A stretch of 64,000 bases of DNA. Source: Moniliella sp. 'wahieum' (taxonomy: Eukaryota). Position numbers and translations under genes: made by a program. The notes under the pieces were generated by a model. The model was not told where the DNA came from. It worked only from the letters and a program-made list of their open reading frames with translations, and searched no databases. Positions 1 through 64,000 of the stretch are shown here, piece by piece. Location of the stretch: NCBI GenBank assembly GCA_003971905.1, contig RSEE01000011.1, positions 868,001-932,000 on the forward strand, read 5' to 3'. Positions within the stretch are counted from its first letter, which is position 1, and every line of letters begins with the position of its first letter.

Positions 1-2834
1 GGGTGGTGGTGGAGGGGGCGGTGGTGGTGGCGGTGGTGGCGATGGCGACGGTGCGGGTGGAGACGCGGGAGGCGAGTGGCTCGCGGTGGCCAGGCAGCAA
101 CCAGCAGGACGAGGCGACGGGGGACAGCAGATGAGCAGCGCGTCTGTTCCCACCCTCTGCTCTCCTGCCAGCCTCGCCCGCCACGTCCACACAGCCCCCC
201 TGCCCCCCCCCCCCCACGTGGAGGCATCCACCAGCCAATGCCCTTACGTAACACCCTCCCCTCGCCTCCAGCATTCAACGTTCAACATGCAAGGGCCACC
301 GCTCAACGTTCAACGTTCAACTTTCCGGCTTCAAATTTCAATTGGCACATATTGCACCGATCCCGCCTTCACGCATCACGTGTTGGGACGGCCATCGCTT
401 GGAACACTTGAAATGTAAACCCACCCCCCAGCCGGTGGCGCACATCCGTGGAGCCTGTCTCACTCACCTCCACGTCCTACCCCCGCATAGAGCATCCGCA
501 TCAGAGCGAAAAAAAAGAGAAAAAAGAAGGTCGCGCCCACACCCACACCCACACTCCAACGACCGTTGGGACCAAGGAACGAAGCCGAGATGTGGTGCTT
601 CTCGCTCAAGAGCTTCCACGTTTCTCCCTCGCCCAGTAAAACATGTCAAAAAGCTGTAAGCACACAATACGAAACCGGTCGGGGCTCTGAGCTCCTGGCA
701 GATTCTGTCCCACCGCCGCGCGCCGGAGATGTGTGTTGTTCTAGTTGGGTTCGGTTCCATACGGGCGGATACGTTCCGATGCCCAGTGCCCCAACCGAGG
801 CACCTTAGGCCTTATTAGGTCAACGTTCAACTTTTCTAACTCCCAGCACTCACCGGTCACCACGTACTGTTCCCCGAGTTTTCAGTCCTTGCAGGTCCCT
901 GCCCTGCGAGCACGGAAGCTGCTCCGGCTCGAGATCGGTGGTACAGAGCTGCCGTTAGGCCCTAGGCTCAAAGGGGAAGCTTTTCGGAGTAAGGAGGAGA
1001 GGGTCTTGCTTGGTATGGAGGAGAGGGACTTACCGCTGTTGAGTCCCTCCGTACTGCGTACAGAGAATCACACCAAGAGTTTTGTGTGCATCTTTTTGGG
1101 TTGCTACTGCCCAAGCCCATGTGTCAGGCAGCAGGCACCGTGCGGAGAAGAGACTATTGCGCAGCACTGGCGCGGCACTGGCGCGGCTACTTTTGAGAAT
1201 CCGTGGATGCTCGTAACGCGTAACGCCTAACAGCTAAAGTCTATTACCATCTACCGCCTAAGCCCCTGAGCTTGTCTGCACGTCACCCATTATCGAACCC
1301 CAGTTCTATACCCGTCGGATCTCTGCCCCGCTTCTTTCACACCATTGTCAGAACGAAATGGAGATGCGAGCCCGTCGAAATCAAGTGGAGGGGTGCGCCA
1401 TGGAGCGCATATTGCCAGCTCAGCGCTCAACGTCATATACCAGCCCCATGTTGCTGTTGTTTTGCTCGGCTCAGCTCCGCGCGTCAAGTCCGGGCGGAGC
1501 GGTCTAACTGCAGATCGGAGTTGATGCACAGTGTTCCTACTTTCGTAATAGCAAGGCTCGAAGCGCCATTCACCGTTCACGCTTCAAGAGCTTCAAGCAG
1601 GCTCGCGCTCAAGCTTCAAGCCACAAGCCACAAGGACCAATCACTAAAACCACGTTTTTTTCAACGAGCGCGGGTTGGCGCCAGTTGAGAATTGGCGGGG
1701 TTTGTGTTGGTTGCAAAATGCGTTGCGGCTCTGGGTCGTGCTCATTGATGGAGATGGGTGAAGTACGGTGAATATACTACGGTACCTGCCGAGTCAGCTA
1801 TTTTGGCCAGGTAACCTACCCAGACTGGGTCGAGATTGGGACGGAGGCTGAGGGCCTGAAGCTCACATGCTCACGCTTGCGAATGGGACCAGCGCAGCCA
1901 GCTATATATCTCCAGGGAGGGGGGGATGCACTAGGGAGCTGTGTGTGTATAGATGGTCCGCTGGCTGTCTACTGTCTTGGCCTGTGGGGTCGCAGCTGGC
2001 TCCACGTGAATATGCACACAATGTCAAAATGGATTCATTCAGTAGACCCGGGACAAGTACCAAGTCCTCCCAACTCGTGCCACATCCAGGGCCAGGTGGC
2101 AGACAGCGCGTCGCTCCCATCCAATAGAGGCACCTGGGTCTGAGGACCGGTGATCCGCACCTGATCCCCTTTCTGACTGTGAGTACAGTGTAGAGAGTAT
2201 TGATCGGATCTCGAAATGCGCTGATCTATGGTGCGCTACACCCTTGTCCTACCGTGCTGCCTGGCTCGTTGGCAAGACCCTGAGGCCTGGGCGGAGACAA
2301 CCAGAAAAGGTCGGTTGATTAGGTCGAGGCCAGGTTTAACAATACGTTTATGGCCACCCACCTTGCAGAACAGCCAAGGCAGCAGAAGAGGGAACAAACG
2401 AGTGTGGGCAATGGCATCGTCGCCGAAGAGGGGCGGAGGCAGGTCAACGGGGAGAACAACAAGTTGGATTCAGGGAGAGGAGGGCAGGGGAGTGGGTATG
2501 CAGATGCAGATGCGGTGGAAAGGTTGAACGTTGAGCGAAGTCGTTGGCGTTTTTGAACCCTTTGGGTGGGAAGGGTAAAGCGTCCGAGGGGATGATATGC
2601 AGCGGGCGGAGGCGAGGGGGCGTTCATGTTCAAGCGCCAAACGAACAAAAGAACAAAAGAAACAGAAGGAACAGGGGAGGGTGGCGTAGGCGTTATTGCA
2701 GTTGTACTTGTAGCACAGGGGGTGGGGTGGGGGGTCGGACCGCGGCGCATCAGGACAAAGCGCGCATGAACACCCGACTGCGAAGAGTGACGGGGCGCCG
2801 CTGGTACACACACACCCATGCACTTCTGTTCACC

Positions 2835-3083
2835 TTACGGCTCGAGGCAACGTACGCCAATGAGGGAGTGGTGACAGGAGGTGCATTCGTTGAGGCGGAC
2901 GATGATGTTGTCGCAGTATGGGCAGCGCACGTACGGGCCCAGCGCCATGTCGACGAGGGCTGGGGAAAAAGAAGGGGAGAAAAGCAAATGTTAGCCGACG
3001 GACCAGCGCCAAAAGGCATGCAGGGGAGAATGGGAAGCGAAGAAAGACGTACGCTTGTTGATGATGAAGGTGCAGGCAGTCAT
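2835..3083 (-). CDS. Small spliced Cys-rich zinc-ribbon-like protein (51 aa), unknown function
   Basis: Exon 1 is 3083-3053, the 93-bp intron is 3052-2960 (GTACGT...GCTAAC...pyrimidine tract...CAG), and exon 2 is 2959-2835. The splice gives 156 nt in frame: MTACTFIINKPLVDMALGPYVRCPYCDNIIVRLNECTSCHHSLIGVRCLEP*, with CxxC-x9-CxxC. ATG context is AGCATG. The spliced form is absent from the ORF track. Confidence 0.62.
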
Positions 3084-3702
3084 GCTGGTCGTGGTAGCAG
3101 TCAAGGGCAGAGGGGTGGGCGTTGGTGGTGGTGGTGGTGCGGAAGAGAAGAGGGAGGATGGGAGCGGGGATGGTGTGTGGCGCAGGGGGGCGCAGGGGCG
3201 TTTTAAATGGGCCGTGTCTGCACGCGGGGTTGGCGGGTGGGCTGGGTACGACGCGGGTGCTTGACTCAGAGTGCCATCGGGCGCCATCTGTGTGCTGGGC
3301 AACAACAGGTGGTGGATGGAGAGATGCATGATGCATGCCTCATGCCTGATGCATGCTGAGCCAGAGCGCTGCGCAGGGGCACTGCAGCGCACTGCGCACG
3401 GGGTCAGCCAACCTGAGCGCCTGAGCCTGAGCTGTGCAAGGGATGGGTGATGCACGGCGGTGGGTCGGTCGCGGGGGACAAGCAGTGTGGCGTTGGCTGG
3501 CGCTGGGCCTGGCCTGCGCCGCGCCTGCCCCTTGCAGCCCACACGGGCAGGCACGCTGTTCTTTGTCCCTGCTCTGCTCTTTCTGCCGCGCCGATCGCCC
3601 GATGCATTCAGCCGTCCATGCGATGCGCATGCCTCTCCCGCACGCCCTCCCGTGGCCTCCACACTACCTCCACACCGCCACCACACATCTATATCACCCC
3701 TC

Positions 3703-3942
3703 TGTTGGCCTAGGGAGCCGGACGGGCAGAAGGATGAGGAGAAGGTGATGGATTGGAGCCAGAGTTGGGTCTGGGTACAGAGGCATCTATATAGGAGGCT
3801 GGACTAGGCACAGGGACAGTGAGTCACACAGGAGAGAGTGCAGGGCACAGGGACAGTGACACGCAGGGACGTCAGCGTGGAAGCCGATGGAACCGAGGCG
3901 AACCTGGTCTACCGACTGGGAGCCAGAGGATCACAGTCAACA
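3703..3942 (-). repeat. 3' LTR (family A)
   Basis: Base-for-base identical to 4883-5122. Contains a CTATATAG TATA-like box and a duplicated GGCACAGGGACAGTGA motif. Confidence 0.95.
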
Positions 3943-4660
3943 CCCCCGCTGGCCAGGGAACCCGGAGACATCGGTTGTGGGATGAGCTCCTGCCAGTGGA
4001 TGTAGAGAGGGGAGGACTTGAGTGGCAACCGGGACGAATGGCCTGGAGTTGTGCATGGCCACACGACTGGCCTACACCCCCGCTGTCCAGGATGACACCT
4101 GAACGAGCCGAGCGCTTGTGGTTGGTGTATTGTGCGACCGCCAGATGCTTGTAGAAGTCTTAGAAGTAAAAGTAGTAGGGGTTGCGCCCCGAAGCGATTT
4201 GGTGGGCAAAAGTAAAAAGCACCAGTTATAGGTGTAGTGAAAGAAAATTGGAAACTTGGAGTAAATGCGGTCCAAGGTCGTTTGGCATCAAAATTTGATG
4301 CGTTTGGTAGTTGTTTGGTTCCGCATGCCTGGTGCCAGTGGGGTCCATTGGGCATGGGAAATGAACGGGCGCTATGCGTCAACCGTCTTGATCTGTTTGG
4401 GTTCTCTTTGTTGTTGAAAAAGAGGAGTGGAAGAAGTTGGGTGACCACCCCCCCCCATCCTTTCCCCAGGTGCCCCGGATGAATTGGCAATCCGGGCGTG
4501 TAGCCGTGGGTGGGGCACTTGATGAGCAGCCACCCCCGCTTTCTGCGATTCGCCTGCGCCGTTTTGTCGTTGGAGGAATTTCGTCTCGTTGACGATACCC
4601 GACACGTTTTGTTCCGTCGTGTGTTGTCCCTAAAAATCATTGCCCCATCTGTGGGGGACG

Positions 4661-4760
4661 AGTGTGCCGATTGTGGCGGTAGTATGCCGATTGTGGCGGT
4701 AGTATGCCGATTGTGGCGGTAGTATGCCGATTGTGGCGGTAAGGTGCCGATTGTGGCGGT
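4661..4760. repeat. Minisatellite, 5 x 20 bp (AGTATGCCGATTGTGGCGGT), inside the LTR element
   Basis: Three perfect and two slightly variant copies read directly. Confidence 0.95.
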
Positions 4761-4868
4761 GGTGTTGTTGGGCGGGAGGACGGGTGTGTCTTGTGGGCTT
4801 GGCGGCTTAGCTTGGGCTTGTAGGCTTGGGGGTGGGCTTGCTTGAAGAGCGCTCCCCTTCCGGGGGGA

Positions 4869-4882
4869 TCAGATTGTAGCTC
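4869..4882 (-). other. Putative primer-binding site (non-canonical, anticodon-arm-complementary)
   Basis: GAGCTACAATCTGA immediately follows the 5' LTR end (CAACA) on the minus strand. It has no TGG start, and its complement reads as a stem, 7-nt loop TTGTAGC, then TC. Confidence 0.5.
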
Positions 4883-5122
4883 TGTTGGCCTAGGGAGCCG
4901 GACGGGCAGAAGGATGAGGAGAAGGTGATGGATTGGAGCCAGAGTTGGGTCTGGGTACAGAGGCATCTATATAGGAGGCTGGACTAGGCACAGGGACAGT
5001 GAGTCACACAGGAGAGAGTGCAGGGCACAGGGACAGTGACACGCAGGGACGTCAGCGTGGAAGCCGATGGAACCGAGGCGAACCTGGTCTACCGACTGGG
5101 AGCCAGAGGATCACAGTCAACA
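4883..5122 (-). repeat. 5' LTR (family A)
   Basis: Identical to 3703-3942, with TG...CA termini. Confidence 0.95.
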
Positions 5123-6825
5123 CCCTCATTACACCACATCGCCGCATTGCGTGTCTGTCATCGCTGTGACCCATCGGCCATGAACCAGCGTCTCAGCGCT
5201 CACCGCCCTCACTCAGGGGCCAATATCCAATGCTGTTCGTAGGCCAGCTGTGCACCGACACTCGCTCCCCTTTTCACACTGTCCTTCCAACACGCTCAGA
5301 GCTCACTATTCAATCCCAGCCCGGCACAAAGCCACAGCCAGTCACCACCGGACACGGTCCACCGGGAGCTGCGTATACTCTCAGATCTCAGACCTCTCTC
5401 CGCCCGCGCCCCTCGGCCAAACGTCAGTACTTGAGCGAGTAGCCGGAACCAGTGCAACACATAATGGAGTGGCCCTTGTAATCGTGTAACCAACACGTAA
5501 CTCCTGTATCTACCCCACAGAAGAAACGTCCATCTCCACATTGTATCCACCTCGTCAACCGGACTGCATAACGCGTACCCGCGTACCCCACCGAGGCGAG
5601 CGAGCGCCAAACTGCTACTGAACTCGTCCCAAGAACGTAGGGAGAGAAGGGCCATCTAAAATGGTCTTGGCGAACGCCGGTTGAACGTTGAACACTGCAC
5701 GTTGGAACGCTCAGCCTGACTCGGAGCCCTCAGCGCCTCAGCCCGGGGACCTGTTTAGCAGCCACTGCTGAGAGTACGGTGATCCGGCGTACTGAACCGC
5801 GTTGAACGCGCTGAGCACTGAACGCCTCCATCTCATGCATCATGCCGGGCAGCTGTCATGCTCGGGATCTGCATCTGCAGGAACGTGAGAATCTATGGAA
5901 AATGGAAAACACATGCGTGGCCAACAAACGAACTATACTCTCTGTGCTCGCCCATAACAATGCCGGTTAACCTTCCCGCCGGCATGTTCAACCGCAAAGG
6001 CAGGGACCGGCTACCTTCGGGCCTCTGTCCTCCGCACGGCAACAGGCCATCGTGTTTTGACACGCCGTACGCGCAGCGCAGCCTGTGCTCAGTGCTCAGT
6101 ATGCTCGAACCGCAGAACAGCCCATGGCGCACAACAATGGACAGCACACAGCATTGCATGCTGTACACAGTGTCTTCAGCTTTTTTTGTGTCGTTTTTCT
6201 CACATCTCACATGCATCACATCTCAGATCTCACATGTCACGCTGTCTCCGACACACCCACACACTACAGACTGTACTGCCGCAACAAATAAATCCACATG
6301 GGCGGGAGGCAAGGAGCATGTGGTCGCGGTGCCGATGCTCGATGCTCGATGCTCGATGCTCGATCCTCGATCAGATCTCAAACGAGCGCGAGGCCGGAGC
6401 GAGGGAATGTCAAGATCTCTTTCGAGGAGAAAACATGTACGAAAGGGGGGCGCGGCGAGCACCGATGGCACGTACGCGAGTATGGAAATGAGAGAGGGCC
6501 AAAACCCAAGAAACAAAAATGGGAGTGGCGCAACTCAACATGTTCCCCATCAACGTTCAACTTTTTAACTTGCACGTTCAACGTTGCTCGTCGCACGTTC
6601 ATGGCATCATGGCTAGTCGTAAAGATATGGGAGGAAGGGGGGGGAGAGAAGGGGGGGGGGGGGGGTCCGACGTCATCCCCGAGAAACTCAGGGGGAGGAG
6701 AAAGGAAGGAGGGGAAAGGATCGCGTCTTCGGTGCCTATCGCAGCAATGGCAGAAGAGAAGGCGGAAGGCGGAAGGGCACGAGGAGGAAACCCCACCGAG
6801 GAAAAATCAGTGCTCAGTTGAGCGC

Positions 6826-8833
6826 TCAGTACAGCATGGTCGTGTGCGCCGGCGCCTTTTCCTCGTCGCCCAAGTGAACAGATTTGTGATCGGGATCGGG
6901 ATCGGGGGTGGAGTCGGACACATGGTCCGCATCGAGGGGGGAGGCACGGGTGGGTGCTCCCCCCGCCCCCCAATGTCGATCTTCAGCAACAATTTCGCGC
7001 ACGGGGCGGACCAATCGTGAGCCTCCCAAGATCCGTCCGGGGGTTCGTACCATCCCAACGGGGTTTTGGAGCGGTAGTGGCTCCAAAAGAACGGGATGTG
7101 GAGCAAGAGGTAGACGACAAACGAGATTAAAAAGCCAACCAAGTAGGCCAAGGTGAACTCATGCTGGATGCCCGTCGAGACGTACTTGCTCCGACACACG
7201 CCGATGAACCCAGGCAAGTTGACGGCGACGCCGGCAAAGTAGCTCACAAACGCTTTGAGCGAGATGCCGTAAAAGTGGTAGTAGCGTGACTTGTGTCCGT
7301 TGGGCAGGTGGATATGGTACAGCGAGGGGATATGAACAAAGCCTCGGGCGACAAAAAAGTAGTCGGCAAACTGGACCCCGGCACAACTCGAAAGGAACAC
7401 AGCAAAGGAGGAGATGACCGTGGTAAAGTTGCTGGTCGAGTTGAGCACAATCCAAGGATTGTATACGGTGCCCACGATCAGCGCAACGAATTGACCACGA
7501 CGAATGTTGATCCACCGAGGCAAGAGCGCCGTCAAGTCCGATCCGGTCGAGATGGAATTGGCACTGACATTGACACCCAAGGTGATGATGGCCCAGCCTT
7601 GCGCGATAAAGAATACCCCGGCACGGGTGGTAGAGTGGTGCGGGTTGGAGTCCAGCTGGTACTTCATAGCGTCAATCGGCGTCCAAATTTGCTGGTCAAA
7701 TTTGACTTGCGCCGCCACAGCTATCAGCACACCAACCAAAGTCGTGATCAGGTACGTGAATGTCACCCCGGCCATTTGCGGCCAGATGACAGCAGAGGGT
7801 TTGTTGGCCATGCGAGCAAAATCGGAAGCGTTGCAGATCTGCACATAGGAGGAGTGGGGGGAAGAAGTGAAGTCAGTACAGCCTCCAACGGGCAAGAGGG
7901 GCAGGAGGGAAATAGGAAGGAACTGTACCCACCAGTGTAGCCCTGAGAAAAAATGAGAAGAAAGGGGTTAGTTCAATGGTACCACACCAAGACCTTGGGA
8001 GACACACAACTTACATGTTACCCAAGCTAGAAGTGCAGGTGGACAACCAGACCCAAGCAAGTTTGCTTCCATGCAATTTGCCCTTGGCCTGCAAAGCCAT
8101 GGCCAGTTGGTGTGCATCTGCGCCTCCACACATCCAACCCAGCAGAGAGAAGAGGGCGATGGGAATGACCACCACCTTGACCGAGAAGAGGTAGCGAATT
8201 TTTTGCGGCGAGGGAAGCATCATCAGCGCATTGAAAAAGACAAATGATAAACGAGACCAACTGTTCCGTGTTGATATACGGGTTGTGAAGTGTATCGTGC
8301 AGATGGCCAAAGGAGGGCCAGATGGAGCGGATCATCAAATCGACACAGAGCCCACCTAACCACGCTTGCACACCTTGCCACACACAACCCATCAACAGAC
8401 GCTCGCAGATCGGAAGGAAGCCCCCAAACAGGCCAAAAAGGTACGCATCGATACGGGGAACCCGATGTGGTAGACAGCCGCCATGCGCGAATTGAGCACC
8501 ACAAACATGCCCACAAACTCAAACCCTACAAAGACGGCGAGGAAGGCTTGCCACCACGTCAGGCCGAGGATCATGCCGGTTGTGGCCAGCTGAAGGGTGG
8601 AGATGTTGCAGCCTGGAGAAATTAATGGAAGAGGAAGGGAGGTCAGGAGGCGTCAGAGGAGTAGAGGAGATGGCAAAAGACACACCGGAGCTCCACCAAA
8701 AGATGAAAAAGGTCCATGCGGTCCACTTGCGCTTGTGGGGGGGGACGGGGGCAAGGTTGTTGTTGTAGAGAAAGCCGCTGGTGGGGTCGGTGCCCTTGAC
8801 CTCGAGCCAGGCGAGGTGCTTGTAGAGACCCAT
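6826..8833 (-). CDS. NCS1-family nucleobase:cation symporter (Fur4/Dal4-like uracil/allantoin permease), multi-exon
   Basis: Motifs NNNLAPVPPHKRKWTAWTF, YHIGFPV, GVQAWLGG, NASDFAR, NVSANSIS, LPRWINIRRG, ADYFFV. Many TM segments. Introns near 8600-8680 and 7930-8012. C-terminus frameshifted. Confidence 0.9.
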
Positions 8834-10131
8834 GGGGTGTGCCACGGGGGGGGAAAGGCTGCGGTAGAAGGCAGATTGGTGGTGGTGGTGGTGGCATTCG
8901 ACAGAACCGGGGCGACAGACGCGAGGAGCTGCTAATACGCCAGGCTACGCCCCATGGCCCATGGGCGTGTGGTGTGCCTGGCAGCGGAGAAGGGCAGCGT
9001 GTGGCGGAGCACAATGGCTGGGCGTGGCCAATTGACTATTACCAGATTGGAGATAGGAATCGGCGTAGACACTGCCGCTGTGCGCTGCCGTGGCTGCTGG
9101 CAGGGCCCAGGCAGGACAGCAGCGCACCCACAGGCACTTCTCCTGCGCCCTGTGGCTTTCTCCTCCTGTTGGCCCGAGAGATAAGCAAAGGGACCCTGCA
9201 ATCTCCTGGCGCAGCTGCCAGCTGCTTCCTCACGCTTCGCACTTCCCCGCTTCGCCCACTAACCAGCCAACCGATCATCCCACCTCTCAGATCTCAGACT
9301 TCACCTTAGTGGCCTTAGCCTTAGCCCCCCCCCCGCCCCCCTCCCTCCTCTTGGCGTCTACGAGTGGCAACAGAGACGGTCCAGGTTGCGGCCCGTCTAG
9401 GCTGAGGCGCTGTGGCGCTGAGGCGTTGATGGGGGAGTCAGGAACGGGGAACACAGGATGAAACCCTATAATAGGCCCTACTAGTACTACTATGCGTGTC
9501 GTATAGACTGTTGCCAAGGGGAACTGAATCTGCCAACAAAATAGTATACCACAGAGCGAAGGTGGATGGATATAGGATACGTCATCGGCGGTGCCGCAAG
9601 CGGTGCCGCCGGGAGGCGAAGGGTAGGTTGCGCGGTTGGCTGATGGTCGATGACTACGTGACTGGATGACTGCCAAGTGTTCGGGAACGGATTCCAACGT
9701 TCCGACTCACTCAATGCATCAATGTATGGCTGCCATCAGAGAGGGTAAGACCGGGTGCTGCAATGCAGGCAGCGCATGGACCTGAACACGGACGGAAGTA
9801 AGCATCACTTGTACAAGCTGTATACACGACGAAATAACTCTGCTTCTGTATACCCGCTGGGCTCGTCGGCCCAAGCAGTCCAAGGGTACAAGGGGAACCG
9901 ATAAGGGGAGGAAATGTATCGGGTTATCGGGCGACCTAGGCGACCCGGGCGACCCGGGCGACCCAAGATCACATCCTGGCGGTACTACAACGAACGGTAT
10001 GAGCGACAGGACAGAGTCACACACGCCCGCGGGGGGGGGGCTAGCCCGCTCATCCACACCATCCAGCCCATCCATACCCTCAACACCGCGATCCGGCGCA
10101 CCCAGCGCCGGCGCCGGCGCCAGACGTTTCC

Positions 10132-12816
10132 TCACAAGTCATCCAACGAATCGTAGTCGTCCGTCAAAAACGGAGCGAGCATCTCGGTCTCAATCTCCGT
10201 CCCATCGGGCAACTGGATAGATCCTTGTGAGAGCGGGGCGCGCCGATTGCGACCCTGGTTCGTGCGGGCGGGTGCGGGAGGGAGGCGGAGGCGCGGGGCG
10301 GAAAGCCGGACCACCAAGGGTGGAAGCAGGCCTTGTCCTCCCCGACTGCGGGGCAGACGGCACGCGTGACGAGGACGCAGCGGATGGATCGGAGCCCGAG
10401 CCCGATCCCGAGCCAGGGATCGAGGCCTCGTGGGGGGGTGACTGGCGGGCGTAAGCTCGGTTCCCTAGATGGAGGTGTACGAGGGGATTGGGGCCTGCGG
10501 TCCAAGGAGCGGTCCAAGGGTCCGGGTTGAGCTTGCCGGTCAGCAGGTCCCATTGGCGGGTTAGGAGGGGACGCCGAAGCTGTGTCGTCCGGTGTGGCGG
10601 CGACGGTGGGGCGCGGCCGCTTGGGCGGGTGAGGACCGACGGATTCGTCAGACGGATCCGAGTCGTTGGATCGCTTTTGACCCTGCATAGTGGGCGTCAC
10701 GGTGGCTGCGATAGCTGTGCTGTAGGTCCCAGCGCAGGAGATGGACTGTGCGTTTGCATTGTGTCGAGGTCGGGCCGTGCGGCGTTGGTGGGAGCAGGAG
10801 GGCGAGGGACAGGCCACGGTTCAGCAGGGGAAGGCGCAGCCATAGGACCAGGGGGTGGCACCGTAAGTGGGGGCGGAGGTGGTGGGGGACCTTCTTCATC
10901 GCTGTCGTCCAGAGTCAGATCGATCACGCCGCTCGTCCCGCCACTTGGACGTGCTCTTGGAGCTTGTGAAGGTCGTGGGGGGGTGGAAATGGCAATCGCA
11001 CCTCCGGTCTCTTGGTCCATCTTGCCACTGGCAGGCCAGGCTCTGCTGGAACGACAGAAGCCGACGTGTTGGGCGGTTCGACTGCCGGGTGTTCATCCTC
11101 ATCTGAATCGTCTCCCACGGCAATTTCATCTCGGTTGGGCAAGTGCCACTGGCCATCGGGCTCGATAATTACACTGTCCACATTAGGATCCAGCTTCTCG
11201 ATAATCTCTTGGACATACTCGTCGACCCGGACATCGTCCCAGTCGATCACCTTGTTGCACACGGGGCATTGCCAGTTGGGCGAAGCCTCATTCGACCGCA
11301 AAAACGCGATAGGGTCAAAACATTGCGTGTGGGTGCACTTGTACGAACGGGCGGGCACTCTGAGGCGCTCAAGGCTCAGCTGGACAGCGCAAAGCGAGCA
11401 CACGTCAGACGCACGCATTCAAACATGGGGGGGGAAAGGACATACTGGACAAGTCAACGGCATTTCCACTGCTCCCATAATAACATCGTCGTCATCAGCG
11501 AGGGAGCGCATCAGTTTCAGCTCCTCTTCTTTGGGCAAGATTTTGGTTTTGAGAGTGGCGAGAATCTTGGCAGGGCGGATCACCTCGGCCCAAACAAGAC
11601 CTAAGTCGAATTCGGCCGCAGTGTATCGGTAGACAAACTCTGCATGATTGGTGCCGGGTTTGATGTGGCCTGTTACCACAGAAGACCCTATTGAAGGAGG
11701 AGCCAGCTTGGCCAGCTGAGGCATTCCAACTTGTCCTGGATGCTTCTTATTCCCCTTGAACGAGAAGGGAGTGCGGCGGTTATTGATTTGCAGTTCGGCA
11801 GTGGAGGGAAAAAGCACAGGTGCTTTGGTCTTGTTGTACTCGGCGTACAACAGCGAACGGTGCGGGGCAGAAACGAGGTAGATAACATGAGTCGGATTTT
11901 CGCCCATGATTTGGCGGACCATCGGCTGGGTCAAAATGAAATGGAACCGAGCCGTACGCGGCTCCTTAGCGGGGGGGCACCGGGCCACCGGCGCGAGGAA
12001 GCGCAGTGGCTTGAACAGAGGAAAGGGCTTGAAGGGCATGTCGGATAAATCAATATGCCAAGGCATCACGTGGGCGCCTGACTGTACGGGAATCGTCCGG
12101 CGAATGGGGCCAGGCGGGGGGGCGACGGCGGAGTGAACACGTGGGTTGTGTCAGGCACCTCACAACCTCTCACTGAGGTGGCTAGGGCACGGCTGGGATT
12201 TGGTGGCTGGGAGGGCCCGGTATTGGGTGGCCTAGTTCGGGTGGGATGGGAGGATGAAGACGAGTGTTTATAGAGACAATACCTAGGGCGATGTTGGTGG
12301 CGGTTGGGGAGACAGTGACTGGTTGTCCATGGCTTCGGGTAGAAGGATTTGGATGTAGCCCGGTGGTGGGTGGTAAGTGACGGTGACAGCCCTGTCAAAG
12401 GTCATTTGGACATCCACCATTTTGAGAAGGTACATCATCGCATTGTCGCCCGATGGCCCCATCTCTTCCAAGCGTTCAGTGACGTTGATGATGCGTCGGA
12501 TCAAGAGTGCCTTGCGACCATTATGGCTGATACGGTAGCCAAGGCTGTCGAGAGCGCGGATGACGGCTTGAAGCTGGGGGATGCGCAAACTGGTGAGAGT
12601 AGATTCCAGCGATACCAAGTGCTCGAATGGGAGGCTGCGAGGAGGTTTAGCGGGAACTTCGACGAGGGACCAGCCAGGGAAGGCGGGTCTGGGCGGAGCG
12701 GGTGCAGTGGGTGGTGGGTGCAGTGGGTGCAGTGGGTGCCGTGGGTGCTGTGCTGTGGGCGCAGCCGGGGTGGCAGGCGGGCGACCCGCTTGGGTGCCGC
12801 CACGGACGGCGCTCAT
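10132..12816 (-). CDS. SIZ1: Siz/PIAS-family E3 SUMO ligase (SAP-like, PINIT, SP-RING/MIZ)
   Basis: SP-RING: LTCP|LSLERLRVPARSYKCTHTQCFD...WQCPVCNK. PINIT-like FKPFPLFKP...FKGNKKHPG. SUMO-interacting motif VIDLTLDDSDEE. Several frameshifts. Confidence 0.9.
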
Positions 12817-13176
12817 GGGCTGATGGTGGTGGTGGAGGGCGAGGGGCCAAGGGCGGACGGACCGACGCGGCGCGCCACCAGACTGACAACCGCGTAGGAT
12901 TACCTGTCCGAAGAGATTGCAGTCCGTCAGCAGCCGTGGCATGGGCTCCATTCAAATGTTCATCCATCGAGTTCATCGATCATCTTCATCTCATTCCGCC
13001 CCGCCGGAACAGCACGTGACCCGCTTTGGCTGTGGCCGTTCCAATTTCGCGGTGCAAGTGGATTCCCCCCCTTGGATATTTTTTTGCTGTCCACGAGAGC
13101 CCACGCTCCACAGCCAACAGGCACGCGCACGCTGGCCATCCGTTCCCATCCCATCCGCCTTCATTTTCCACCCCCG

Positions 13177-16036
13177 ATGGACCATCCGCCCCCCCACTCG
13201 CCCACCCCGCCGCCGAGCCGTCGAAGCGCGTGCGCATCGGCTCTCCGGAGCCCGCGTCTCCGGCATCTCCAGCACCTCCTTCCGACCCCCAGGGCGGCGC
13301 CATGGCCGCTGCGCTCACCCGCCAGGCCGACAAGAAGGCTGTGCACGAACGGACGTGGGCGTGGAGGAATACCTCTCCTCCCAGCTCGCGCCGTTCCCGC
13401 TGTGATCAAGCAGCGTTTTCCGACTTTCAAGTGCGCGAGATCACCTTTGATGGGCAAATCTGTCGTCTGACAGCGGACGATCTGCTGCCCCCGCCCGGCC
13501 CGCTGCGCCAGCGCCTCGAGCGCGAACAGGCTGAGTTTCTGCATCCTGAACTGGTCCAGGAGCGCTGGCCAAGGAACAGGCCGAACGCGACGCTCGTCTT
13601 TCTGCTACCCAATCCTTCCTCCACCAACGGGCTTGGCCTGACGACGCACCGGCCCGCCTTGCCGCGGACGGGTGGAGCGAGCGGGAGATACAGCAGATCC
13701 ATGATCTTTGGCTTGCGGGGCCACTCAAACCGGGTCAAGGCCAAGGAGCGAATGGGGCGGGCGATCCGCCAAAAAAGGAAGAGGAAAGCACGACGACGGC
13801 CCCCTCGGCTGCTGCCGCGCCGGACGCACGGGGGAAACGCACCAACAAAGGCAAAATCAACGCAAACCCTCTGCTCCTGTCGATACGCGTGTCGTGCTCT
13901 GTCGCACGTACATGGACCGGGACATGCGTACTGCGGCGCATGCAACGATCCGGAGCCTGTTCCGAGAACACTTGACTTCGTCGGCCGTCACTGCGCAGCA
14001 AGCCAAGAAGTTGGATCCAGAGATGGAAGTGGAGGATGCGATTCTGAATGCGCCAGCGGACAATGGCAATGTGCCCCAACCATTTTTGACACTGCGATGG
14101 ACCAAGGGGAAAGTGGACAACCGTCGTGTCACCTCGTCTGACGAACTGGCAGCCAACCAAGCCCACCCGCCATTTATCACGTTTCTGCTGCAAAAGACCA
14201 ATCGGGAACTGTACGACGCAGCGGGCATCTTGACGCGCAACTTGGGCATGCAGCACAAGAGCGGTACAGTCACCCCTGCTCTCGCCTTTGCCGGGACGAA
14301 GGACAAGCGAGCGGTGACCACACAGGCCGTCACATTCAAACGGGGCAAGAAGACGGTAGAAGATGTGTACCTGGCGCTGAACCGGATTCTTGCACCGCAG
14401 CATTACCGTGCTGGCCAGGCCGGCCGCGACTCGGCGGGGCGACCGACGAGCCACAAGAGGAAAGGTACCGGTCCCTCGGACAATTGGGACAAGGATCGAA
14501 CGAGCTTGTTGGATGCCCTGACGCGGCGGGCGCCCAATGCGGTCCGGGTTGGCCGTTGGCCTATGTGCACCAAGAACTTCGACTTGGGTTTCTGCAAGGC
14601 AACGAGTTTGTCATTACGCTGCGCAATGTGAGCCGCGTCCAGCCAGGTGGACTGGGCGCCACTGCCGCGCTAATCCGACGATGCCAACGCGAGGCTGAGG
14701 CCGAGGCCGAACCACAACCGAGGTCGGGGTCGGAGGAGGAAGCGGCGGCGTCGGACCCCGAGTTGGAAGGGTTGGTGGCCCAAGCGATCCACGCTGGGAG
14801 AACAAGGGTGCATCAATTACTTTGGCTGCAGCGGTTTGGTACGACCAACGTTTCGACCCATGCGATTGGCGTGCTGATCTTCAAGGGCGACTACAAGGGC
14901 GTGGTGGATCTCATCATGGCCGACCGCATCACCGACAATCCTACCACCGCCCAGGCCCGCGCCGAGTACCGCGCGGGCAACTTGCAAAAAGCGTACTATG
15001 GTCTACCTCGCTCGTACGTGGGCGAGCGGGCGATCGTAGGACGCATGATTGACAATGAGCGCGCGGACGGGAGCACGATTGGTTCTTGATCCTCCAGGGC
15101 GTCGCGCGCAATTTGCGCATCATGTACTGCCATGCGTACCAGTCGTACGTGTGGAACAAGTGCGTCTCCGCTCGTCTGCGACGGGGGCGCAAAGTGATGG
15201 TCGGGGACTACGTCTTGGCTGATAAGCACGCGTCCTTGTCTGAGGAGGATGTCGATGGGGGCGACGCTGCTGCCGATGACGAGGAGGAGGGGGGGGGACG
15301 GGGGGAACCAACAGAATCCGACCCAGTCAATCCCAATGCCAAGAAAACCGACCGTCCCTCACTCCCGGCAGTCAAGGTGTTGACAGAGCAAGATGACCTG
15401 TCGCAATACACGCTGGCGGACGTGGTGATGCCCATGCCCGGGAGCGAGGTGCGGATCCCGGAGGATACGTGGCTAGGCCAAGAACTGGGACGGATTTACG
15501 CGTCGGATGGGCTGTCGCAACAGAGCATGTACTCGTCCGATTGGAAAGAGTACCGTATGCGTGGTGTGTACCGCCACATGGTCACTCGACCTCGCAACGT
15601 GCGCGCCAAACTCATTCGCTACACCGATCCCGAAGTCGACTTGACCGTCTCGGACGAAGATGCGGCGCTGGCACAGTTATGGCAGGACGGGCTCAGGGGC
15701 CCGTCCAACCCCCCCATTGACCCCACGACAGCCGCTGCGTTGGCGCCGCCGCCGCTGGGCCAAGCCGAGCTGGTCACAGAGGGTCAAGGGCCCTTCTTGG
15801 CGTTGCAGCTGGTGTTTGAGCTGCCCGTGTCGACGTATGCGACCATGGTGCTGCGAGAGGTGCTCAAGTCGGACACATCGCCCGAAGTGCAGCGCTTGCT
15901 CACGCTCAGCGGCGCCGATCGCAAGTATCGTGGGATGGGCCAGGATGCCCACCTCAAGGACGAGTCGGACAAGGACCCAGAACAGGGTGCCACACAACTT
16001 TCTACCGAGCCTCCCCGCCTGAAAGCGAGCCGCTAG
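13177..16036 (+). CDS. PUS7: TruD-family pseudouridine synthase Pus7
   Basis: Motifs FSDFQVREI, FAGTKDKRAVTTQ (catalytic Asp), GNEFVITLRNV, LQRFGT, MYCHAYQSYVWN, FELPVSTYATMVLRE, pieced across frameshifts. Confidence 0.93.
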
Positions 16037-16235
16037 CATCTTAATTGACGGAACCTCATCGTTCCTGCCCCGACCTGTCTCTCGTATCTCACCTATACAG
16101 CCATGGTCAAGCTTTAGGGAGCATAGAGAGCTGAAAGACTAGATTTCCTGGACCAAAACAAACCAACATCACTGCATGACCGTGCATGACACTCACCCTC
16201 AGTAGATTGGCCAAGGATCATAATGACCTCCGCGA

Positions 16236-18072
16236 TTAACGCATGTCCCATAGCTTTACGCTGGCATCCCGGGCGAGCACCCTACTCCATTCGCCAGCTT
16301 CTGCATCCGAGTCGGAGGAGATGGCAGAAGGCGATGTGTCTGACGAGGAAGAGGAGAGAAGGTGCAGCTGGAGGCGATTTGGCACAGGCGGACAACAGGG
16401 AAGGAGGAGTGGAGTTAGGGGGAGTACCTGCGCCCGGAGTGGGTTGCGGAGTTGAGACGAGGCACTGCTGTCGTCCGAATCGCTGTCCGAAGACTCGGAT
16501 GAAAGGGAGGGGAAGTGACGGGAGCCTGCGGTAGTCAGCAGCATGGGGTAGTAAGGGTGGAACGCACAGGATGAGACCACATCTGCACAGGCAAGTACAC
16601 AAAGAAGAAGAAGAAAAGAAAAAGAAAAAAGAAAACAGGAGTGAGAAGCCTAGGGCTGCAAACGGGAAAAAGGGGTCGGAGACGAACCGTTGTGAGCACG
16701 GAAAGAAACCGTTGGCGAGCGGAGGAGCCCGAGAGAGCGGTCCAACAGTGTATCTTCCGACACGTCATAGAGATGCACCACCCCATCGTCCTTGGCTCCC
16801 GAAGCCAGCAAGGTACTTTGGTTGTCGACAGAGAACATAATTCGTTGGTTGGTTGCATACTTTTCGGGAACAAGGTCGGGCGGCTGAAGCACAGCAACCA
16901 AAGCCGCGGCGGGAGCTGCGCGATGTAAAGTCGAGTGGGTTCTGTTGGACCATACTTCGAACGCGGGACGTATAGGCCGGTCCCGAGAGAGAGGGGTACG
17001 CGCAGCAACGGCCGGCGCAGCATGGCGTGGGATGTACCGCAAATCGTACACCAAGATGCGCCCTGGAAAGCGGCGTTGGGAAACCGCCATGAGGTACGGG
17101 CAGCCAGGAAGAAGAGTGATTTGCGAAACGGCCTCGGGGGGTTCGGTACGCCCCGCACCGTTGGAGTGGGACGTGGGCAGACCAACCCTCCACCCTGCGA
17201 CACAAGCGTTCAACCCGAGCAATTCGACTTGCTGCGTCCGTTGGGGGTCCCACTCGCTCCGACTGCCAAACCCTGCCAACAAACAGAGACACGCAGTGTC
17301 GTACAGCCCGATGGACCCATCGGATGTGCCGATCGCAAGCAGCTCTGACGACTCGTCATCCAAGCCCTGGGGGATCAACGTGAGGCAAGTCACAATTCCC
17401 CTCTGTCCGAGGGGGCCCCTTGTGCGTGCCAAGGACGGAGCCTGGGACCGAATGCGCTGCAGGGCAGCATGGCCAGCGCGCAGTCCAAGTGGCACCCGCG
17501 CTGCTACGCACGTGGTTGGGTGGGTTACGTCCACCAGCGCGAGCGTGGCATTGTCCAGGCCGGCGTACAAGACGGCCATAGGCCCAGGCACGCCCTGAGC
17601 AGCAGGCGGGGCAGGGACAATCAGCGCACTGTACGCCGCAAGCAGCGTTTCGGTGTGGCTCGGCACCGCATAGGCGTACCTGGTCTGGCCCGAGTGGGCA
17701 TCGACCAGGCGCAAGGGCGTGTCACGGGCGGAGAGGAGCAGCATCCAGGATGCCTCGTCCGAGGCGCCGCCATAGGCAAAGGGATACCACTGGGTGGTGA
17801 GCAGCGGCGATGGGCTGGCGATCTCCATCGTCAGATCCAAGGACAGAGACGTGTGGCCGTCGGCCTGGCCGACGCGGTACACACATACTCGATGGTCGTC
17901 GCGCTGGAGGAGGAGGTGGGAGCCGCCGTCGGGCGACCAGGCGGCGGCGCGGGGGAAGCGCACGTGGCACTGGTACGGCTGGTGGACAGAGGCGAGGGGT
18001 GGGGAGGGTGTCTGTGCTGGCGGCGGCGCGCACGGCGGTGAGGGCAAGGGCAGTGGGGAGAGGGGCCGGCAT
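16236..18072 (-). CDS. WDR79: WD40 protein, TCAB1/WRAP53/WDR79 (Swt21) family
   Basis: Motifs WSPDG, QWYPF, SARDTPLRLVDAHSGQTRYAY, TNQRIMFSVD, SCAFHPYYPMLLTTAGSRHF. Intron near 16590-16680. Confidence 0.8.
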
Positions 18073-18553
18073 GGCGAGGAGCTAATAGGGCGGCGGCTTC
18101 GGACGCAGTCGTCTGGACTGGACTGGCGAGGAATATGTTGGGCAACATTTCAACTGGGCGGGTGCGTGTCTGGAGTCGAGTGATGGGCCGCAGGCAGTAC
18201 GCCGCAGTCGCAGACAAGCGCGCCCCAGAGCGTCTCCCCCTTGGCCCCACTGGGCCCCAGCCGCCCAGCCAGCCAGCCAGCCCAGGTGTTCTGCTCTGGC
18301 TGCCCCCCCCCCACCACCTCCGCCGCCTCCTTGACGGCCACCGCCCCGCCCGCGGTGCCCGACACTCGTTTCCCCACTCCCACTCCCCCACCTCTCCTCA
18401 CCCGCCGGGCCCGGCTGCCTGGGTGTCTGTCCGCACGTCGCAGCGCAACCCTGTCGCCAGGTCATGCAAGTGCTTTGAGGCTGCTGCTTGCCCTGCCTGC
18501 CCTGCTGTTTCGTCTTGCCTCCCCTGCCTCCCCTCTTTGCATTCTGCTGCGCC

Positions 18554-20229
18554 ATGGGCATCCTGTGCTGCAAGCCCGACCCCGTCAACTACGATGGCCC
18601 TGTCGACCTCTACCACTTCAACCTCCTCCGCGCCGTTGGCCGCGGCGCCTTTGGCAAGGTCCGCGTTGTCCAACACAAGCAGACCAAGGCACGTACGCTT
18701 TCCTTCGCCTACCCCCTCAATGCACCACTGACCCCTCTCCCCTTATCCTCGCTTGTCCTACTCCACAGAACCTGTACGCGCTCAAGTACATCAACAAAGC
18801 CAAGTGCATCAAGATGCACGCTGTCTCCAACGTCATCCAGGAACGCATGCTGGAGGAGATCGAAAGCCCCTTTATCTGCAACTTGCGTGTACGTATTCTT
18901 TTTTCTTTCGTTCTGCACGAGCAGGCAGGTCTCTGACCCGATCTTCGTTCCTACTTTTTTTTTCCCCTCCCACCTCCCAGTATGCATTCCAAGATGACGA
19001 GAATCTCTTTATGGTGCTGGACCTAATGCTTGGTGGTGACCTGCGCTTCCACCTTGACCGGAATGGCAACATGCGCGAAGATATCGTCCGCTTCTATGTT
19101 GCCGAGCTGTCCCTTGCACTGGACTATCTGCACGGCATGCAAATTGTGCATCGTGATCTCAAGCCCGACAATGTCTTGCTGGATGACCGGGGGCATGTAG
19201 CTTTGACCGACTTTAACATTGCTGTGCACTACTCTTCCCGCCGGATGCTCACCTCGGTCGCTGGGAGCATGGCGTACATGGCGCCGGAAGTGCTGGCCAA
19301 ACGCGGCTACCTTTCTGCAGTCGATTGGTGGTCGTTAGGGGTGATGGTGTATGAGATGTTGTTTGGTCATCGACCCTTCAAGGGCAAAACCAATTCGTCC
19401 CTCACCAACGCGATCTTGCACGCTCGGTATGTCTTCCCGGACAACATCTCCGAAATTGTCTCTCCTGAAGCCGTGTCGTTCGTCAAGGCCTGCCTTGAAC
19501 GCGACCCGGCCAAACGGCTAGGCGCAGGCGGCCTCGCCGAGCTTCAGGCGCACCCTTGGTTTTCCGGTATGGACTGGACCGCCATTGCCAAGAAAGAAGT
19601 GACACCACCTTTTCAGCCTGACGTACGTCGTTCCCTCCTGCGCTCTGTCCTCGTGTTCTTGCTTGGTGTACTGACCTACCCACCCGCCTTGGCCCACAGA
19701 ACAAGCGGGCCAACTTTGATGCGTCCCACGAGCTGGAAGAACTGTTGCTGGAAGAAAACCCACTCAAGGCGCGTCGAAGAAAAGAAGATGTCGACCTGGA
19801 CTCCTTGTCGCCCGAGATGCGGTACATGGAAGAACACTTTTTGCCCTTTGACCATCTCAAGCAACGTCGCAAATCCTATTCCCCAGCTCGGACATGAGCC
19901 GCGCCAATAGCTCCCAAGTCGACCAACCTTTGGGCGAAACAACTCCGATGACCATTTGCCTCTGCCTCGCCACCGGGGCAAATGAGCCTTGGTGCGCCCC
20001 CGGCAACAGGAATGAGCTCGGTACTGCAAACCCCTAGAACGGGCAAAACTAAGCGGACCTACTACTACCCGCTTCGACCGCCTCGCGTCCCGCCTCCCAG
20101 CTCCTTCCCATTCTCCCGCCCAGGCCTCCTTGCCCGACCAGCAGGCGGGTCGAGCGCGGTTGCAGGGCAATGGCCGGCGTCGGTGCCGGTGCTGTCCAGC
20201 AAGGTCTGCTGGGGAAGACGGTGTGGTAG
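18554..20229 (+). CDS. AGC-group Ser/Thr kinase, YANK/STK32 family
   Basis: N-terminus MGILCCK, then VGRGAFGKV, YALKYINK, DLMLGGDLRFHL, HRDLKPDN, TDFNIA (the DFN variant typical of YANK), YMAPE. Three introns. The 3' end beyond about 19900 is uncertain. Confidence 0.88.
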
Positions 20230-22167
20230 GGGCGTATGCGAGTGCAGTGGCGAGGTAAGCGTGGTGGGTTGCGTGGTGGGTGTGTTGGTCGCAAGGTGTA
20301 GACTGCCACCACCCTGTCTTGTCTCTTTTGCATACTGAGGCTCCCGATCGATCGTTCTCTCGTGACACCGTGCTACTTGCTCGCCTTGTCCGCGTCCCCC
20401 CACCCTCTCGTTGGCTGTGCTATCTGGTTGGAGGTCTGGGGGACCTGAGGCTGGAGGTTGGATTTGAACTCAATGTCCAGACCCCAGTTCCAGGTCTCTT
20501 GGTTCGATCACGCGCCGTGATGGGCACACCTACATCTCAAGATGGGTGGCCAAAACATACGATACCCTGGTCTGACAGACACTTGTGCTCTGCTCTCCCT
20601 CTCTGGTCGACGCCTTTCTCTTCTTCTTTCTCATGCTCTCATCTCCCGTCCGCGTCAGTGCCAGGTCGATTAGCGCTTAGATCTTAGACCCTTTCCCTCT
20701 CATGTCACATGTCCATGTCATTGTCCTGTCGAATGGGAAGGCTGGGAACTAGAAGCTTGAAGCTTGAAGTTTGAAGTTGAAGCGAGACTGCTGGACCGAC
20801 ACTGGTGACGCGGTGACGGGAGTTGCTGCTTAAAGAGCTTAAAGCCGCTTGCAACTCGCCCACACTGGCGATACTTGTCACGGGCGGGCGCCGCCAGGGG
20901 GCCCGCCCCGGGGTTTTTGGGGTACAATCCCTGAGGCGACGGTAGGTCGACTCACGGTAGTTTCGCGCTTGGGCTGGTTGGTGTATCCGAGCGGAGCTAG
21001 GGACGAGGAGAGGCGGGCGGCTGCACGTGTGGCAAGGCTACGTCACCGGCTTGGGCCGGTAGGTCCGTAGTAACGTGTCTGAAGCCTCCGGGACTTGGGG
21101 ACGGGAGGAGGCAGAGGGGGACAAACACTTCCTCAAATGAGACTGGGAATCGACGCGACCAAAGGAGGGCTCGCGCGACTGGACTGACGAAGGGCTGGAG
21201 GACGAGGTCGGAGGAGATGTCGGACGCTAACAAGAGGAGCTGCCTGTACTGGATCAATTGGCTGGAAAACGGGCAGGGGTCGGACAGGATAGGCGGGAAA
21301 GGACGAGAGGATGACGAGAGGATGACGAGAGGATGACGACAGTGGAGACGAGAATGGAAGGTGGGGGAAAAGATCCCCATCAACCAGGGGTAGGTACAGG
21401 TAGGATCGCGGGGGCGACTATTGCCGCGCGGATGCATGGCCCTTCGGCCACGATGCTTAATTTAGCCAAACATCATCACACTTGGTTGGCCTGCTGAGCA
21501 CGCTCTACTGGGCATGTGCGGAGCAGGCGGGCCTTAGCTTCGGCCGGACCATCTCGAGTCGGCCGCAGCCCGTGACACACATGCTCCATTCCACTCCTCC
21601 TTCAGCAAAGGTAGTGGCGAGACGAGCTGAAAGCCACGCCGAGGGGTGGCCAGAGCAGGTGTGGGATGGGTCGGGGCGGAGTGCATACTGACCGTGACCA
21701 GTTGACAGATCAAATGCAGGGTGAGAGATTGCGACTGGGCTGCGCTGAGCATCTGCGATCTGACATGCATCTGCCACCAACTACCCTCCCGACGCTCGCC
21801 GAGGCGCGAGGGCTGCTGTTCGGGTCCAGACGCTGGGACGGAGCGAGGGACGAGTGACGTAACGATGGTACGGCCGGCTGCGGCAGAGGCCAGCGGCCAC
21901 CTGCCGCGGGTTCGCAACGGATGGGAGGCGCGCGGGCAGCAGCCCCCGGCAGCGCGCCCCACGCAGCGCAAGGCTGCCGCCGTGCCGCGGTGCTCAGCGC
22001 AGCCGCGAACGCTTCACGACCAGCTGGAAGCAGCATTGATGGGTCACGTGCCTCCCACCCAGGCTGAGTTTTATGGCATGCTGCTTACGGCGCATCTGCC
22101 CTTGTCTCCTGCGCCTTCCACCCCCTGCTCCCGCCCTCGCTCCCTCCCCATCACTCCCACCCCCTCC

Positions 22168-24529
22168 ATGGCGCCCACCCACACCGCCACCGCCGGGCCC
22201 ACGTCCGTCCACCCGCTCTCCAACCATGCCACCGGCAGCGCCGACCTCTTGCCTGGCCCCGACCCGGGCCCAGCCCAGCTGCAGCTCGTCACAAGCCGCA
22301 GCGAAGGCAACCTGTGGGGCGTCCACCCTGCCGCCGCTCCCTCCTGTCCTCCTCTTCTTCCTCCCTCCTCCTCCACCCCGACCCCCATGCGCGCGCCTTC
22401 CCGTACCGGCCCCTCACACCCGAGCAGCGCGACAAGTACGACACATGCCTCGCCTACTTTACCAGCACCGAAGTCTACCCCCAACAGCTCCCCGGCAAAG
22501 GCAAGGCCCCGCTCCCCCTGGCGCCACTGACCGACGTGGAGAAGATGCGGCTGATGACGCGCGAAAGTATCCTGCGCTACCTGCGTGCGACCAAGTGGGA
22601 CGTGGAGCAGGCCAAGAAACGGTTGACTGAAACGATTGCCTGGCGGCGCGAGTTTGGTGCCGATGCGATTTCGGCCGCCTATGTCGAACCAGAGGCCAAG
22701 TCGGGCAAGGAGACCGTTCTTGGCTTCGACCGACATGGTCGGCCCTTGCACTACATGCACCCCCACCGCAGCGATACCCCCGAAACCGAACGACAGATGA
22801 AGTATGCGGTGTGGATCTTGGATGCGTGCATTGACTTGATGCCGCCCGGGTGGAACAGTTAGCGCTGCTGATCAACTTTGAGAACAAGTCGCGCAACCCC
22901 ACCTCAATTTCCAATGCCAAGCTCATGCTCTACATTCTCCAGAACCACTACGTCGAACGATTGGGCGTTGCAATGTGCATCAATGGTGCGTCCTGGTCTC
23001 CCTCTTTCTCGGTGCTGGCCTATCGATCGACGTACCAACCTTCTAACCTCCTTGTTCCTTTTCACTACCCTCTGGCAGTCCCGTGGATCTTCAAACTCTT
23101 TTGGAACGCCATCCAGTCGTTTATCGACCCCAATACCAAATCCAAGTGCATGTTTGACGAGGCAATTATGGGCGAAGTAGTTGCTTCGCAATTGCTGGGG
23201 GACTTGTACGTGCTCTTCCTTTCTTGCCTCTACACTCATACCCATTTCCCCCCCCCCCCCTCCTTTGCTCTGCAACTATGCTGACCAATCACTGATTCCT
23301 ATGTTTCTCTCTACGCAGCGGGGGCGACCTTGACCCTTTTATCACCACAGCACGTACTGGCCCGCCCTGCTGCACACCCTGACCGAACGCAAAAAAGAAA
23401 TGATGCACCGTTTCTTAACCGTGTGGGGGCAAAGTGGGTGCGTCCGAGTACATCATTCGAGGGGGCGAGGATGCTTGGCCTGGATCGGCGCCAGCTCGCC
23501 CGCCCGATGTGCCGCGGCACGTCCCCAACCCGCACCCGGACCTCGCCCGGCCCAGCTTATCTTCCATCTCTCTTCCACACGGGATTCAGTCGTGGTCGAC
23601 ACCCCGTCCAAGGGCAACACTCCTTCCTCCTCGATCCCTCCTGCATCTGTCCCTGAACCTGCCCCTACACCTGCTCCTGCCCCTGCCGCAGCGGAACCAC
23701 CAGCCCCGGCTCAACCTCCCATCTTGTCTGTGGAAGACGATGGGGACAACGATTTGGAGCGGTACGTGTCAGCTCGGACCGACCTAGAGCCCGTGACGCG
23801 TGGACAGCCACTGGTGGCCTCGCCAGGCAACGAGATGGACCATCTGGACTTTTCCACGCCCGGGGAGACATCCGGGGCGACGCCGGTCGCGTCTCGTTCC
23901 AAGAATTGTCCGACGCGCCCCTGGGACCAAGGCAACCGGCCTTGCGCCGCCCGAGAGCAGGATAGCTCGGTCGGGGAGCCAGCGGTCCATGGGATCCAGC
24001 GATACCCGCGCGGTCCGGCTCGTCCGTGAGCAAGCCTGTTGTCTCTACTCTGAAAGACACGCGCGACACGGCTTCGTGCCGCACGTCCAAGTCTCGCTCG
24101 GGGACACGTTCCGTGGCAGCTTGCAAGGTCTCGTTCGCCATGGCTCGCATTTACTTCACCATCCGCGTGCGCCGCGCAATTCCACGTCGGGTGCGCCGGC
24201 CGGCGGGGGGGAAGGAAACGTCATCGCGCGCCTCACTTCGCTCGCGTGGGTCCTTGTCCCCTAACGAGCAGGAAGCGGCGGCTGCAGCTGCAGCTGCAGC
24301 TACGCCGGCCTCGCCATCGCTAGGCCATTCGCATTCGCGTCGCTCCTTCTCCCCTGGCCGGCATCGTCTGAGCCGGATGCTGCGCAGGCGGACCGGTTCG
24401 CACGATACGCCTTCGTCTGAAGAGCATGGTCAGCACACTGCCCACGCGCTCGCGATGGCCCCTTCGCGTTCCGACTCGGCGTCAGAATCACGATCCGGAT
24501 CGGGGGGTCGGGGTCGGAACCGAGACTGA
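22168..24529 (+). CDS. PDR16: Sec14/CRAL-TRIO lipid transfer protein (Pdr16/Sfh3-like) with long low-complexity tail
   Basis: Motifs TRESILRYLRATKW, RLTETIAWRREFG, GKETVLGFDRHGRP, ILQNHYVERLG, FIDPNTKSK. Two introns and several frameshifts. May continue into the MoaD domain. Confidence 0.88.
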
Positions 24530-24643
24530 CGCATCCCAAACGGAGCGAGTCGGACGATTTGGTCGCGCATGCGGCGGCGGTGCGGGCCAAGGAACCCGAG
24601 GAGCGGAAAGCGCGCGCGACGCACGATGCGCTGACCAAGTTGG

Positions 24644-25008
24644 TTGGCAAGCAGGGCGTTGGCGCGTTGGGCGTTGCGGGTGGAGCGAGCGACGGCGACG
24701 AGCGGGACGAGCGGGACGAGTGGGACGAAGGAGGACGGGGCGGTGGTGGTATCGGTGCTGTACTTTGCTGCGGCACGCACTGCGTTGGGCAAGGGGGAAG
24801 AAGAGGTGCGTGTGCCGCCGCCGCACTCGGTCGCGACGCTGGCAAGGGAAGTGGAGCATCGCCACCGCTCCGACGCTGCGTTCGTCCAGGTCCTCGCGTC
24901 GTCGCGCTGGGCGGTGGATGAGGAGCTGGTGGAGCCCGAGGGAATGGGGTCGACGATGCTGCACACGGGGCAGACGGCGGCGCTGTTGCCGCCGGTGAGT
25001 GGGGGTAG
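24644..25008 (+). CDS. MOCS2A: Molybdopterin synthase sulfur-carrier subunit (MoaD/MOCS2A, ThiS fold) domain
   Basis: VSVLYFAAAR...WAVDEELV...AALLPPVSGG. Restoring one G in the G5 run at 25001-25005 places TAG directly after the C-terminal GG. There is no in-frame ATG upstream of the domain. Confidence 0.85.
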
Positions 25009-25255
25009 GCGGCGGGGCGAGATGCACCGGCTGCACTGAAGGTGATTTAATCCAGAAACTAGAATCGAGGGGAGCGTCTGCAACAGATACGTAAGGCAGG
25101 GCGCGTGCACGTGAGGATGGGCTTACCTCAGCGGGGGGAGCGGAAGAGTGGCGGCGAGAAGAGGATGCCAATGGCCGATGACGAATGTAAAGTCCGCTAG
25201 CCAGCGGGAAGCGTGGTGGGTGCAGCTGCTACAAGCGAACGCCATCTCTACTGCG

Positions 25256-28200
25256 ATGCTCCCCACGCGAGCGTCTGGAGTGCGCTCGGCTGTGGGCGCA
25301 GTGGGTGCTGCGGCGGTGCGGCTGCCGGTGCCGCTGTCCGCTCGCTGCCCCGCTCGCTGCCCGCCGCCCTCCCCTCGCCACGCCCGCCGCGTCCGTTGCC
25401 GTCGCCCGCCGCCTGCTCGCCACCTCCGCCCCCCCCCCCTTCGCGCAGGAAGCGCCCGACCCGCTCGCGCGACGGCCAGCACTCCGACAAGCACGCGCGC
25501 CGACGACCAGGAGGACGACCAGGACGGTGTCCAGCCGACCGCCGCCGGCCCGGCCGTCGCTCGGCCCGCACTCATGCTACTGCCGCTGCCGATGCCAATG
25601 CCAATGCCAAGCCAACGACCACGACCACCCCATCGAAATTGACTTGGACATTGATGACGCCGACTTTGACCTGGACGAGGGCCAGCAATCATGACCATTG
25701 GCGGTCCCAACGGCCAGACCCGCATCGTCGTTGTGCGCCACAACCCCCCTCGCCTTCCAGCCCATCTCACCGCTCCGACGAGCCTGCCGCCCTCGGAGCC
25801 GAGCGACAAGCCCGCCGCACGCGCAAGAAGAAACCGGCATCTACCCCCGAGGCGCCCAACGCTCCCTCCCCCACATCCCGTCGCCGCCCGTCCAGCAAGG
25901 CCGTCGAGACGGCTTCAGATTCGTCAGCGGCGGCCGCGAACGGGGCGGCGGCCGGACCGGATTCCGCCTCGGGCACCAACGGCAACTCGGACGGGGACGC
26001 GCGCCGCCGCCTCCTCCCTCTGGTCCTCCTCCGCCCCCGAAACGTACCCCCAAGTACTCGCGCTTCCGATTGCCGGTCGTCCGCTCTTCCCGGACCACCG
26101 CAAGGTGGTGGTGGTGACGGACCCCAAGGCGATGGCGGCGGATTGACAAGGTGATCCAGGCTGGTGAGCCGTGGGTAGGCGCGTTCCTCCTCAAGGACGG
26201 GCACGAAGATGCCGATATTCTCACTTCGGCCGAACAGGTGCACCAAGTGGGTGTTTTTGTCGGATCGTTTCTACCTGGCGTTCCCGCCCGGTTGGCCCCG
26301 AGGGAGCGACCGATGGTCCTGCGAGCTCCGAGGGCGACCGTCTCTCCGTCTTGCTTGTGCCTGTGCGTAGGATCTCGATTGAGGATGTGTTTCAGCCCAA
26401 CATGGTGACGGTGGCCCCCAAGGCTCCCACGCCGACGGCCCCTGTTGAGCCTGCGTCGGCTGATTCGGCCCCCACGGCTGCCAAGGCTGAGGGATCCGGG
26501 TCTAGCGTGGCCGAAGAGCCAGAGGTCGAGGGCAAGAAGATCACGCCTGCCGAGCTAACGGAACGCGAGGCTGCTCAAGCGCCCGAGCCTGCCGAGGTGA
26601 CTTCGTCCGTTGAGCGCGAGACGGAAACGGCGGTGGAAGGGGTGCATCCTCGCCAGGCCGAGTCCGCTCAAGCGGAAGTGCTGCATGATTTGGAAGTGTC
26701 AATGGTGCAGGTGCACAACTACCCTATTGAGCCGTACGAGTTGACGACGCCGCTCAAGACCAAGATGAACGAGATCATCTCGGCGCTCAATTCGTTCTGG
26801 ACCTTGACTGCCCGTTCGCCCACCGAGTCCAACTTGGCCATCTACAAGAGCCGTGTGTCGCCCGAGATGTTGGCCAACCCAGAACAATTGTCCGACTTTG
26901 TTGCTGCGATCAGCGGGATCGAGTCGGGCCATGAGCTGCAGCATTTGCTTGAAGCGCGAACGATTGAAGAACGGTTGGACTTGGCGCTGTCGACAGCGCA
27001 GAAAGACTTGCTGAACCTTGAGATGCAGATCCGGTTTATGCGCGAGACGGACCAAAAGACCCAACAGCGTAACAAGGAGTTTGTCCTGCAAGAGCAGATG
27101 AAACAGATCAAGAAGGAGCTGGGTTCCGAAGCCGAACGTGAAACGGTGGCTGCCAATTCCAAGCCAAGGCGGATACACTGGCCATGCCCGACGAGGTACG
27201 CAAGGTTTGACGAAGAACTGAGCAAGTTCCGTTCCCCCGAGTCCCAAAGCTACGACCAAAACGTCACGCGCAACTACCTCGAGTGGCTCACCTCTCTTCC
27301 CTGGGGGATCACAACCAAAGAGCGCTTGTCGACCAAGAATGCCAAGGCGGTCTTGGACAAGGATCACTTTGGTTTGAAAGATGTCAAGGACCGCATCCTC
27401 GAGTTCTTGGCCGTAGGCCAACTCAAGGGCTCCATCCAAGGCAAAATCATCTGTCTCCATGGTCCGCCAGGCGTGGGCAAAACGTCGATTGGCAAATCGA
27501 TTGCGCGTGACCGATCGCAAGTTCTTCCGCTTCTCCTTGGGTGGTCTGGGGGACTATGCTGAGATCAAGGGCCACCGCCGCACCTACGTGGCGGCCATGC
27601 CGGGCAAGGCGGTGCAGGCGCTCAAGGCAACTCAGTCGGAGAACCCTGTGATTCTGCTGGACGAGGTGGACAAGGTTGGCGAAGGTCGCGCGCACGGCGG
27701 AGACCCAGCGGCCGCGCTGCTCGAGATGCTGGACCCGAACAGAACCATAACTTTTTGGATTTGTACCTGGATGTACCGATTGATTTGTCGCGTGTCTTGT
27801 TTGTCTGCACGGCCAACGACCCTTCGCGCATCCCGCGGCCGCTGTGGGACCGGATGGAAGCGATTGAAGTCACCTCCTACACCCCGGCCGAGCAGTTCCA
27901 GATCGCCAAGGGTTACCTGATCCCCAATGCGATGGAAGAGAATGGGTTGACGGGAGGCGACATCTCCATGCCCGATTCGGTCATTACGCATCTGCTCCAA
28001 GGCTACATTCGCGAGTCGGGCGTTCGTGGGCTGCAAAAACGCTCAACAAGGTGTACCGCAAGATCGCGTTCCGTTTGGTGACCCAGTACGGCGATGTGGT
28101 AGACGAAATCCAGCCGGAACGCCCGAGCAGGAAGCAGCGGAACACAAATTGGTCCAAGACGCCGCCGAGGACGCCGCCAAGGCCACTGGGTCTTCCCAAC

Positions 28201-29105
28201 AGGCGGAAATCCAAGCGGGCGAGGCGGTGCTCAAGGCCAAGCAAGACAAGGACCAAACCCTTGATTGAACGGCTCCACTTGCCCAAGGATTTCAAGTTGG
28301 TGATCAGCGAGAGGACGTGCACGACTTTTTGGGCCCGCCGTACCCCAACACCGACCGGCTCTTCCCGGCGGTCATGCCGTCCGGGGTGTCGAACGGACTG
28401 GCATTTACCAACACGGGAGCTGGTACGCTCACGCCCATTGAGGCCACCTGTTGCCCGGTACGGGCCAGGTACGGTTAACGGGCCACTTGGGGCAGGTGAT
28501 CCAAGAGTCGGCACAGCTCGCCCTGAGCTGGGTCAAGTCGAATGCGAGCTTGCTGGGCGTGGAAAGGGGTGGATGGAAAAGAAGGACTTGCACTTGCACA
28601 TGCCCGATGGCCAAACGCCCAAGGACGGTCCGTCGGCCGGGTGGCGCTTATCACGTGCTTGGTATCGCTGGTGCTGAACAAGCCTGTGCCACACACGTTG
28701 GCCATGACGGGCGAAGCGTCGTTGCGCGGGATGGTGTTGCCCGTGGGCGGGCTGAAGGAGAAACTGATTGCAGCCCATCGCAACGGGATGAAACAACTGA
28801 TTTTGCCCGCGGCAGTGCAGCCGCAAGTGGAAACGGACGTGGCGAAACCAATCCGAGACGCTATGCAGATCCATTATGTCCACGATGTGTTTGCCGCGCT
28901 TCAGGTGGCCTTTGGCCCCGGCCCTTGGTCCGCCGAGGCTGACAAGTTGGCAGAGCAACGTGCTTCCGATGCTTCCTCGTCGCCATCGCCGTCGCCATCG
29001 CCATCGACCTCACCGTCACCCTCACCGCCCCTCCCTCCTTCTGACGCACCATCGTCCCCGTCGTCCCCTTTGCCCTCGGCAACCGACCGCCCACCGGCTA
29101 ACTAA
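25256..29105 (+). CDS. PIM1: Mitochondrial Lon protease
   Basis: Arg/Ala-rich presequence-like N-terminus, [18 protein letters not shown], Walker [23 protein letters not shown], Walker B ILLDEVDK, catalytic PKDGPSAG and MTGE...PVGGLKEK. Multiple frameshifts. Confidence 0.95.
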
Positions 29106-29834
29106 ACAGACGAAGCCACGCGACTGTGCAATTGTACCCCATCCTCTCCCATCCGCATGCCCATTCAATTAGTAGCGTACGCCCCACACTCTTGGCATGA
29201 CCAATGCACACTGTCCCTTGCGACGCGTCCTGCGGGTCCGTCAGTGGGTCCGGTGAAATAGCATACGTGGGGAGTTGTTGCTCACGAACCTGAGCAGGCT
29301 AACGTTAGGGAAGAACTCAGCTAGATCCGATACTGGTCGTGCTGTTCATGCTGTTCATGCTGTTGTTCATGCCTGCATGCCGTGGGGAGGGTCGGCGAAC
29401 GGGTAAGACGGGTAAGCTGGTATAGGTAGTATAGGTGGGTAGTGGGACTGGAGGATCGACAGCATCAGAGAATGATTATAGTTACGGTGGTCGACATCTC
29501 GAGATCGAAATCGAACGCCTGCGTCGTGTATCAGGCCTCAGGGCATCAGGCCTCAGACCGCAAGAGGAATGTGCAGACAAATAGATGTGCTATTAGGTGC
29601 ATCACGGACCAGCGCCAACGAGACAAGAGACAAGATAGGTAGCGAGGGGGCCAAGAGCAAGAGAAAGAGAAAGAGAGATGAGTGTCCGTTGTGGAACCGA
29701 GAGAAATAGTAGGCAGAGGATGCATGGGGTAAGAGCCGAGGCCATTGAGCCTGGCGTACAGAGCGCGTCGGCTTGATTAGATTGGCACGCAGCCCCTTGG
29801 CATGGCTGGAGATGAACGGTTCGGTCCTCGCAAG

Positions 29835-31987
29835 TCAGATCGACGTTTCAAGGAAGGCATGGCAGGGTAGGTAACCAGGTAGGCAGGGGGCATCAAGTGT
29901 CCGTCGGAGCACCGCTTGGGGGGGGAGGGTCTCTGTCGGCACGACTACTACGCTCAGAGGATTTACTTGTGTCCCGACCGCCACGAGCCGGCCGTACGAT
30001 CGGTGGCATCCTCGGGCGTGGCCGTGACCAAGGACCAAAAGGCCGCCTTGTCCGTTGCCCACGAATCCCGCTTGGTGTGGGGGGTGAATTGTACGCGCAC
30101 CCCAGGGACCGAAGCAAGGTCCATTGCCTCCACCGCTTTATGCGCCAACCGGTTCAGCGCTCCAACCGACGCTGCGTCGTACCTTCGAACCCAGAGCGCG
30201 AGGCGGTGCAGACCCGGACGAACAGTTACGACGGCGCCGGTTACCAAGTCCATATCATCCTCATCTTCCGTAACAGTTTCCGGCGCCAACTGTTCCCCAA
30301 TCAAAGCGAGCACGAGCCAAGTCCAGGACCGATCCAGCAGCGCCGGATTGGATACTGGCAAGGTAACGGTCCATCGGCCACCTTGCGCGTTGGCCCGGTC
30401 CTCCCATGCCGGCGTGACACCGCGCTTAAACAAGTGGTAGGAGAAGGAGCTTCCGCTAGAACTGGAACTGAAGCTGGAGCTGGAGTTGGTCTGGCCCGAG
30501 GTATCCGCGTTGCCCAACGTAGACGGTCGACGGAGCGACTTGAACGTAGCCATAAAACTTTCGACCGTGTCGAACGTGCCTAGGTTCTTGAGGGACGCAG
30601 CCCAGCGTCCTTGCCCTTTGGCACTGCGTGCTTCCTGCCCCTCGGAGGCATCGGCGGTCGAGGCCGAGGCCGAACGCGGTGCGCTGGTCACGTCCGGGTA
30701 GGGAAGACGAGGACTTGTTACGCCGACGGCTGTGGCAGAGGGGGCAGGCGCCGCTTGCGAAGGATTCCACCCCGTTGAATCAAAGTATAACGTCCTGCAA
30801 AGTCGGCAACAGAGTAGAGAGAAAAAACAAACGGCAAGCGGCGTGGTTCACATCATCGCGTACACGTGGCCCAAACGAAGGGAGGGGGGGGGGGGGGAGA
30901 GGAGGGTTGTGAGGCAGCACAGAAAAAACGAGAGTCCAGTCCATTCACCCAAAATGTAACAAAAAGAAGAAAAAGCAAACAAAAACAGGGGACATCAGTA
31001 TTTAGACGAAAAAAGAAACCCACAAAAACGTGGACATCAGCATTCACCGCACTGACGGCATGGAGAGAGTATGTGCAGTTGGATATGATTGCCGTCTCTC
31101 AACAGAAAGTGGGGAGATGGGGTTAAGCCTACTGTGAGGCAAACAGAACTCCTCGCCAGCCTTGGGACACTTGCCACTGGGACCAAAGCCTCATCTACCA
31201 AACCAAAAGGGAAACAAGAAAAAGGAAGAAAAGAACATACCAAGGTTCCGTAAGGGGATGCGAGACCGATCCGTCCGGGCCAACCTCACCCTCGTTCGTC
31301 TTGGTGGGCTTGACGGGCGAAGAAGGCCGGGGGGAAGCGGGGATGTAGAAGAGCAGGTGATTGTGCCTCCGGGGTACTTTGTGGTCCGCCAGGTCTAGGG
31401 CCAAGGAGTTGCCTACACGGCGAGAGGCAATGGACGGCTGGCTGCCGTCAAGCCCGTCGGCGGGGGCGGAGCTGTTGAGGGCGGGGGGGAAAGCACGTGT
31501 GGGCGAGAGGGGGGCGGATGGGGCAGTGGCGGACGATGGATGGGCTGCGTCGGGCGCGAGACGACCGGCGAGCTCGAGGCGTCGCTTTGGGCGGTCGGGC
31601 GAGGCGGGCGGGGGCGGGCCGGGGAGGGGTGGAAGCGGTGGGCGAGCTGGTCGAGGGTGGGGCCACGCTTGGTGGGCGACGGTGGGTGGGCCATGGAGGA
31701 GCGGGAGGGGCGATGGTGGTGGTGAAGCAGGTGCCGGACAAGGCGGGCCGAGGGAGCGTGGGCGGCGGAACAATGGAGGGGGTTTGGTCTGAGATGCTGG
31801 ATCGGCGGCGTGGTTCGGCGGCCGGTGTTGGTGTGTTGGTGCCGAGGCAGAGTGCTGGTGCGGGCGCCGCTTTGCTCCGAGCGTCGGCCGCTGGCGCGGC
31901 ATCCGTGCGGTCCCCGCGCGTCACGTGCCAGCCTTGGCCTGTCTTGGCCTGTCTTGGGCTGTCGCTAGGGCACCTTAGGTAAGCCAT
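29835..31987 (-). CDS. eIF4E-family cap-binding protein with long N-terminal extension (atypical paralog)
   Basis: HPLTEPW|TLYFDS spliced over a 446-bp intron (31240-30795), then GTFDTVESF, YHLFKRGVTPAWED..NAQGGRW, LVLALIGEQL, RLALWVR. Ends approximate. Confidence 0.88.
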
Positions 31988-32171
31988 GCGTCGATTTGAA
32001 ATCAGCAAAACGGCTGAGGTCAGCCGGTGTGAGTTGTGTTGGATGGTGGGTGATCGCTCATGCGCCGTCGGCTCGCTTGGTTGGCTGCGGCCGGTCCCGC
32101 CGCCCACAGCAAAAAGAACAATCTGGCGCTCATCAACATCGCCCTGCCTGGTCGCCAGCCGCCGCCACCGC

Positions 32172-34555
32172 ATGCCTGCTCCCCAACCCGCCCGCGGCGG
32201 GCACGCCGAGCCCCGCGGCCATCGTCCTCCACGCCCCTCCTCCTCTGCCGATCTCTCGCTCAGCATCAAGCCCCGCCTCAGCGAGGCCGCCGCCTACCTC
32301 TCTCCCTTTGCCACGGCCGCTACCCAGTCCGAGTCGGCGCTGCGCGAGGGCCAGCAGGCCGAGACGAATCGGCTCCTGGCCGACCTGGCTCCTCATATTA
32401 TGCATCCTCGCACTCTCCAGGCTGCTGCTAGCGCCAGCGCCTCCATCGCCACTGCCCGTTCCGCCGTCGACCCTACCATGGCCATGATCCTGGGCCGTCC
32501 AGTGCCGGTCTTCGTATCGTCAACCCTGGCCGTGCCTTACTCTCGCTTCCGCCAGATGGTCAAGAACGGGCCCATCACGTCTTCTGACCTCCGCTGGCCG
32601 AGACCAGCAACCAGATCCTCCTCTCTGCCACCTTGGGGGCGATCTGGACCAAGAACCGGCCGGCATCGCGGCCGACGTGTCTCTCTTGCGTGGCTTCCAG
32701 GCCACCGTGCCCTCGGCCCTGGATGGTCGCAGCCGCCGGCGGAAAGCGCGTGGGCGCGATGCCCCGCATTTGGGGTTGCTCGAGGCTGGCAACACGGCCC
32801 GGGGGCTTTGACCGACCAACCAGCGAGCGTTCGTTGGAGACCCTGATCGCCAAGGACGAGCGCAAAGTGCGCAGGGCCACACGCGCCAGCGCAACGTCCC
32901 TCTTGGCGTCGATGAGCTCCAAGCTCAACTGGACGAAATTGCGCTAGACAAGGAGAATCTCGGGGTGCGGAGGGTACGTGTAACTTGCTTTTGTTGTTTG
33001 TTGGTTGCTGGAACTCCGGGCGAACAACTAACCGCTTCTGTGCTACCTGACAGAGACTCGTCACCGACGACATGGACGCAGTTACCGCCAAAATTCATGA
33101 GCTGGAACAGATCAAGAAGAACTTACAGCGGGCCTGTTGCGCTTGCAAGAAGATGAACTCGAACTGAATGAGGAACAGAGGGCTGTGTCGGACGCGCTGG
33201 CACTGCAACGCTACCATACCTCAATGCCCGGTGGTGGGTTGTTGGGATCCTCAGAAGGAGTACGGCCTGCCTCGATGCGGCCCAATAAACGCAGTCATGC
33301 ACCCCTGTTCCTCCCCTCGGAGCATGACGATCTGCCTCGTGGAGTTGCATTTATGACCCTCTCGGGCCACACGGCGCCTGTTACGTCGCTGGACTTTTCC
33401 GAGCCGTATGGCACGTTGGTGTCGGCGGCGCTGACGATACCGTGCGGGTATGGGACTTGACTCGGGGAGACGAAGTGGGCCGGCTGCGTGGACACAGCGG
33501 TGCGTATCTCCAGCTTGATGCGTGGTGAATGTAGGAGACTAACTTGTTTGGCTAATGGTAGGGTCGGTCAAGTGCCTTCAGGTGGAGGATGAGTTGTGCA
33601 TTACGGGTGGTAACGAAGCCACTCTGCGTTTATGGGATCTGAGGCGAGTGGAGGACCACGAAATCTGGTTGCAGCTCCAGCGAAATGGGAGTATGGAGCC
33701 AGGGCGAGAGCGAGATGCACTGGACGAACAGCCGGATACCTCCTCCAACGCCCCAACCCCAGTTGAAGATGGTGAGGAGCGAACGGACCCTTGTCTCAAG
33801 GCGCTGGAGGGCCATAGCAAGGCGGTGACCGCGCTTTATCTGGACGATACCTGTCTCGTGTCGGGTGCGTCCGACAAGACGCTGCGGCAGTGGGACCTGA
33901 ACACGGGACAGTGTGTTCTGACCATGGACATTCTATGGGCGATCAACAATCCCGGCTCAATGCAAGCTTGGGCGGGAACAAACGTATGGCTACCGATCCC
34001 TTAACAAGCGCAGGCCCAACATTACCTCCCACCCTCAACTTGCAAGCGCTTACCGGCAACTTTTCCTACCCTTCTCCTCCTCTGGCAGACGGAAGCTGGG
34101 ACATGTATCAAGACTTTGTGGGTGCAGTCCAGTTCTGGGGGTACGCTCTGGCGTCGGGCTCGGCAGATGGGGCGGTACGGATGTGGGACATGCGCACGGG
34201 CCAGGCGCACCGCACCCTGCTCGGTCATTCTGCTCCCGTCACAACGCTGCAGTTTGACGAGACGCATGTCGTCTCGGGGAGTCTGGACAGCACCATCAAG
34301 ATCTGGGACTTGCGTACGGGTTCGGTGTGCGAGACGATCCGGTTCGATTACCCGGTCTCGTCGCTCCAATTTGACACGCGCAAGATTGTCGCGGCAACGG
34401 GGGAGAATGGGGTGAAGGTGTTCAACCGCGTGTCGATGGAGACGAGCTCCTTGACGCTCAATGGCCATACAGCGCCAGTGGAGAAAGTGCGCTACATGGA
34501 CTCGTATGCTGCGTCGGGCGGGCGTGACCACCAGGTGAAGATCTGGTCGCTTTGA
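32172..34555 (+). CDS. MDV1: Mitochondrial fission adaptor Mdv1/Caf4 (coiled coil + WD40)
   Basis: Coiled coil LQEDELEL, then [66 protein letters not shown]. Confidence 0.9.
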
Positions 34556-35002
34556 TCCCCTCCTTTTCTCGTCTGGCCCTCTGTGTGCAGAGGGACCAGT
34601 TGTTGTGCCTGTACACGGATCGAAACGGACTGCCTGCCCAGCCCAGCGCCGAAGCGGAGACCCAGCGGTCGGTCGCCCCTTCTGGATCGCAGAGGCATTC
34701 GCACGGCTGCACCTTCTGCCTCGTTAGTATTCTTGCCCTTTGTACACCACCTGCTCTTGATCCCAGCAGGAACACAATCCATATGCATCGACCATCCACC
34801 ATCCCACCCTGCCAGCCATCTAGCCCCTCGTCCGTCCGCCTGCCCAGTTCCAGCCGAGGAAACGAACAAGGAGCCGAACGACATGGGGCGCCTGAGCGGT
34901 CACGTGATGCGCCCAGGCCGGCCCTAACCTCCCCGGCCACTTTAACACCCTGGGTACTCAACACGCCTGGCTTGGGCTCGCTGCCCTCCATCTCTGCTCG
35001 GC

Positions 35003-36871
35003 ATGGCCCCCGACCCACTCCCACCTGCCTTGGACGGCAACGGGCGCTACATTGTGTTTCTGATGCCTTCCCCGCGCCGAGTCCGCGCTGATCTGGCCGC
35101 AGCCGCAACTACCACCGACTGGGCCTGGACCGACGCTCTTCTGCCTCTGCACCCACCCGTACCACAGGCCCTCCCGACCCAAGAGGACGCGAGGAAGCGG
35201 CGCCGGATCCTCGCATCACCCGAGCCCCGCTGCCGTCCCTCCCCCCCTTCGCCACACATACTGGACCCCACACCTCGGCTATCGCAGAGCACCCTCCCGC
35301 CCCCCCGCGTCCCCATCGCTCCTACTTCTTCGTCTGGACCATTAGGCCCAAGCTTGGAACAGAGGCACCAGGCTCCGCCCCGGCCCTCCCTGGTGATCTA
35401 GGGAACCACCTCAATAGAGATTCGGATGGGCAGAGTACAGCCGATCCTCTCGAGGCGTCCCTCGATGCCCATCGCACATCTCGCTTCGCCCTTGCCCACC
35501 GATCCATGACCCTCTCTTGGCCCCCGACACTCCTTCCACCCCCGAACTTTCCATCTTGGCCGCCGAATCTCCTCCATTACGGACACGGCACGAAGATGTA
35601 TATGGTTCAATTGGGGGCCCGGGTGTGAGCGACGTAGCTGGATCTCTAACTGTGCCGCCACCGAAGAAGGCTACCCACCCACGATCGGGTCGTCCTGGGC
35701 CCGACCTTACGGCGTTTGCTTCTGCGCCCGATGCGACCGGAACCGAATCAGGTGTTTCCGCGCTGCACCTTCCCTCCCAACCACTCCGGTTCCGCATTGT
35801 ACCCACCCTGCTCACTGTGTCCGAGGTGGTTCGCAAGGCGGTGCACTTGTTCCCCGCTCGGTACCGCAATGCGCCCGGGTCCCCAGCGCATTTGGGGGTC
35901 TGGGCGCCGATGCGCCCGGGCGTTGCCCCCGACATTTGATCTGCTTGGTCTTGTGCACCACGTTGGACCGCTGCAAGCCAACCCCTTTCCGGCGTGGAAA
36001 ACGAGTGGGATTGGCGCCCAAAGCACGTGCGAAGAGATGGCGCAGTTGGTCCTCGTCGACCCGACCGGCCCTTTGCTCACTGTGGAGTTGCATGGAACCC
36101 TGGCGCGTGACTGGGCCGGCCAAGAGGTAGATTCAAGCGATCGCGCGTTTCCTACCCTAGCCCTGGCCCATCCGCCCTTCCTGCCCGTCCCACCCGCTCT
36201 GTCTCTCCCAGCCAGGGCGGACGCGCCTGCGTCCCGCTGCTACTCGAGCACCGAGACGAGCGAAGAGGGCACTCGGGCCACCGTTCGGGCCATGCCAGAC
36301 CGAGTCGTAGGGACGGTGGCAGTGCGCCCACAGCAGGCGAGTTTACCATGGGTTGTTGGATACGGCACCAGCTGGTGCAGATGCTAAGGTGGGGCGAGGT
36401 GTCCAGCTACGCGCCCCATTGTCCCCGCACAGTATGCCCCCGCGTGCCCAACGTCTCCAGCCCGGGGATGTGGTGCACCTAGGCCACTTGACCCTCTGGC
36501 CGCTGCACCCCGGAAACTGATGGCAGGTGGGTATGGGATGGGATCGCGGCCCGTGCGGTTCCTTGGGCTGCGCCGGGCCAGGGAAAGGTAGGAGCGGAGC
36601 GAGTGTGGAACTGTGTCATCGGTCTAAGGTGGGTCGGGACCGAGTCGCCTTCGACCCGGCGTTGGCTCAGCTCGATGCGCGTTATGCCCGGGGTTTTGTC
36701 TTTGGCCCAGGCAGCTACACAACAGGGGCTCCTATAGACTCCCAAGCTCCTGAACCTGACTGCATGACCGTGAGACGGGAAGGGGGTGGTCAAACGGGAA
36801 TTCATGCGGGGGGCAGAACTACCAAGAAAATCAAGTCCGTCGTAGTCCTGATGCAGGCCCGCCTCGACTGA
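35003..36871 (+). CDS. Hypothetical protein with probable C-terminal OB-fold (SHLD2-OB-like)
   Basis: N-terminal YIVFLMPSP, low-complexity linker, then beta-rich FDLLGLVHHVGP...AQLVLVDPTGPLLTVELHG..ARDW...VELCHRS...FDP. The family call is from memory of the motif pattern. Frameshifted. Confidence 0.45.
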
Positions 36872-36875
36872 TCAA

Positions 36876-38899
36876 TTAATCGTGTTTCTTCCTAAGATCA
36901 CCCGACGGCAGGTCTTTGGCAATGTCCGAGAACCCATCGTCGTCCTCGTCATCGGAGGAGGAGGTAAACAGGCCCTTACGCTCGGCCGCCGTGCCTTCGT
37001 ACGCCTTCACGGGACCAGCATGGATCGTTGAACTGTCATCCTCAGCAGATGCACGTACTTTCGACGAGCCTCTCCTCGTCATCGTCCCCCTCACCAATGG
37101 TAAAGGCGTCCCCACTGTCGTGGAGCACTGGAGAAGGAGCGGAAGGTCCCTGGGGTGCGGGTGCGCGGGGCGCTGACTCCTCTAGGGGTGGTGGTAGAGA
37201 GCCCGTGCGGCAGTTGCCGCTTGGGCACGAGGACATCAAGACCAGCTTGCTCCTCCGCTGCTCGTCCCAGGCACCAAAGAGACCGGAGAAGAAACCTTGG
37301 TTCGACTGCGCCCCCTGGGGTTGGTGGTCCTCTCTCCTCTCCATCGTCTGGGTGGGCAAACTCGTTGATCTCATAGTCATCGGCGCACCCAGATCGTCGG
37401 TCGCCACTTCATCCGACATGGACAAACGCAAGTTCTGTCCTGTTGGGCGCCACAGATACGCGATCCCCATAAAGGCCACAAGGTACAAGATGGAAAGCCA
37501 GCGTCGAGCATGAACCAGCGGTAGGTCCATGTCCCGGGTCCGAATTCGCCCCCCGCTGGCCAAACACAATGCCAGCAACTAAAGTAGACCATTATCGACA
37601 CGGCCGTGCCCACAAGAGAGACGATGGAGCTTGGTAAACATTGCTGTTTGAATGTCTGGCGTCGACGTTCGAGCGTAGCGATGGTCGAGGTGAGTGCATG
37701 GAGAATCCAGAGCAAAAACACGGCCAGGGTCAGGGCGAGGGGCAAGATGAAGAGGAGCGGCCAAGTGGTGGAGGATTCAGTGAGGAGCATGATGATCCCG
37801 ATCGTGTAGAGCATACCACAGATGAAGTGAGCCAGGCCCAAGGCCTGGGCACGGCGCATAATGGGGCCCAAGCTGGGGCGCACCACGCCGTACCCGAGAG
37901 AAACCACCAGTAGCAAAAACAGCGACAGCGTCGTCTTGGCTGCTCCATCAGCGTGCCGTCAAAGCAAGTAGAGCGCGCAGGGCGGCCGTCTCACCTGCGT
38001 GCCCGGGAAGGACAGCGCGCATATGCCAGTAGTCGATTGCGTGGGTGTTCTGGTACCGTAAGTATCCCCACTGGATGGCCATGTCAACCACAAGAAAGAC
38101 CATAATGGCCGAAATCATGTGCTGGATGGGCAGCAGCTCGTCCTGATGCACAAAGCACAAGTAGCCCCAGCCGCCGGCCATCAGGGCATACCAACAGTCA
38201 TCCAAAAGTAAAAGCCAAGTTTGGGATACTCGGCAGCAGGCAAGGTGCCCTCGAATTTGTTCTCAAAGTGCACCAGGCCACTGAAGGGAGCATCCATATC
38301 GGCCTCGGCCAAGCCGGGGTTGCCATCCGCCCGCGCCACTGTGACAGCGCCGACGCAGTAGTACCCCTTTTTGGACACCTCGTAGTGCTACAAACCGAGA
38401 CGGGGGAGGGGTAAGCGGGTGCGCTCAGCACAGGCGCAGGTGGGGGAAACGGCACACACAATAGGTTCAGGCACCTGTTGAGGACTGACTGCGACCAGGT
38501 GGCGGGAGAAGGAGCCATTGTCAGGGGCGATCCATTGCCCACGTCGGATGGGGGACAGAGCTGGCTGGCAATGGCCGAAGGGTTGCAAATGTACTCGGTG
38601 CGGGTGAAGGTGAAGACAGGGGCGGCCAGCTGGTTGCCCGCATCGGTGGCAGGGGTGATGGCAGAGCGGGCGCCGAGGCGGGCAAAGTCGGACCACTCGT
38701 AGATGATGACGGCGTTGGCGTCGCTGTCGGCGGGGGAGAAGGTGAGGGAGATGTGGTGTTGTTGCCCGGCCCACATGCCACTGCATGTCTGGAGGAGGCC
38801 GTCGTCATGGCTGACACGCACGTCGAATGCGTGCGCGACGCCGACGAGGGCTGCGGCGGCGAGGAGGAGCCGCAGGGCGTGGTGCGCAGACCAGCGCAT
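36876..38899 (-). CDS. PTM1: Lung seven-TM receptor family protein (Ptm1/TMEM87/GPR107)
   Basis: Signal peptide, QTCSGMW, KKGYYCVG, FEGTLPAAEYPKL, ELLPIQH, LLVVSLGYGVVRPSLG, IAYLWRPT. Confidence 0.9.
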
Positions 38900-39189
38900 G
38901 GAGCGAGGCTGTCGGATGGCTGCGGTCGACGCCGGCGGGCTGGAGGCGGAGCGAAGGGCAGCTGTTCAGACCGAGCGGAAAGCGCAGCCAATCAATCGGC
39001 AGCCATCGCCAACTAGGGCATCCCTGTTACGTCAGATGGCCCGCCCTCGTATAAGACTGGCTCCCACCCTGGTCGTGCGCGACGGCAGCCACGATCACAA
39101 AGACGAATCTTTGCATCAGCAACCCACCGATCCATGGCCTAACTAACCACACACGCCCTCCCCTCTCCCTTCGCCTCCCCTGCCTCGCT

Positions 39190-41327
39190 ATGCCCCCATC
39201 GCCCACGCCGGCAACCAGGACGGCGGCCGTGCCATCCGCCCCGCCGTCCGCGTCCAGCCCATCTTGCGCATCACCCTCCCATGTGGCGTGTCGAACAGCG
39301 GTGCGCTGCTGCTGCTCCTCCTCCTCCTGCCGACGCCGCCGTGGCTGCCGTGCCTTCGCCCTCCACCAGTCCCCCCGCCACCCGCGTCACCCGAACTGCG
39401 CCGCTTCCCGCCCACGCGCCGCGCCGCTCGCGCCCGTTCCAAGCGCAGCCACACCCAGTCGGGTTATCCGGCATGGGACCGCCATCGCTCGTCGCTCAAG
39501 CTGCTCCAGGAAGAAGCCAAAGTGCTGGGCCTCATGCGCCCCAGCCCGGCTCCCCCCCAGGCCGACATGCACCAAGTGCGGTACGAACCCCACTATGCCT
39601 CGTCTCTTCCATCCATGCATGCCTCCCACCCCCCGCCAGCCGCCCGCTCGGGCCGGTCGAGCGATAAGGCCCACTCTGATCTGGTCCACAGCCTGACTGC
39701 CCTAGCCGAGCAAGGCAAGCCAGATCCCTCGTCCCAGCGGCGGTCCTGGCGAGGCATCGTATTCCATGAGGCCGCGAACGATCCGCATCCTGCTCCTGAA
39801 ACGAATCACAACACTCCCTGGGCCAAGGCCAAAGAAGGAAAATCATCGCCACGTCCCATCCCTGCCTTGGCCCGTTCCTACACAGAGGGATGCATGCCCT
39901 CCGCTTCACCGCCGCCATCGCCCTGGTCTAAGATCCGTCAGCGCCTCGGATCTTTCTCCCACGCCAACGGAGGGGGCGATCAAGAGGATTCGTCTCAATT
40001 TATGGGGTCTGGGTGGGGGGGACGTCACCGCCGTAGCCCATCTGTTGGAAACGACAGTGGCTTCTCCGGCTATGCCGGAAGCACGCCTCCGTACGAACGC
40101 CGTCGCTCCGTCTCCGAAGCCTCGCCTAATTTCCCACGCACACCCTCGAGCGAATTGGGGATCACCCCCATCCGGGTTTGGAAAGTCTTTCCATCGTCAA
40201 AGCACGCTTCCCATCAATGGCGCGCCGGGCTTCAATCCCCGAAACGAGGGGCGCTAGGGGGCGCGACGGCTGCCGTATGGGCGGCCCAGGAACTTGCCCG
40301 CTCTGCACAACGCAAGCGAGGCATTCCCGTCAAGCTCGTGGGGCGTACGACGGATGAAGGTTCATCTGAACCGGGTGCTGGCGACGCTAAATCAGACGTA
40401 AAGGGTGTGGTGAGCGCCTCCCTCGCTGCGCATCTTCAAGCTCGATTGCCTCCCCGACTGCGGTTGGGAGACAAGTGGCAGTTGATCTACAGTTTGGACC
40501 AGCATGGAGTCAGCTTAAAGACAATGTATGCCTTGGCAGACAAGTTTTTTGCCTACGCTCCCGCTCGGGACACGTTCGAAAATACCCCGGGTCCCTTTGC
40601 TCTCTTGGACAAGGAACTGGCTTCTCATGTGCAGGGTGCGGTGCCGACGTTATCTACTTCTCCCTCTCCCTCGGCCCAAGAGGACGACCGTCCTGTCTTG
40701 ACAAGACACGGGACGGAACCTATCTACCCATCTGCTAGTCTCCACGCTCCTGCTCACCCCCATCCTAGTGCCCCACCCACCACTTCATCACCACACACCC
40801 ACCATCCTCACCTGGGCGCCATGACGAACCGCAACGATGCCGGTCTGGTGCTTGCGATTCGAGATATGGAAGGGCACGTATTCGGCGCCTACCTCCACAC
40901 CCACCTCCACATCCAGTCGCACTACTATGGGTCCGGAGAAAGTTTTCTCTGGAAGGCTGTGCCCACACCAGCAGACACGACCGATCCTCAACCCGAGGCT
41001 GAGGGAGAAGGCGAAGGCGAAAGCGAAGGCGAAGGTGGCGAACGGCTGGTGGTCTACCCTTGGACTGGTCAGAACGACTTTATCGTCCTGTCCGAAGCCC
41101 GCTTTCTCAGCATCGGTTTCGGTGCGTCGTCCAAGAGCCAAGGAGGGTACGGTCTGTGGCTCGACGATGCATTTGCACGAGGCTCGTCAGCACGGTGTGC
41201 AACATTTGACAATGACATTTTGTGTTCACCCGCCGTACCTACCTTTCCCTTGCGGCCGGGAGGCAAGGAGGAGGAATACTTTGAGTGCTTTCAAGTGGAA
41301 CTTTGGGCGGTGGGACTGTCCTCTTGA
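39190..41327 (+). CDS. OXR1: TLDc-domain oxidation resistance protein
   Basis: Motifs WQLIYSLDQHGVSLKTMY, GHVFGAY, YYGSGESFLWK, YPWTGQND, GYGLWLDD, CATFDND, VELWAV. Start uncertain (39190 or 39534). Confidence 0.9.
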
Positions 41328-41457
41328 TATACACAACCTCCCATGCCCCGATACCGATGTCTGTGGGTGCAGTACCTCTCCCCCTCTGGGCGAGTTTTGC
41401 TTCCTCCCATCCCCGTCATGTGCATCATGCCTTTTACTCCAGTGCTATTTCTGTTTT

Positions 41458-41890
41458 TTCATGTACTCCTTATTTCTCTGTACCGTTACCTGCCTTGCTC
41501 GTCTTCATGCATTCACTACATTATTGTGTTGAGACGAGGCTTTCGACGGCCCTCGAGTATAATCTCGATGAGATGGCGCCACTCAACGTCTTACCGGTGA
41601 GCAAGCTTCGGAGTAGCCAGACCTGCTGGTGTATAATAAGTGCGGTACTGATACGAACATCTCGTATAAAGGCACAGATGGAGCCGGAGGTTCGCAAAAA
41701 TCATCACGGCTTATACAGTCCCGCATTCTATGAGCGCAAAGCCAACAATAATGAACATCAATATCAGTTCGAAAGGTAAGGAGACATATCCCTTTGGGCG
41801 AGATGACTGCCTCGAGCCCAGGGTTGAAGAAGGATATGCGAAAGGAAGATGAGAACCACTGATAAGAACCAGAGGTTTTTGTTTGCACCT
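41458..41890. repeat. Diverged dispersed repeat B, copy 1
   Basis: Shares collinear blocks with 44341-44660: TTCATG.ACTCCTTATTTCTCTG, TTCGCAAAAATCA, GCATTCTATGAGC, GAGCCCAGG.TTGAAGAA, GATAAGAACCA. Confidence 0.8.
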
Positions 41891-42911
41891 TTTTTTTCTT
41901 TTTGCTCAGGCACAGATGCATGAGCAGGCCAGGTGGGTGGATGAGAGGATGTGAGAGCCAACTTATGGGCTCGATACAACCTCCTCGTCCACATCTCGCA
42001 CGAAAAAGGGCCCAGATGGGGGGCTGAAAAGCGATGGGACGGGGGAGAGAAGGGGAGGTCAAAGGCACTGTCCACTGCACCGTCCTCCTGCTCGTCCCCG
42101 TTGTCTCCAACATCCATCAGCACGTCGAACAGAGATGTGGGGCTGTGGGGATCAGGGGGTGCTTCTTCGTCGTTGGCCGGTTCTTGCTCTTCATCCGACG
42201 AGTCGTACTCATAGCTCGAGAGACCGGGCCACGTTTCGGACCGGATCAGGCTCAGCTCTTGCTCCAGCAGGCCAATTGCCATGTCGAGGCGGAAGTTGAA
42301 GCGTTCTTCACGCTTATGCTCCTTCTTTGCCTTTTTGACCTGCTCTTCTTGCGTCATTGTTACCCCCAGCTGGGCAGTTTGCTTTGCCGGCTGGTAGCGG
42401 AAGAGAGTGCGGAGCTTTGACGTCCACTTGGGCACGGTGCGGTGGTGGCGGCTGCGGCTCCCAGCGGTGTTTTCCATCGTATCCTTATCCTTAGGAAGGG
42501 AGGAAAAGTGAACGCGCTTGGCTGGGGGGGCTCGTCCGTCTGGTGCTCATCTTGCTCAGCCATGTGTGTTGATGAGCGCTTGGTCCCGGGGGGACGCCGA
42601 ATCTTCAGGCGCAGGGCTTGGATTAGGCCCCGGCGGCTGTTCCTTGTTGACGTCGGCGACTTGGTCCCGTGCGTCGAAGAAGGAAAAGCGGACTCGATTG
42701 GGAGGCCGGTCGGCACCTTGAGCTTCAATGCCATCCGCCTGCTCTTGGGCCGGTGGATCGAAAGAGGAAAAACGGACTCGCTTGGGAGTACGGGCAGCAC
42801 GTTGGACTTCAATGTCATCGCCCCCATGGGCTCACTGCGGCGTTTCATGCTGCTGCGAAGCGGAGCACCGCTGGCGTCGTTGCTGTGAGCTGCGTGGTTC
42901 GCGGCTGGCAT
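41764..42911 (-). CDS. Orphan hypothetical protein (basic N-half, acidic C-half)
   Basis: Two overlapping ORFs joined by a frameshift near 42480. Internal repeat LPSESVFPLSIHRPKS / LPIESAFPSSTHGTKS and a helical segment EEQVKKAKKEHKREERFNFRLDMAIGLLEQEL. Confidence 0.55.
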
Positions 42912-44340
42912 GGTCGATGCTTGAGCGGAGGAGGCGAGGACGGTGGGAAGGAAGATACGCGGCTGGAGAGGCGGATACGCTGTTGAAGAGACGGATACGG
43001 TGGTGGAGAGGAGGAGAAAGGTGGCGGGCAGGTGTGGGTACTTCTAAATGGATCGGGGGGTTGGGGTTGGGGTGCCATTTGGCCAAAAATAACCACATGA
43101 GATGGCGAAGTGCGGACAGAGAAGCGGGCCTGGTGCGTGTGATGCATGTGGCATGTGACATGTGATGTCTCGCCCATGTCAGACATCCCGATCGGACGCC
43201 TTGTGTCTTTGGGTGCGGGGGGTGGACATGGCAGGGGGACAGTGTTGCAGTTGATTGCGGGGGGTAGGCACTGGGCCACAAGACGGTTGTGCCGACGTCT
43301 GTCGGAGCATCGGTTTATCATGCATGATGTATGAGCAATGACGCAGATGTATCATCGGTCAGCGGTCAGCGGTCATGCCCTTCAAGCTTCAAGCTTCAAG
43401 CTTCATCATCGATCGTGGGAGCTTATATGCGCAGGCCAGGCAGGAAAGGCAGCCTCAGCTGCCTCAGCGCCTGGACACTGAGACCTAGTCTTGTCTGAGT
43501 GGAAGCTCAAATGAATCAGTGAGACCTGCCCTGGACTGCCACCCCGTCTCACGACCCTACTTGATCGTATTCATAATCCACAGTGAAGAAGAGGACAGGG
43601 GTGTCTATATACAAGGAAGAAAGGGGGGTACATACTTGAGACAAGTCGCATGGACCTGAGAATACTATATGGACAGGAGGAACTAACAGGGGATCGAAAT
43701 CGGGTTAAGGATTCAGTTCGCTTGGTGAAGAGATACATCACTAGGTGCGCGTCAGAGCCCCACAAATAAGCTGGTCGCCGTTTCACAGGGCCACAGGATG
43801 AAGTTACACGGATGTATGCTTGAAAATGGACCTCCTTTTATATTCAGACTCAGTAACTGAAGACAGTGCGTTTTGCATTTGGAGGATCTGTACGAAGATG
43901 GACGTCGAACAGCACGCTGCTGATGATTTCCAGAATCCCGGCTGTAATATCGGGCTATCAGTTTTGTTCATGCGCTTTTGAAAGAGCTTTCATGTACTCA
44001 ATTCCTGCAACAGAAATGGGTACCAGCACTCAGTTTGGAGCTTGAATATGGACATGGCCTAGTAATATCCACGATGAAGGGAAGTGTTGGGAAGTGTTTA
44101 TTGTTTTGAAGGCCCATAAAGGAATCATTTCTCCGGTACGAGAGAGGGAGAGGGCCCTGAATGCAGGACACGCCTTTCAGGATGTATATTTGGCGCTTTT
44201 GTGCTCGGGCTGGCTGTGTTTAGCTCGATTCTCCTCCTGGTCAATTTGTGCTTCCCTGCAGACGGCACACACTCTGATATCCGCCAAACCTCCGGCGTGG
44301 GCAAGGTAATATAGCACCAACTTTTATATATCTGTAGTGC

Positions 44341-44660
44341 TTCATGCACTCCTTATTTCTCTGCACCACACCACTGTGGCACTCACATGAACATCTCACA
44401 CAAACACACGGACGGAGACGGAGAGATGTTTATAGAAAGGATTCGCAAAAATCAACACACTGGCAAGGAGTGTGGCCTATACAGACCTGCATTCTATGAG
44501 CCAAAAAGTCGAAGCTATTAACATGCATCAAATAAGTTAGAAAGGGAAGGATGAGCCTTATGCCGCTATGGGCGAGACGAGTCTTGAGCCCAGGATTGAA
44601 GAAAGATACGAAAGGAAGGGAACCATCGATAAGAACCACAGTTTTTTGTTTGCCGTTTTT
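44341..44660. repeat. Diverged dispersed repeat B, copy 2
   Basis: Collinear with 41458-41890 in the same orientation. Confidence 0.8.
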
Positions 44661-44817
44661 GTTTCTTCTTTTTTTTTTTTTTTTTTTTCTTTTTTTCTTT
44701 TTGAGCTTCAAGCCGAATCAGTCAAACAAACTTGGGTCTCAGTCGCGTATCTCTTCGCCATATTGTAAAAGAGGGCGTGGAGCGATTGCTATCGCACCCA
44801 CGGATGCAGCCGTGCGA

Positions 44818-46244
44818 TCAAGGGGGCATGCCCGCGTCATCCCTCACGAACTCCGTCGGGAAGAGGGCCGGGAGGTCAAACTGATCCCAGGCAAGCTCCA
44901 TCTCTTGCATGGGGTCCGAGAGAGGGGGGGTTCAGTATTACATCCGTGGTGGTGGCCAGGGAGTCAACGTTGAGAAGAGTCTCAGTCGAAGCAACGGTTT
45001 TAAAGTCGAGTGGAGCAGGTTAGAGGCTGCTACTGGGCTGGGACCGTCGGTGGCGAAGCGGTGGTGTCAAGGGAACGGAGCAGATGCTCAGTTAGAGCAA
45101 TGACCACAGGGTCGTCGATGAGGGGGATGGAGTCTGCTTCCAGACCTGGGACCGCAGGGGGGGATTCGGACTCGGAGGAGCTCGACTGAAGACGCTTGGG
45201 GGGACGACCACGGGGCCGCTTAGACACAGGCTTGCCAGGGGGGTTGGAAACACTTCCCTGACCCGATGCGGTGGTAGGAGGCGAGGAAGATAAGGAAGAG
45301 TTCGTCTGGAGCTTGCGAGGACGGCCGCGGGGCCGCTTAGGCGCAGGCTTGGCTGCTTTCTGTGCAGTAGCTTTGGGAGGCCGTCCCCGTTTCTTAGGTG
45401 GCGACGGAGGGGTACCCTTTGTCACCGTATTCTGTGGGTTGGCTGGCCCCGCCCTGAGCAGGGGTTGATGTGGGGGAAGAAGAAGGAGGCCTGGAAGAGG
45501 TGTACCCGCATAGTTCTTCGAAACCAGCATTGGGAGAGGTCTTGATGCCTCCGGTGGAGACAGTGCAACTGTAGGCACTTTTCCATTCGTCAACGTAGTC
45601 GCGTACTCCGGAGCCAAAGCAGTACTGCCCATTGGTGAAAGGGAGTCTAAACACGGTCAGAATCCTGTTCGAAAAGAGAAGATAAGAGAGGGAGGGAAAA
45701 CTTACCATTCGCGCCTGTGGTAGGTGCGTCAAACCAGAGCGGAGGAATGGAGGTGAGGTTGGTTGGGGCGATCAATCCGATCTGGGGTGTGAGCGCGGGC
45801 GGGCTGGGTGCCAAAGCCTCGTCCTCACCCCGAGTCGGCAGCGAGGAGACTTCTCCCATGAGCGACGTGACATAGCGGTGCAGCTCCCTCTGTTCGTTCG
45901 ACGTGATGGGCCACAGATCGTCCAAAATCAAGCAGAGTGTATGACTGCCCTGGACATCGTCTGACGGGAGAGAAACGGGTCCACAAGGACAGAGTTGGCC
46001 ACCACGGAAGCCAATCGCCAATTGCCAACGACGAGTGCGTTGGTGTTTGCCTGAGGGGGGGCATTTGGACGAGGCGCGCGAGGCGGGAGAGGGACTCAAC
46101 GGGCAGGGACTGCTCGTAGGGATGAGCAAGGTGGAGATGGGCGGGAATGCTGCTTGCGGTCAGCCGTGCCCCATGGGCGATGGGACCCGTGGGAGCGTGG
46201 GAGAATGTCAAGGGCAGAGTGTTGAGCGCGTGTTCGTAGGACAT
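44818..46244 (-). CDS. AT-hook protein (3 AT-hooks, acidic tail)
   Basis: AT-hooks KKRGRPPK, KRPRGRPRK, KRPRGRPPK. Intron 45705-45647 (GTAAGT...CTGAC...TAG). The acidic/aromatic C-terminus QEMELAWDQFDLPALF is reached via frameshift. Confidence 0.7.
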
Positions 46245-47993
46245 AGTGGCGAGCGAGAGGAGCTCAGGGTGGTGGGTGTGAGGAAGGGAGTGCGGGAGGC
46301 ACGGTCGACCGAGAGGGGCTGGGTATTTATTGGAACATCAGTCTCGCAGGTGAAACAGAGGGGGTGCGACGGTGTGGGCATGGCTGTGGCCTGTTGCTGT
46401 TGTTGCTAGTAGGCTTGCGGTGATTCTGCTCCATGTGGCCAGGCGGCTGCTCGAGGTGGGAGGACGAGGGCGAGAGGGAGAGCGGCTGGTGGTGAGCAAA
46501 TCAGCCGGGCCGGCCAGACGCACTCTCGATCCAAGCCATAAGTATCGTATAAGCGAGCTTTGCTGCAGGCTGAAGCTTGAAGCCTGGCCGCCCACTGCTG
46601 CTGGCTAATTATATAATAAGCTTGGGCAACCCTTCCTCCGACCAATCGATCAGCGATCATTAACATTAATCATTAATCACCCACTCATCGATTCGTACTT
46701 CGTGTACGGTCGCCGGTCACGCCCGGTCACGCATCATGCACTGGTGATTGCCATGAGCGATTGGCGGCTCCTTAGCCCTTATGCGACTACTCGCGCCAAA
46801 CGAGCGGATCGTCTTCATGTGGTGTCACATGTCACATGTCACATGTCACTGCAGGCCACTTCTCCCTTCGACCTCCGCGCACTGCACCACTGAAAGCAGC
46901 GGCGGCGATGAACAGATGGGGTCTCAGATGAGATCTCAGCTTCTCAGCTCTCAGCCGCTTTTGCGGGGTGGGCAGTGTCGCGTGGTGCTGCCTCGCATAG
47001 AAGTAACTAGTTTACTACCTAGTAACCCCCACCCAGGGCGGTTGGAGTGTGGTGGCATGTGGCACCACTTGGTGTGATGGCTGGATCGGCCATGTCGCTG
47101 GCAAGCGGAACTGGCTATAGAGTTCCGCGACTCGCCCGCTCCGGATTGGTTACCGTCGCGCCCTCGTTCCCCCCTTCCTCTTCTCCCTGTTGCATTGAAG
47201 GTTATTAGACTAGCGTCAGGAGCTTACAAGAAGCTATCTCTGACTGTTCCCACCCTGCACAGTGCAATCGTCCTTAGCTTGATAGCGTATCTACTTCTCA
47301 GTTAACGGACAACCGCGGTTCTGGGTTCTCACCAGTGGTGCGACCGATTCATCGCGCTCACCCATTCATCGCCCGGTCTAGTGCTTCGCTCTAGCCCCCA
47401 CTCTTTCAGGGCGGCGTGTTGGGAAAAGTTGCGAATACGAGGGCCTGTGCGCACTGGCGCCGTGCCTGTGCTGCCAGCGCCCTATTTGCCCTGTGGGCGT
47501 GGAGATGGCCAAAAAACGCGGGGGCTGTCGTCGGCGATGATCGATGATCGATGATCGATGACAGCTAAGCTTAGCGCTAAGCCTGAGGGCTTAGGTTAAG
47601 CGCTAATAGCGCATGTCCCCAATAGTAACATGCACGTCACCTCCGACCGAAAAGTGTTCCTGTGATGTTTTCACAGACATGTGGCGTTCCAAATTCCTTG
47701 ATAAGTTGGAAGCTTAAAGAAGAATATTATATAGTGACTTCGTTTCGCCAAACCACCTTATCCGGATCACCACCAACCACCATTTCCATTTGCTGCTCTC
47801 TGATCTTGTCTCGGAGCGTTATTAGGTCGAGATTGCATCCATGTAGAGCGTAGCAGATCCTGAGAGCTGTTTGATATACGCTCTGGGGGAGAATAAGGAA
47901 AACGACGAGCAACACAGTTATTTTGTTTTGGCAATCGCAATTTTGAGATTAAAGAACAAGCAGTGTTTGCAGAACAGGAGAGTGGACCCAGAG

Positions 47994-48248
47994 TGTTAGA
48001 GGGTGCTGCTAGGGTTCTCCTGCGCGGCCCTCAATGGATCGGTGACGCTCGCCTAGCCGAGCGGAAGCGTTCCGCTCGCAGGCCGCGCACGCCCTGCTCA
48101 CTCCATCTCCCTTCTCTCTCTCCTTTCTCCGTCCCTTCAGACGTTGCTTGAAGACTTGTGGCTCACCACTTTGCCTTCACGCCTTGTCTGAAGGCTGCTT
48201 TGCAGCTGATCCATAGGATCGCGAGTGCTCCCAAGTTGCACTCTAACA
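47994..48248. mobile_element. Solo LTR, second family (255 bp)
   Basis: Termini TGTTAGAG...CTCTAACA (8-bp inverted repeat) flanked by a 5-bp duplication CAGAG (47989-47993, 48249-48253). Confidence 0.85.
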
Positions 48249-48409
48249 CAGAGGAGTCAGCGCTCAGCATTAATCCCTCCGCTCCGATCACAAGGAGAGT
48301 AAAACGAGGGTAGTCACGAGTGTCACAGTCGGGGCTAAGGCGAGGGAGACCAGATTCGGACTAGGCCAAAAAAGGGGTGCAGCAATCGTTCGTGGGGAAG
48401 AAGCAAGAA

Positions 48410-48497
48410 CAGAGGACATGGTGCGAAGCGGAAGAAACAGGGAAGGAGCGAGACGCTCGAGACGAAGAAATTGGAAATGGGAGCGAGATCAGCCAAA
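48410..48497. repeat. Diverged dispersed repeat C, copy 1
   Basis: CAGAGGACATGGTG...GAGCGAGACGCTCGA...GAAGAAATTGGAAATGGG.GCGAGATC shared with 55971-56063. Confidence 0.8.
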
Positions 48498-51497
48498 CTA
48501 TGACAACGAGTAACGAGTCGAGGAAATGGAGAGGGCGCCTCGGACAACGGCTTTCAATCTCCCAGCGCAAATACCCTTATCGTTCAAGTCCACGGCCAAA
48601 TTACATGATTCTGAATGCTGTTTGATCCTCCAAAGAGTTTAACGTTGATGGCGTTGATGATCTACGGGCTGGCTGTCGTGATGCGCGTTTGTAGAGTTGC
48701 AAGGTCTTCTTCAACAGTTAGCATTTTCCCAGTCTCCTATTCAGTCGTACGCGTTATGGCGCTCTGACATTTTCTCGGTTCGACTTTTTTCGTCCCGCCA
48801 TCCTAAAGGCGCTTTGCTGCTTGCTGTCCTTGGAGGTGTTCTTGGTTGGCGTTTAGACCATCATCGCTACCACCGCTAGTGCGATTGCATCTTCAAGCTT
48901 CACCCTCAATAAACAACGGCCATCGTAGCTCCACAGGTCTCGGCGGTAAATTACACCGACCATGGTTTAATTTCAACATTCAACTTTGTTCAAACGTTCA
49001 ATGTCCAATGCTCAATGTACAGGCGGAACTGACATTTCCGCTCCATTGGCGGAATTGGATTGCAGCGAGCTGGACGGAATGAATTTTGTTCTCCACTTGC
49101 TCGGGCTATATAAAGGCCAGCGCAGCCGCGCACGTTTTGCTTTCTTCTTCATTGTTTAACAAAGTAAAAAAGGTCCTGCGTACTTTGTATTGCCTTGACC
49201 TTTCTGTGGTCGCTGGCGTACATGCGGGACCGAGAAGGACGCAGTCCACTCTTTGGCAAGCCTGCTCGTGCTGAAAAGCGCCCTTGCTAGCTGAACTTGT
49301 CACCTGGTGGTCCAACATGCTTTTGGCATGTCTCGACGTGTCGCCGATTCTGGAATCCATTTCGTTTCCTTCCTGTGCATGTTTCCTCATTGGTAGTCGT
49401 GAGTGCGCCGAGCAATGGCGCAGCGAGTGCCTGCCATTCATCGCGACCAACCACAACGAAGACGCCTGCGAGGCACGCTAGTGATGCTAGTGACGCTTGC
49501 AAAGGATCGACTGACAACCGGCTCGACCAAACTATACACAAGGTAACAAGGAGCCAAGCCAGAGGCAAAACGGAATCCAAGAAGAAAATGCATTAAACAA
49601 AATGTACCAAGGGGTTGGCCTAGGCACCCAGACCCATTGAGCAGACGCGTGCAAAAAAGCCCCGTCCATGGACCAGGGCGCCATGCCCCAAAGGACATTG
49701 CCAACCCGCAAGGACGATATCTGGTTGAGTATGACACAAGTGCTGACCGTCTTTGAGCGGCCGCCCGCATCGAAGTGAGGCAGCCGCCGTCCTTTCTACC
49801 CTGCCTGTCCTTGCCCTAGAAGGGCAGAGGATAAGCGAGGAGGACCGGCACAGTGCTCTTAAGGCTCAACGGGATGGGTGAAGCTAACGATGCTGCAGAC
49901 AAAAAGAGCCGAGGGCGAGTAGAAATGCAATTTCTGCTGTTGACATTCGAACGAAGAGAGAGAAGGTCAGCTAACTCATTCGTCTCAAGAAAGGTGCACA
50001 GGCACTCGTGACGGCTCAGAAGGCAAAGTGACGGCATCAATGACTGCCCCCACGAGGAAGAGCAGACCTTGAATCAACGGAGGTGCCAGTTAATGGGGCG
50101 CTAGATGCGATGAACGCAATCTGTCCTGCGCCTATCATCACAGCCGGAACAAACGGGAGAGGCGACTCAGTACTCACCCAAGTTGGTCGGTAGGGGAGCA
50201 AGCCAGAGAGCTGACTTGGGCCCCCTGATATTCTTCGCGGCAGGCGCGACCTCCTTCTGCAACTTTGAACCACAGTTACGGACCCTGCTGCGGCACAACC
50301 CCAGCGACCCGGAGGTAGGGTTAACCCTATGGCCTGCTTCCCCCGGATTTACAATGCAGGTCCTCAAGCCTCAGTGCCTGATGTCACAGGCCTAGCTAGC
50401 GATGCTGGCGATGAGGGATGGAGATGGCATTCAAGAGCTAAGGAGACTAGAGCTATGGGCCTTTAGGCTCCTGGCTGGAGGCCAATGGAGGCTCGTGGAA
50501 GGTCCGAAACTCACTGCCCCGGTGCACTGTGTGCATCGGGCCACGTGTCACTGAAGGCCGATGGGCTCTAGACTCCACTGGTGGTCAACACCTGAGCCTG
50601 CATGATTAGATACCGTTGAGACCAAGCCTGAGCTGCGGACTGCCCACTGTTACCGTCTCAAGCACCACGGTGCCCAACAGACCCAGCCTTGTAGGCTCCA
50701 AGGTGCGCCAGGTTATGCCTGCATTGGTGTTTGCCATCTGCTGAGAGATAAAGCAGGTTGAGCTAGAGACCAACATGTGAAAAAAGGCAATGCATCCGTG
50801 GTTAGATCAATTAGATCGGTAGACCCCACCAGCCGCGCTAGCAAGAAACTCTATTCCCCCCTAGCTGGCGAGGGCCGTCTCGAGCCCACGAGCCAGACGG
50901 GCAACTGATGGAGGTCTCCCACAGCCCTTTCCTCATGCCCTCCCTCATCGCCTCGCCTTTGTTCTGATTGCGTCGCCAGGCTCACAATTTATGAGAGGTT
51001 TCGCCAGCTTGCCAACTATGTTTGTTCTCGCTTCTCTCTCGATCCGTTTTGATCATCACAACGAAGAAGTGAGGCAGCAAATTTGGCATGCGGCGTAAGA
51101 TGGCAGATAAAATTAACGTAATTGACCATCGAACGAGATCATGCAGACTCATGCACATGCATCAAGACAGGGCCACAACGGGCCGTCAATATGGTGGTAG
51201 GTCGAAGAACAGGAAAAGATCTCACGTTTTAACAAGCTGATCAATGGGCATGATGAATGAGAGGAGGGGCTATCGCCAAGGCACTGCCAAGGACCACACA
51301 CCAATGTAGTACCGCGTGACACGTGAGAGCAGATTCTTTTAAAGGACAAGGGAGAAGAGATAGGGCATTGCTGGAAGGCGTCGATGCCCAATCTTGCGGG
51401 TATGGGCTTGCGAAAGGAAACAAGGGGGGGGGGGGGTGATAAACGGGGGGCCCAGAGGGGGCTCCAAAGGAGGCTAAAAGCAAAACCGACAACAAGC

Positions 51498-53627
51498 TTA
51501 TGCCAACTTGCGCTCCAGCGCTGCCAACTGCGAAGGTTGCGGGTGCGCCGAGGCCATAACGTCGTGTCCGCGCAACTTGCGTTCCGAGTCAAAGAAGTTG
51601 GCCAGCTCGTGTTCGAGGAAGTCACGCTGCTCGGCGGTGAGGTGGTCCGCATCGCCGTCCTCAACACCGTTGAGCGCCTTCATCGACTCGTACGCCTGTC
51701 GCAGCTCGTCAATCTTCGCCCGGCGGTCGAGCTCGGGGTCGTAGGCGCGGTGGCGGTGCAGCACCACACGCTCAAACAGCGACAGGTGGCGCGGGTGCAC
51801 CGCCACACCGTGGTAGTCCTCCGCACGGCCGTCACGGACGTAGATCCAGTAGCGCTCCAACTCGCGCAGGTCCAGACCCGACGTGTCGGGAACAAACACA
51901 AGAGTAACAAGGCACCCAGCCAAGGCGAACCAAGTCACAATCCAGAACTTGGTCCGGGCCGCAACGTAGTTGTACACAATCGTCGGCACCAACGCACCGA
52001 GCTTGCCGCACGCAGCCGACACACCGTGCGCCGTCGCACGAATCGACGCGGGGTAGCACTCGGCAGCAAGAAGGAAGGTGGTGGTGTTGGGGCCAAACTG
52101 GTTGAAAAACCGATCAGGAAGTAGATCGCCTCGAAACCCTTGACGCCCGGGCCGGGGACGGTCAGCGGCTTGTAGGCGGCGGCCGCAATAAGGAGAAGAA
52201 CGAAGAGCATAAAGAAGCCGTTGAATTGCATCCACTTGCGGCCGTAGTTCTTGTGGTCAATCAGGAGAGCGCCCATGTAGTAGCCGCACAAACTGACACC
52301 CACGTTGATCAGGTTGTACAGCCAGGTGACCCGCACGGACGAAGTACCGGTAATGATCTGGATAAACAAGCCGCTGAACACTTTGTTCCCGTAGAAAGCA
52401 AAGTCGTTGGCAAACCAGCCAAAGGTGGTGCCGATCAGGCGGCCATAATAATGGGTGAGGGCATGCTTGAGCGAGACAATATCGTAACCCGAGGTGTGGG
52501 TGCGCTTCTTGGCCGCACGCACAGCATCGTCCGTGTTGCGAATGCGGTAGTAACGCAGGTAAGCAAGGTAGAGGGTGAAGGCGGCGATGATACCAAAGGA
52601 AACACGGAAGGTCCACTGGGTCGATTTGGCATTGTAGCCCTTGTCACCCAAGTTGTTGTGGAAAATGAGGATGAGGATGATGAGCACAAGTTGGTTGATA
52701 ACCTGGCCCCATCCCTGCATAAGGAAGGAAAGAGCAACGCGACGGCCACGGTGAAGACGGTCGCGTTCGCCAGCGCCATGTCCAGAAGCCTGTTCCATCG
52801 AGGTGGTGCCCACCACGGGGTACTCGCCACCAACACCAAAGCCGTACACAAATTGAGACCAGGCGTAGCAGATGACCCAACCGTTGAGCGACGTGCCCCA
52901 CATGGCGGTAAGCATAACCGATCCAAGCGTCATAATCAGAGCATCTTGCACCATACCAAACTAGTCACCCGCGTCACATGTCAGTACAGGCAACCGGCCC
53001 AGCAAAGCCGGGAATGGGAGAGAAAAAAAATAACGTACCCGACGGCCAATCCAATCCGCTTCGATACCGACGCAGATCTGGCCACAGATAATGCCGACAA
53101 TCTGGAGGTAGTCGGTCGAGTGGACCCAGGTAGCGTTGCACACCTTGTACGTCTTCCAGCACTGCGGCCACACCTCCTTGAAGATGGGGTTGAGGTTACC
53201 GACGGAGAAGAGGGTGTAGCCCTCGACAAACAGACCGAGACCAGTGATGGCGTAGTTGTTCCAGTAAGCACGCAGGGGCGAAAGGGGGTCCTCCTTGAAC
53301 ATGGACCAGACCACGCCAAGCTCGCGCTTGGCCTCGGCGTTGCTCTGGGCGTTGATCCAGCGGGTGCGCTGGCTGGCGGGCAGGTCGGCCCAGTACTCCT
53401 TGCTGTCGGTGTACGAGTCGGTGGGGAAGAGGATGGCGTCGAGGCGCGCCGCAGCCTCGTCGGAGAGGACGGTGTGGTCGTAGTCCGAGTCGTGGCTAGC
53501 CTCCAGACCGGTGCCCACAGAGGACTCGGTCTGCTTGGCCTGCTGCATGTGGACTAGCGCGGGGAGAGAGGTGAGCGGGGCAGAACAAGGCGGCACAAGG
53601 AAGAGCAGACATACTTTCGTCAGACAT
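51498..53627 (-). CDS. MFS phosphate:H+ symporter family transporter (Pho84/Git1/PHT1-related)
   Basis: Motifs ADWIGRR, GFGVGGEYP, FLMQGWGQ, NQFGPNTTTFLLAAECYPASIRATAHGVSAACGKLGA. Micro first exon MSDE, two introns, one frameshift near 52110. Confidence 0.9.
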
Positions 53628-53837
53628 GGCCGACGCAGGGCGTGGTGGTGAGGACAAGAGCAAGGGCAGGCAACGGAGCAGCACGCTTAAAAGGCAGATG
53701 CGACGGACGCGTGGGCAGGCGACAGGAGGGGCGGCTGTGGCAGGTACACAACCAGGTCGTGTGCGGGCAGGACAGGAGTGTCAGGCCGGGCGGCGCAAGA
53801 GGCGGGGTTGCGTTTTGCTCTGCTTCCCGGTGAGGCG

Positions 53838-54865
53838 AACGTGCGCTGCCGGGGATGCACGGGGAGGGCGCAGTATGCCTGCCGGGCATGTCCAGTATGT
53901 TCACCACACCACACCGCGTGCTGGCTGGCCAGCAGACCAGCAAATCAGATCACCCATCCTCCCCCCGGCATCTCCGCGCAGCCCACCGCTCACCCGTCGT
54001 CCAAGCGCAACATGTGATCGGTGGTGGGTGATGCATGGGGCGGCCTGGGGAACGTGCGCATTCGACGCCCGCCGCTACACTCGTCTGCTGCGGCGTGGTG
54101 GCCCAGCTGTCTGGGGCTGGTTGATGCGCTGCTAGATGCCGTCCGCATGAAATTGGAGCGCCCCCGTCTTGGCTCTTGGCTCGGGCTCTTGCGTGCGCCT
54201 CCCAGCAGGGGGGCGGTGTGGGGGTAGACTGGGCGCTCCTCGCTGTGTCTCAGGCCGCGTGCTTAGTTCGGCATGCGGCACGAGGAGTGAGTGTCGGAAT
54301 CTAGGTCCCACAGGGTCTCACGCTGGGCCAGATGCCTGCCTCTTCCAGTTTCCATCACCACCATCACACATTTCTGCTCCGGCGGCCTGCCAGCAGCCCC
54401 CCCAAAGATATAGGAGCGCAGCGGCCGTCGAGGCTATGATCGATGAAGAGCGCGAGCGCAGACTTGCTCAGGCCAAACTCTGTGGCCAAGGGACCGTTCC
54501 TGCTGCCCAGCCTGCCCCTGCCCCTGCCTTTTTTTGCCCTGATCCGCGCCATTCGAACACCGACGGCTGGTGTAAAACGTGGCTGTAGCCCGTCTTTCCG
54601 CCCCTGTCTTGTCCGGACCTATAGCATGCCCTAGCATGCCCTAGCTTGCTGGCGCTTACAACCGGAGGTCTAGCCGCCCACAACCGGATGCAGCCACCCT
54701 CTCACAGGGAGCAGTGAGTGAGAATCCGGAGTACGAAGAGTATTCTGAGAGTATACGAGTACCGAGTACTCCGACCGAGTGGCGAAACCCGCGTGACCGG
54801 GAGAGCAACGCGCAAGGCGTTAGGGGTTGCTAAACGGTAACGATCACCCACCATCCCGCCACGTG
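53838..54865. promoter_or_regulatory. Cluster of Pho4-type E-boxes upstream of the phosphate transporter
   Basis: AACGTG (reverse complement CACGTT) at 53838, 54051 and 54576; CACGTG at 54860. Confidence 0.4.
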
Positions 54866-55970
54866 CCCCTTCAGTTTCCGCAGCGCTTCTTTCTCGGCGC
54901 CGTTTCCTCTACTATAGCTTTCAGGAAAAAAACGGCAATGGTGACCAGTACAAGCGCTAAGCACCACATACGCCAGCAAAGGATGTCGATGCTTCTCCGT
55001 CGCATTGCGCAGCACGCCTGTGCCTGGATACGTAGACGGCAGAGTGGGTACGGCCCCTCTTCTCGGCTCAATATGCTCAATGGACGGCAAAATACAATGC
55101 AGGTACTCGTGTTACGTTCGCGCAAGAAGATGCCTGCTGAGGCTCAGAGGGCTGGAGTAACTCAGACCCTCAAGCCTCAGGGCCTCAGGCCTCAGGCCCC
55201 TCAGGCACTCAGAGTATTACATGTCATTACAGGGTTCGAAAAAAGAGAGAGTTCGCTTGGTTTTCTGTGTGTCCAAAAGATAAACTTCTGCGGCGAAAGG
55301 ATTGGGGCAAACAAGTATGGAGTATCTTGCACCCGCACCCCGGCCAAGTTTGGTGCGTTGCATGAGGCAGTGCGGGAGCCCATTTTCAGCTCATACGCTC
55401 CATCCCCGACACCCACGTCCGCAACGAACCTATGGTGGAGGAAGAGGATGGGACGAGACAGAGGACACAGCGCACCGACTACCGCGTGATGGGGCCCGGA
55501 GCACTCGGAGGATCAGGAATGGAGGTAGACCACACGCTGCGCGACACGGGGTCGCTGGAGGCGCAGAGCGCGTACCGGAGGGTGGTGCATAAGAGCACCG
55601 CAACGCCCTTGGAACGCCGGGAGAAGGAGCTGCTTCGGCTCTTCAAACAAGACGCAGTTATTGGACGAATCCTACTAGTTGCCCCGCAAAAGAACAAAAC
55701 GTAAGTGACAACCTTGACGACGCCTTTGGAGCACTTAACCGTCGCAAATCCACACAGAAGGGAAATTAGTTTAGCAGAGGCACAGTTGCTGCAGAAGAGC
55801 ACGCGAACATGGGATGGAGCCATCTCTTTCTGTGAAAAAGAAGAAAGACCGAGAGAGAAGCTGTTGTTCAACGTATACCCACCGTTGAAACATTGGCATC
55901 GTCGTGTGCCGGACATTGAGAAGGAGCGCATCGGCGTCGAAGAGGTGGGGTTAGAAGGAAAGCAAAAGGG

Positions 55971-56063
55971 CAGAGGACATGGTGAGAAGGAGAAGGAGAC
56001 AGGAAACGAGCGAGACGCTCGAAACATGAAGAAATTGGAAATGGGTGCGAGATCACAGCCAAA
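55971..56063. repeat. Diverged dispersed repeat C, copy 2
   Basis: Collinear with 48410-48497. Confidence 0.8.
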
Positions 56064-56595
56064 AGCGATGATAATGGACTAGAGAACAGCAGCACACTGC
56101 AGGACTGGATGCGATGATGTCGATGATGGGTCAAACGACATAAAAGGTAAGAGTAGGCCCCGAAAGGAAAATAAAATTAAGGGATTAAACAACAAATGAA
56201 TATCCTGGGAGCGGGTACGGGGTCGGTCAAATGGGAGCGATTTGCGTCCAAAATATGTGTGGGGGGGGGAGCCGGCCGACGAGGCCCGCCGATATAATAG
56301 CGCGAGAGCGAGGGAGGACCAAGCCGGCATGACATGAAGGTGGGGCACATGGCCTTCGCACCGCCCGCTCAACGTATGGCGCGGCTTGATTACAAAGGTT
56401 ATCTCAGCGTCTAACGTCTAACCCAAATCGTCCCACGTCCTTGCGCCTATATATGGCTGCGCCTTTTTTGTGTTTGTTCAGCAAAACGTCCTTCCCACAC
56501 TTTCCCCTGTTCCTATATAGGGCCACAGCCTGTCTTTTCTCGGGTCCCGCCCTCAGCTCTTTTCCCTCCTGCCGCCAGCACACACACACCGCCCC

Positions 56596-57355
56596 ATGAC
56601 CACTGAGACCGTTGAGTTCCGCGCCGCAGCGAACGACGTGCCCGAGCACACATTCCGGCGCGTCGACCTGGGAATAAATGGCAAGGTGCGTGAATCGTAC
56701 GAAAGCGTATTGCGCGCTCGTGACGGCGGTGAGGACGGCCTGATCATCGTCTCGAACGACCCGGATCCCATTGATGCTTCGTCGTTCAACCCCGACGGAT
56801 ATGATTCCTTTTCCCTTGTCATCTTCACGGTCTCTGTAACGCCCGAGCAGCGGCACCGTATCCTGACCATCATCGAGAACGGAGAAATCGAAGGGAGCAT
56901 TGAGGATGTTGGCGAAATATTCTGCGCGATCGGCTACTTTGACCGGTACCTGCCACCCGACTTGCTCGCTGAGCCTCACGCCACCGTTCCTCCATTCACG
57001 CCCGCCGTACGCGAATACATGGTGGAGATGGTGAAGACTTCCTTCCGCGGCAAGGGTCCGTGCCAAAAACAAACACACCTCACCTTTATCGACCCAGCTA
57101 CCCTACCGACGGAAAAGCGACGATGATTGAGCTTGCGCTTGGGTTGAGGGTGAGGACCACGAGGAAGGTGAAGTCGAAACGGCTGTGCGCTTGCCCCTTG
57201 ACCAGATCAAGGATCCCTATATCAGGCTCATCAGGACGGTGACCATGTGTGAAGCGTTGGGGTGGAACCCCGGATGGGCCTATAGAAAGCTTGCCGCCGT
57301 TGCCCTGTTCCAGTGTAATCAAGACCCACGAAGAGATGATGCGGGCAAGGAATGA
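56596..57355 (+). CDS. Orphan acidic globular protein (~240 aa)
   Basis: TATA-like boxes near 56448 and 56513 and strong GC3 codon bias. The 176-aa ORF probably continues (42-bp GTCCGT..CAG intron plus frameshifts) into ...VRLPLDQIKDPYIRLIRTVTMCEALGWNPGWAYRKLAAVALF...GKE*. Confidence 0.6.
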
Positions 57356-57482
57356 ACTACGGTGAATGAGGACCGACACGCTCTGTGATGGGCGTATGCC
57401 AGGCAATGCAATGTTGCATGTGTGTTCCCGCATCATTACTACAGGCACTGGTACGGGAAGCGCTATGTAGGAGGGGTCTTTG

Positions 57483-57722
57483 TGTTGACTGTGATCCTCC
57501 GGCTCCCAGTCGGTAGACCAGGTTCGCCTCGGTTCCATCGGCTTTTTCCAAGCTGGCGTCCCAGCATGTCACTGTCCCTGTGCCCTGCACTCTCTCCTGT
57601 GTACTTACTGGCCCTGTGCCTAGTCCGGCCTCCTATATAGATGCGTCTGTACCCATACCCAACTCTAGCTCCAATCCATCACCTTCTCCTCCCTTCTGCC
57701 CGTCCGGTTCCCTAGGCCAACC
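57483..57722 (+). mobile_element. Solo LTR of family A (older copy, inverted relative to 3703-5122)
   Basis: 240 bp, with about 13 substitutions and 3 small indels versus the paired LTRs (hand count). Terminal CA mutated to CC. 5-bp TSD CTTTG (57478-57482, 57723-57727). Confidence 0.95.
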
Positions 57723-58378
57723 CTTTGGGTAGCTTTCGAAGGCCATGGATTATGTGTGCATTATGTGTGCGGTATTTCCGAACAATGAGTTGCTCTTATA
57801 TTCAACACGTTCAACGGTTCAACGCCTGACCTCTCTTAACTGAGGCCTTGCATGCCTATAACGTTGACATGTTGACAACCCCCACCACGCCCATCCTGGG
57901 TGTTTTTTTGCACGTGGGCGCATGCAGCTCTCGCCCGGCGTTTCGCTCGAGGGATGAGAAGCCAAAAGAGGGGAGAGGAGCCAATGGAGGGAAGACAAGA
58001 TCCGGACCCGCTGACGGATTCGACAACGAGATGCTGTTTGAGGGTGCCGACGTTCGTCCAGCACAATCCATTCGTGTCGAGTGAGTGAGGATACCGCGAA
58101 CGGCAGACCGAGGGGCCGATGGCGGAACTCGTTGTACTACACAAAACGTTGCGAAAAAGTATGGTTCAGATAAGCAGCAAGGCGGGAGGGAAGGGTGCTG
58201 CGTGTATGGTGGAAAGAATGGGATGGTGTGAAAATCCACTCCACTTCACCATCCCCTTCTCGTCTCGGGTCCACTTGGACTGCCGACCGCCGGAAGGCCT
58301 TCCGCCTCAGCCGAGCCGTACAGAATGCGACGGGCTGTAGGTCCGCTCTCCCCACCGCCTCCGCGGTAGCCATCACGC

Positions 58379-59112
58379 TCAGGGTCGCGAAGCCTGCGGG
58401 TCAAACGCAAGTGAATTGGCCGCATGGTTGCGGAGCGCAGCCCAAGGGTTGGCGCTCCGTGCCAAATCACTTAACACGGCCTTTTGTCGTGCGCCTTCCT
58501 GCACCAACAACGCCTTGCGTCGTCGACTGGTCATGGTCGGTGCGGGCGCCGCATCGGTCGGTGGAAGGGCACCAATCTTGCCTTGTTGGTGCTGGTCCAC
58601 CGACGCCTCCGCTTCCGCTTCAGCCAACTCACCTACAATCGCGTCCAACCCAGCATGCAGATCTTCCATGCGGCCCGTTTCGGCCGTACCGGCCAACTGG
58701 CCGTTACGCCTGCGCTTGCGTCGGCGCAGCGCCGAGCGGGACAGTGCGTGGTCAGGCAAGGCAGCGAGCGCAGCGCCGAGTAGGCTGGGCTCAATGTCCG
58801 ATCAGGCACGTGTTGCGCTTGCTTGGCCAACAACTCGGCACGCCGCGCCGCACGTTTGTCCGCCTTGCTCAGCTGGGTATGGGAGGTACCGTTCAGCCAA
58901 CTCGGTTGCTCGGTCTGGCGCGCGACGGCCCCAGCGCCAGAGGGACCCGAGGCGGCCCCGCGTTTCTGCACGGCCTTGCTCCCCGTCTGGGAGGCGGACG
59001 AGACGCGCTTTTTGCCGTCCTTGGGAAGACTGGTCCTGGGTTTTGTCTAGCCACGGATGGTCAGTCTCCTCCGTCCCTCCAGATGGGGCAGACTGGCACC
59101 TACCACGCCCAT
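58379..59112 (-). CDS. SLX9: Slx9/FAM207A-like ribosome biogenesis protein
   Basis: Micro-exon MGV plus intron (GTAGGT..CTGAC..TAG), then LSKADKRAARRAELL, LSRSALRRRKRRR, MEDLHAGL, NPWAALRNHA. Frameshifted. Confidence 0.7.
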
Positions 59113-59789
59113 CCTGTAGCACTGGCGGGAGAGGGTGGGGATCGACCGATCAGGTTGGGGGTTGGTAGATTGGTTGACGGGCAGCCTCGGACCAAAAAAA
59201 TAATAGCACAATCGGTGCAACCCGCGTCTCGCATCTCACACCCTCAGATCTTAGCGTGGCGCTGCAATTCCGGCTCGGTTCCCCCGCGCACCTCTCCCGC
59301 GAGGTGGGGCTGGGCGGAGCAAGCCATCGTGCCATTAATCAACGCCCCCAAACACACTCTTTTGCTCTATCCAACCTACCCTTCTCGGCAATCAGCTTCA
59401 CACGCTACTATCCTTCCGACACGCGCCGACGCAGGTAGCCTCGGGGAAACACAGCCAAGCACTAGACATGGTAAATACAGAGCTATAAGCACCGAGCTTC
59501 GAGTGTCCGAGACGGGGAAGAGTACAGGTACAAAACGAAACCAACAAAAGATAGTCTCCCCATCTCAGCCCTCAACCCTCGGCCATATCCATCCCGTCTT
59601 CCTGGACCACAGGAGGCGGGGGCACAGGATCAGGGACAGGTATGGCGGAAGCGGGCAGATCGACCGGGACCGAATGGGACGGGGCGAGCAACGCGGCCGT
59701 CGGCGCATACAGCGCTCGTACCTTCTCCACGCTCGGGGCCAGAACACTATCCCTCGCCGCGCGGATCGCTGCGACGGTAGGCGTATCTG

Positions 59790-62700
59790 CTAACCAGAGC
59801 GGGACTGCCCACTGTCTGACTCGGGCAATTCGGGAACCAAGGCGGTCAACAGCGCGCGCAACGCCAAATTTTCTTCGCGCGCCTGGACCAGCAGCGCTTC
59901 GCGACGGGCCAAGCGCGCCTGGACGCGGGACAGGAACTCGTTTCCGTGTCGCAAGACGGCAGCTTTGGAGATACCGCGGTTGACGCGTTTCGCATGCTCG
60001 GACGGCACGAGTTGAGCAGGCACAAAGTCTTCCGCTTCTTCATCTTCCGGAAGCCCATCGGGGGCAAGGATGCTCCCGCCCAATGCTTCTTCATCCAAAA
60101 TGATCGCAGGCAACACATCTCGCAGATCGTCAAACGAATCCTTTAAACTGTCCCGTCGTTTTTGCTCCGCGGCCTTGTGCGACGTTCGACGTTGTTCGGC
60201 CGAGGCCGAACTGGTCCCGTCCGCTTGCGCGGCCAAGGCCGCTTCCTTTGCGGCTGCTTCCCGTGCCGCCGCCGCTTTCTTAGCGGCGGCAGCAGCCGCA
60301 TGGAATGTGATTCGGTTCGCCTCGGTCCCCTTGCCTGACTTTGCCTTGCCGGATTTCCGGGGAGCCTTAAGAATAGGAGGCGTGTCGGGGACCGAAGCGC
60401 CCCGTTGGCCTGAACTTTGGCTGGGACCAGACCCACTCGTGCCCAGTTCCAGCGAGCCAGCACGGGCCAGAATCGCAGGGCTGGTCAGGACGCCGGCGAA
60501 CGCCGGCGAGGCAGGCACAGTGCGACTACCATGGTACGAAGTACGCCGACTGGCCGACTGACTTGTTTCCCCTGTCCCGGGCGGCAGCGCAACGTCGGGC
60601 TCCAGCGCCTGTGGAATGGTCGGTAACGTCGGAAGCTTGTCGCTCGACCCGCCCGAGCGGGGAGGGAGCAGGCATCGAATCCAACCCCATCAGCGTCGCT
60701 GGCGTCAGCGGGACCGACTCGGCTCCCGGGCCCGGCGGGGGCATGGTCGTGTGGCTTGGGGCTATAAGGCGGTGGGGGAGTGACCAAAACAGGGGATGAG
60801 GTGGAGGGATGGGCAATGTGCGGCCCAGGATTGGACTTGGACCCGGCCGAGTTGGACATCGAGCTGGAGGAGGTATTGCTCGCACCACTCTTGGGCGCCC
60901 CCGTTCGGCTGCCGGTGCTGCCGGCGCTATCGGGGCCCTCGAGCTGGATCGGCGAGGGTGTGTCGTCAAACGTGTGGATCCAGCACATTCCATCATCATC
61001 GCCCTGTGTGCCTGAACGCGCTACAGTCCCGGGCGCCGACGCTTCCTGTCCTGCAGAAGGTGCCTTGGCCTCTCTGCCACTGGGCTGGGCCATCGCGCCG
61101 GCCGGGGCAGAAGCTGTTCCTGTCTCGGCGGCAGGCTGGGGCTGCGCAGAGTCCCACCACAGCGCATTGAACGCTTGGTTCCACGCCTCATTGGTAGCAG
61201 GGGGCGCCATTGGAGAAGAGTGGGGCGGAAGCGTCTGCGAACCACTGGGCGCACCAGCGACAGTAGAATGGGGGAGGAGGGTGGCGGGCGTAGCAGGCGC
61301 GGATAGGGTCGAAGGCAGATCATGCTGCGGCGGCAGTCCACTGGAGCTGGCGGAAGAGCGGTGCTTGCGCTGCGGGGTGTTCTGCAGCGACGCATTGGAT
61401 TTGCGCGGGCGCAGCACCTGCAACGCAGCTGTCGCAGCTGCCATGCCGGCTGGACCACCCAGCGCGCCCATCGGCGAGCCTAGGTCCTCGCGCGAAGCAC
61501 GCCGTGACCGGTTGTTGCCTTGTGGCTTGATCAGGGGGGAAGGGCGGGCGCGGGAGCGAGTCGCGCTGGATCCCTTGCGGCCGGAACGGACGACAGGGCC
61601 AGCCGCGGACGCGGTCTGGGTTTGGGGTGCGGGAGGGGGAGGGGCTGCGGTCGACGTAGCAGGCGGCGCATAGGTTTGTTTCTGCAGCCAGTCAACGAAC
61701 GGCTGGAGAGCATCGGGGGTTGCATTTGATGGCCCAGGGCGCATTCCCAAGGCGGGCGAGACGAGCGGGGCAAACATATCCACCTCGGGGCCTTGAGTGG
61801 GAAAGCCATTGGCAGGCGTGTGGGGCAAACTCAGAGCACCGGAGGAGCTGGAGGGGGCGCCGGCGGAAAAGGCATAGGGCGTGGAAAAGGCCGAGTTGGG
61901 AGCGGGGCCAGACGGGTTGGGGTTGGGGTTGGGGTTGGGATGGCCATGCGGGTGCAGGGCGCCGGCGGTGGAGGAGCCAACAAAGAGAGGGCTGGAGTAC
62001 GCCGAGGATGGATGTGGGGCAGGCGGAGCGTTCCACGGCGAGTGCGGGGTGTGGTGGCCGAGGGCTGGATCAAAGGAGACGCGAGCAGCTGGCGGTTGTC
62101 CCGGCAGCGCGGCCGGGAGCCACTGGTCGATGGAGACCGGTGGGTCGGGGGCGGGTCGGGCGCTGGGGCGCTGGTGGCCTGGACATTGAGAAGTCCGAGA
62201 GCGCCTGGAGGACACGTGCGCCAGCTGTGCCTGCGCCTGGTTTGCGCCGCTGTGCGGGGCCAGGATGGAGGCAACCAGCGGCATTAGTGACGAGAGCTGG
62301 GCTGAGCCCTGGGGCTGGGATAGCAGCGGGGCAGCCGTGTGGGCCTGTGGCTGTGGCTGGGGCTGGGGCTGTGTTGGGGCATGGGTGGACGCAGAGAAAG
62401 AGGCGACGGATTGGAGCATGGACAGCACCCCTGGCGACGACGCGCTGCCCGGCTCGGCGGCGATCTGGGCAAGAAGGGCATGGAGGTCGGAGGGCGCGGT
62501 GGAAGCGGGCGGAGGAGGTTCTGCTGGCCAGGGGGCGAGGGGGCCGGGCAGAAGCAGAGGAGGTGGAGGCAGTGAGGGCGAGCTGGGGGGCAGGGAGGGC
62601 GAGGGGAACGAGGAGGGCTGGGTCCTGTCGGAGGCTGCCGGGGTTGAGGGGCGAAAGGGCGGCGGGCGAGTGGACGTGGAGGCGCTCGAGCTGGGACTTG

Positions 62701-62827
62701 AGGGGCGCCGCCCAGAGCGGGGTGGCTGAGGGCGAGACGGGCAGGGCGGGGTGGGGGCGGCGGCAGCGGCGGCGGACTCGACGCGGGCGCGCGATGAGCT
62801 GCTGCTGCGGCTGCGCGAGCGGTCCAT
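59790..62827 (-). CDS. PHO4: bHLH transcription factor, Pho4/Nuc-1-like
   Basis: C-terminal bHLH RRTSHKAAEQKRRDSLKDSFDDLRDVLP...ISKAAVLRHGNEFL. The long disordered N-terminus has repeated SPx(L/I) Pho80-Pho85-type sites (SPAL, SPLI, SPVL, SPAI). Frameshifted. Confidence 0.75.
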
Positions 62828-64000
62828 GCCGGGTGGGGGTGGGGCTGCCAAAACGCAAGGGGGGCGTGGGTGTGGCTGCATAGGGCCTGGCACGCAAGGG
62901 TATGCAAGGGATGTCAGATGCGGCAGGCGTGCATGCGGCCGCCCAGGCGTGTGTGCCGCTCTGCCAGCCACCGCCTCGCCAACCCCATCCGCATGCTAGA
63001 ACGGCACACTGGGGCCGTGCGCCAGAAACGACAGCCGCCCCTTGCCTGCCCCCCCCCCCAGAACCAGTCGGGGGCACTGCAGCAGCCAAGCACACCAGGC
63101 ACACCAGCGCATGCCGCATCGCCCTCCTGGTCCCTCGTCTCCAGCCAGCGCCAGCAGCTGTGGAAACAGAGTGTGTGCGCCATGCACCGCCCCCGTGCCT
63201 GCCCCCCGGTCTGCCTTGGCTTCAGTATCCTCACAAGAGCCGTTTTGTCCGTCTCTCCAGCATATATCCGCCCATAGCACCAAACACCACCCACACCGCC
63301 TCCAGCCATCTCCACTCCACCCCAGCAACACACACACCTACTGCTTCGGGCAGCTCATCTCCTGCTCAACAGCCATCACGCTCACCGTGGGTCCAAAAAA
63401 CACGGCCCAAAAGCACCCATGTGCGTGGAGCTGCTATGAGGGGGGCATCGGAAAAGGACGTTAACCGTTAACGTCTCTGCGGCTTTGGCCCTTGAGCCGT
63501 GCAGAAACAGAACAAACATGTCATACCGGTAAAGAAGAGCAGTGAATATGGCCGCCTATATGTGGGGATCACAAAAGAATCGCGGAGGAAGCTGTAGCGA
63601 TATTGTGAAAGCCGGAGCGTGTCTCGGCTGAAGAGATCATCGACGATGATCATCAGAGAGTCGGTTTTTGACGTCAACAGAGAGAAAAGCGAGGATGAGC
63701 GGAAAGGCCCACGGTCGGTTGTAGACAGAATGCACACAAGAGTAGTGGACGTGCAAGCGTAGGGGCATCCGGGAAGCAAAGTGGACGAGCGACATAACAT
63801 GCCAAGCGACGGAAGACACACAGCGGTGTGTTGGTGCATAGTGAGGTGGGGTTTTTTGAAGATGATCCAAGGAAGAAAGACGCATTTGTGAACAAGAGGT
63901 TGGGAAAAAGGTGAGCCTGATGGAGGGCATAGTGGGGATGCAGGCTAGCCCAGGGATGATGGAGGAAACGGCCCGCAAGGGAAGGGATGACGATACACTC

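Follow-up and report, generated by a model that had tools for sequence, protein, structure and literature searches.

Genomic context and host affiliation

The window, by which we mean the whole 64-kb stretch of DNA that was analysed, is gene-dense and has a G+C content of ~60%. The best named relatives of an AGC-kinase ORF in the window were all members of the Ustilaginomycotina (Tilletiaria, Violaceomyces, Tilletia, Pseudozyma, and others, at 70–73%), and an eIF4E ORF was nearest to those of Meira and Tilletiopsis. Judging from these encoded proteins, the host is a Ustilaginomycotina-like fungus. The stretch at ~43400–51100 is ORF-poor and has a lower G+C content (0.53–0.56), and its 39 ORF pieces of at least 80 amino acids gave only a weak AT-hook match. 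ARAGORN identified no tRNA gene in the 64-kb window (0 hits), and Rfam at the gathering level identified no tRNA or other RNA family there. A gene for a TruD/Pus7-type tRNA pseudouridine synthase, in three reading-frame pieces, lies at 13705–16033 on the plus strand. Yeast Pus7 modifies U35 of pre-tRNA-Tyr, and the presence of a Pus7-type gene in the same window as the Tyr-like primer site described below is taken as a coincidence.

A short non-coding LTR element and a solo LTR

Positions 3703–5122 of the window contain a 1,420-bp LTR element that is non-coding and TRIM-like. Its two LTRs (3703–3942 and 4883–5122) are 240 nt each and 100% identical; on the plus strand they start with TGTTGG and finish with GTCAACA, giving TGTTG...CAACA termini. 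The element is flanked by a target-site duplication, CCCTC, with the left copy at 3698–3702 and the right copy at 5123–5127. In the proposed minus sense, the 240-bp repeat at 4883–5122 is the 5′ LTR, which abuts the candidate primer-binding site (PBS), and the 240-bp repeat at 3703–3942, which reads TGTTGAC...GGCCAACA on the minus strand, is the 3′ LTR. Between them lies an internal region of 940 bp (3943–4882, minus strand), which was classified as non-coding from ORF and family searches. At its two ends, both on the minus strand, are the candidate minus-strand PBS, GAGCTACAATCTGA, at 4869–4882, and a candidate polypurine tract (PPT) and plus-strand primer site, CTGGCCAGCGGGGG, at 3943–3956, directly upstream of the 3′ LTR.

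An internal open frame of 319 codons is of low complexity and has no family match, and none of the 11 ORF pieces of the element matched a gag or pol family (E ≤ 1). Moreover, no reverse transcriptase (RT), integrase, or gag domain was found in the 203 window ORFs of at least 130 amino acids, which means that the helper element must lie elsewhere; the ORF-poor stretch and the rest of the window likewise contained no remnant of an autonomous element. Five 20-bp units form a tandem array at 4661–4760, in the leader region of the element, and this array is one unit shorter in a near-identical metagenome contig, indicating that the copy number of the 20-bp unit varies. Each LTR also contains ~3.5 copies of an 18-nt unit (3809–3870 and 4989–5050), which in the minus sense are located just upstream of a TATA motif and resemble the enhancer repeats of a U3. 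With one mismatch, the PPT-plus-TG motif recurs as CTGGACAGCGGGGGTG on the minus strand at 4075–4090, 134 nt into the element, with TGTAGGCC coming after it; this copy may represent an internal PPT or what is left of an earlier LTR junction.

The identity of the two LTRs indicates a recent insertion; the element at 3703–5122 is young and belongs to the non-autonomous LTR retrotransposons of the TRIM type, although its 1,420 bp sit at the upper end of the size range for which that term is usually used. The identical LTRs also suggest that members of the family may still be able to move. At 57483–57722 on the plus strand stands a solo LTR from this family (92.6% identity), flanked by a CAAAG duplication (57478–57482 and 57723–57727); its terminal TG has mutated at the first base, to G. 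Because this solo LTR has its own 5-bp duplication, the same LTR borders were fixed independently, and the solo LTR and the full element together represent at least two insertions of the family in the 64-kb stretch, at different times.

Position and shape of the candidate primer-binding site

On the plus strand, positions 4869–4885 read TCAGATTGTAGCTC|TGT, and the minus strand reads ...ACA|GAGCTACAATCTGA (4882–4869). As the sequence-only reading had stated, no TGG follows the 5′ LTR on the minus strand, and the canonical PBS, which pairs with a tRNA's 3′ end, is therefore absent in this orientation. The complement of the site forms a hairpin in which the pairs G30:C40 and A31:U39 enclose the loop TTGTAGC, and the TG of the LTR itself adds two further stem pairs. 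When the complement is read as tRNA nt 27–40, the implied arm is UCAGAUUGUAGCUC, consisting of a stem, a 7-nt loop with U33, the anticodon GUA, and a purine at position 37, and two stem bases. The anticodon-arm shape proposed earlier, which ends two stem bases past a 7-nt loop, was thus recovered.

We defined rules for an anticodon arm ending at nt 40 (two stem pairs, Y32, U33, and R37), and these were passed by 0.63% of the 127,974 14-mers in the window. When primer ends from nt 38 to nt 43 were compared, only nt 40 gave U33, R37, Y32, and two of two stem pairs, with the anticodon GUA. The half-tRNA geometry claimed for the site was therefore upheld, and it equals that described for hemiviruses in the available text of PMC1181622. 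GAGCTACAATCTGA was unique in the window at up to two mismatches (one match; shuffle mean, 0.20). Taking position and shape together with the conservation described below, it is very likely that GAGCTACAATCTGA functions as the PBS.

A stretch across the LTR junction at 4870–4905 on the plus strand, GTAGCTC|TGTTGGCCTAGGGAGC, resembles a tRNA D arm with a box A. This D-arm-like stretch (GTAGCTC|TGTTGG...GAGC) was considered as a candidate and rejected, since Rfam gave no tRNA match at E ≤ 10 and the LTR start differs in the relative described below; we treat the likeness as a coincidence with the common TGTTGG LTR start.

Conservation of both junctions in a diverged metagenome contig

Contigs of three metagenome runs, which hold small shares (0.10–0.14), were aligned to window positions 2500–6500. 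Among the sequencing runs listed, none of those holding the element was an RNA run. In the three runs, several short contigs matched parts of the element almost perfectly. Among them, a contig of 151 nt spans 4862–5012 and has no listed difference in the site, but it may derive from the same locus, so that the independent conservation of the site comes from a single other contig. Records 1, 4, and 5 of the contig alignment were set aside, being 18–36 nt long, GC-rich or mismatched, and off the junctions; they are probably chance matches.

The independent contig, of 5,089 nt, touches the 4-kb stretch at two places only; both matches lie on the same strand and show 0 differences. In the first match, window positions 4869–4886 correspond to contig positions 160–177 (18 nt), and the match ends exactly at the 14th internal base of the element. 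In the second, window positions 3936–3956 correspond to contig positions 4998–5018 (21 nt). Both matches are LTR/internal junctions, and they are ~4.85 kb apart in the contig. The shared sequences are thus GAGCTACAATCTGA plus TGTT at one junction and CTGGCCAGCGGGGG|TGTTGAC at the opposite one, whereas beyond TGTT and GTCAACA the LTRs of the contig differ from those of the element, and the interior does not align either. The ends of the contig would add up to an LTR of 241 nt (4 + 159 + 71 + 7), which fits a repeat assembled as a cycle. This relative looks like an autonomous-sized element of ~5.1 kb with LTRs of ~240 bp, which is the size of a Copia element. Exact sharing of the two junctions by such a diverged contig argues that the PBS and the PPT are cis sites under selection. 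The sequence-only reading had proposed a check of the site in sibling elements, and this relative has the exact 14-mer.

In a scan of metagenomes with the pattern ACAGAGCTACAATCTGAT, eight loci were found, all in unrelated phage or bacterial coding sequences and none with an LTR; because ACAGAGCTACAATCTGAT includes base 4868, which is outside the block common to the relative, relatives may have been missed with this pattern. A scan of IMG/VR with the site returned three unrelated loci, and a phage collection gave no match. In prokaryote genomes, the 16-mer CAGAGCTACAATCTGA occurred at at least 120 loci, and none of the matches listed has a tRNA over it, a result that says no more than that such an arm is uncommon in prokaryotes. 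Among the matches listed, CAGAGCTACAATCTGA recurs in many genomes of Clostridia and other bacteria with similar flanks (e.g., GTTC...TCCC), which suggests that these flanks belong to a conserved coding motif unrelated to the element. The 13- and 14-mer were not found as text in the papers searched, in either DNA or RNA letters, and a literature search of limited power gave, among the papers listed, no report of this PBS type for the Ustilaginomycotina.

Priming mechanism and alternative explanations

The reading that best accounts for the site is half-tRNA priming from a Tyr-GUA anticodon arm, to which we give a probability of roughly 60%. According to this reading, transcription of the element would run from the window's minus strand, and an autonomous relative of copia size would mobilise it in trans. 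GAGCTACAATCTGA would anneal to nt 27–40 of a spliced, mature host tRNA cut in the anticodon stem, and RT would extend from the 3′-OH of nt 40 into U5, as in hemivirus-type half-tRNA priming, with CTGGCCAGCGGGGG (3956–3943) acting as the polypurine tract. We infer the orientation, the Copia affiliation, the identity of the tRNA, and the point of cleavage from the sequence. Tyr-GUA would be the most likely isotype, as the only one that pairs perfectly. Nevertheless, the implied loop bases U32, G37, and C38, together with nt 27–28, differ from the tRNA-Tyr arm implied by the PBSs of Puccinia elements. With such unusual loop flanks, either the loop of the tRNA-Tyr in the host would have to be unusual as well, or the isotype would have been called wrongly or another RNA would prime.

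That the site is a PBS but the primer is a different one is unlikely, although several features speak for it; such a primer could be tRNA-His-GUG, pairing through a G36:U wobble, tRNA-Thr-UGU if cleaved after nt 41, a 13-nt 5′ tRNA fragment, or a non-tRNA small RNA. The flanks U32, G37, and C38 are unlike those of the Tyr arm implied by published fungal PBSs, and flanks of this type are typical of eukaryotic tRNA-His loops. The nt-41 register keeps U33, R37, and an anticodon, UGU (TGT in DNA letters), but it has A32 and only two of three stem pairs. Simple criteria for the 5′ end and D arm of a tRNA (U8, R9, G10, and Y11) also fit the 14-mer, as they do 1.44% of 14-mers. However, each cycle copies the PBS anew from the primer, and a wobble in the PBS of both a young element and a second family is therefore unlikely. 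The stem-proximal bases A29, G30, A31, U39, and C40 are the same as in the published Tyr-type sites, and priming by a 13-nt 5′ fragment is without precedent in the parts of the literature that were available; for these two reasons, the 5′-end/D-arm register ranks low. It is distinctly improbable that the primer is something other than an ordinary tRNA-Tyr half in the particular sense that a cytoplasmic host tRNA-Tyr with an atypical anticodon loop (U32, G37, and C38) is tracked by the elements, or that a 13-nt 5′ fragment or another small RNA is used. If a 13-nt 5′ fragment (nt 1–13 of a tRNA starting with C and cut in the D stem) or another small RNA did act as the primer, this would be a mode of priming for which the available parts of the literature held no precedent.

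Half-tRNA priming from the Tyr-GUA arm also depends on the direction of transcription. The plus-strand primer of an LTR element is an RNase H-resistant purine tract abutting U3. The octamer that precedes the LTR is AGCGGGGG in the minus sense, with seven purines of eight, whereas the plus sense gives TGTAGCTC, with three of eight. The minus-sense LTR has its 18-nt repeats at positions 73–134, upstream of TATATA (150–155), and an 85-nt stretch that is 68% pyrimidine downstream of TATATA; the plus sense would place the repeats in R/U5. Furthermore, the primer strand of the minus sense passes the tRNA rules, whereas that of the plus sense, CTGGCCAGCGGGGG, passes none of those tried. These features make it highly probable that the minus strand is the sense strand. 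Transcription of the plus strand, with CCCCCGCTGGCCAG... (TGG 8 nt past the left LTR) as the PBS and TCAGATTGTAGCTC as the plus-strand primer site, is unlikely. The TATA motif is palindromic and hence compatible with both senses, and TGGCCAGGGAACCCGGAG at 3950–3967 does open with TGG and, read as a tRNA 3′ end, would place a C at position 61. However, only 7 nt of this TGG stretch are kept in the 5.1-kb relative, where the match ends at 3956, and TGTAGCTC would be a very poor PPT. The primer strand of the conserved block in the plus sense fits no tRNA rule, and the tRNA implied by the TGG stretch would begin with C and carry G73, which is atypical. Annotation tools that seek only TGG-type primer sites will mis-orient or miss elements such as this one.

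We regard it as highly improbable that the arm-like shape arose by chance and that the 14-mer has no priming role, being perhaps a relic next to the LTR. The shape rules are loose, given the 0.63% of 14-mers that fit, and hundreds of chance matches of 18 nt are estimated for a 4-kb query against 2.25 billion letters. On the other hand, fewer than 0.01 contigs are estimated to have two exact, co-linear, same-strand matches of 18 and 21 nt like those at the LTR borders, even when the junction positions are left out of account. In addition, an active-looking element with identical LTRs requires a PBS at precisely 4869–4882. Finally, Tf1-like self-priming, in which an element's RNA folds its own 5′ end onto the PBS and cleavage of that end yields the primer, needs ~11 nt of complementarity between the two and is close to refuted: the site does lack TGG, but the longest pairing of the 14-mer with the whole LTR is 6 nt (G:U allowed), a length of at least 6 nt being reached in 374 of 500 shuffled LTRs, and a second family with different LTRs has the same 14-mer. 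The pairing of the site with the RNA 5′ end of the element, named in the sequence-only reading as an outcome that would overturn it, was thus not found above the shuffled level.

Comparison with known priming systems

Two systems were considered and rejected. MRC1 of Chlamydomonas, which came into question first on account of the G+C content, has terminal repeats of ~600 bp around ~420 bp (PMC5576905), as against repeats of 240 bp around 940 bp here, and the present host is a fungus. In the available text of PMC10886601, the fungal hosts of Helenus are Pucciniales and a few Agaricomycetes. A Helenus affiliation was rejected because the LTR contains no tRNA-like pol III module (ARAGORN, 0 hits; Rfam, no match on 3600–5250 at E ≤ 10); a box-A-like TAGCTC..TGG straddles the junction, and no GGTTC box B follows it.

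The available text of PMC6317226 describes self-priming of the Tf1/Sushi type as known and predicts it for 12% of plant elements. The element resembles Tf1/Sushi in having no TGG-type PBS, but its best pairing of 6 nt is at the level of the shuffled controls. The same source reports a PBS for half tRNA-Met in the plant lineages Osser, Bryco, and Gymco-II and for half tRNA-Ile in Bianca, and half-molecule primers are reported there as exclusive to Ty1/copia. The element would share the use of half-tRNA primers with these plant Ty1/copia lineages, whereas the isotypes and the kingdom are different.

In fungi, internal PBSs for tRNA-Arg(UCU) and tRNAiMet have been described in Candida (PMC4139406, available text), a source that also gives TGTTG...CAACA termini as typical of Ty1-like elements. 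Tca2 (gamma) of Candida albicans and related families have a PBS against an internal part of a non-initiator tRNA, tRNA-Arg(UCU), and the site here would likewise pair with an internal tRNA region; Tca2 differs in its isotype, in its host phylum, and in being an autonomous element of 6.4 kb. In hemiviruses, cDNA synthesis starts from the 3′-OH of nt 40 (PMC1181622), and the primer ends in the anticodon stem according to the ICTV profile (PMC8515867), as far as the available parts of these two sources go. With the hemiviruses of the Pseudoviridae (Ty5, copia, 1731, and Osser), the element shares a PBS that lacks TGG and fits a primer ending at nt 40, together with its TGTTG...CAACA termini and 5-bp duplication. 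However, hemiviruses use tRNAiMet, whereas here the anticodon position reads GUA and the copy has no genes.

The closest counterparts are in the rust fungi. The available text of PMC10886601 (Kojima 2024) describes anticodon-loop PBSs for tRNA-Tyr-GTA in Copia and TRIM families of rust fungi, including Copia-50_PHord, which uses the tRNA-Tyr loop, and it reports Asn once. The Tyr-GTA type is stated to have arisen several times. According to the same text, the primer tRNA genes carry introns, which implies that the mature tRNA serves as the primer. In the accessible part of its supplement, all 10 occurrences of GATTTACAG open internal-region consensus sequences of Puccinia families, reading GATTTACAGTCT(T/C)G; these ten consensus sequences begin with GATTTACAGTCTYG. 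Set against this Puccinia Tyr-type PBS, GATTTACAGTCTYG, in the same register, the site studied here agrees in 9 of 14 bases (tRNA nt 40, 39, 36–33, and 31–29), and the nine agreeing positions cover the anticodon, U33, and the loop-proximal stem, whereas the five differences are at nt 38, 37, 32, 28, and 27. In both cases, the PBS is 14 nt long, starts from the first internal base, and consists of GA, a 7-nt loop complement containing TAC at the same position, and TCT. The published Puccinia elements also have 5-bp duplications, LTRs that start with TGT..., and G-rich tracts before the 3′ LTR, and, as in the published system, the short non-coding TRIM here would have a partner of Copia size whose LTRs are dissimilar.

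Since Tyr-type anticodon-loop priming is in print, the mechanism proposed here is not a new one. The sequence-only reading had presented a half tRNA-Tyr-GUA primer as a new variant, and this claim of novelty fails against the published Copia and TRIM families of rust fungi (PMC10886601, available text), whereas its interpretation is partly supported, by the position of the site, by its geometry, and by the lack of pairing with the LTR RNA of the element itself. If the match to a host tRNA holds, Tyr-type half-tRNA priming would occur, beyond the rust fungi, in a lineage of yeasts or smuts that is Ustilaginomycotina-like, and the element would add to a picture in which fungal Copia elements change freely from one anticodon-arm primer to another (iMet, Arg, Tyr, Ile, Asp, and Asn).

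Follow-up and report, generated by a model that had tools for sequence, protein, structure and literature searches.

A putative fusion of a Pdr16-type lipid-transfer module with a C-terminal MoaD/MOCS2A domain in the fungus Moniliella

The 64,000-nucleotide stretch of Moniliella sp. 'wahieum' DNA analyzed here (assembly GCA_003971905.1, contig RSEE01000011.1), hereafter the window, carries coding sequence for a Pdr16-like lipid-transfer module and, downstream on the same strand, for a MoaD/MOCS2A domain, with apparent stop codons in between. Does this locus encode one polypeptide or two? A preliminary description had proposed a Sec14/Pdr16-MoaD fusion ending in Gly-Gly, in which the stops are indels. 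This proposal was upheld by 13 uninterrupted relatives and by collinear alignment, and we estimate a probability of about 0.93 that the fusion reading frame is real, that is, that CRAL_TRIO and MoaD lie in one chain. Positions 22168-25008 on the + strand are supported as one three-exon gene of ~880 codons, in which a Pdr16/Sfh3-type Sec14 lipid-transfer module would be followed by a disordered linker and a C-terminal MoaD/MOCS2A beta-grasp domain. The linker would span ~420 residues, poorly conserved and disordered apart from a few short conserved motifs, and the Gly-Gly of MoaD/MOCS2A would end the chain. The frame breaks across the gene are probably homopolymer-type assembly errors rather than genuine stops. 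No description of a Pdr16/CRAL_TRIO-MoaD fusion was found in literature searches. The features of the gene are as follows.

22168-22986, + strand: exon 1, encoding the N-terminal region, CRAL_TRIO_N, and the N-terminal two thirds of CRAL_TRIO
22987-23078, + strand: intron 1, 92 nt, GTGCGT...CAG, phase 1, read from the sequence
23079-23205, + strand: exon 2, C-terminal third of CRAL_TRIO (VPWIFKLFWNAIQSFIDPNTKSKC...QLLGD), from the second Pfam stretch and the alignment
23206-23318, + strand: intron 2, 113 nt, GTACGT...CAG, phase 2
23319-23480, + strand: start of exon 3, Pdr16 C-terminal helices (GGDLDP.YHHSTYWPALL...MMHRFL..CGGKVGASEYIIRGGED)
23481-24742, + strand: linker, ~420 codons of low complexity, in three frames as assembled
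24502-24529, + strand: G6 run and apparent stop, site of the first indel proposed in the preliminary description
24632-24731, + strand: stop tract, in which the MoaD frame meets TGA at 24632-24634, followed by three 9-nt repeats
24743-25006, + strand: MoaD/MOCS2A domain (VVVSVLYFAAART ... RWAVDEELVEPE ... ALLPPVSGG), 88 codons in a single frame
25001-25008, + strand: G5 run and TAG, the Gly-Gly codons being followed by TAG one base off frame

The identity of the C-terminal domain was analyzed by sequence profiles and by structure. Pfam ThiS (PF02597) matched residues 41-124 of the ORF 24635-25039, i.e., positions 24755-25006, over its full profile 1-76 (E 5e-9; 37 bits versus a cut-off of 22.5). 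In the NCBIfam scan of the domain, no ThiS model matched; the top match was TIGR01682 moaD (46.3 bits, E 5.5e-12), under its curated cut-off of 66.15, and the free homologues P0010 and P0011 likewise reached just 48-49 bits on this model. The PDB profile search gave human MOCS2A (5mpo_A) as the best match (E 2.8e-20), and ranks 2-9 were occupied by eight more chains of the MoaD/MoaD-ThiS family, before any SAMP chain; SAMP1 appeared at E 2.4e-3 in NCBIfam and ~5e-4 among the PDB profile chains. The AF2 model of the domain (pLDDT 94.9, pTM 0.86) was then compared with known structures by Foldseek. The top matches were the MoaD chains 6jbz_B, 6jc0_A, and 5mpo_A, and ranks 1-9 contained eight MoaD/MOCS2A chains (TM 0.66-0.80 by query) together with the Haloferax volcanii HVO_2177 protein (2m19) at rank 4 (TM 0.77). 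The domain is predicted from the model to adopt a beta-grasp fold. Like MOCS2A/Cnx7/MoaD (5mpo_A, human; 1fm0_D, E. coli; 6jbz_B, mycobacterial), it would have this fold, and it carries PPVSGG and matches the full profile. Those proteins are, however, free, ~80-110 residues long, and equipped with their own start, whereas the domain in the window would close a protein of ~880 residues and lacks a start codon. The excerpts of PMC9370521 used here also describe MOCS2A/MoaD as a free small protein. We consider it quite likely that the fused domain is still a sulfur carrier.

A HMMER search of 1.84 billion representatives with the MoaD ORF as a query gave 132 matches, most of which were of free-MoaD size (~80-110 residues). 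Six of the seven matches with E <= 1e-10 were long proteins matched at their extreme C-terminus. Thirteen proteins contained, uninterrupted, the Pdr16 C-terminal segment, a linker of 222-497 residues, and MoaD ending in ...PPVSGG; all 13 terminate exactly at ...VSGG, and the chains comprise 365-925 residues. Four of them are full-length but unverified gene models (P0007, 925 aa; P0030, 768; P0063, 757; P0072, 693), and nine are ORF fragments. The CRAL_TRIO plus ThiS architecture, which the preliminary description had proposed to search for, was found in eight of the 20 matches scanned with Pfam, four of which also carried CRAL_TRIO_N; five further relatives showed ThiS and the Pdr16 C-terminal motif. 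P0001 (590 aa) and P0002 (505 aa), which the MoaD ORF retrieved in a word search, are single chains running from the Pdr16 end (GGDLDPVYDH / MLHRF..GASEY) to PPVSGG. They are the nearest relatives and form their own clade with the window, with extra linker motifs. Exon 3 (23319-25006) was collinear with both, at 304 identical of 611 columns for P0001 and 266 of 588 for P0002, with no stop in the path.

Averaged over the fusions, identity was 74% in CRAL_TRIO, 19% in the linker, and 46% in MoaD, indicating that the MoaD domain is under constraint. The window domain is 66% identical to that of P0001, the word search giving 67%. PPVSGG was invariant (13/13 fusions), and the window clade has GQTAALLPPVSGG in place of the family's GGEEVA(I/V)IPPVSGG. 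The fusions did not form one clade in the MoaD tree, where three changes are needed and the starred branches force only one; P0051, a 'free' row of 108 aa, fell among the fusions, and fused-domain branches were no longer than free-domain ones. P0007 is the hypothetical protein K437DRAFT_254528 of Tilletiaria anomala UBC 951 (UniRef 'CRAL-TRIO domain-containing protein'). Together with 12 unnamed proteins, it resembles the window in having CRAL_TRIO_N, CRAL_TRIO, the Pdr16 helices, a linker, and MoaD with PPVSGG; it differs in that its MoaD is 41% identical and only two short linker islands are held in common. No functional description of P0007 was found, its annotation being hypothetical or CRAL-TRIO. 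The best explanation is that the fusion is an inherited trait of a fungal lineage that takes in Ustilaginomycotina. In the genomes bearing it, the MoaD domain may duplicate the function of another protein or have taken on a new one.

The N-terminal module was reconstructed across the three exons. The start codon is probably the ATG at 22168; the N-terminus of the fusion family is weakly conserved. Reading exon 1 as assembled takes three frames; the first shift lies near 22390-22401 and the second at ~22853 (between PPG and VEQLALL). Pfam detected CRAL_TRIO_N and CRAL_TRIO within 22068-23284, spread over two frames (PF03765, 47.5 bits; PF00650, 34.2 and 57.3 bits in the two frames). Intron- and frameshift-aware alignment gave 235 identical of 432 columns with P0007 (exons 1-3) and 214 of 391 with P0072. 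The ORF 22383-22859 matched yeast Pdr16 chains at E 8.9e-29 and Sec14 at 1.1e-5; likewise, P0072 matched Pdr16 at E 3.6e-57 and Sec14 at 6e-13, and it follows solved Pdr16 chains up to residue 372. These comparisons place the module nearer to Pdr16 than to Sec14 or the other Sfh proteins. Its closest solved kin, post-CRAL_TRIO helices included, is yeast Pdr16/Sfh3 (4fmm, 4m8z, 4j7p), a phosphatidylinositol/sterol transfer protein of the Sec14 family. Yeast Pdr16, with 351 residues, stops after these helices, whereas the window protein would continue for ~500 more.

Intron 1 interrupts the Val codon of C-I-N-V-P-W, and CINVPW is continuous in the relatives; the DP alignment sets this intron at 22990-23078. 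Intron 2 was placed at 23210-23318 by the DP alignment and shifted by eye to the GTACGT site, so that TT + C encode the Phe of GD-F-GGDLD. It is missing in P0006, P0036, P0047, and P0058, where exons 2 and 3 form one ORF, and P0001 begins within the homologous intron. Two frame shifts lie in the first part of exon 3, one at ~23340 (CCCTTTT) and one at ~23422 (G5 run); there, the motif G[AS]xE[WYR]..[RKF]GG was present in 13/13 fusion proteins.

As assembled, the gene is broken in every frame. We confirmed the G6 run at 24502-24507, and just after it a TGA at 24527-24529 closes the frame ...SESRSGSGGRGRNRD; the frames GSGSEPRLTHPKRSESDDLVAHAAAVRAKEPEERK... and ...VVVSVLYFAAAR...PPVSGG (the MoaD frame) are both present in the window. 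Thus, the run, the two TGAs, and the frames on which the preliminary description had relied were all found in the sequence. The DP alignment set the first shift at 24505 with P0001 as a guide or at 24520 with P0002, and at the site homologous to 24527-24529 the relatives stay open (...HPQRSGSDDLVAHAAAV and ...HPERSESDEMAAHAAAV). They are likewise open, within conserved motifs, at the counterpart of the second TGA (24632-24634). The preliminary description had invoked two indels, the second near 24685. Frame changes are indeed needed, and one does fall within the stop tract, but two are too few: the stops alone demand at least four frame switches in 23319-25006, and the stop-free homology-guided path through exon 3 had 10 frameshifts against P0001 and eight against P0002. 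The last change, moreover, is not placeable exactly: it lies at 24671 with one guide protein and at 24707 with the other. Over the whole gene, ~12 frame changes were counted in ~2.6 kb of coding sequence. Those shifts that could be placed precisely were at homopolymers (G6 at 24502, G5 at 23422, CCCTTTT at 23340, GGG at 22853). At the 3′ end, the MoaD ORF as assembled continues 10 codons past GG to a TGA at 25037-25039; one extra G in the G5 run would set TAG right after GG, consistent with an assembly indel.

Neighboring genes were broken in the same way. The Lon AAA, Lon_C, and TruD domains cross between overlapping ORFs of different frames at least four times, and these crossings occur at contiguous Pfam profile positions, in agreement with the earlier remark that indels are ubiquitous in this assembly. 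In such an indel-rich assembly, an open path alone is no proof. Among 250 equal-length windows from both strands, 63 were crossed with four frame switches or fewer, and the open-frame path of the window itself is no better than chance. Therefore, the arrangement is meaningful only via the relatives, and the fusion reading is upheld because they keep it, not because of the window's own frames.

The linker is probably disordered. Its conserved parts are listed below.

23718-23780: island PILSVEDDGDNDLERYVSART
23805-23828: island QPLVASPG
24121-24159: island LQGLVRHGSHLLH
24275-24301: poly-Ala tract
24338-24391: island RRSFSPGRHRLSRMLRRR
24532-24588: island HPKRSESDDLVAHAAAVRA

In the alignment, the island LQGLVRHGSHLLH has its counterpart in GFQDFV(K/R)GGSHFF(K) of the distant members P0005, P0007, and P0008. 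The linker alone scored 543 against P0001 (shuffle mean 253, z = 19.2) and 434 against P0002 (shuffle mean 234, z = 15.1); with 100 composition-preserving shuffles per guide, none attained either real score. The linkers of the relatives consist of 78-86% disorder-type residues, and no Pfam family was found at E <= 1e-3 in those of the 13 fusion proteins, which were among the 20 scanned. At the linker composition of the window, 450 open codons would arise with P ~4e-5 per lineage. The conserved islands suggest that the linker does more than connect the two domains.

We next consider where the MoaD part could start. In the MoaD frame, the sole ATG ahead of the TGA at 24632-24634 is ATG-CGC at 24626-24631, and none was found in the window sequence between this TGA and the MoaD domain, as the preliminary description had stated. 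The nearest upstream Met lies 15-279 residues away at non-homologous positions in the 12 of 13 fusions measured, and 4-9 residues away in the free MoaDs P0010, P0011, P0013, P0022, and P0023. A bicistronic arrangement, which had been offered earlier as an alternative, or a separate ATG therefore found no support, there being no conserved Met in the 12 fusions. The same evidence bears on a reading as two genes, namely a Pdr16 with a long tail ending before 24530 and a small MoaD gene whose start is masked by an assembly error, the apparent continuity then arising only because frame hops were allowed in GC-rich DNA. Assembled stops do occur in all three frames (four per frame in 414 linker codons), chance paths are as common as described above, and an ATG at 24455 could start MAPSRSDSASE.... 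We nevertheless regard two genes as very improbable: both domains lie in one unbroken chain in 13 relatives, the linker homology reaches z values of 15-19, Met 24455 is not conserved (P in P0001, a gap in P0002), and the upstream RRSFSP.RHRLSRMLR is conserved in frame with the sequence that follows. Just as improbable is a true pseudogene whose frameshifts are real mutations. The number of frame changes would fit such decay; however, the conserved neighbors Lon protease and TruD/Pus7 are broken alike inside Pfam domains, the precisely placed shifts sit at homopolymers, the homology path is stop-free with identities of 50% (exon) and 66% (MoaD), and the MoaD domain itself is intact.

Given a single chain, the question becomes how its C-terminal domain works. 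We give even odds to MoaD acting as the MPT-synthase small subunit while tethered, not after release. The fusion protein would be synthesized in one piece; a Uba4/MOCS3-type E1 would adenylate and thiocarboxylate the free GG at its C-terminus, and the thiocarboxylated end would then enter the MoaE/MOCS2B large subunit. MoaD would thus serve as the molybdopterin synthase small subunit, with the flexible linker leashing a lipid-binding module that would go where Pdr16 goes, in yeast to lipid droplets and the ER. The crystallized chain 5mpo_A has 106 residues, of which the profile covers 23-106, hinting that MoaD tolerates N-terminal extensions. In the excerpts of PMC9370521, the small subunit bears sulfur on its conserved C-terminal double glycine, and Cnx5/MOCS3 adenylates and sulfurates it; those excerpts draw no tie between MOCS2A or the Uba4/MOCS3 relay and lipid-transfer proteins. 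Sfh3 is reported to associate with lipid droplets (PMC3937096) and to protect against azoles (PMC4331669). It is unlikely that the fusion is a functional coupling, rather than a co-expression device, in which the leashed GG end, activatable by an E1 and thiocarboxylatable, recruits or conjugates and the islands act as regulatory switches. Possibly, the MoaE dimer and the MOCS3 relay would be recruited to lipid droplets/ER, so that MPT synthesis would be compartmentalized at membranes, and Pdr16, being dimeric in crystals, would supply two leashes per MoaE dimer; possibly, the GG end would join the lipid-transfer protein covalently to targets in an Urm1/SAMP-like manner. The switches would be the basic, Ser-rich islands PL[ED]RxFS and RRSFSP.RHRLSRMLR.

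The tethered subunit has to be weighed against a free one. Fused MoaD-MoaE proteins (M. tuberculosis MoaX, Deinococcus, P0003, P0027) also hold MoaD inside a larger polypeptide; there, MoaD is N-terminal and its GG internal, whereas in the window MoaD is C-terminal, the GG would be free, and the partner is unrelated to Moco synthesis. A MoaX-type synthase was rejected for this locus, as Pfam found no MoaE in the ORF 24635-25039 or in the scanned downstream ORFs of at least 100 aa. In the window as a whole, no MoaE and no second ThiS were found in 312 of the 327 ORFs of at least 100 aa, the other 15 being alternative-frame ORFs overlapping 22040-24998. The region downstream of MoaD leads to a Lon protease gene. 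MoaX is reported to need cutting after GG for activity (PMC4326299), and DRJAMM to cut MoaD-MoaE (PMC8832034), which would fit a fusion that is only an expression vehicle, its working MOCS2A being a free small protein that is either released by proteolysis in the linker or translated from an internal transcript, starting at a non-AUG codon or at a distant AUG. A free MoaD of ~80-110 residues is also the rule among the 132 matches, the closest of the Atlas clusters is a basidiomycete family of free 94-aa proteins (score 0.88, a lead only), and a long disordered linker would be open to proteases. However, cleavage in the MoaX type exposes an internal GG; here the GG would already be C-terminal, and thus no cut would be chemically required. 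Furthermore, no dibasic motif or other obvious site is conserved in the alignment immediately before the domain, no conserved Met precedes it, and the linker islands suggest a role for the linker, so that we consider release somewhat unlikely. Less likely still is that the domain has left Moco synthesis and now serves the lipid-transfer protein in cis as a ubiquitin-like module, whether for Urm1/SAMP-like conjugation, for passing sulfur to a different acceptor, or for protein binding. SAMP1 and Urm1 are among its sequence/fold neighbors, and the window clade differs in the segment before PPVSGG. Nevertheless, every method ranked MoaD/MOCS2A first, not Urm1, ThiS, or SAMP, the PPVSGG signature is kept in 13/13 fusions, and the fused-domain branches are not longer than the free ones.

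For eukaryotic Moco synthesis proteins that are fused and anchored in the cell, gephyrin and plant Cnx1 offer a precedent by way of working, not by homology. Section 2.11 of PMC9370521, as excerpted, describes these as fused, multidomain Moco enzymes anchored to the cytoskeleton; they differ from the window protein in acting at the Mo insertase step, in their other domains, and in using actin rather than a lipid-binding module. That the fusion persists although the linkers share only 19% identity, against 46% for MoaD and 74% for CRAL_TRIO, makes it a classic Rosetta-stone signal: the two activities come together in the cell, or else MoaD loses no competence when tethered at its N-terminus. 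Automated annotation labels the fusions 'hypothetical' or 'CRAL-TRIO domain-containing', and these fungi could therefore be counted as being without the MPT-synthase small subunit in a survey that looks for MOCS2A as a small free protein. The finding bears on MPT synthase assembly, on the spatial order of Moco synthesis in fungi, and on roles of the Pdr16 family beyond azole tolerance.

On re-reading the sequence, we found in the window all the sequence features that the preliminary description had listed for the candidate gene. The gene was modelled with three exons and a length of ~880 codons, as follows.

Features of the candidate gene (window positions)
22168–22986, + strand, exon 1, with a probable ATG at 22168
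22987–23078, + strand, intron 1 (GTGCGT...CAG, phase 1)
23079–23205, + strand, exon 2
23206–23318, + strand, intron 2 (GTACGT...CAG, phase 2)
23319–25006, + strand, exon 3
23718–23780, 24121–24159, 24338–24391 and 24532–24588, conserved short islands in an otherwise fast-evolving linker
24275–24301, GCN run read as nine alanines
24502–24507, + strand, G6 run
24527–24529, + strand, TGA at which the frame ...SESRSGSGGRGRNRD ends; another protein-like frame on this strand reads GSGSEPRLTHPKRSESDDLVAHAAAVRAKEPEERK...
24632–24634, + strand, TGA in the third frame, then ...VVVSVLYFAAAR...ALLPPVSGG with no ATG between
24697–24731, a tandem array of three 9-nt units, GACGAGCGG/GACGAGCGG/GACGAGTGG, shortly before the MoaD domain

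Pfam recognized CRAL_TRIO_N and CRAL_TRIO within 22068–23284, divided between two frames, and a full-length ThiS-family match at 24755–25006 (E = 5e-9). The assembled MoaD frame extends 10 codons beyond the GG. The GG codons are carried by a G5 run (25001–25005) with TAG next, and we infer that one extra G in this run would bring the stop right behind GG, where all 13 fused relatives also end. Length variation and assembly slippage are likely both in the tandem units, which translate as ERDERDEWDE or TSGTSGTSGT according to frame, and in the GCN run. The GC content of the window peaks at 24001–26000 (68.5% versus 59.7% overall), where the distal part of the linker, the MoaD domain and the sequence preceding the Lon gene are located.

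Next, 312 of the 327 stop-to-stop ORFs of at least 100 aa were scanned with Pfam, the other 15 being alternative-frame ORFs overlapping 22040–24998. The following genes were recognized elsewhere in the window.

Other genes recognized by Pfam (window positions)
6810–8518, − strand, purine/cytosine permease
10927–12150, − strand, PIAS-type SUMO ligase (PINIT and zf-MIZ)
13705–16033, + strand, TruD/Pus7, in several frames
18732–19907, + strand, protein kinase
26168–29102, + strand, Lon protease (LON_substr_bdg, AAA, Lon_lid, Lon_C), in several frames
29966–30847, − strand, eIF4E
33543–34552, + strand, WD40 protein
37380–38262, − strand, GOST seven-TM protein
39147–41324, + strand, TLDc protein
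51501–52256, − strand, sugar transporter fragment
58382–58801, − strand, SLX9
59793–60689, − strand, bHLH factor

Apart from the Lon and TruD/Pus7 genes, these are ten genes, from the permease to the bHLH factor, none of which belongs to Moco synthesis. Two stretches, 43351–44536 and 46400–51150, contain few or no stop-free frames of at least 100 codons and have a lower GC content (52–56%); the few ORFs there gave no Pfam match, and they may represent intergenic DNA, AT-richer repeats or a degraded element.

Indels had been claimed to be ubiquitous in this assembly, and the Lon protease and TruD/Pus7 genes are indeed broken across frames like the candidate gene. The Lon AAA domain reaches profile position 21 in one ORF and continues at 23 in an overlapping ORF of another frame, Lon_C is spread over three frames with overlapping profile positions (49–101, 87–119 and 109–203), and the frame of TruD shifts at profile position 247. 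Introns would not fit into such junctions; therefore, the frame breaks belong to the assembly and not to the candidate gene. The breaks in Lon and TruD/Pus7 are assembly-wide single-base indels, and ORF-based readings anywhere in the window require homology support. Between 23319 and 25006, stops alone force at least four frame switches. Four or fewer switches suffice in 63 of 250 equal-length windows on both strands of this GC-rich DNA, so that the open path previously offered as evidence is not above chance. Since the GC3 frame signal in the Ser/Ala/Arg-rich linker was also too weak for fixing frames, the relatives must decide.

When the MoaD domain was used as query in a word-based search, proteins of near length (51–165 aa) yielded 11 candidates but no scoring match. 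Among longer proteins, the same query matched three: P0001 (590 aa, 67% identity to the query), P0002 (505 aa, 55% identity) and P0003, a MoaD-MoaE fusion. P0001 and P0002 are single chains that start within the C-terminal portion of a Pdr16-type protein (GGDLDPVYDHATYWP...GASEYIIRGGEDAWPGSAPARPPDVPR) and end in ...LLPPVSGG. HMMER against 1.84 billion cluster representatives then gave 132 matches at E ≤ 1e-3. Seven reached E ≤ 1e-10, six of them long proteins matched at the extreme C-terminus, the seventh (P0004) a low-complexity protein with 11 matched stretches. When 20 of the 132, long ones chosen, were scanned with Pfam, four proved to be full-length proteins with CRAL_TRIO_N, CRAL_TRIO and ThiS (P0007, 925 aa; P0030, 768 aa; P0063, 757 aa; P0072, 693 aa). 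The end of CRAL_TRIO and ThiS share one ORF in P0006, P0036, P0047 and P0058, and ThiS follows the Pdr16 C-terminal motif in five further proteins. All 13 fusions contain the motif G[AS]xE[WYR]..[RKF]GG and end in VSGG. P0007 comes from Tilletiaria anomala UBC 951, a member of Ustilaginomycotina, and is named a hypothetical or CRAL-TRIO domain-containing protein. A word-based search with its residues 400–925 returned only P0007 itself and P0005; an Atlas search with whole P0007 returned only CRAL_TRIO clusters (scores ≤0.82), with no cluster holding both families. Other MoaD fusions among the word-based and HMMER matches were P0003 (227 aa) and P0027 (220 aa), both MoaD-MoaE. In P0067 (274 aa), a C-terminal ThiS is preceded by a MoCF_biosynth (MogA-type) domain, and in P0086 (397 aa), a MoaD-like N-terminus precedes Abhydrolase_2.

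We aligned the window with P0001 and P0002 as guides, using a self-written frameshift-aware protein-to-DNA alignment. As a result, 23317–25006 was placed collinearly on both, with 304 of 611 columns identical, 10 frame changes and no stop in the path for P0001, and 266 of 588, 8 and none for P0002. Such an alignment is free to hop frames; therefore, the linker, stripped of the flanking Pdr16 end and MoaD, was scored separately against 100 composition-preserving shuffles per guide. The observed score was 543 for P0001 (shuffle mean 253, maximum 285, z 19.2) and 434 for P0002 (mean 234, maximum 278, z 15.1). The precisely placeable shifts all fall at homopolymers (GGG 22853, CCCTTTT 23340, G5 23422, G6 24502). 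At the linker composition of the window, stops would occur by chance at 0.022 per codon, so that 450 open codons have P ~4e-5 in each lineage. Thus, with both domains in single chains in the relatives and the window collinear with P0001 and P0002, the one-gene fusion proposed in the preliminary description is supported.

Linkers in the relatives span 222–497 residues, of which 78–86% are of disorder type, and contain no Pfam family. Two islands, E.F.TP...PL[ED]R.FS and GFQDFV[KR]GGSHFF, are family-wide; the latter reads LQGLVRHGSHLLH in the window and is kept across distant members. The window clade additionally has RRSFSP.RHRLSRMLR and HP.RS.SD..AHAAAVRA. PL[ED]RxFS and RRSFSP resemble basophilic-kinase phosphorylation sites. 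Mean pairwise identity among the fusions was 74% in CRAL_TRIO, 59% in the following helices and 46% in MoaD versus 19% in the linker, indicating that both end domains are under selection.

The fusion ORF is, in our estimate, real with a probability of roughly 0.93. Two separate genes would demand a start for the MoaD domain, and the sole candidate in the window, ATG 24455, is aligned to Pro in P0001 and to a gap in P0002. In 12 of the 13 fusions (P0047 was missed by the pattern), the nearest Met lies 15–279 residues upstream of the first MoaD strand at non-homologous positions; in free MoaDs such as P0010, P0011, P0013, P0022 and P0023, it lies 4–9 residues before that strand. We consider two genes very improbable. 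A true pseudogene, for which the broken frames might speak, is given equally little credence. A MoaX-like MoaD-MoaE reading was rejected because the scanned ORFs contained no MoaE. A bicistronic MOCS2-like reading was rejected as well, since no MoaE frame overlaps and the frame upstream shows conservation at the protein level. Comparison of the predicted members of the fusion family shows that a single reading frame is conserved, that the MoaD domain is constrained and lacks its own start, and that the chain ends in GG.

Judged by sequence similarity, the N-terminal module is of Pdr16/Sfh3 type: window ORF 22383–22859 matched solved yeast Pdr16 chains at 8.9e-29 versus 1.1e-5 for Sec14, and for the fusion P0072 the match to Pdr16 (3.6e-57) extended to residue 372. 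The C-terminal domain is best assigned to MoaD/MOCS2A. The top NCBIfam model was TIGR01682 moaD at 46.3 bits, below its curated cut-off of 66.15, and free homologues likewise score 48–49 bits. A 69-sequence profile placed human MOCS2A (5mpo_A) first at 2.8e-20, and ranks 2–9 were eight more MoaD/MoaD-ThiS-family chains, all before any SAMP chain. The AlphaFold2 model of the domain had a pLDDT of 94.9; its Foldseek ranks 1–9 comprised eight MoaD/MOCS2A chains and, at rank 4, the Haloferax volcanii HVO_2177 protein (2m19). A complex prediction, run without controls, between the Pdr16 module (70–375) and MoaD domain (598–693) of P0072 scored 0.00 and is neutral. The MoaD domain probably remains a sulfur carrier; repurposing as a ubiquitin-like module in cis is improbable.

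In a MoaD-domain tree of 116 rows, from which 18 matches not ending in GG were excluded, the window, P0001 and P0002 grouped together (SH-aLRT 96). The remaining 11 fusions formed a weakly supported group (86) with P0051, a 'free' MoaD row of 108 aa. P0051 has no Met before the first strand and probably represents part of a further fusion protein, not a free MOCS2A. The fusion label needed three changes, and none of 500 label shuffles was equally clustered. Because well-supported branches force only one change, the tree is compatible with a single origin without showing it; the shared linker islands favour one. The Atlas cluster nearest to the fused domain was a free 94-aa basidiomycete MOCS2A family (score 0.88, a lead only). 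Free MOCS2A therefore appears to be the phylum norm and the fusion a lineage variant.

According to PMC9370521, the C-terminal double glycine of the small subunit holds sulfur in thiocarboxylate form; the subunit is activated by Cnx5/MOCS3 and acts with the large subunit. MoaX-type MoaD-MoaE fusions require cleavage, as the accessible parts of PMC4326299 and PMC8832034 describe. In contrast, the GG of the Pdr16-MoaD fusion is already the C-terminus of the chain, so that a cut would be chemically unnecessary and the MoaD domain could act while tethered to the Pdr16 module. We put the chance of such tethered action at about even; prior release of the domain, as the MoaX precedent might suggest, is rather unlikely. 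The profile covers residues 23–106 of the 106-residue chain 5mpo_A, and thus ~22 extra N-terminal residues are present in the crystallised human subunit.

The precomputed annotation of P0007 lists all three Pfam accessions. The architecture, in which a MOCS2A forms the C-terminal end of a lipid-transfer protein, is therefore present, unremarked, in public protein sets, and the gene family is not new to databases. A full-text search of literature outside subscription journals and supplements found no description of a Sec14/CRAL-TRIO-MoaD fusion, nor is it mentioned in the available portions of the Moco papers PMC9370521 and PMC11489736. An association of Sfh3 with lipid droplets is described in PMC3937096. 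The Pdr16 module would position the MoaD domain where Pdr16 acts.
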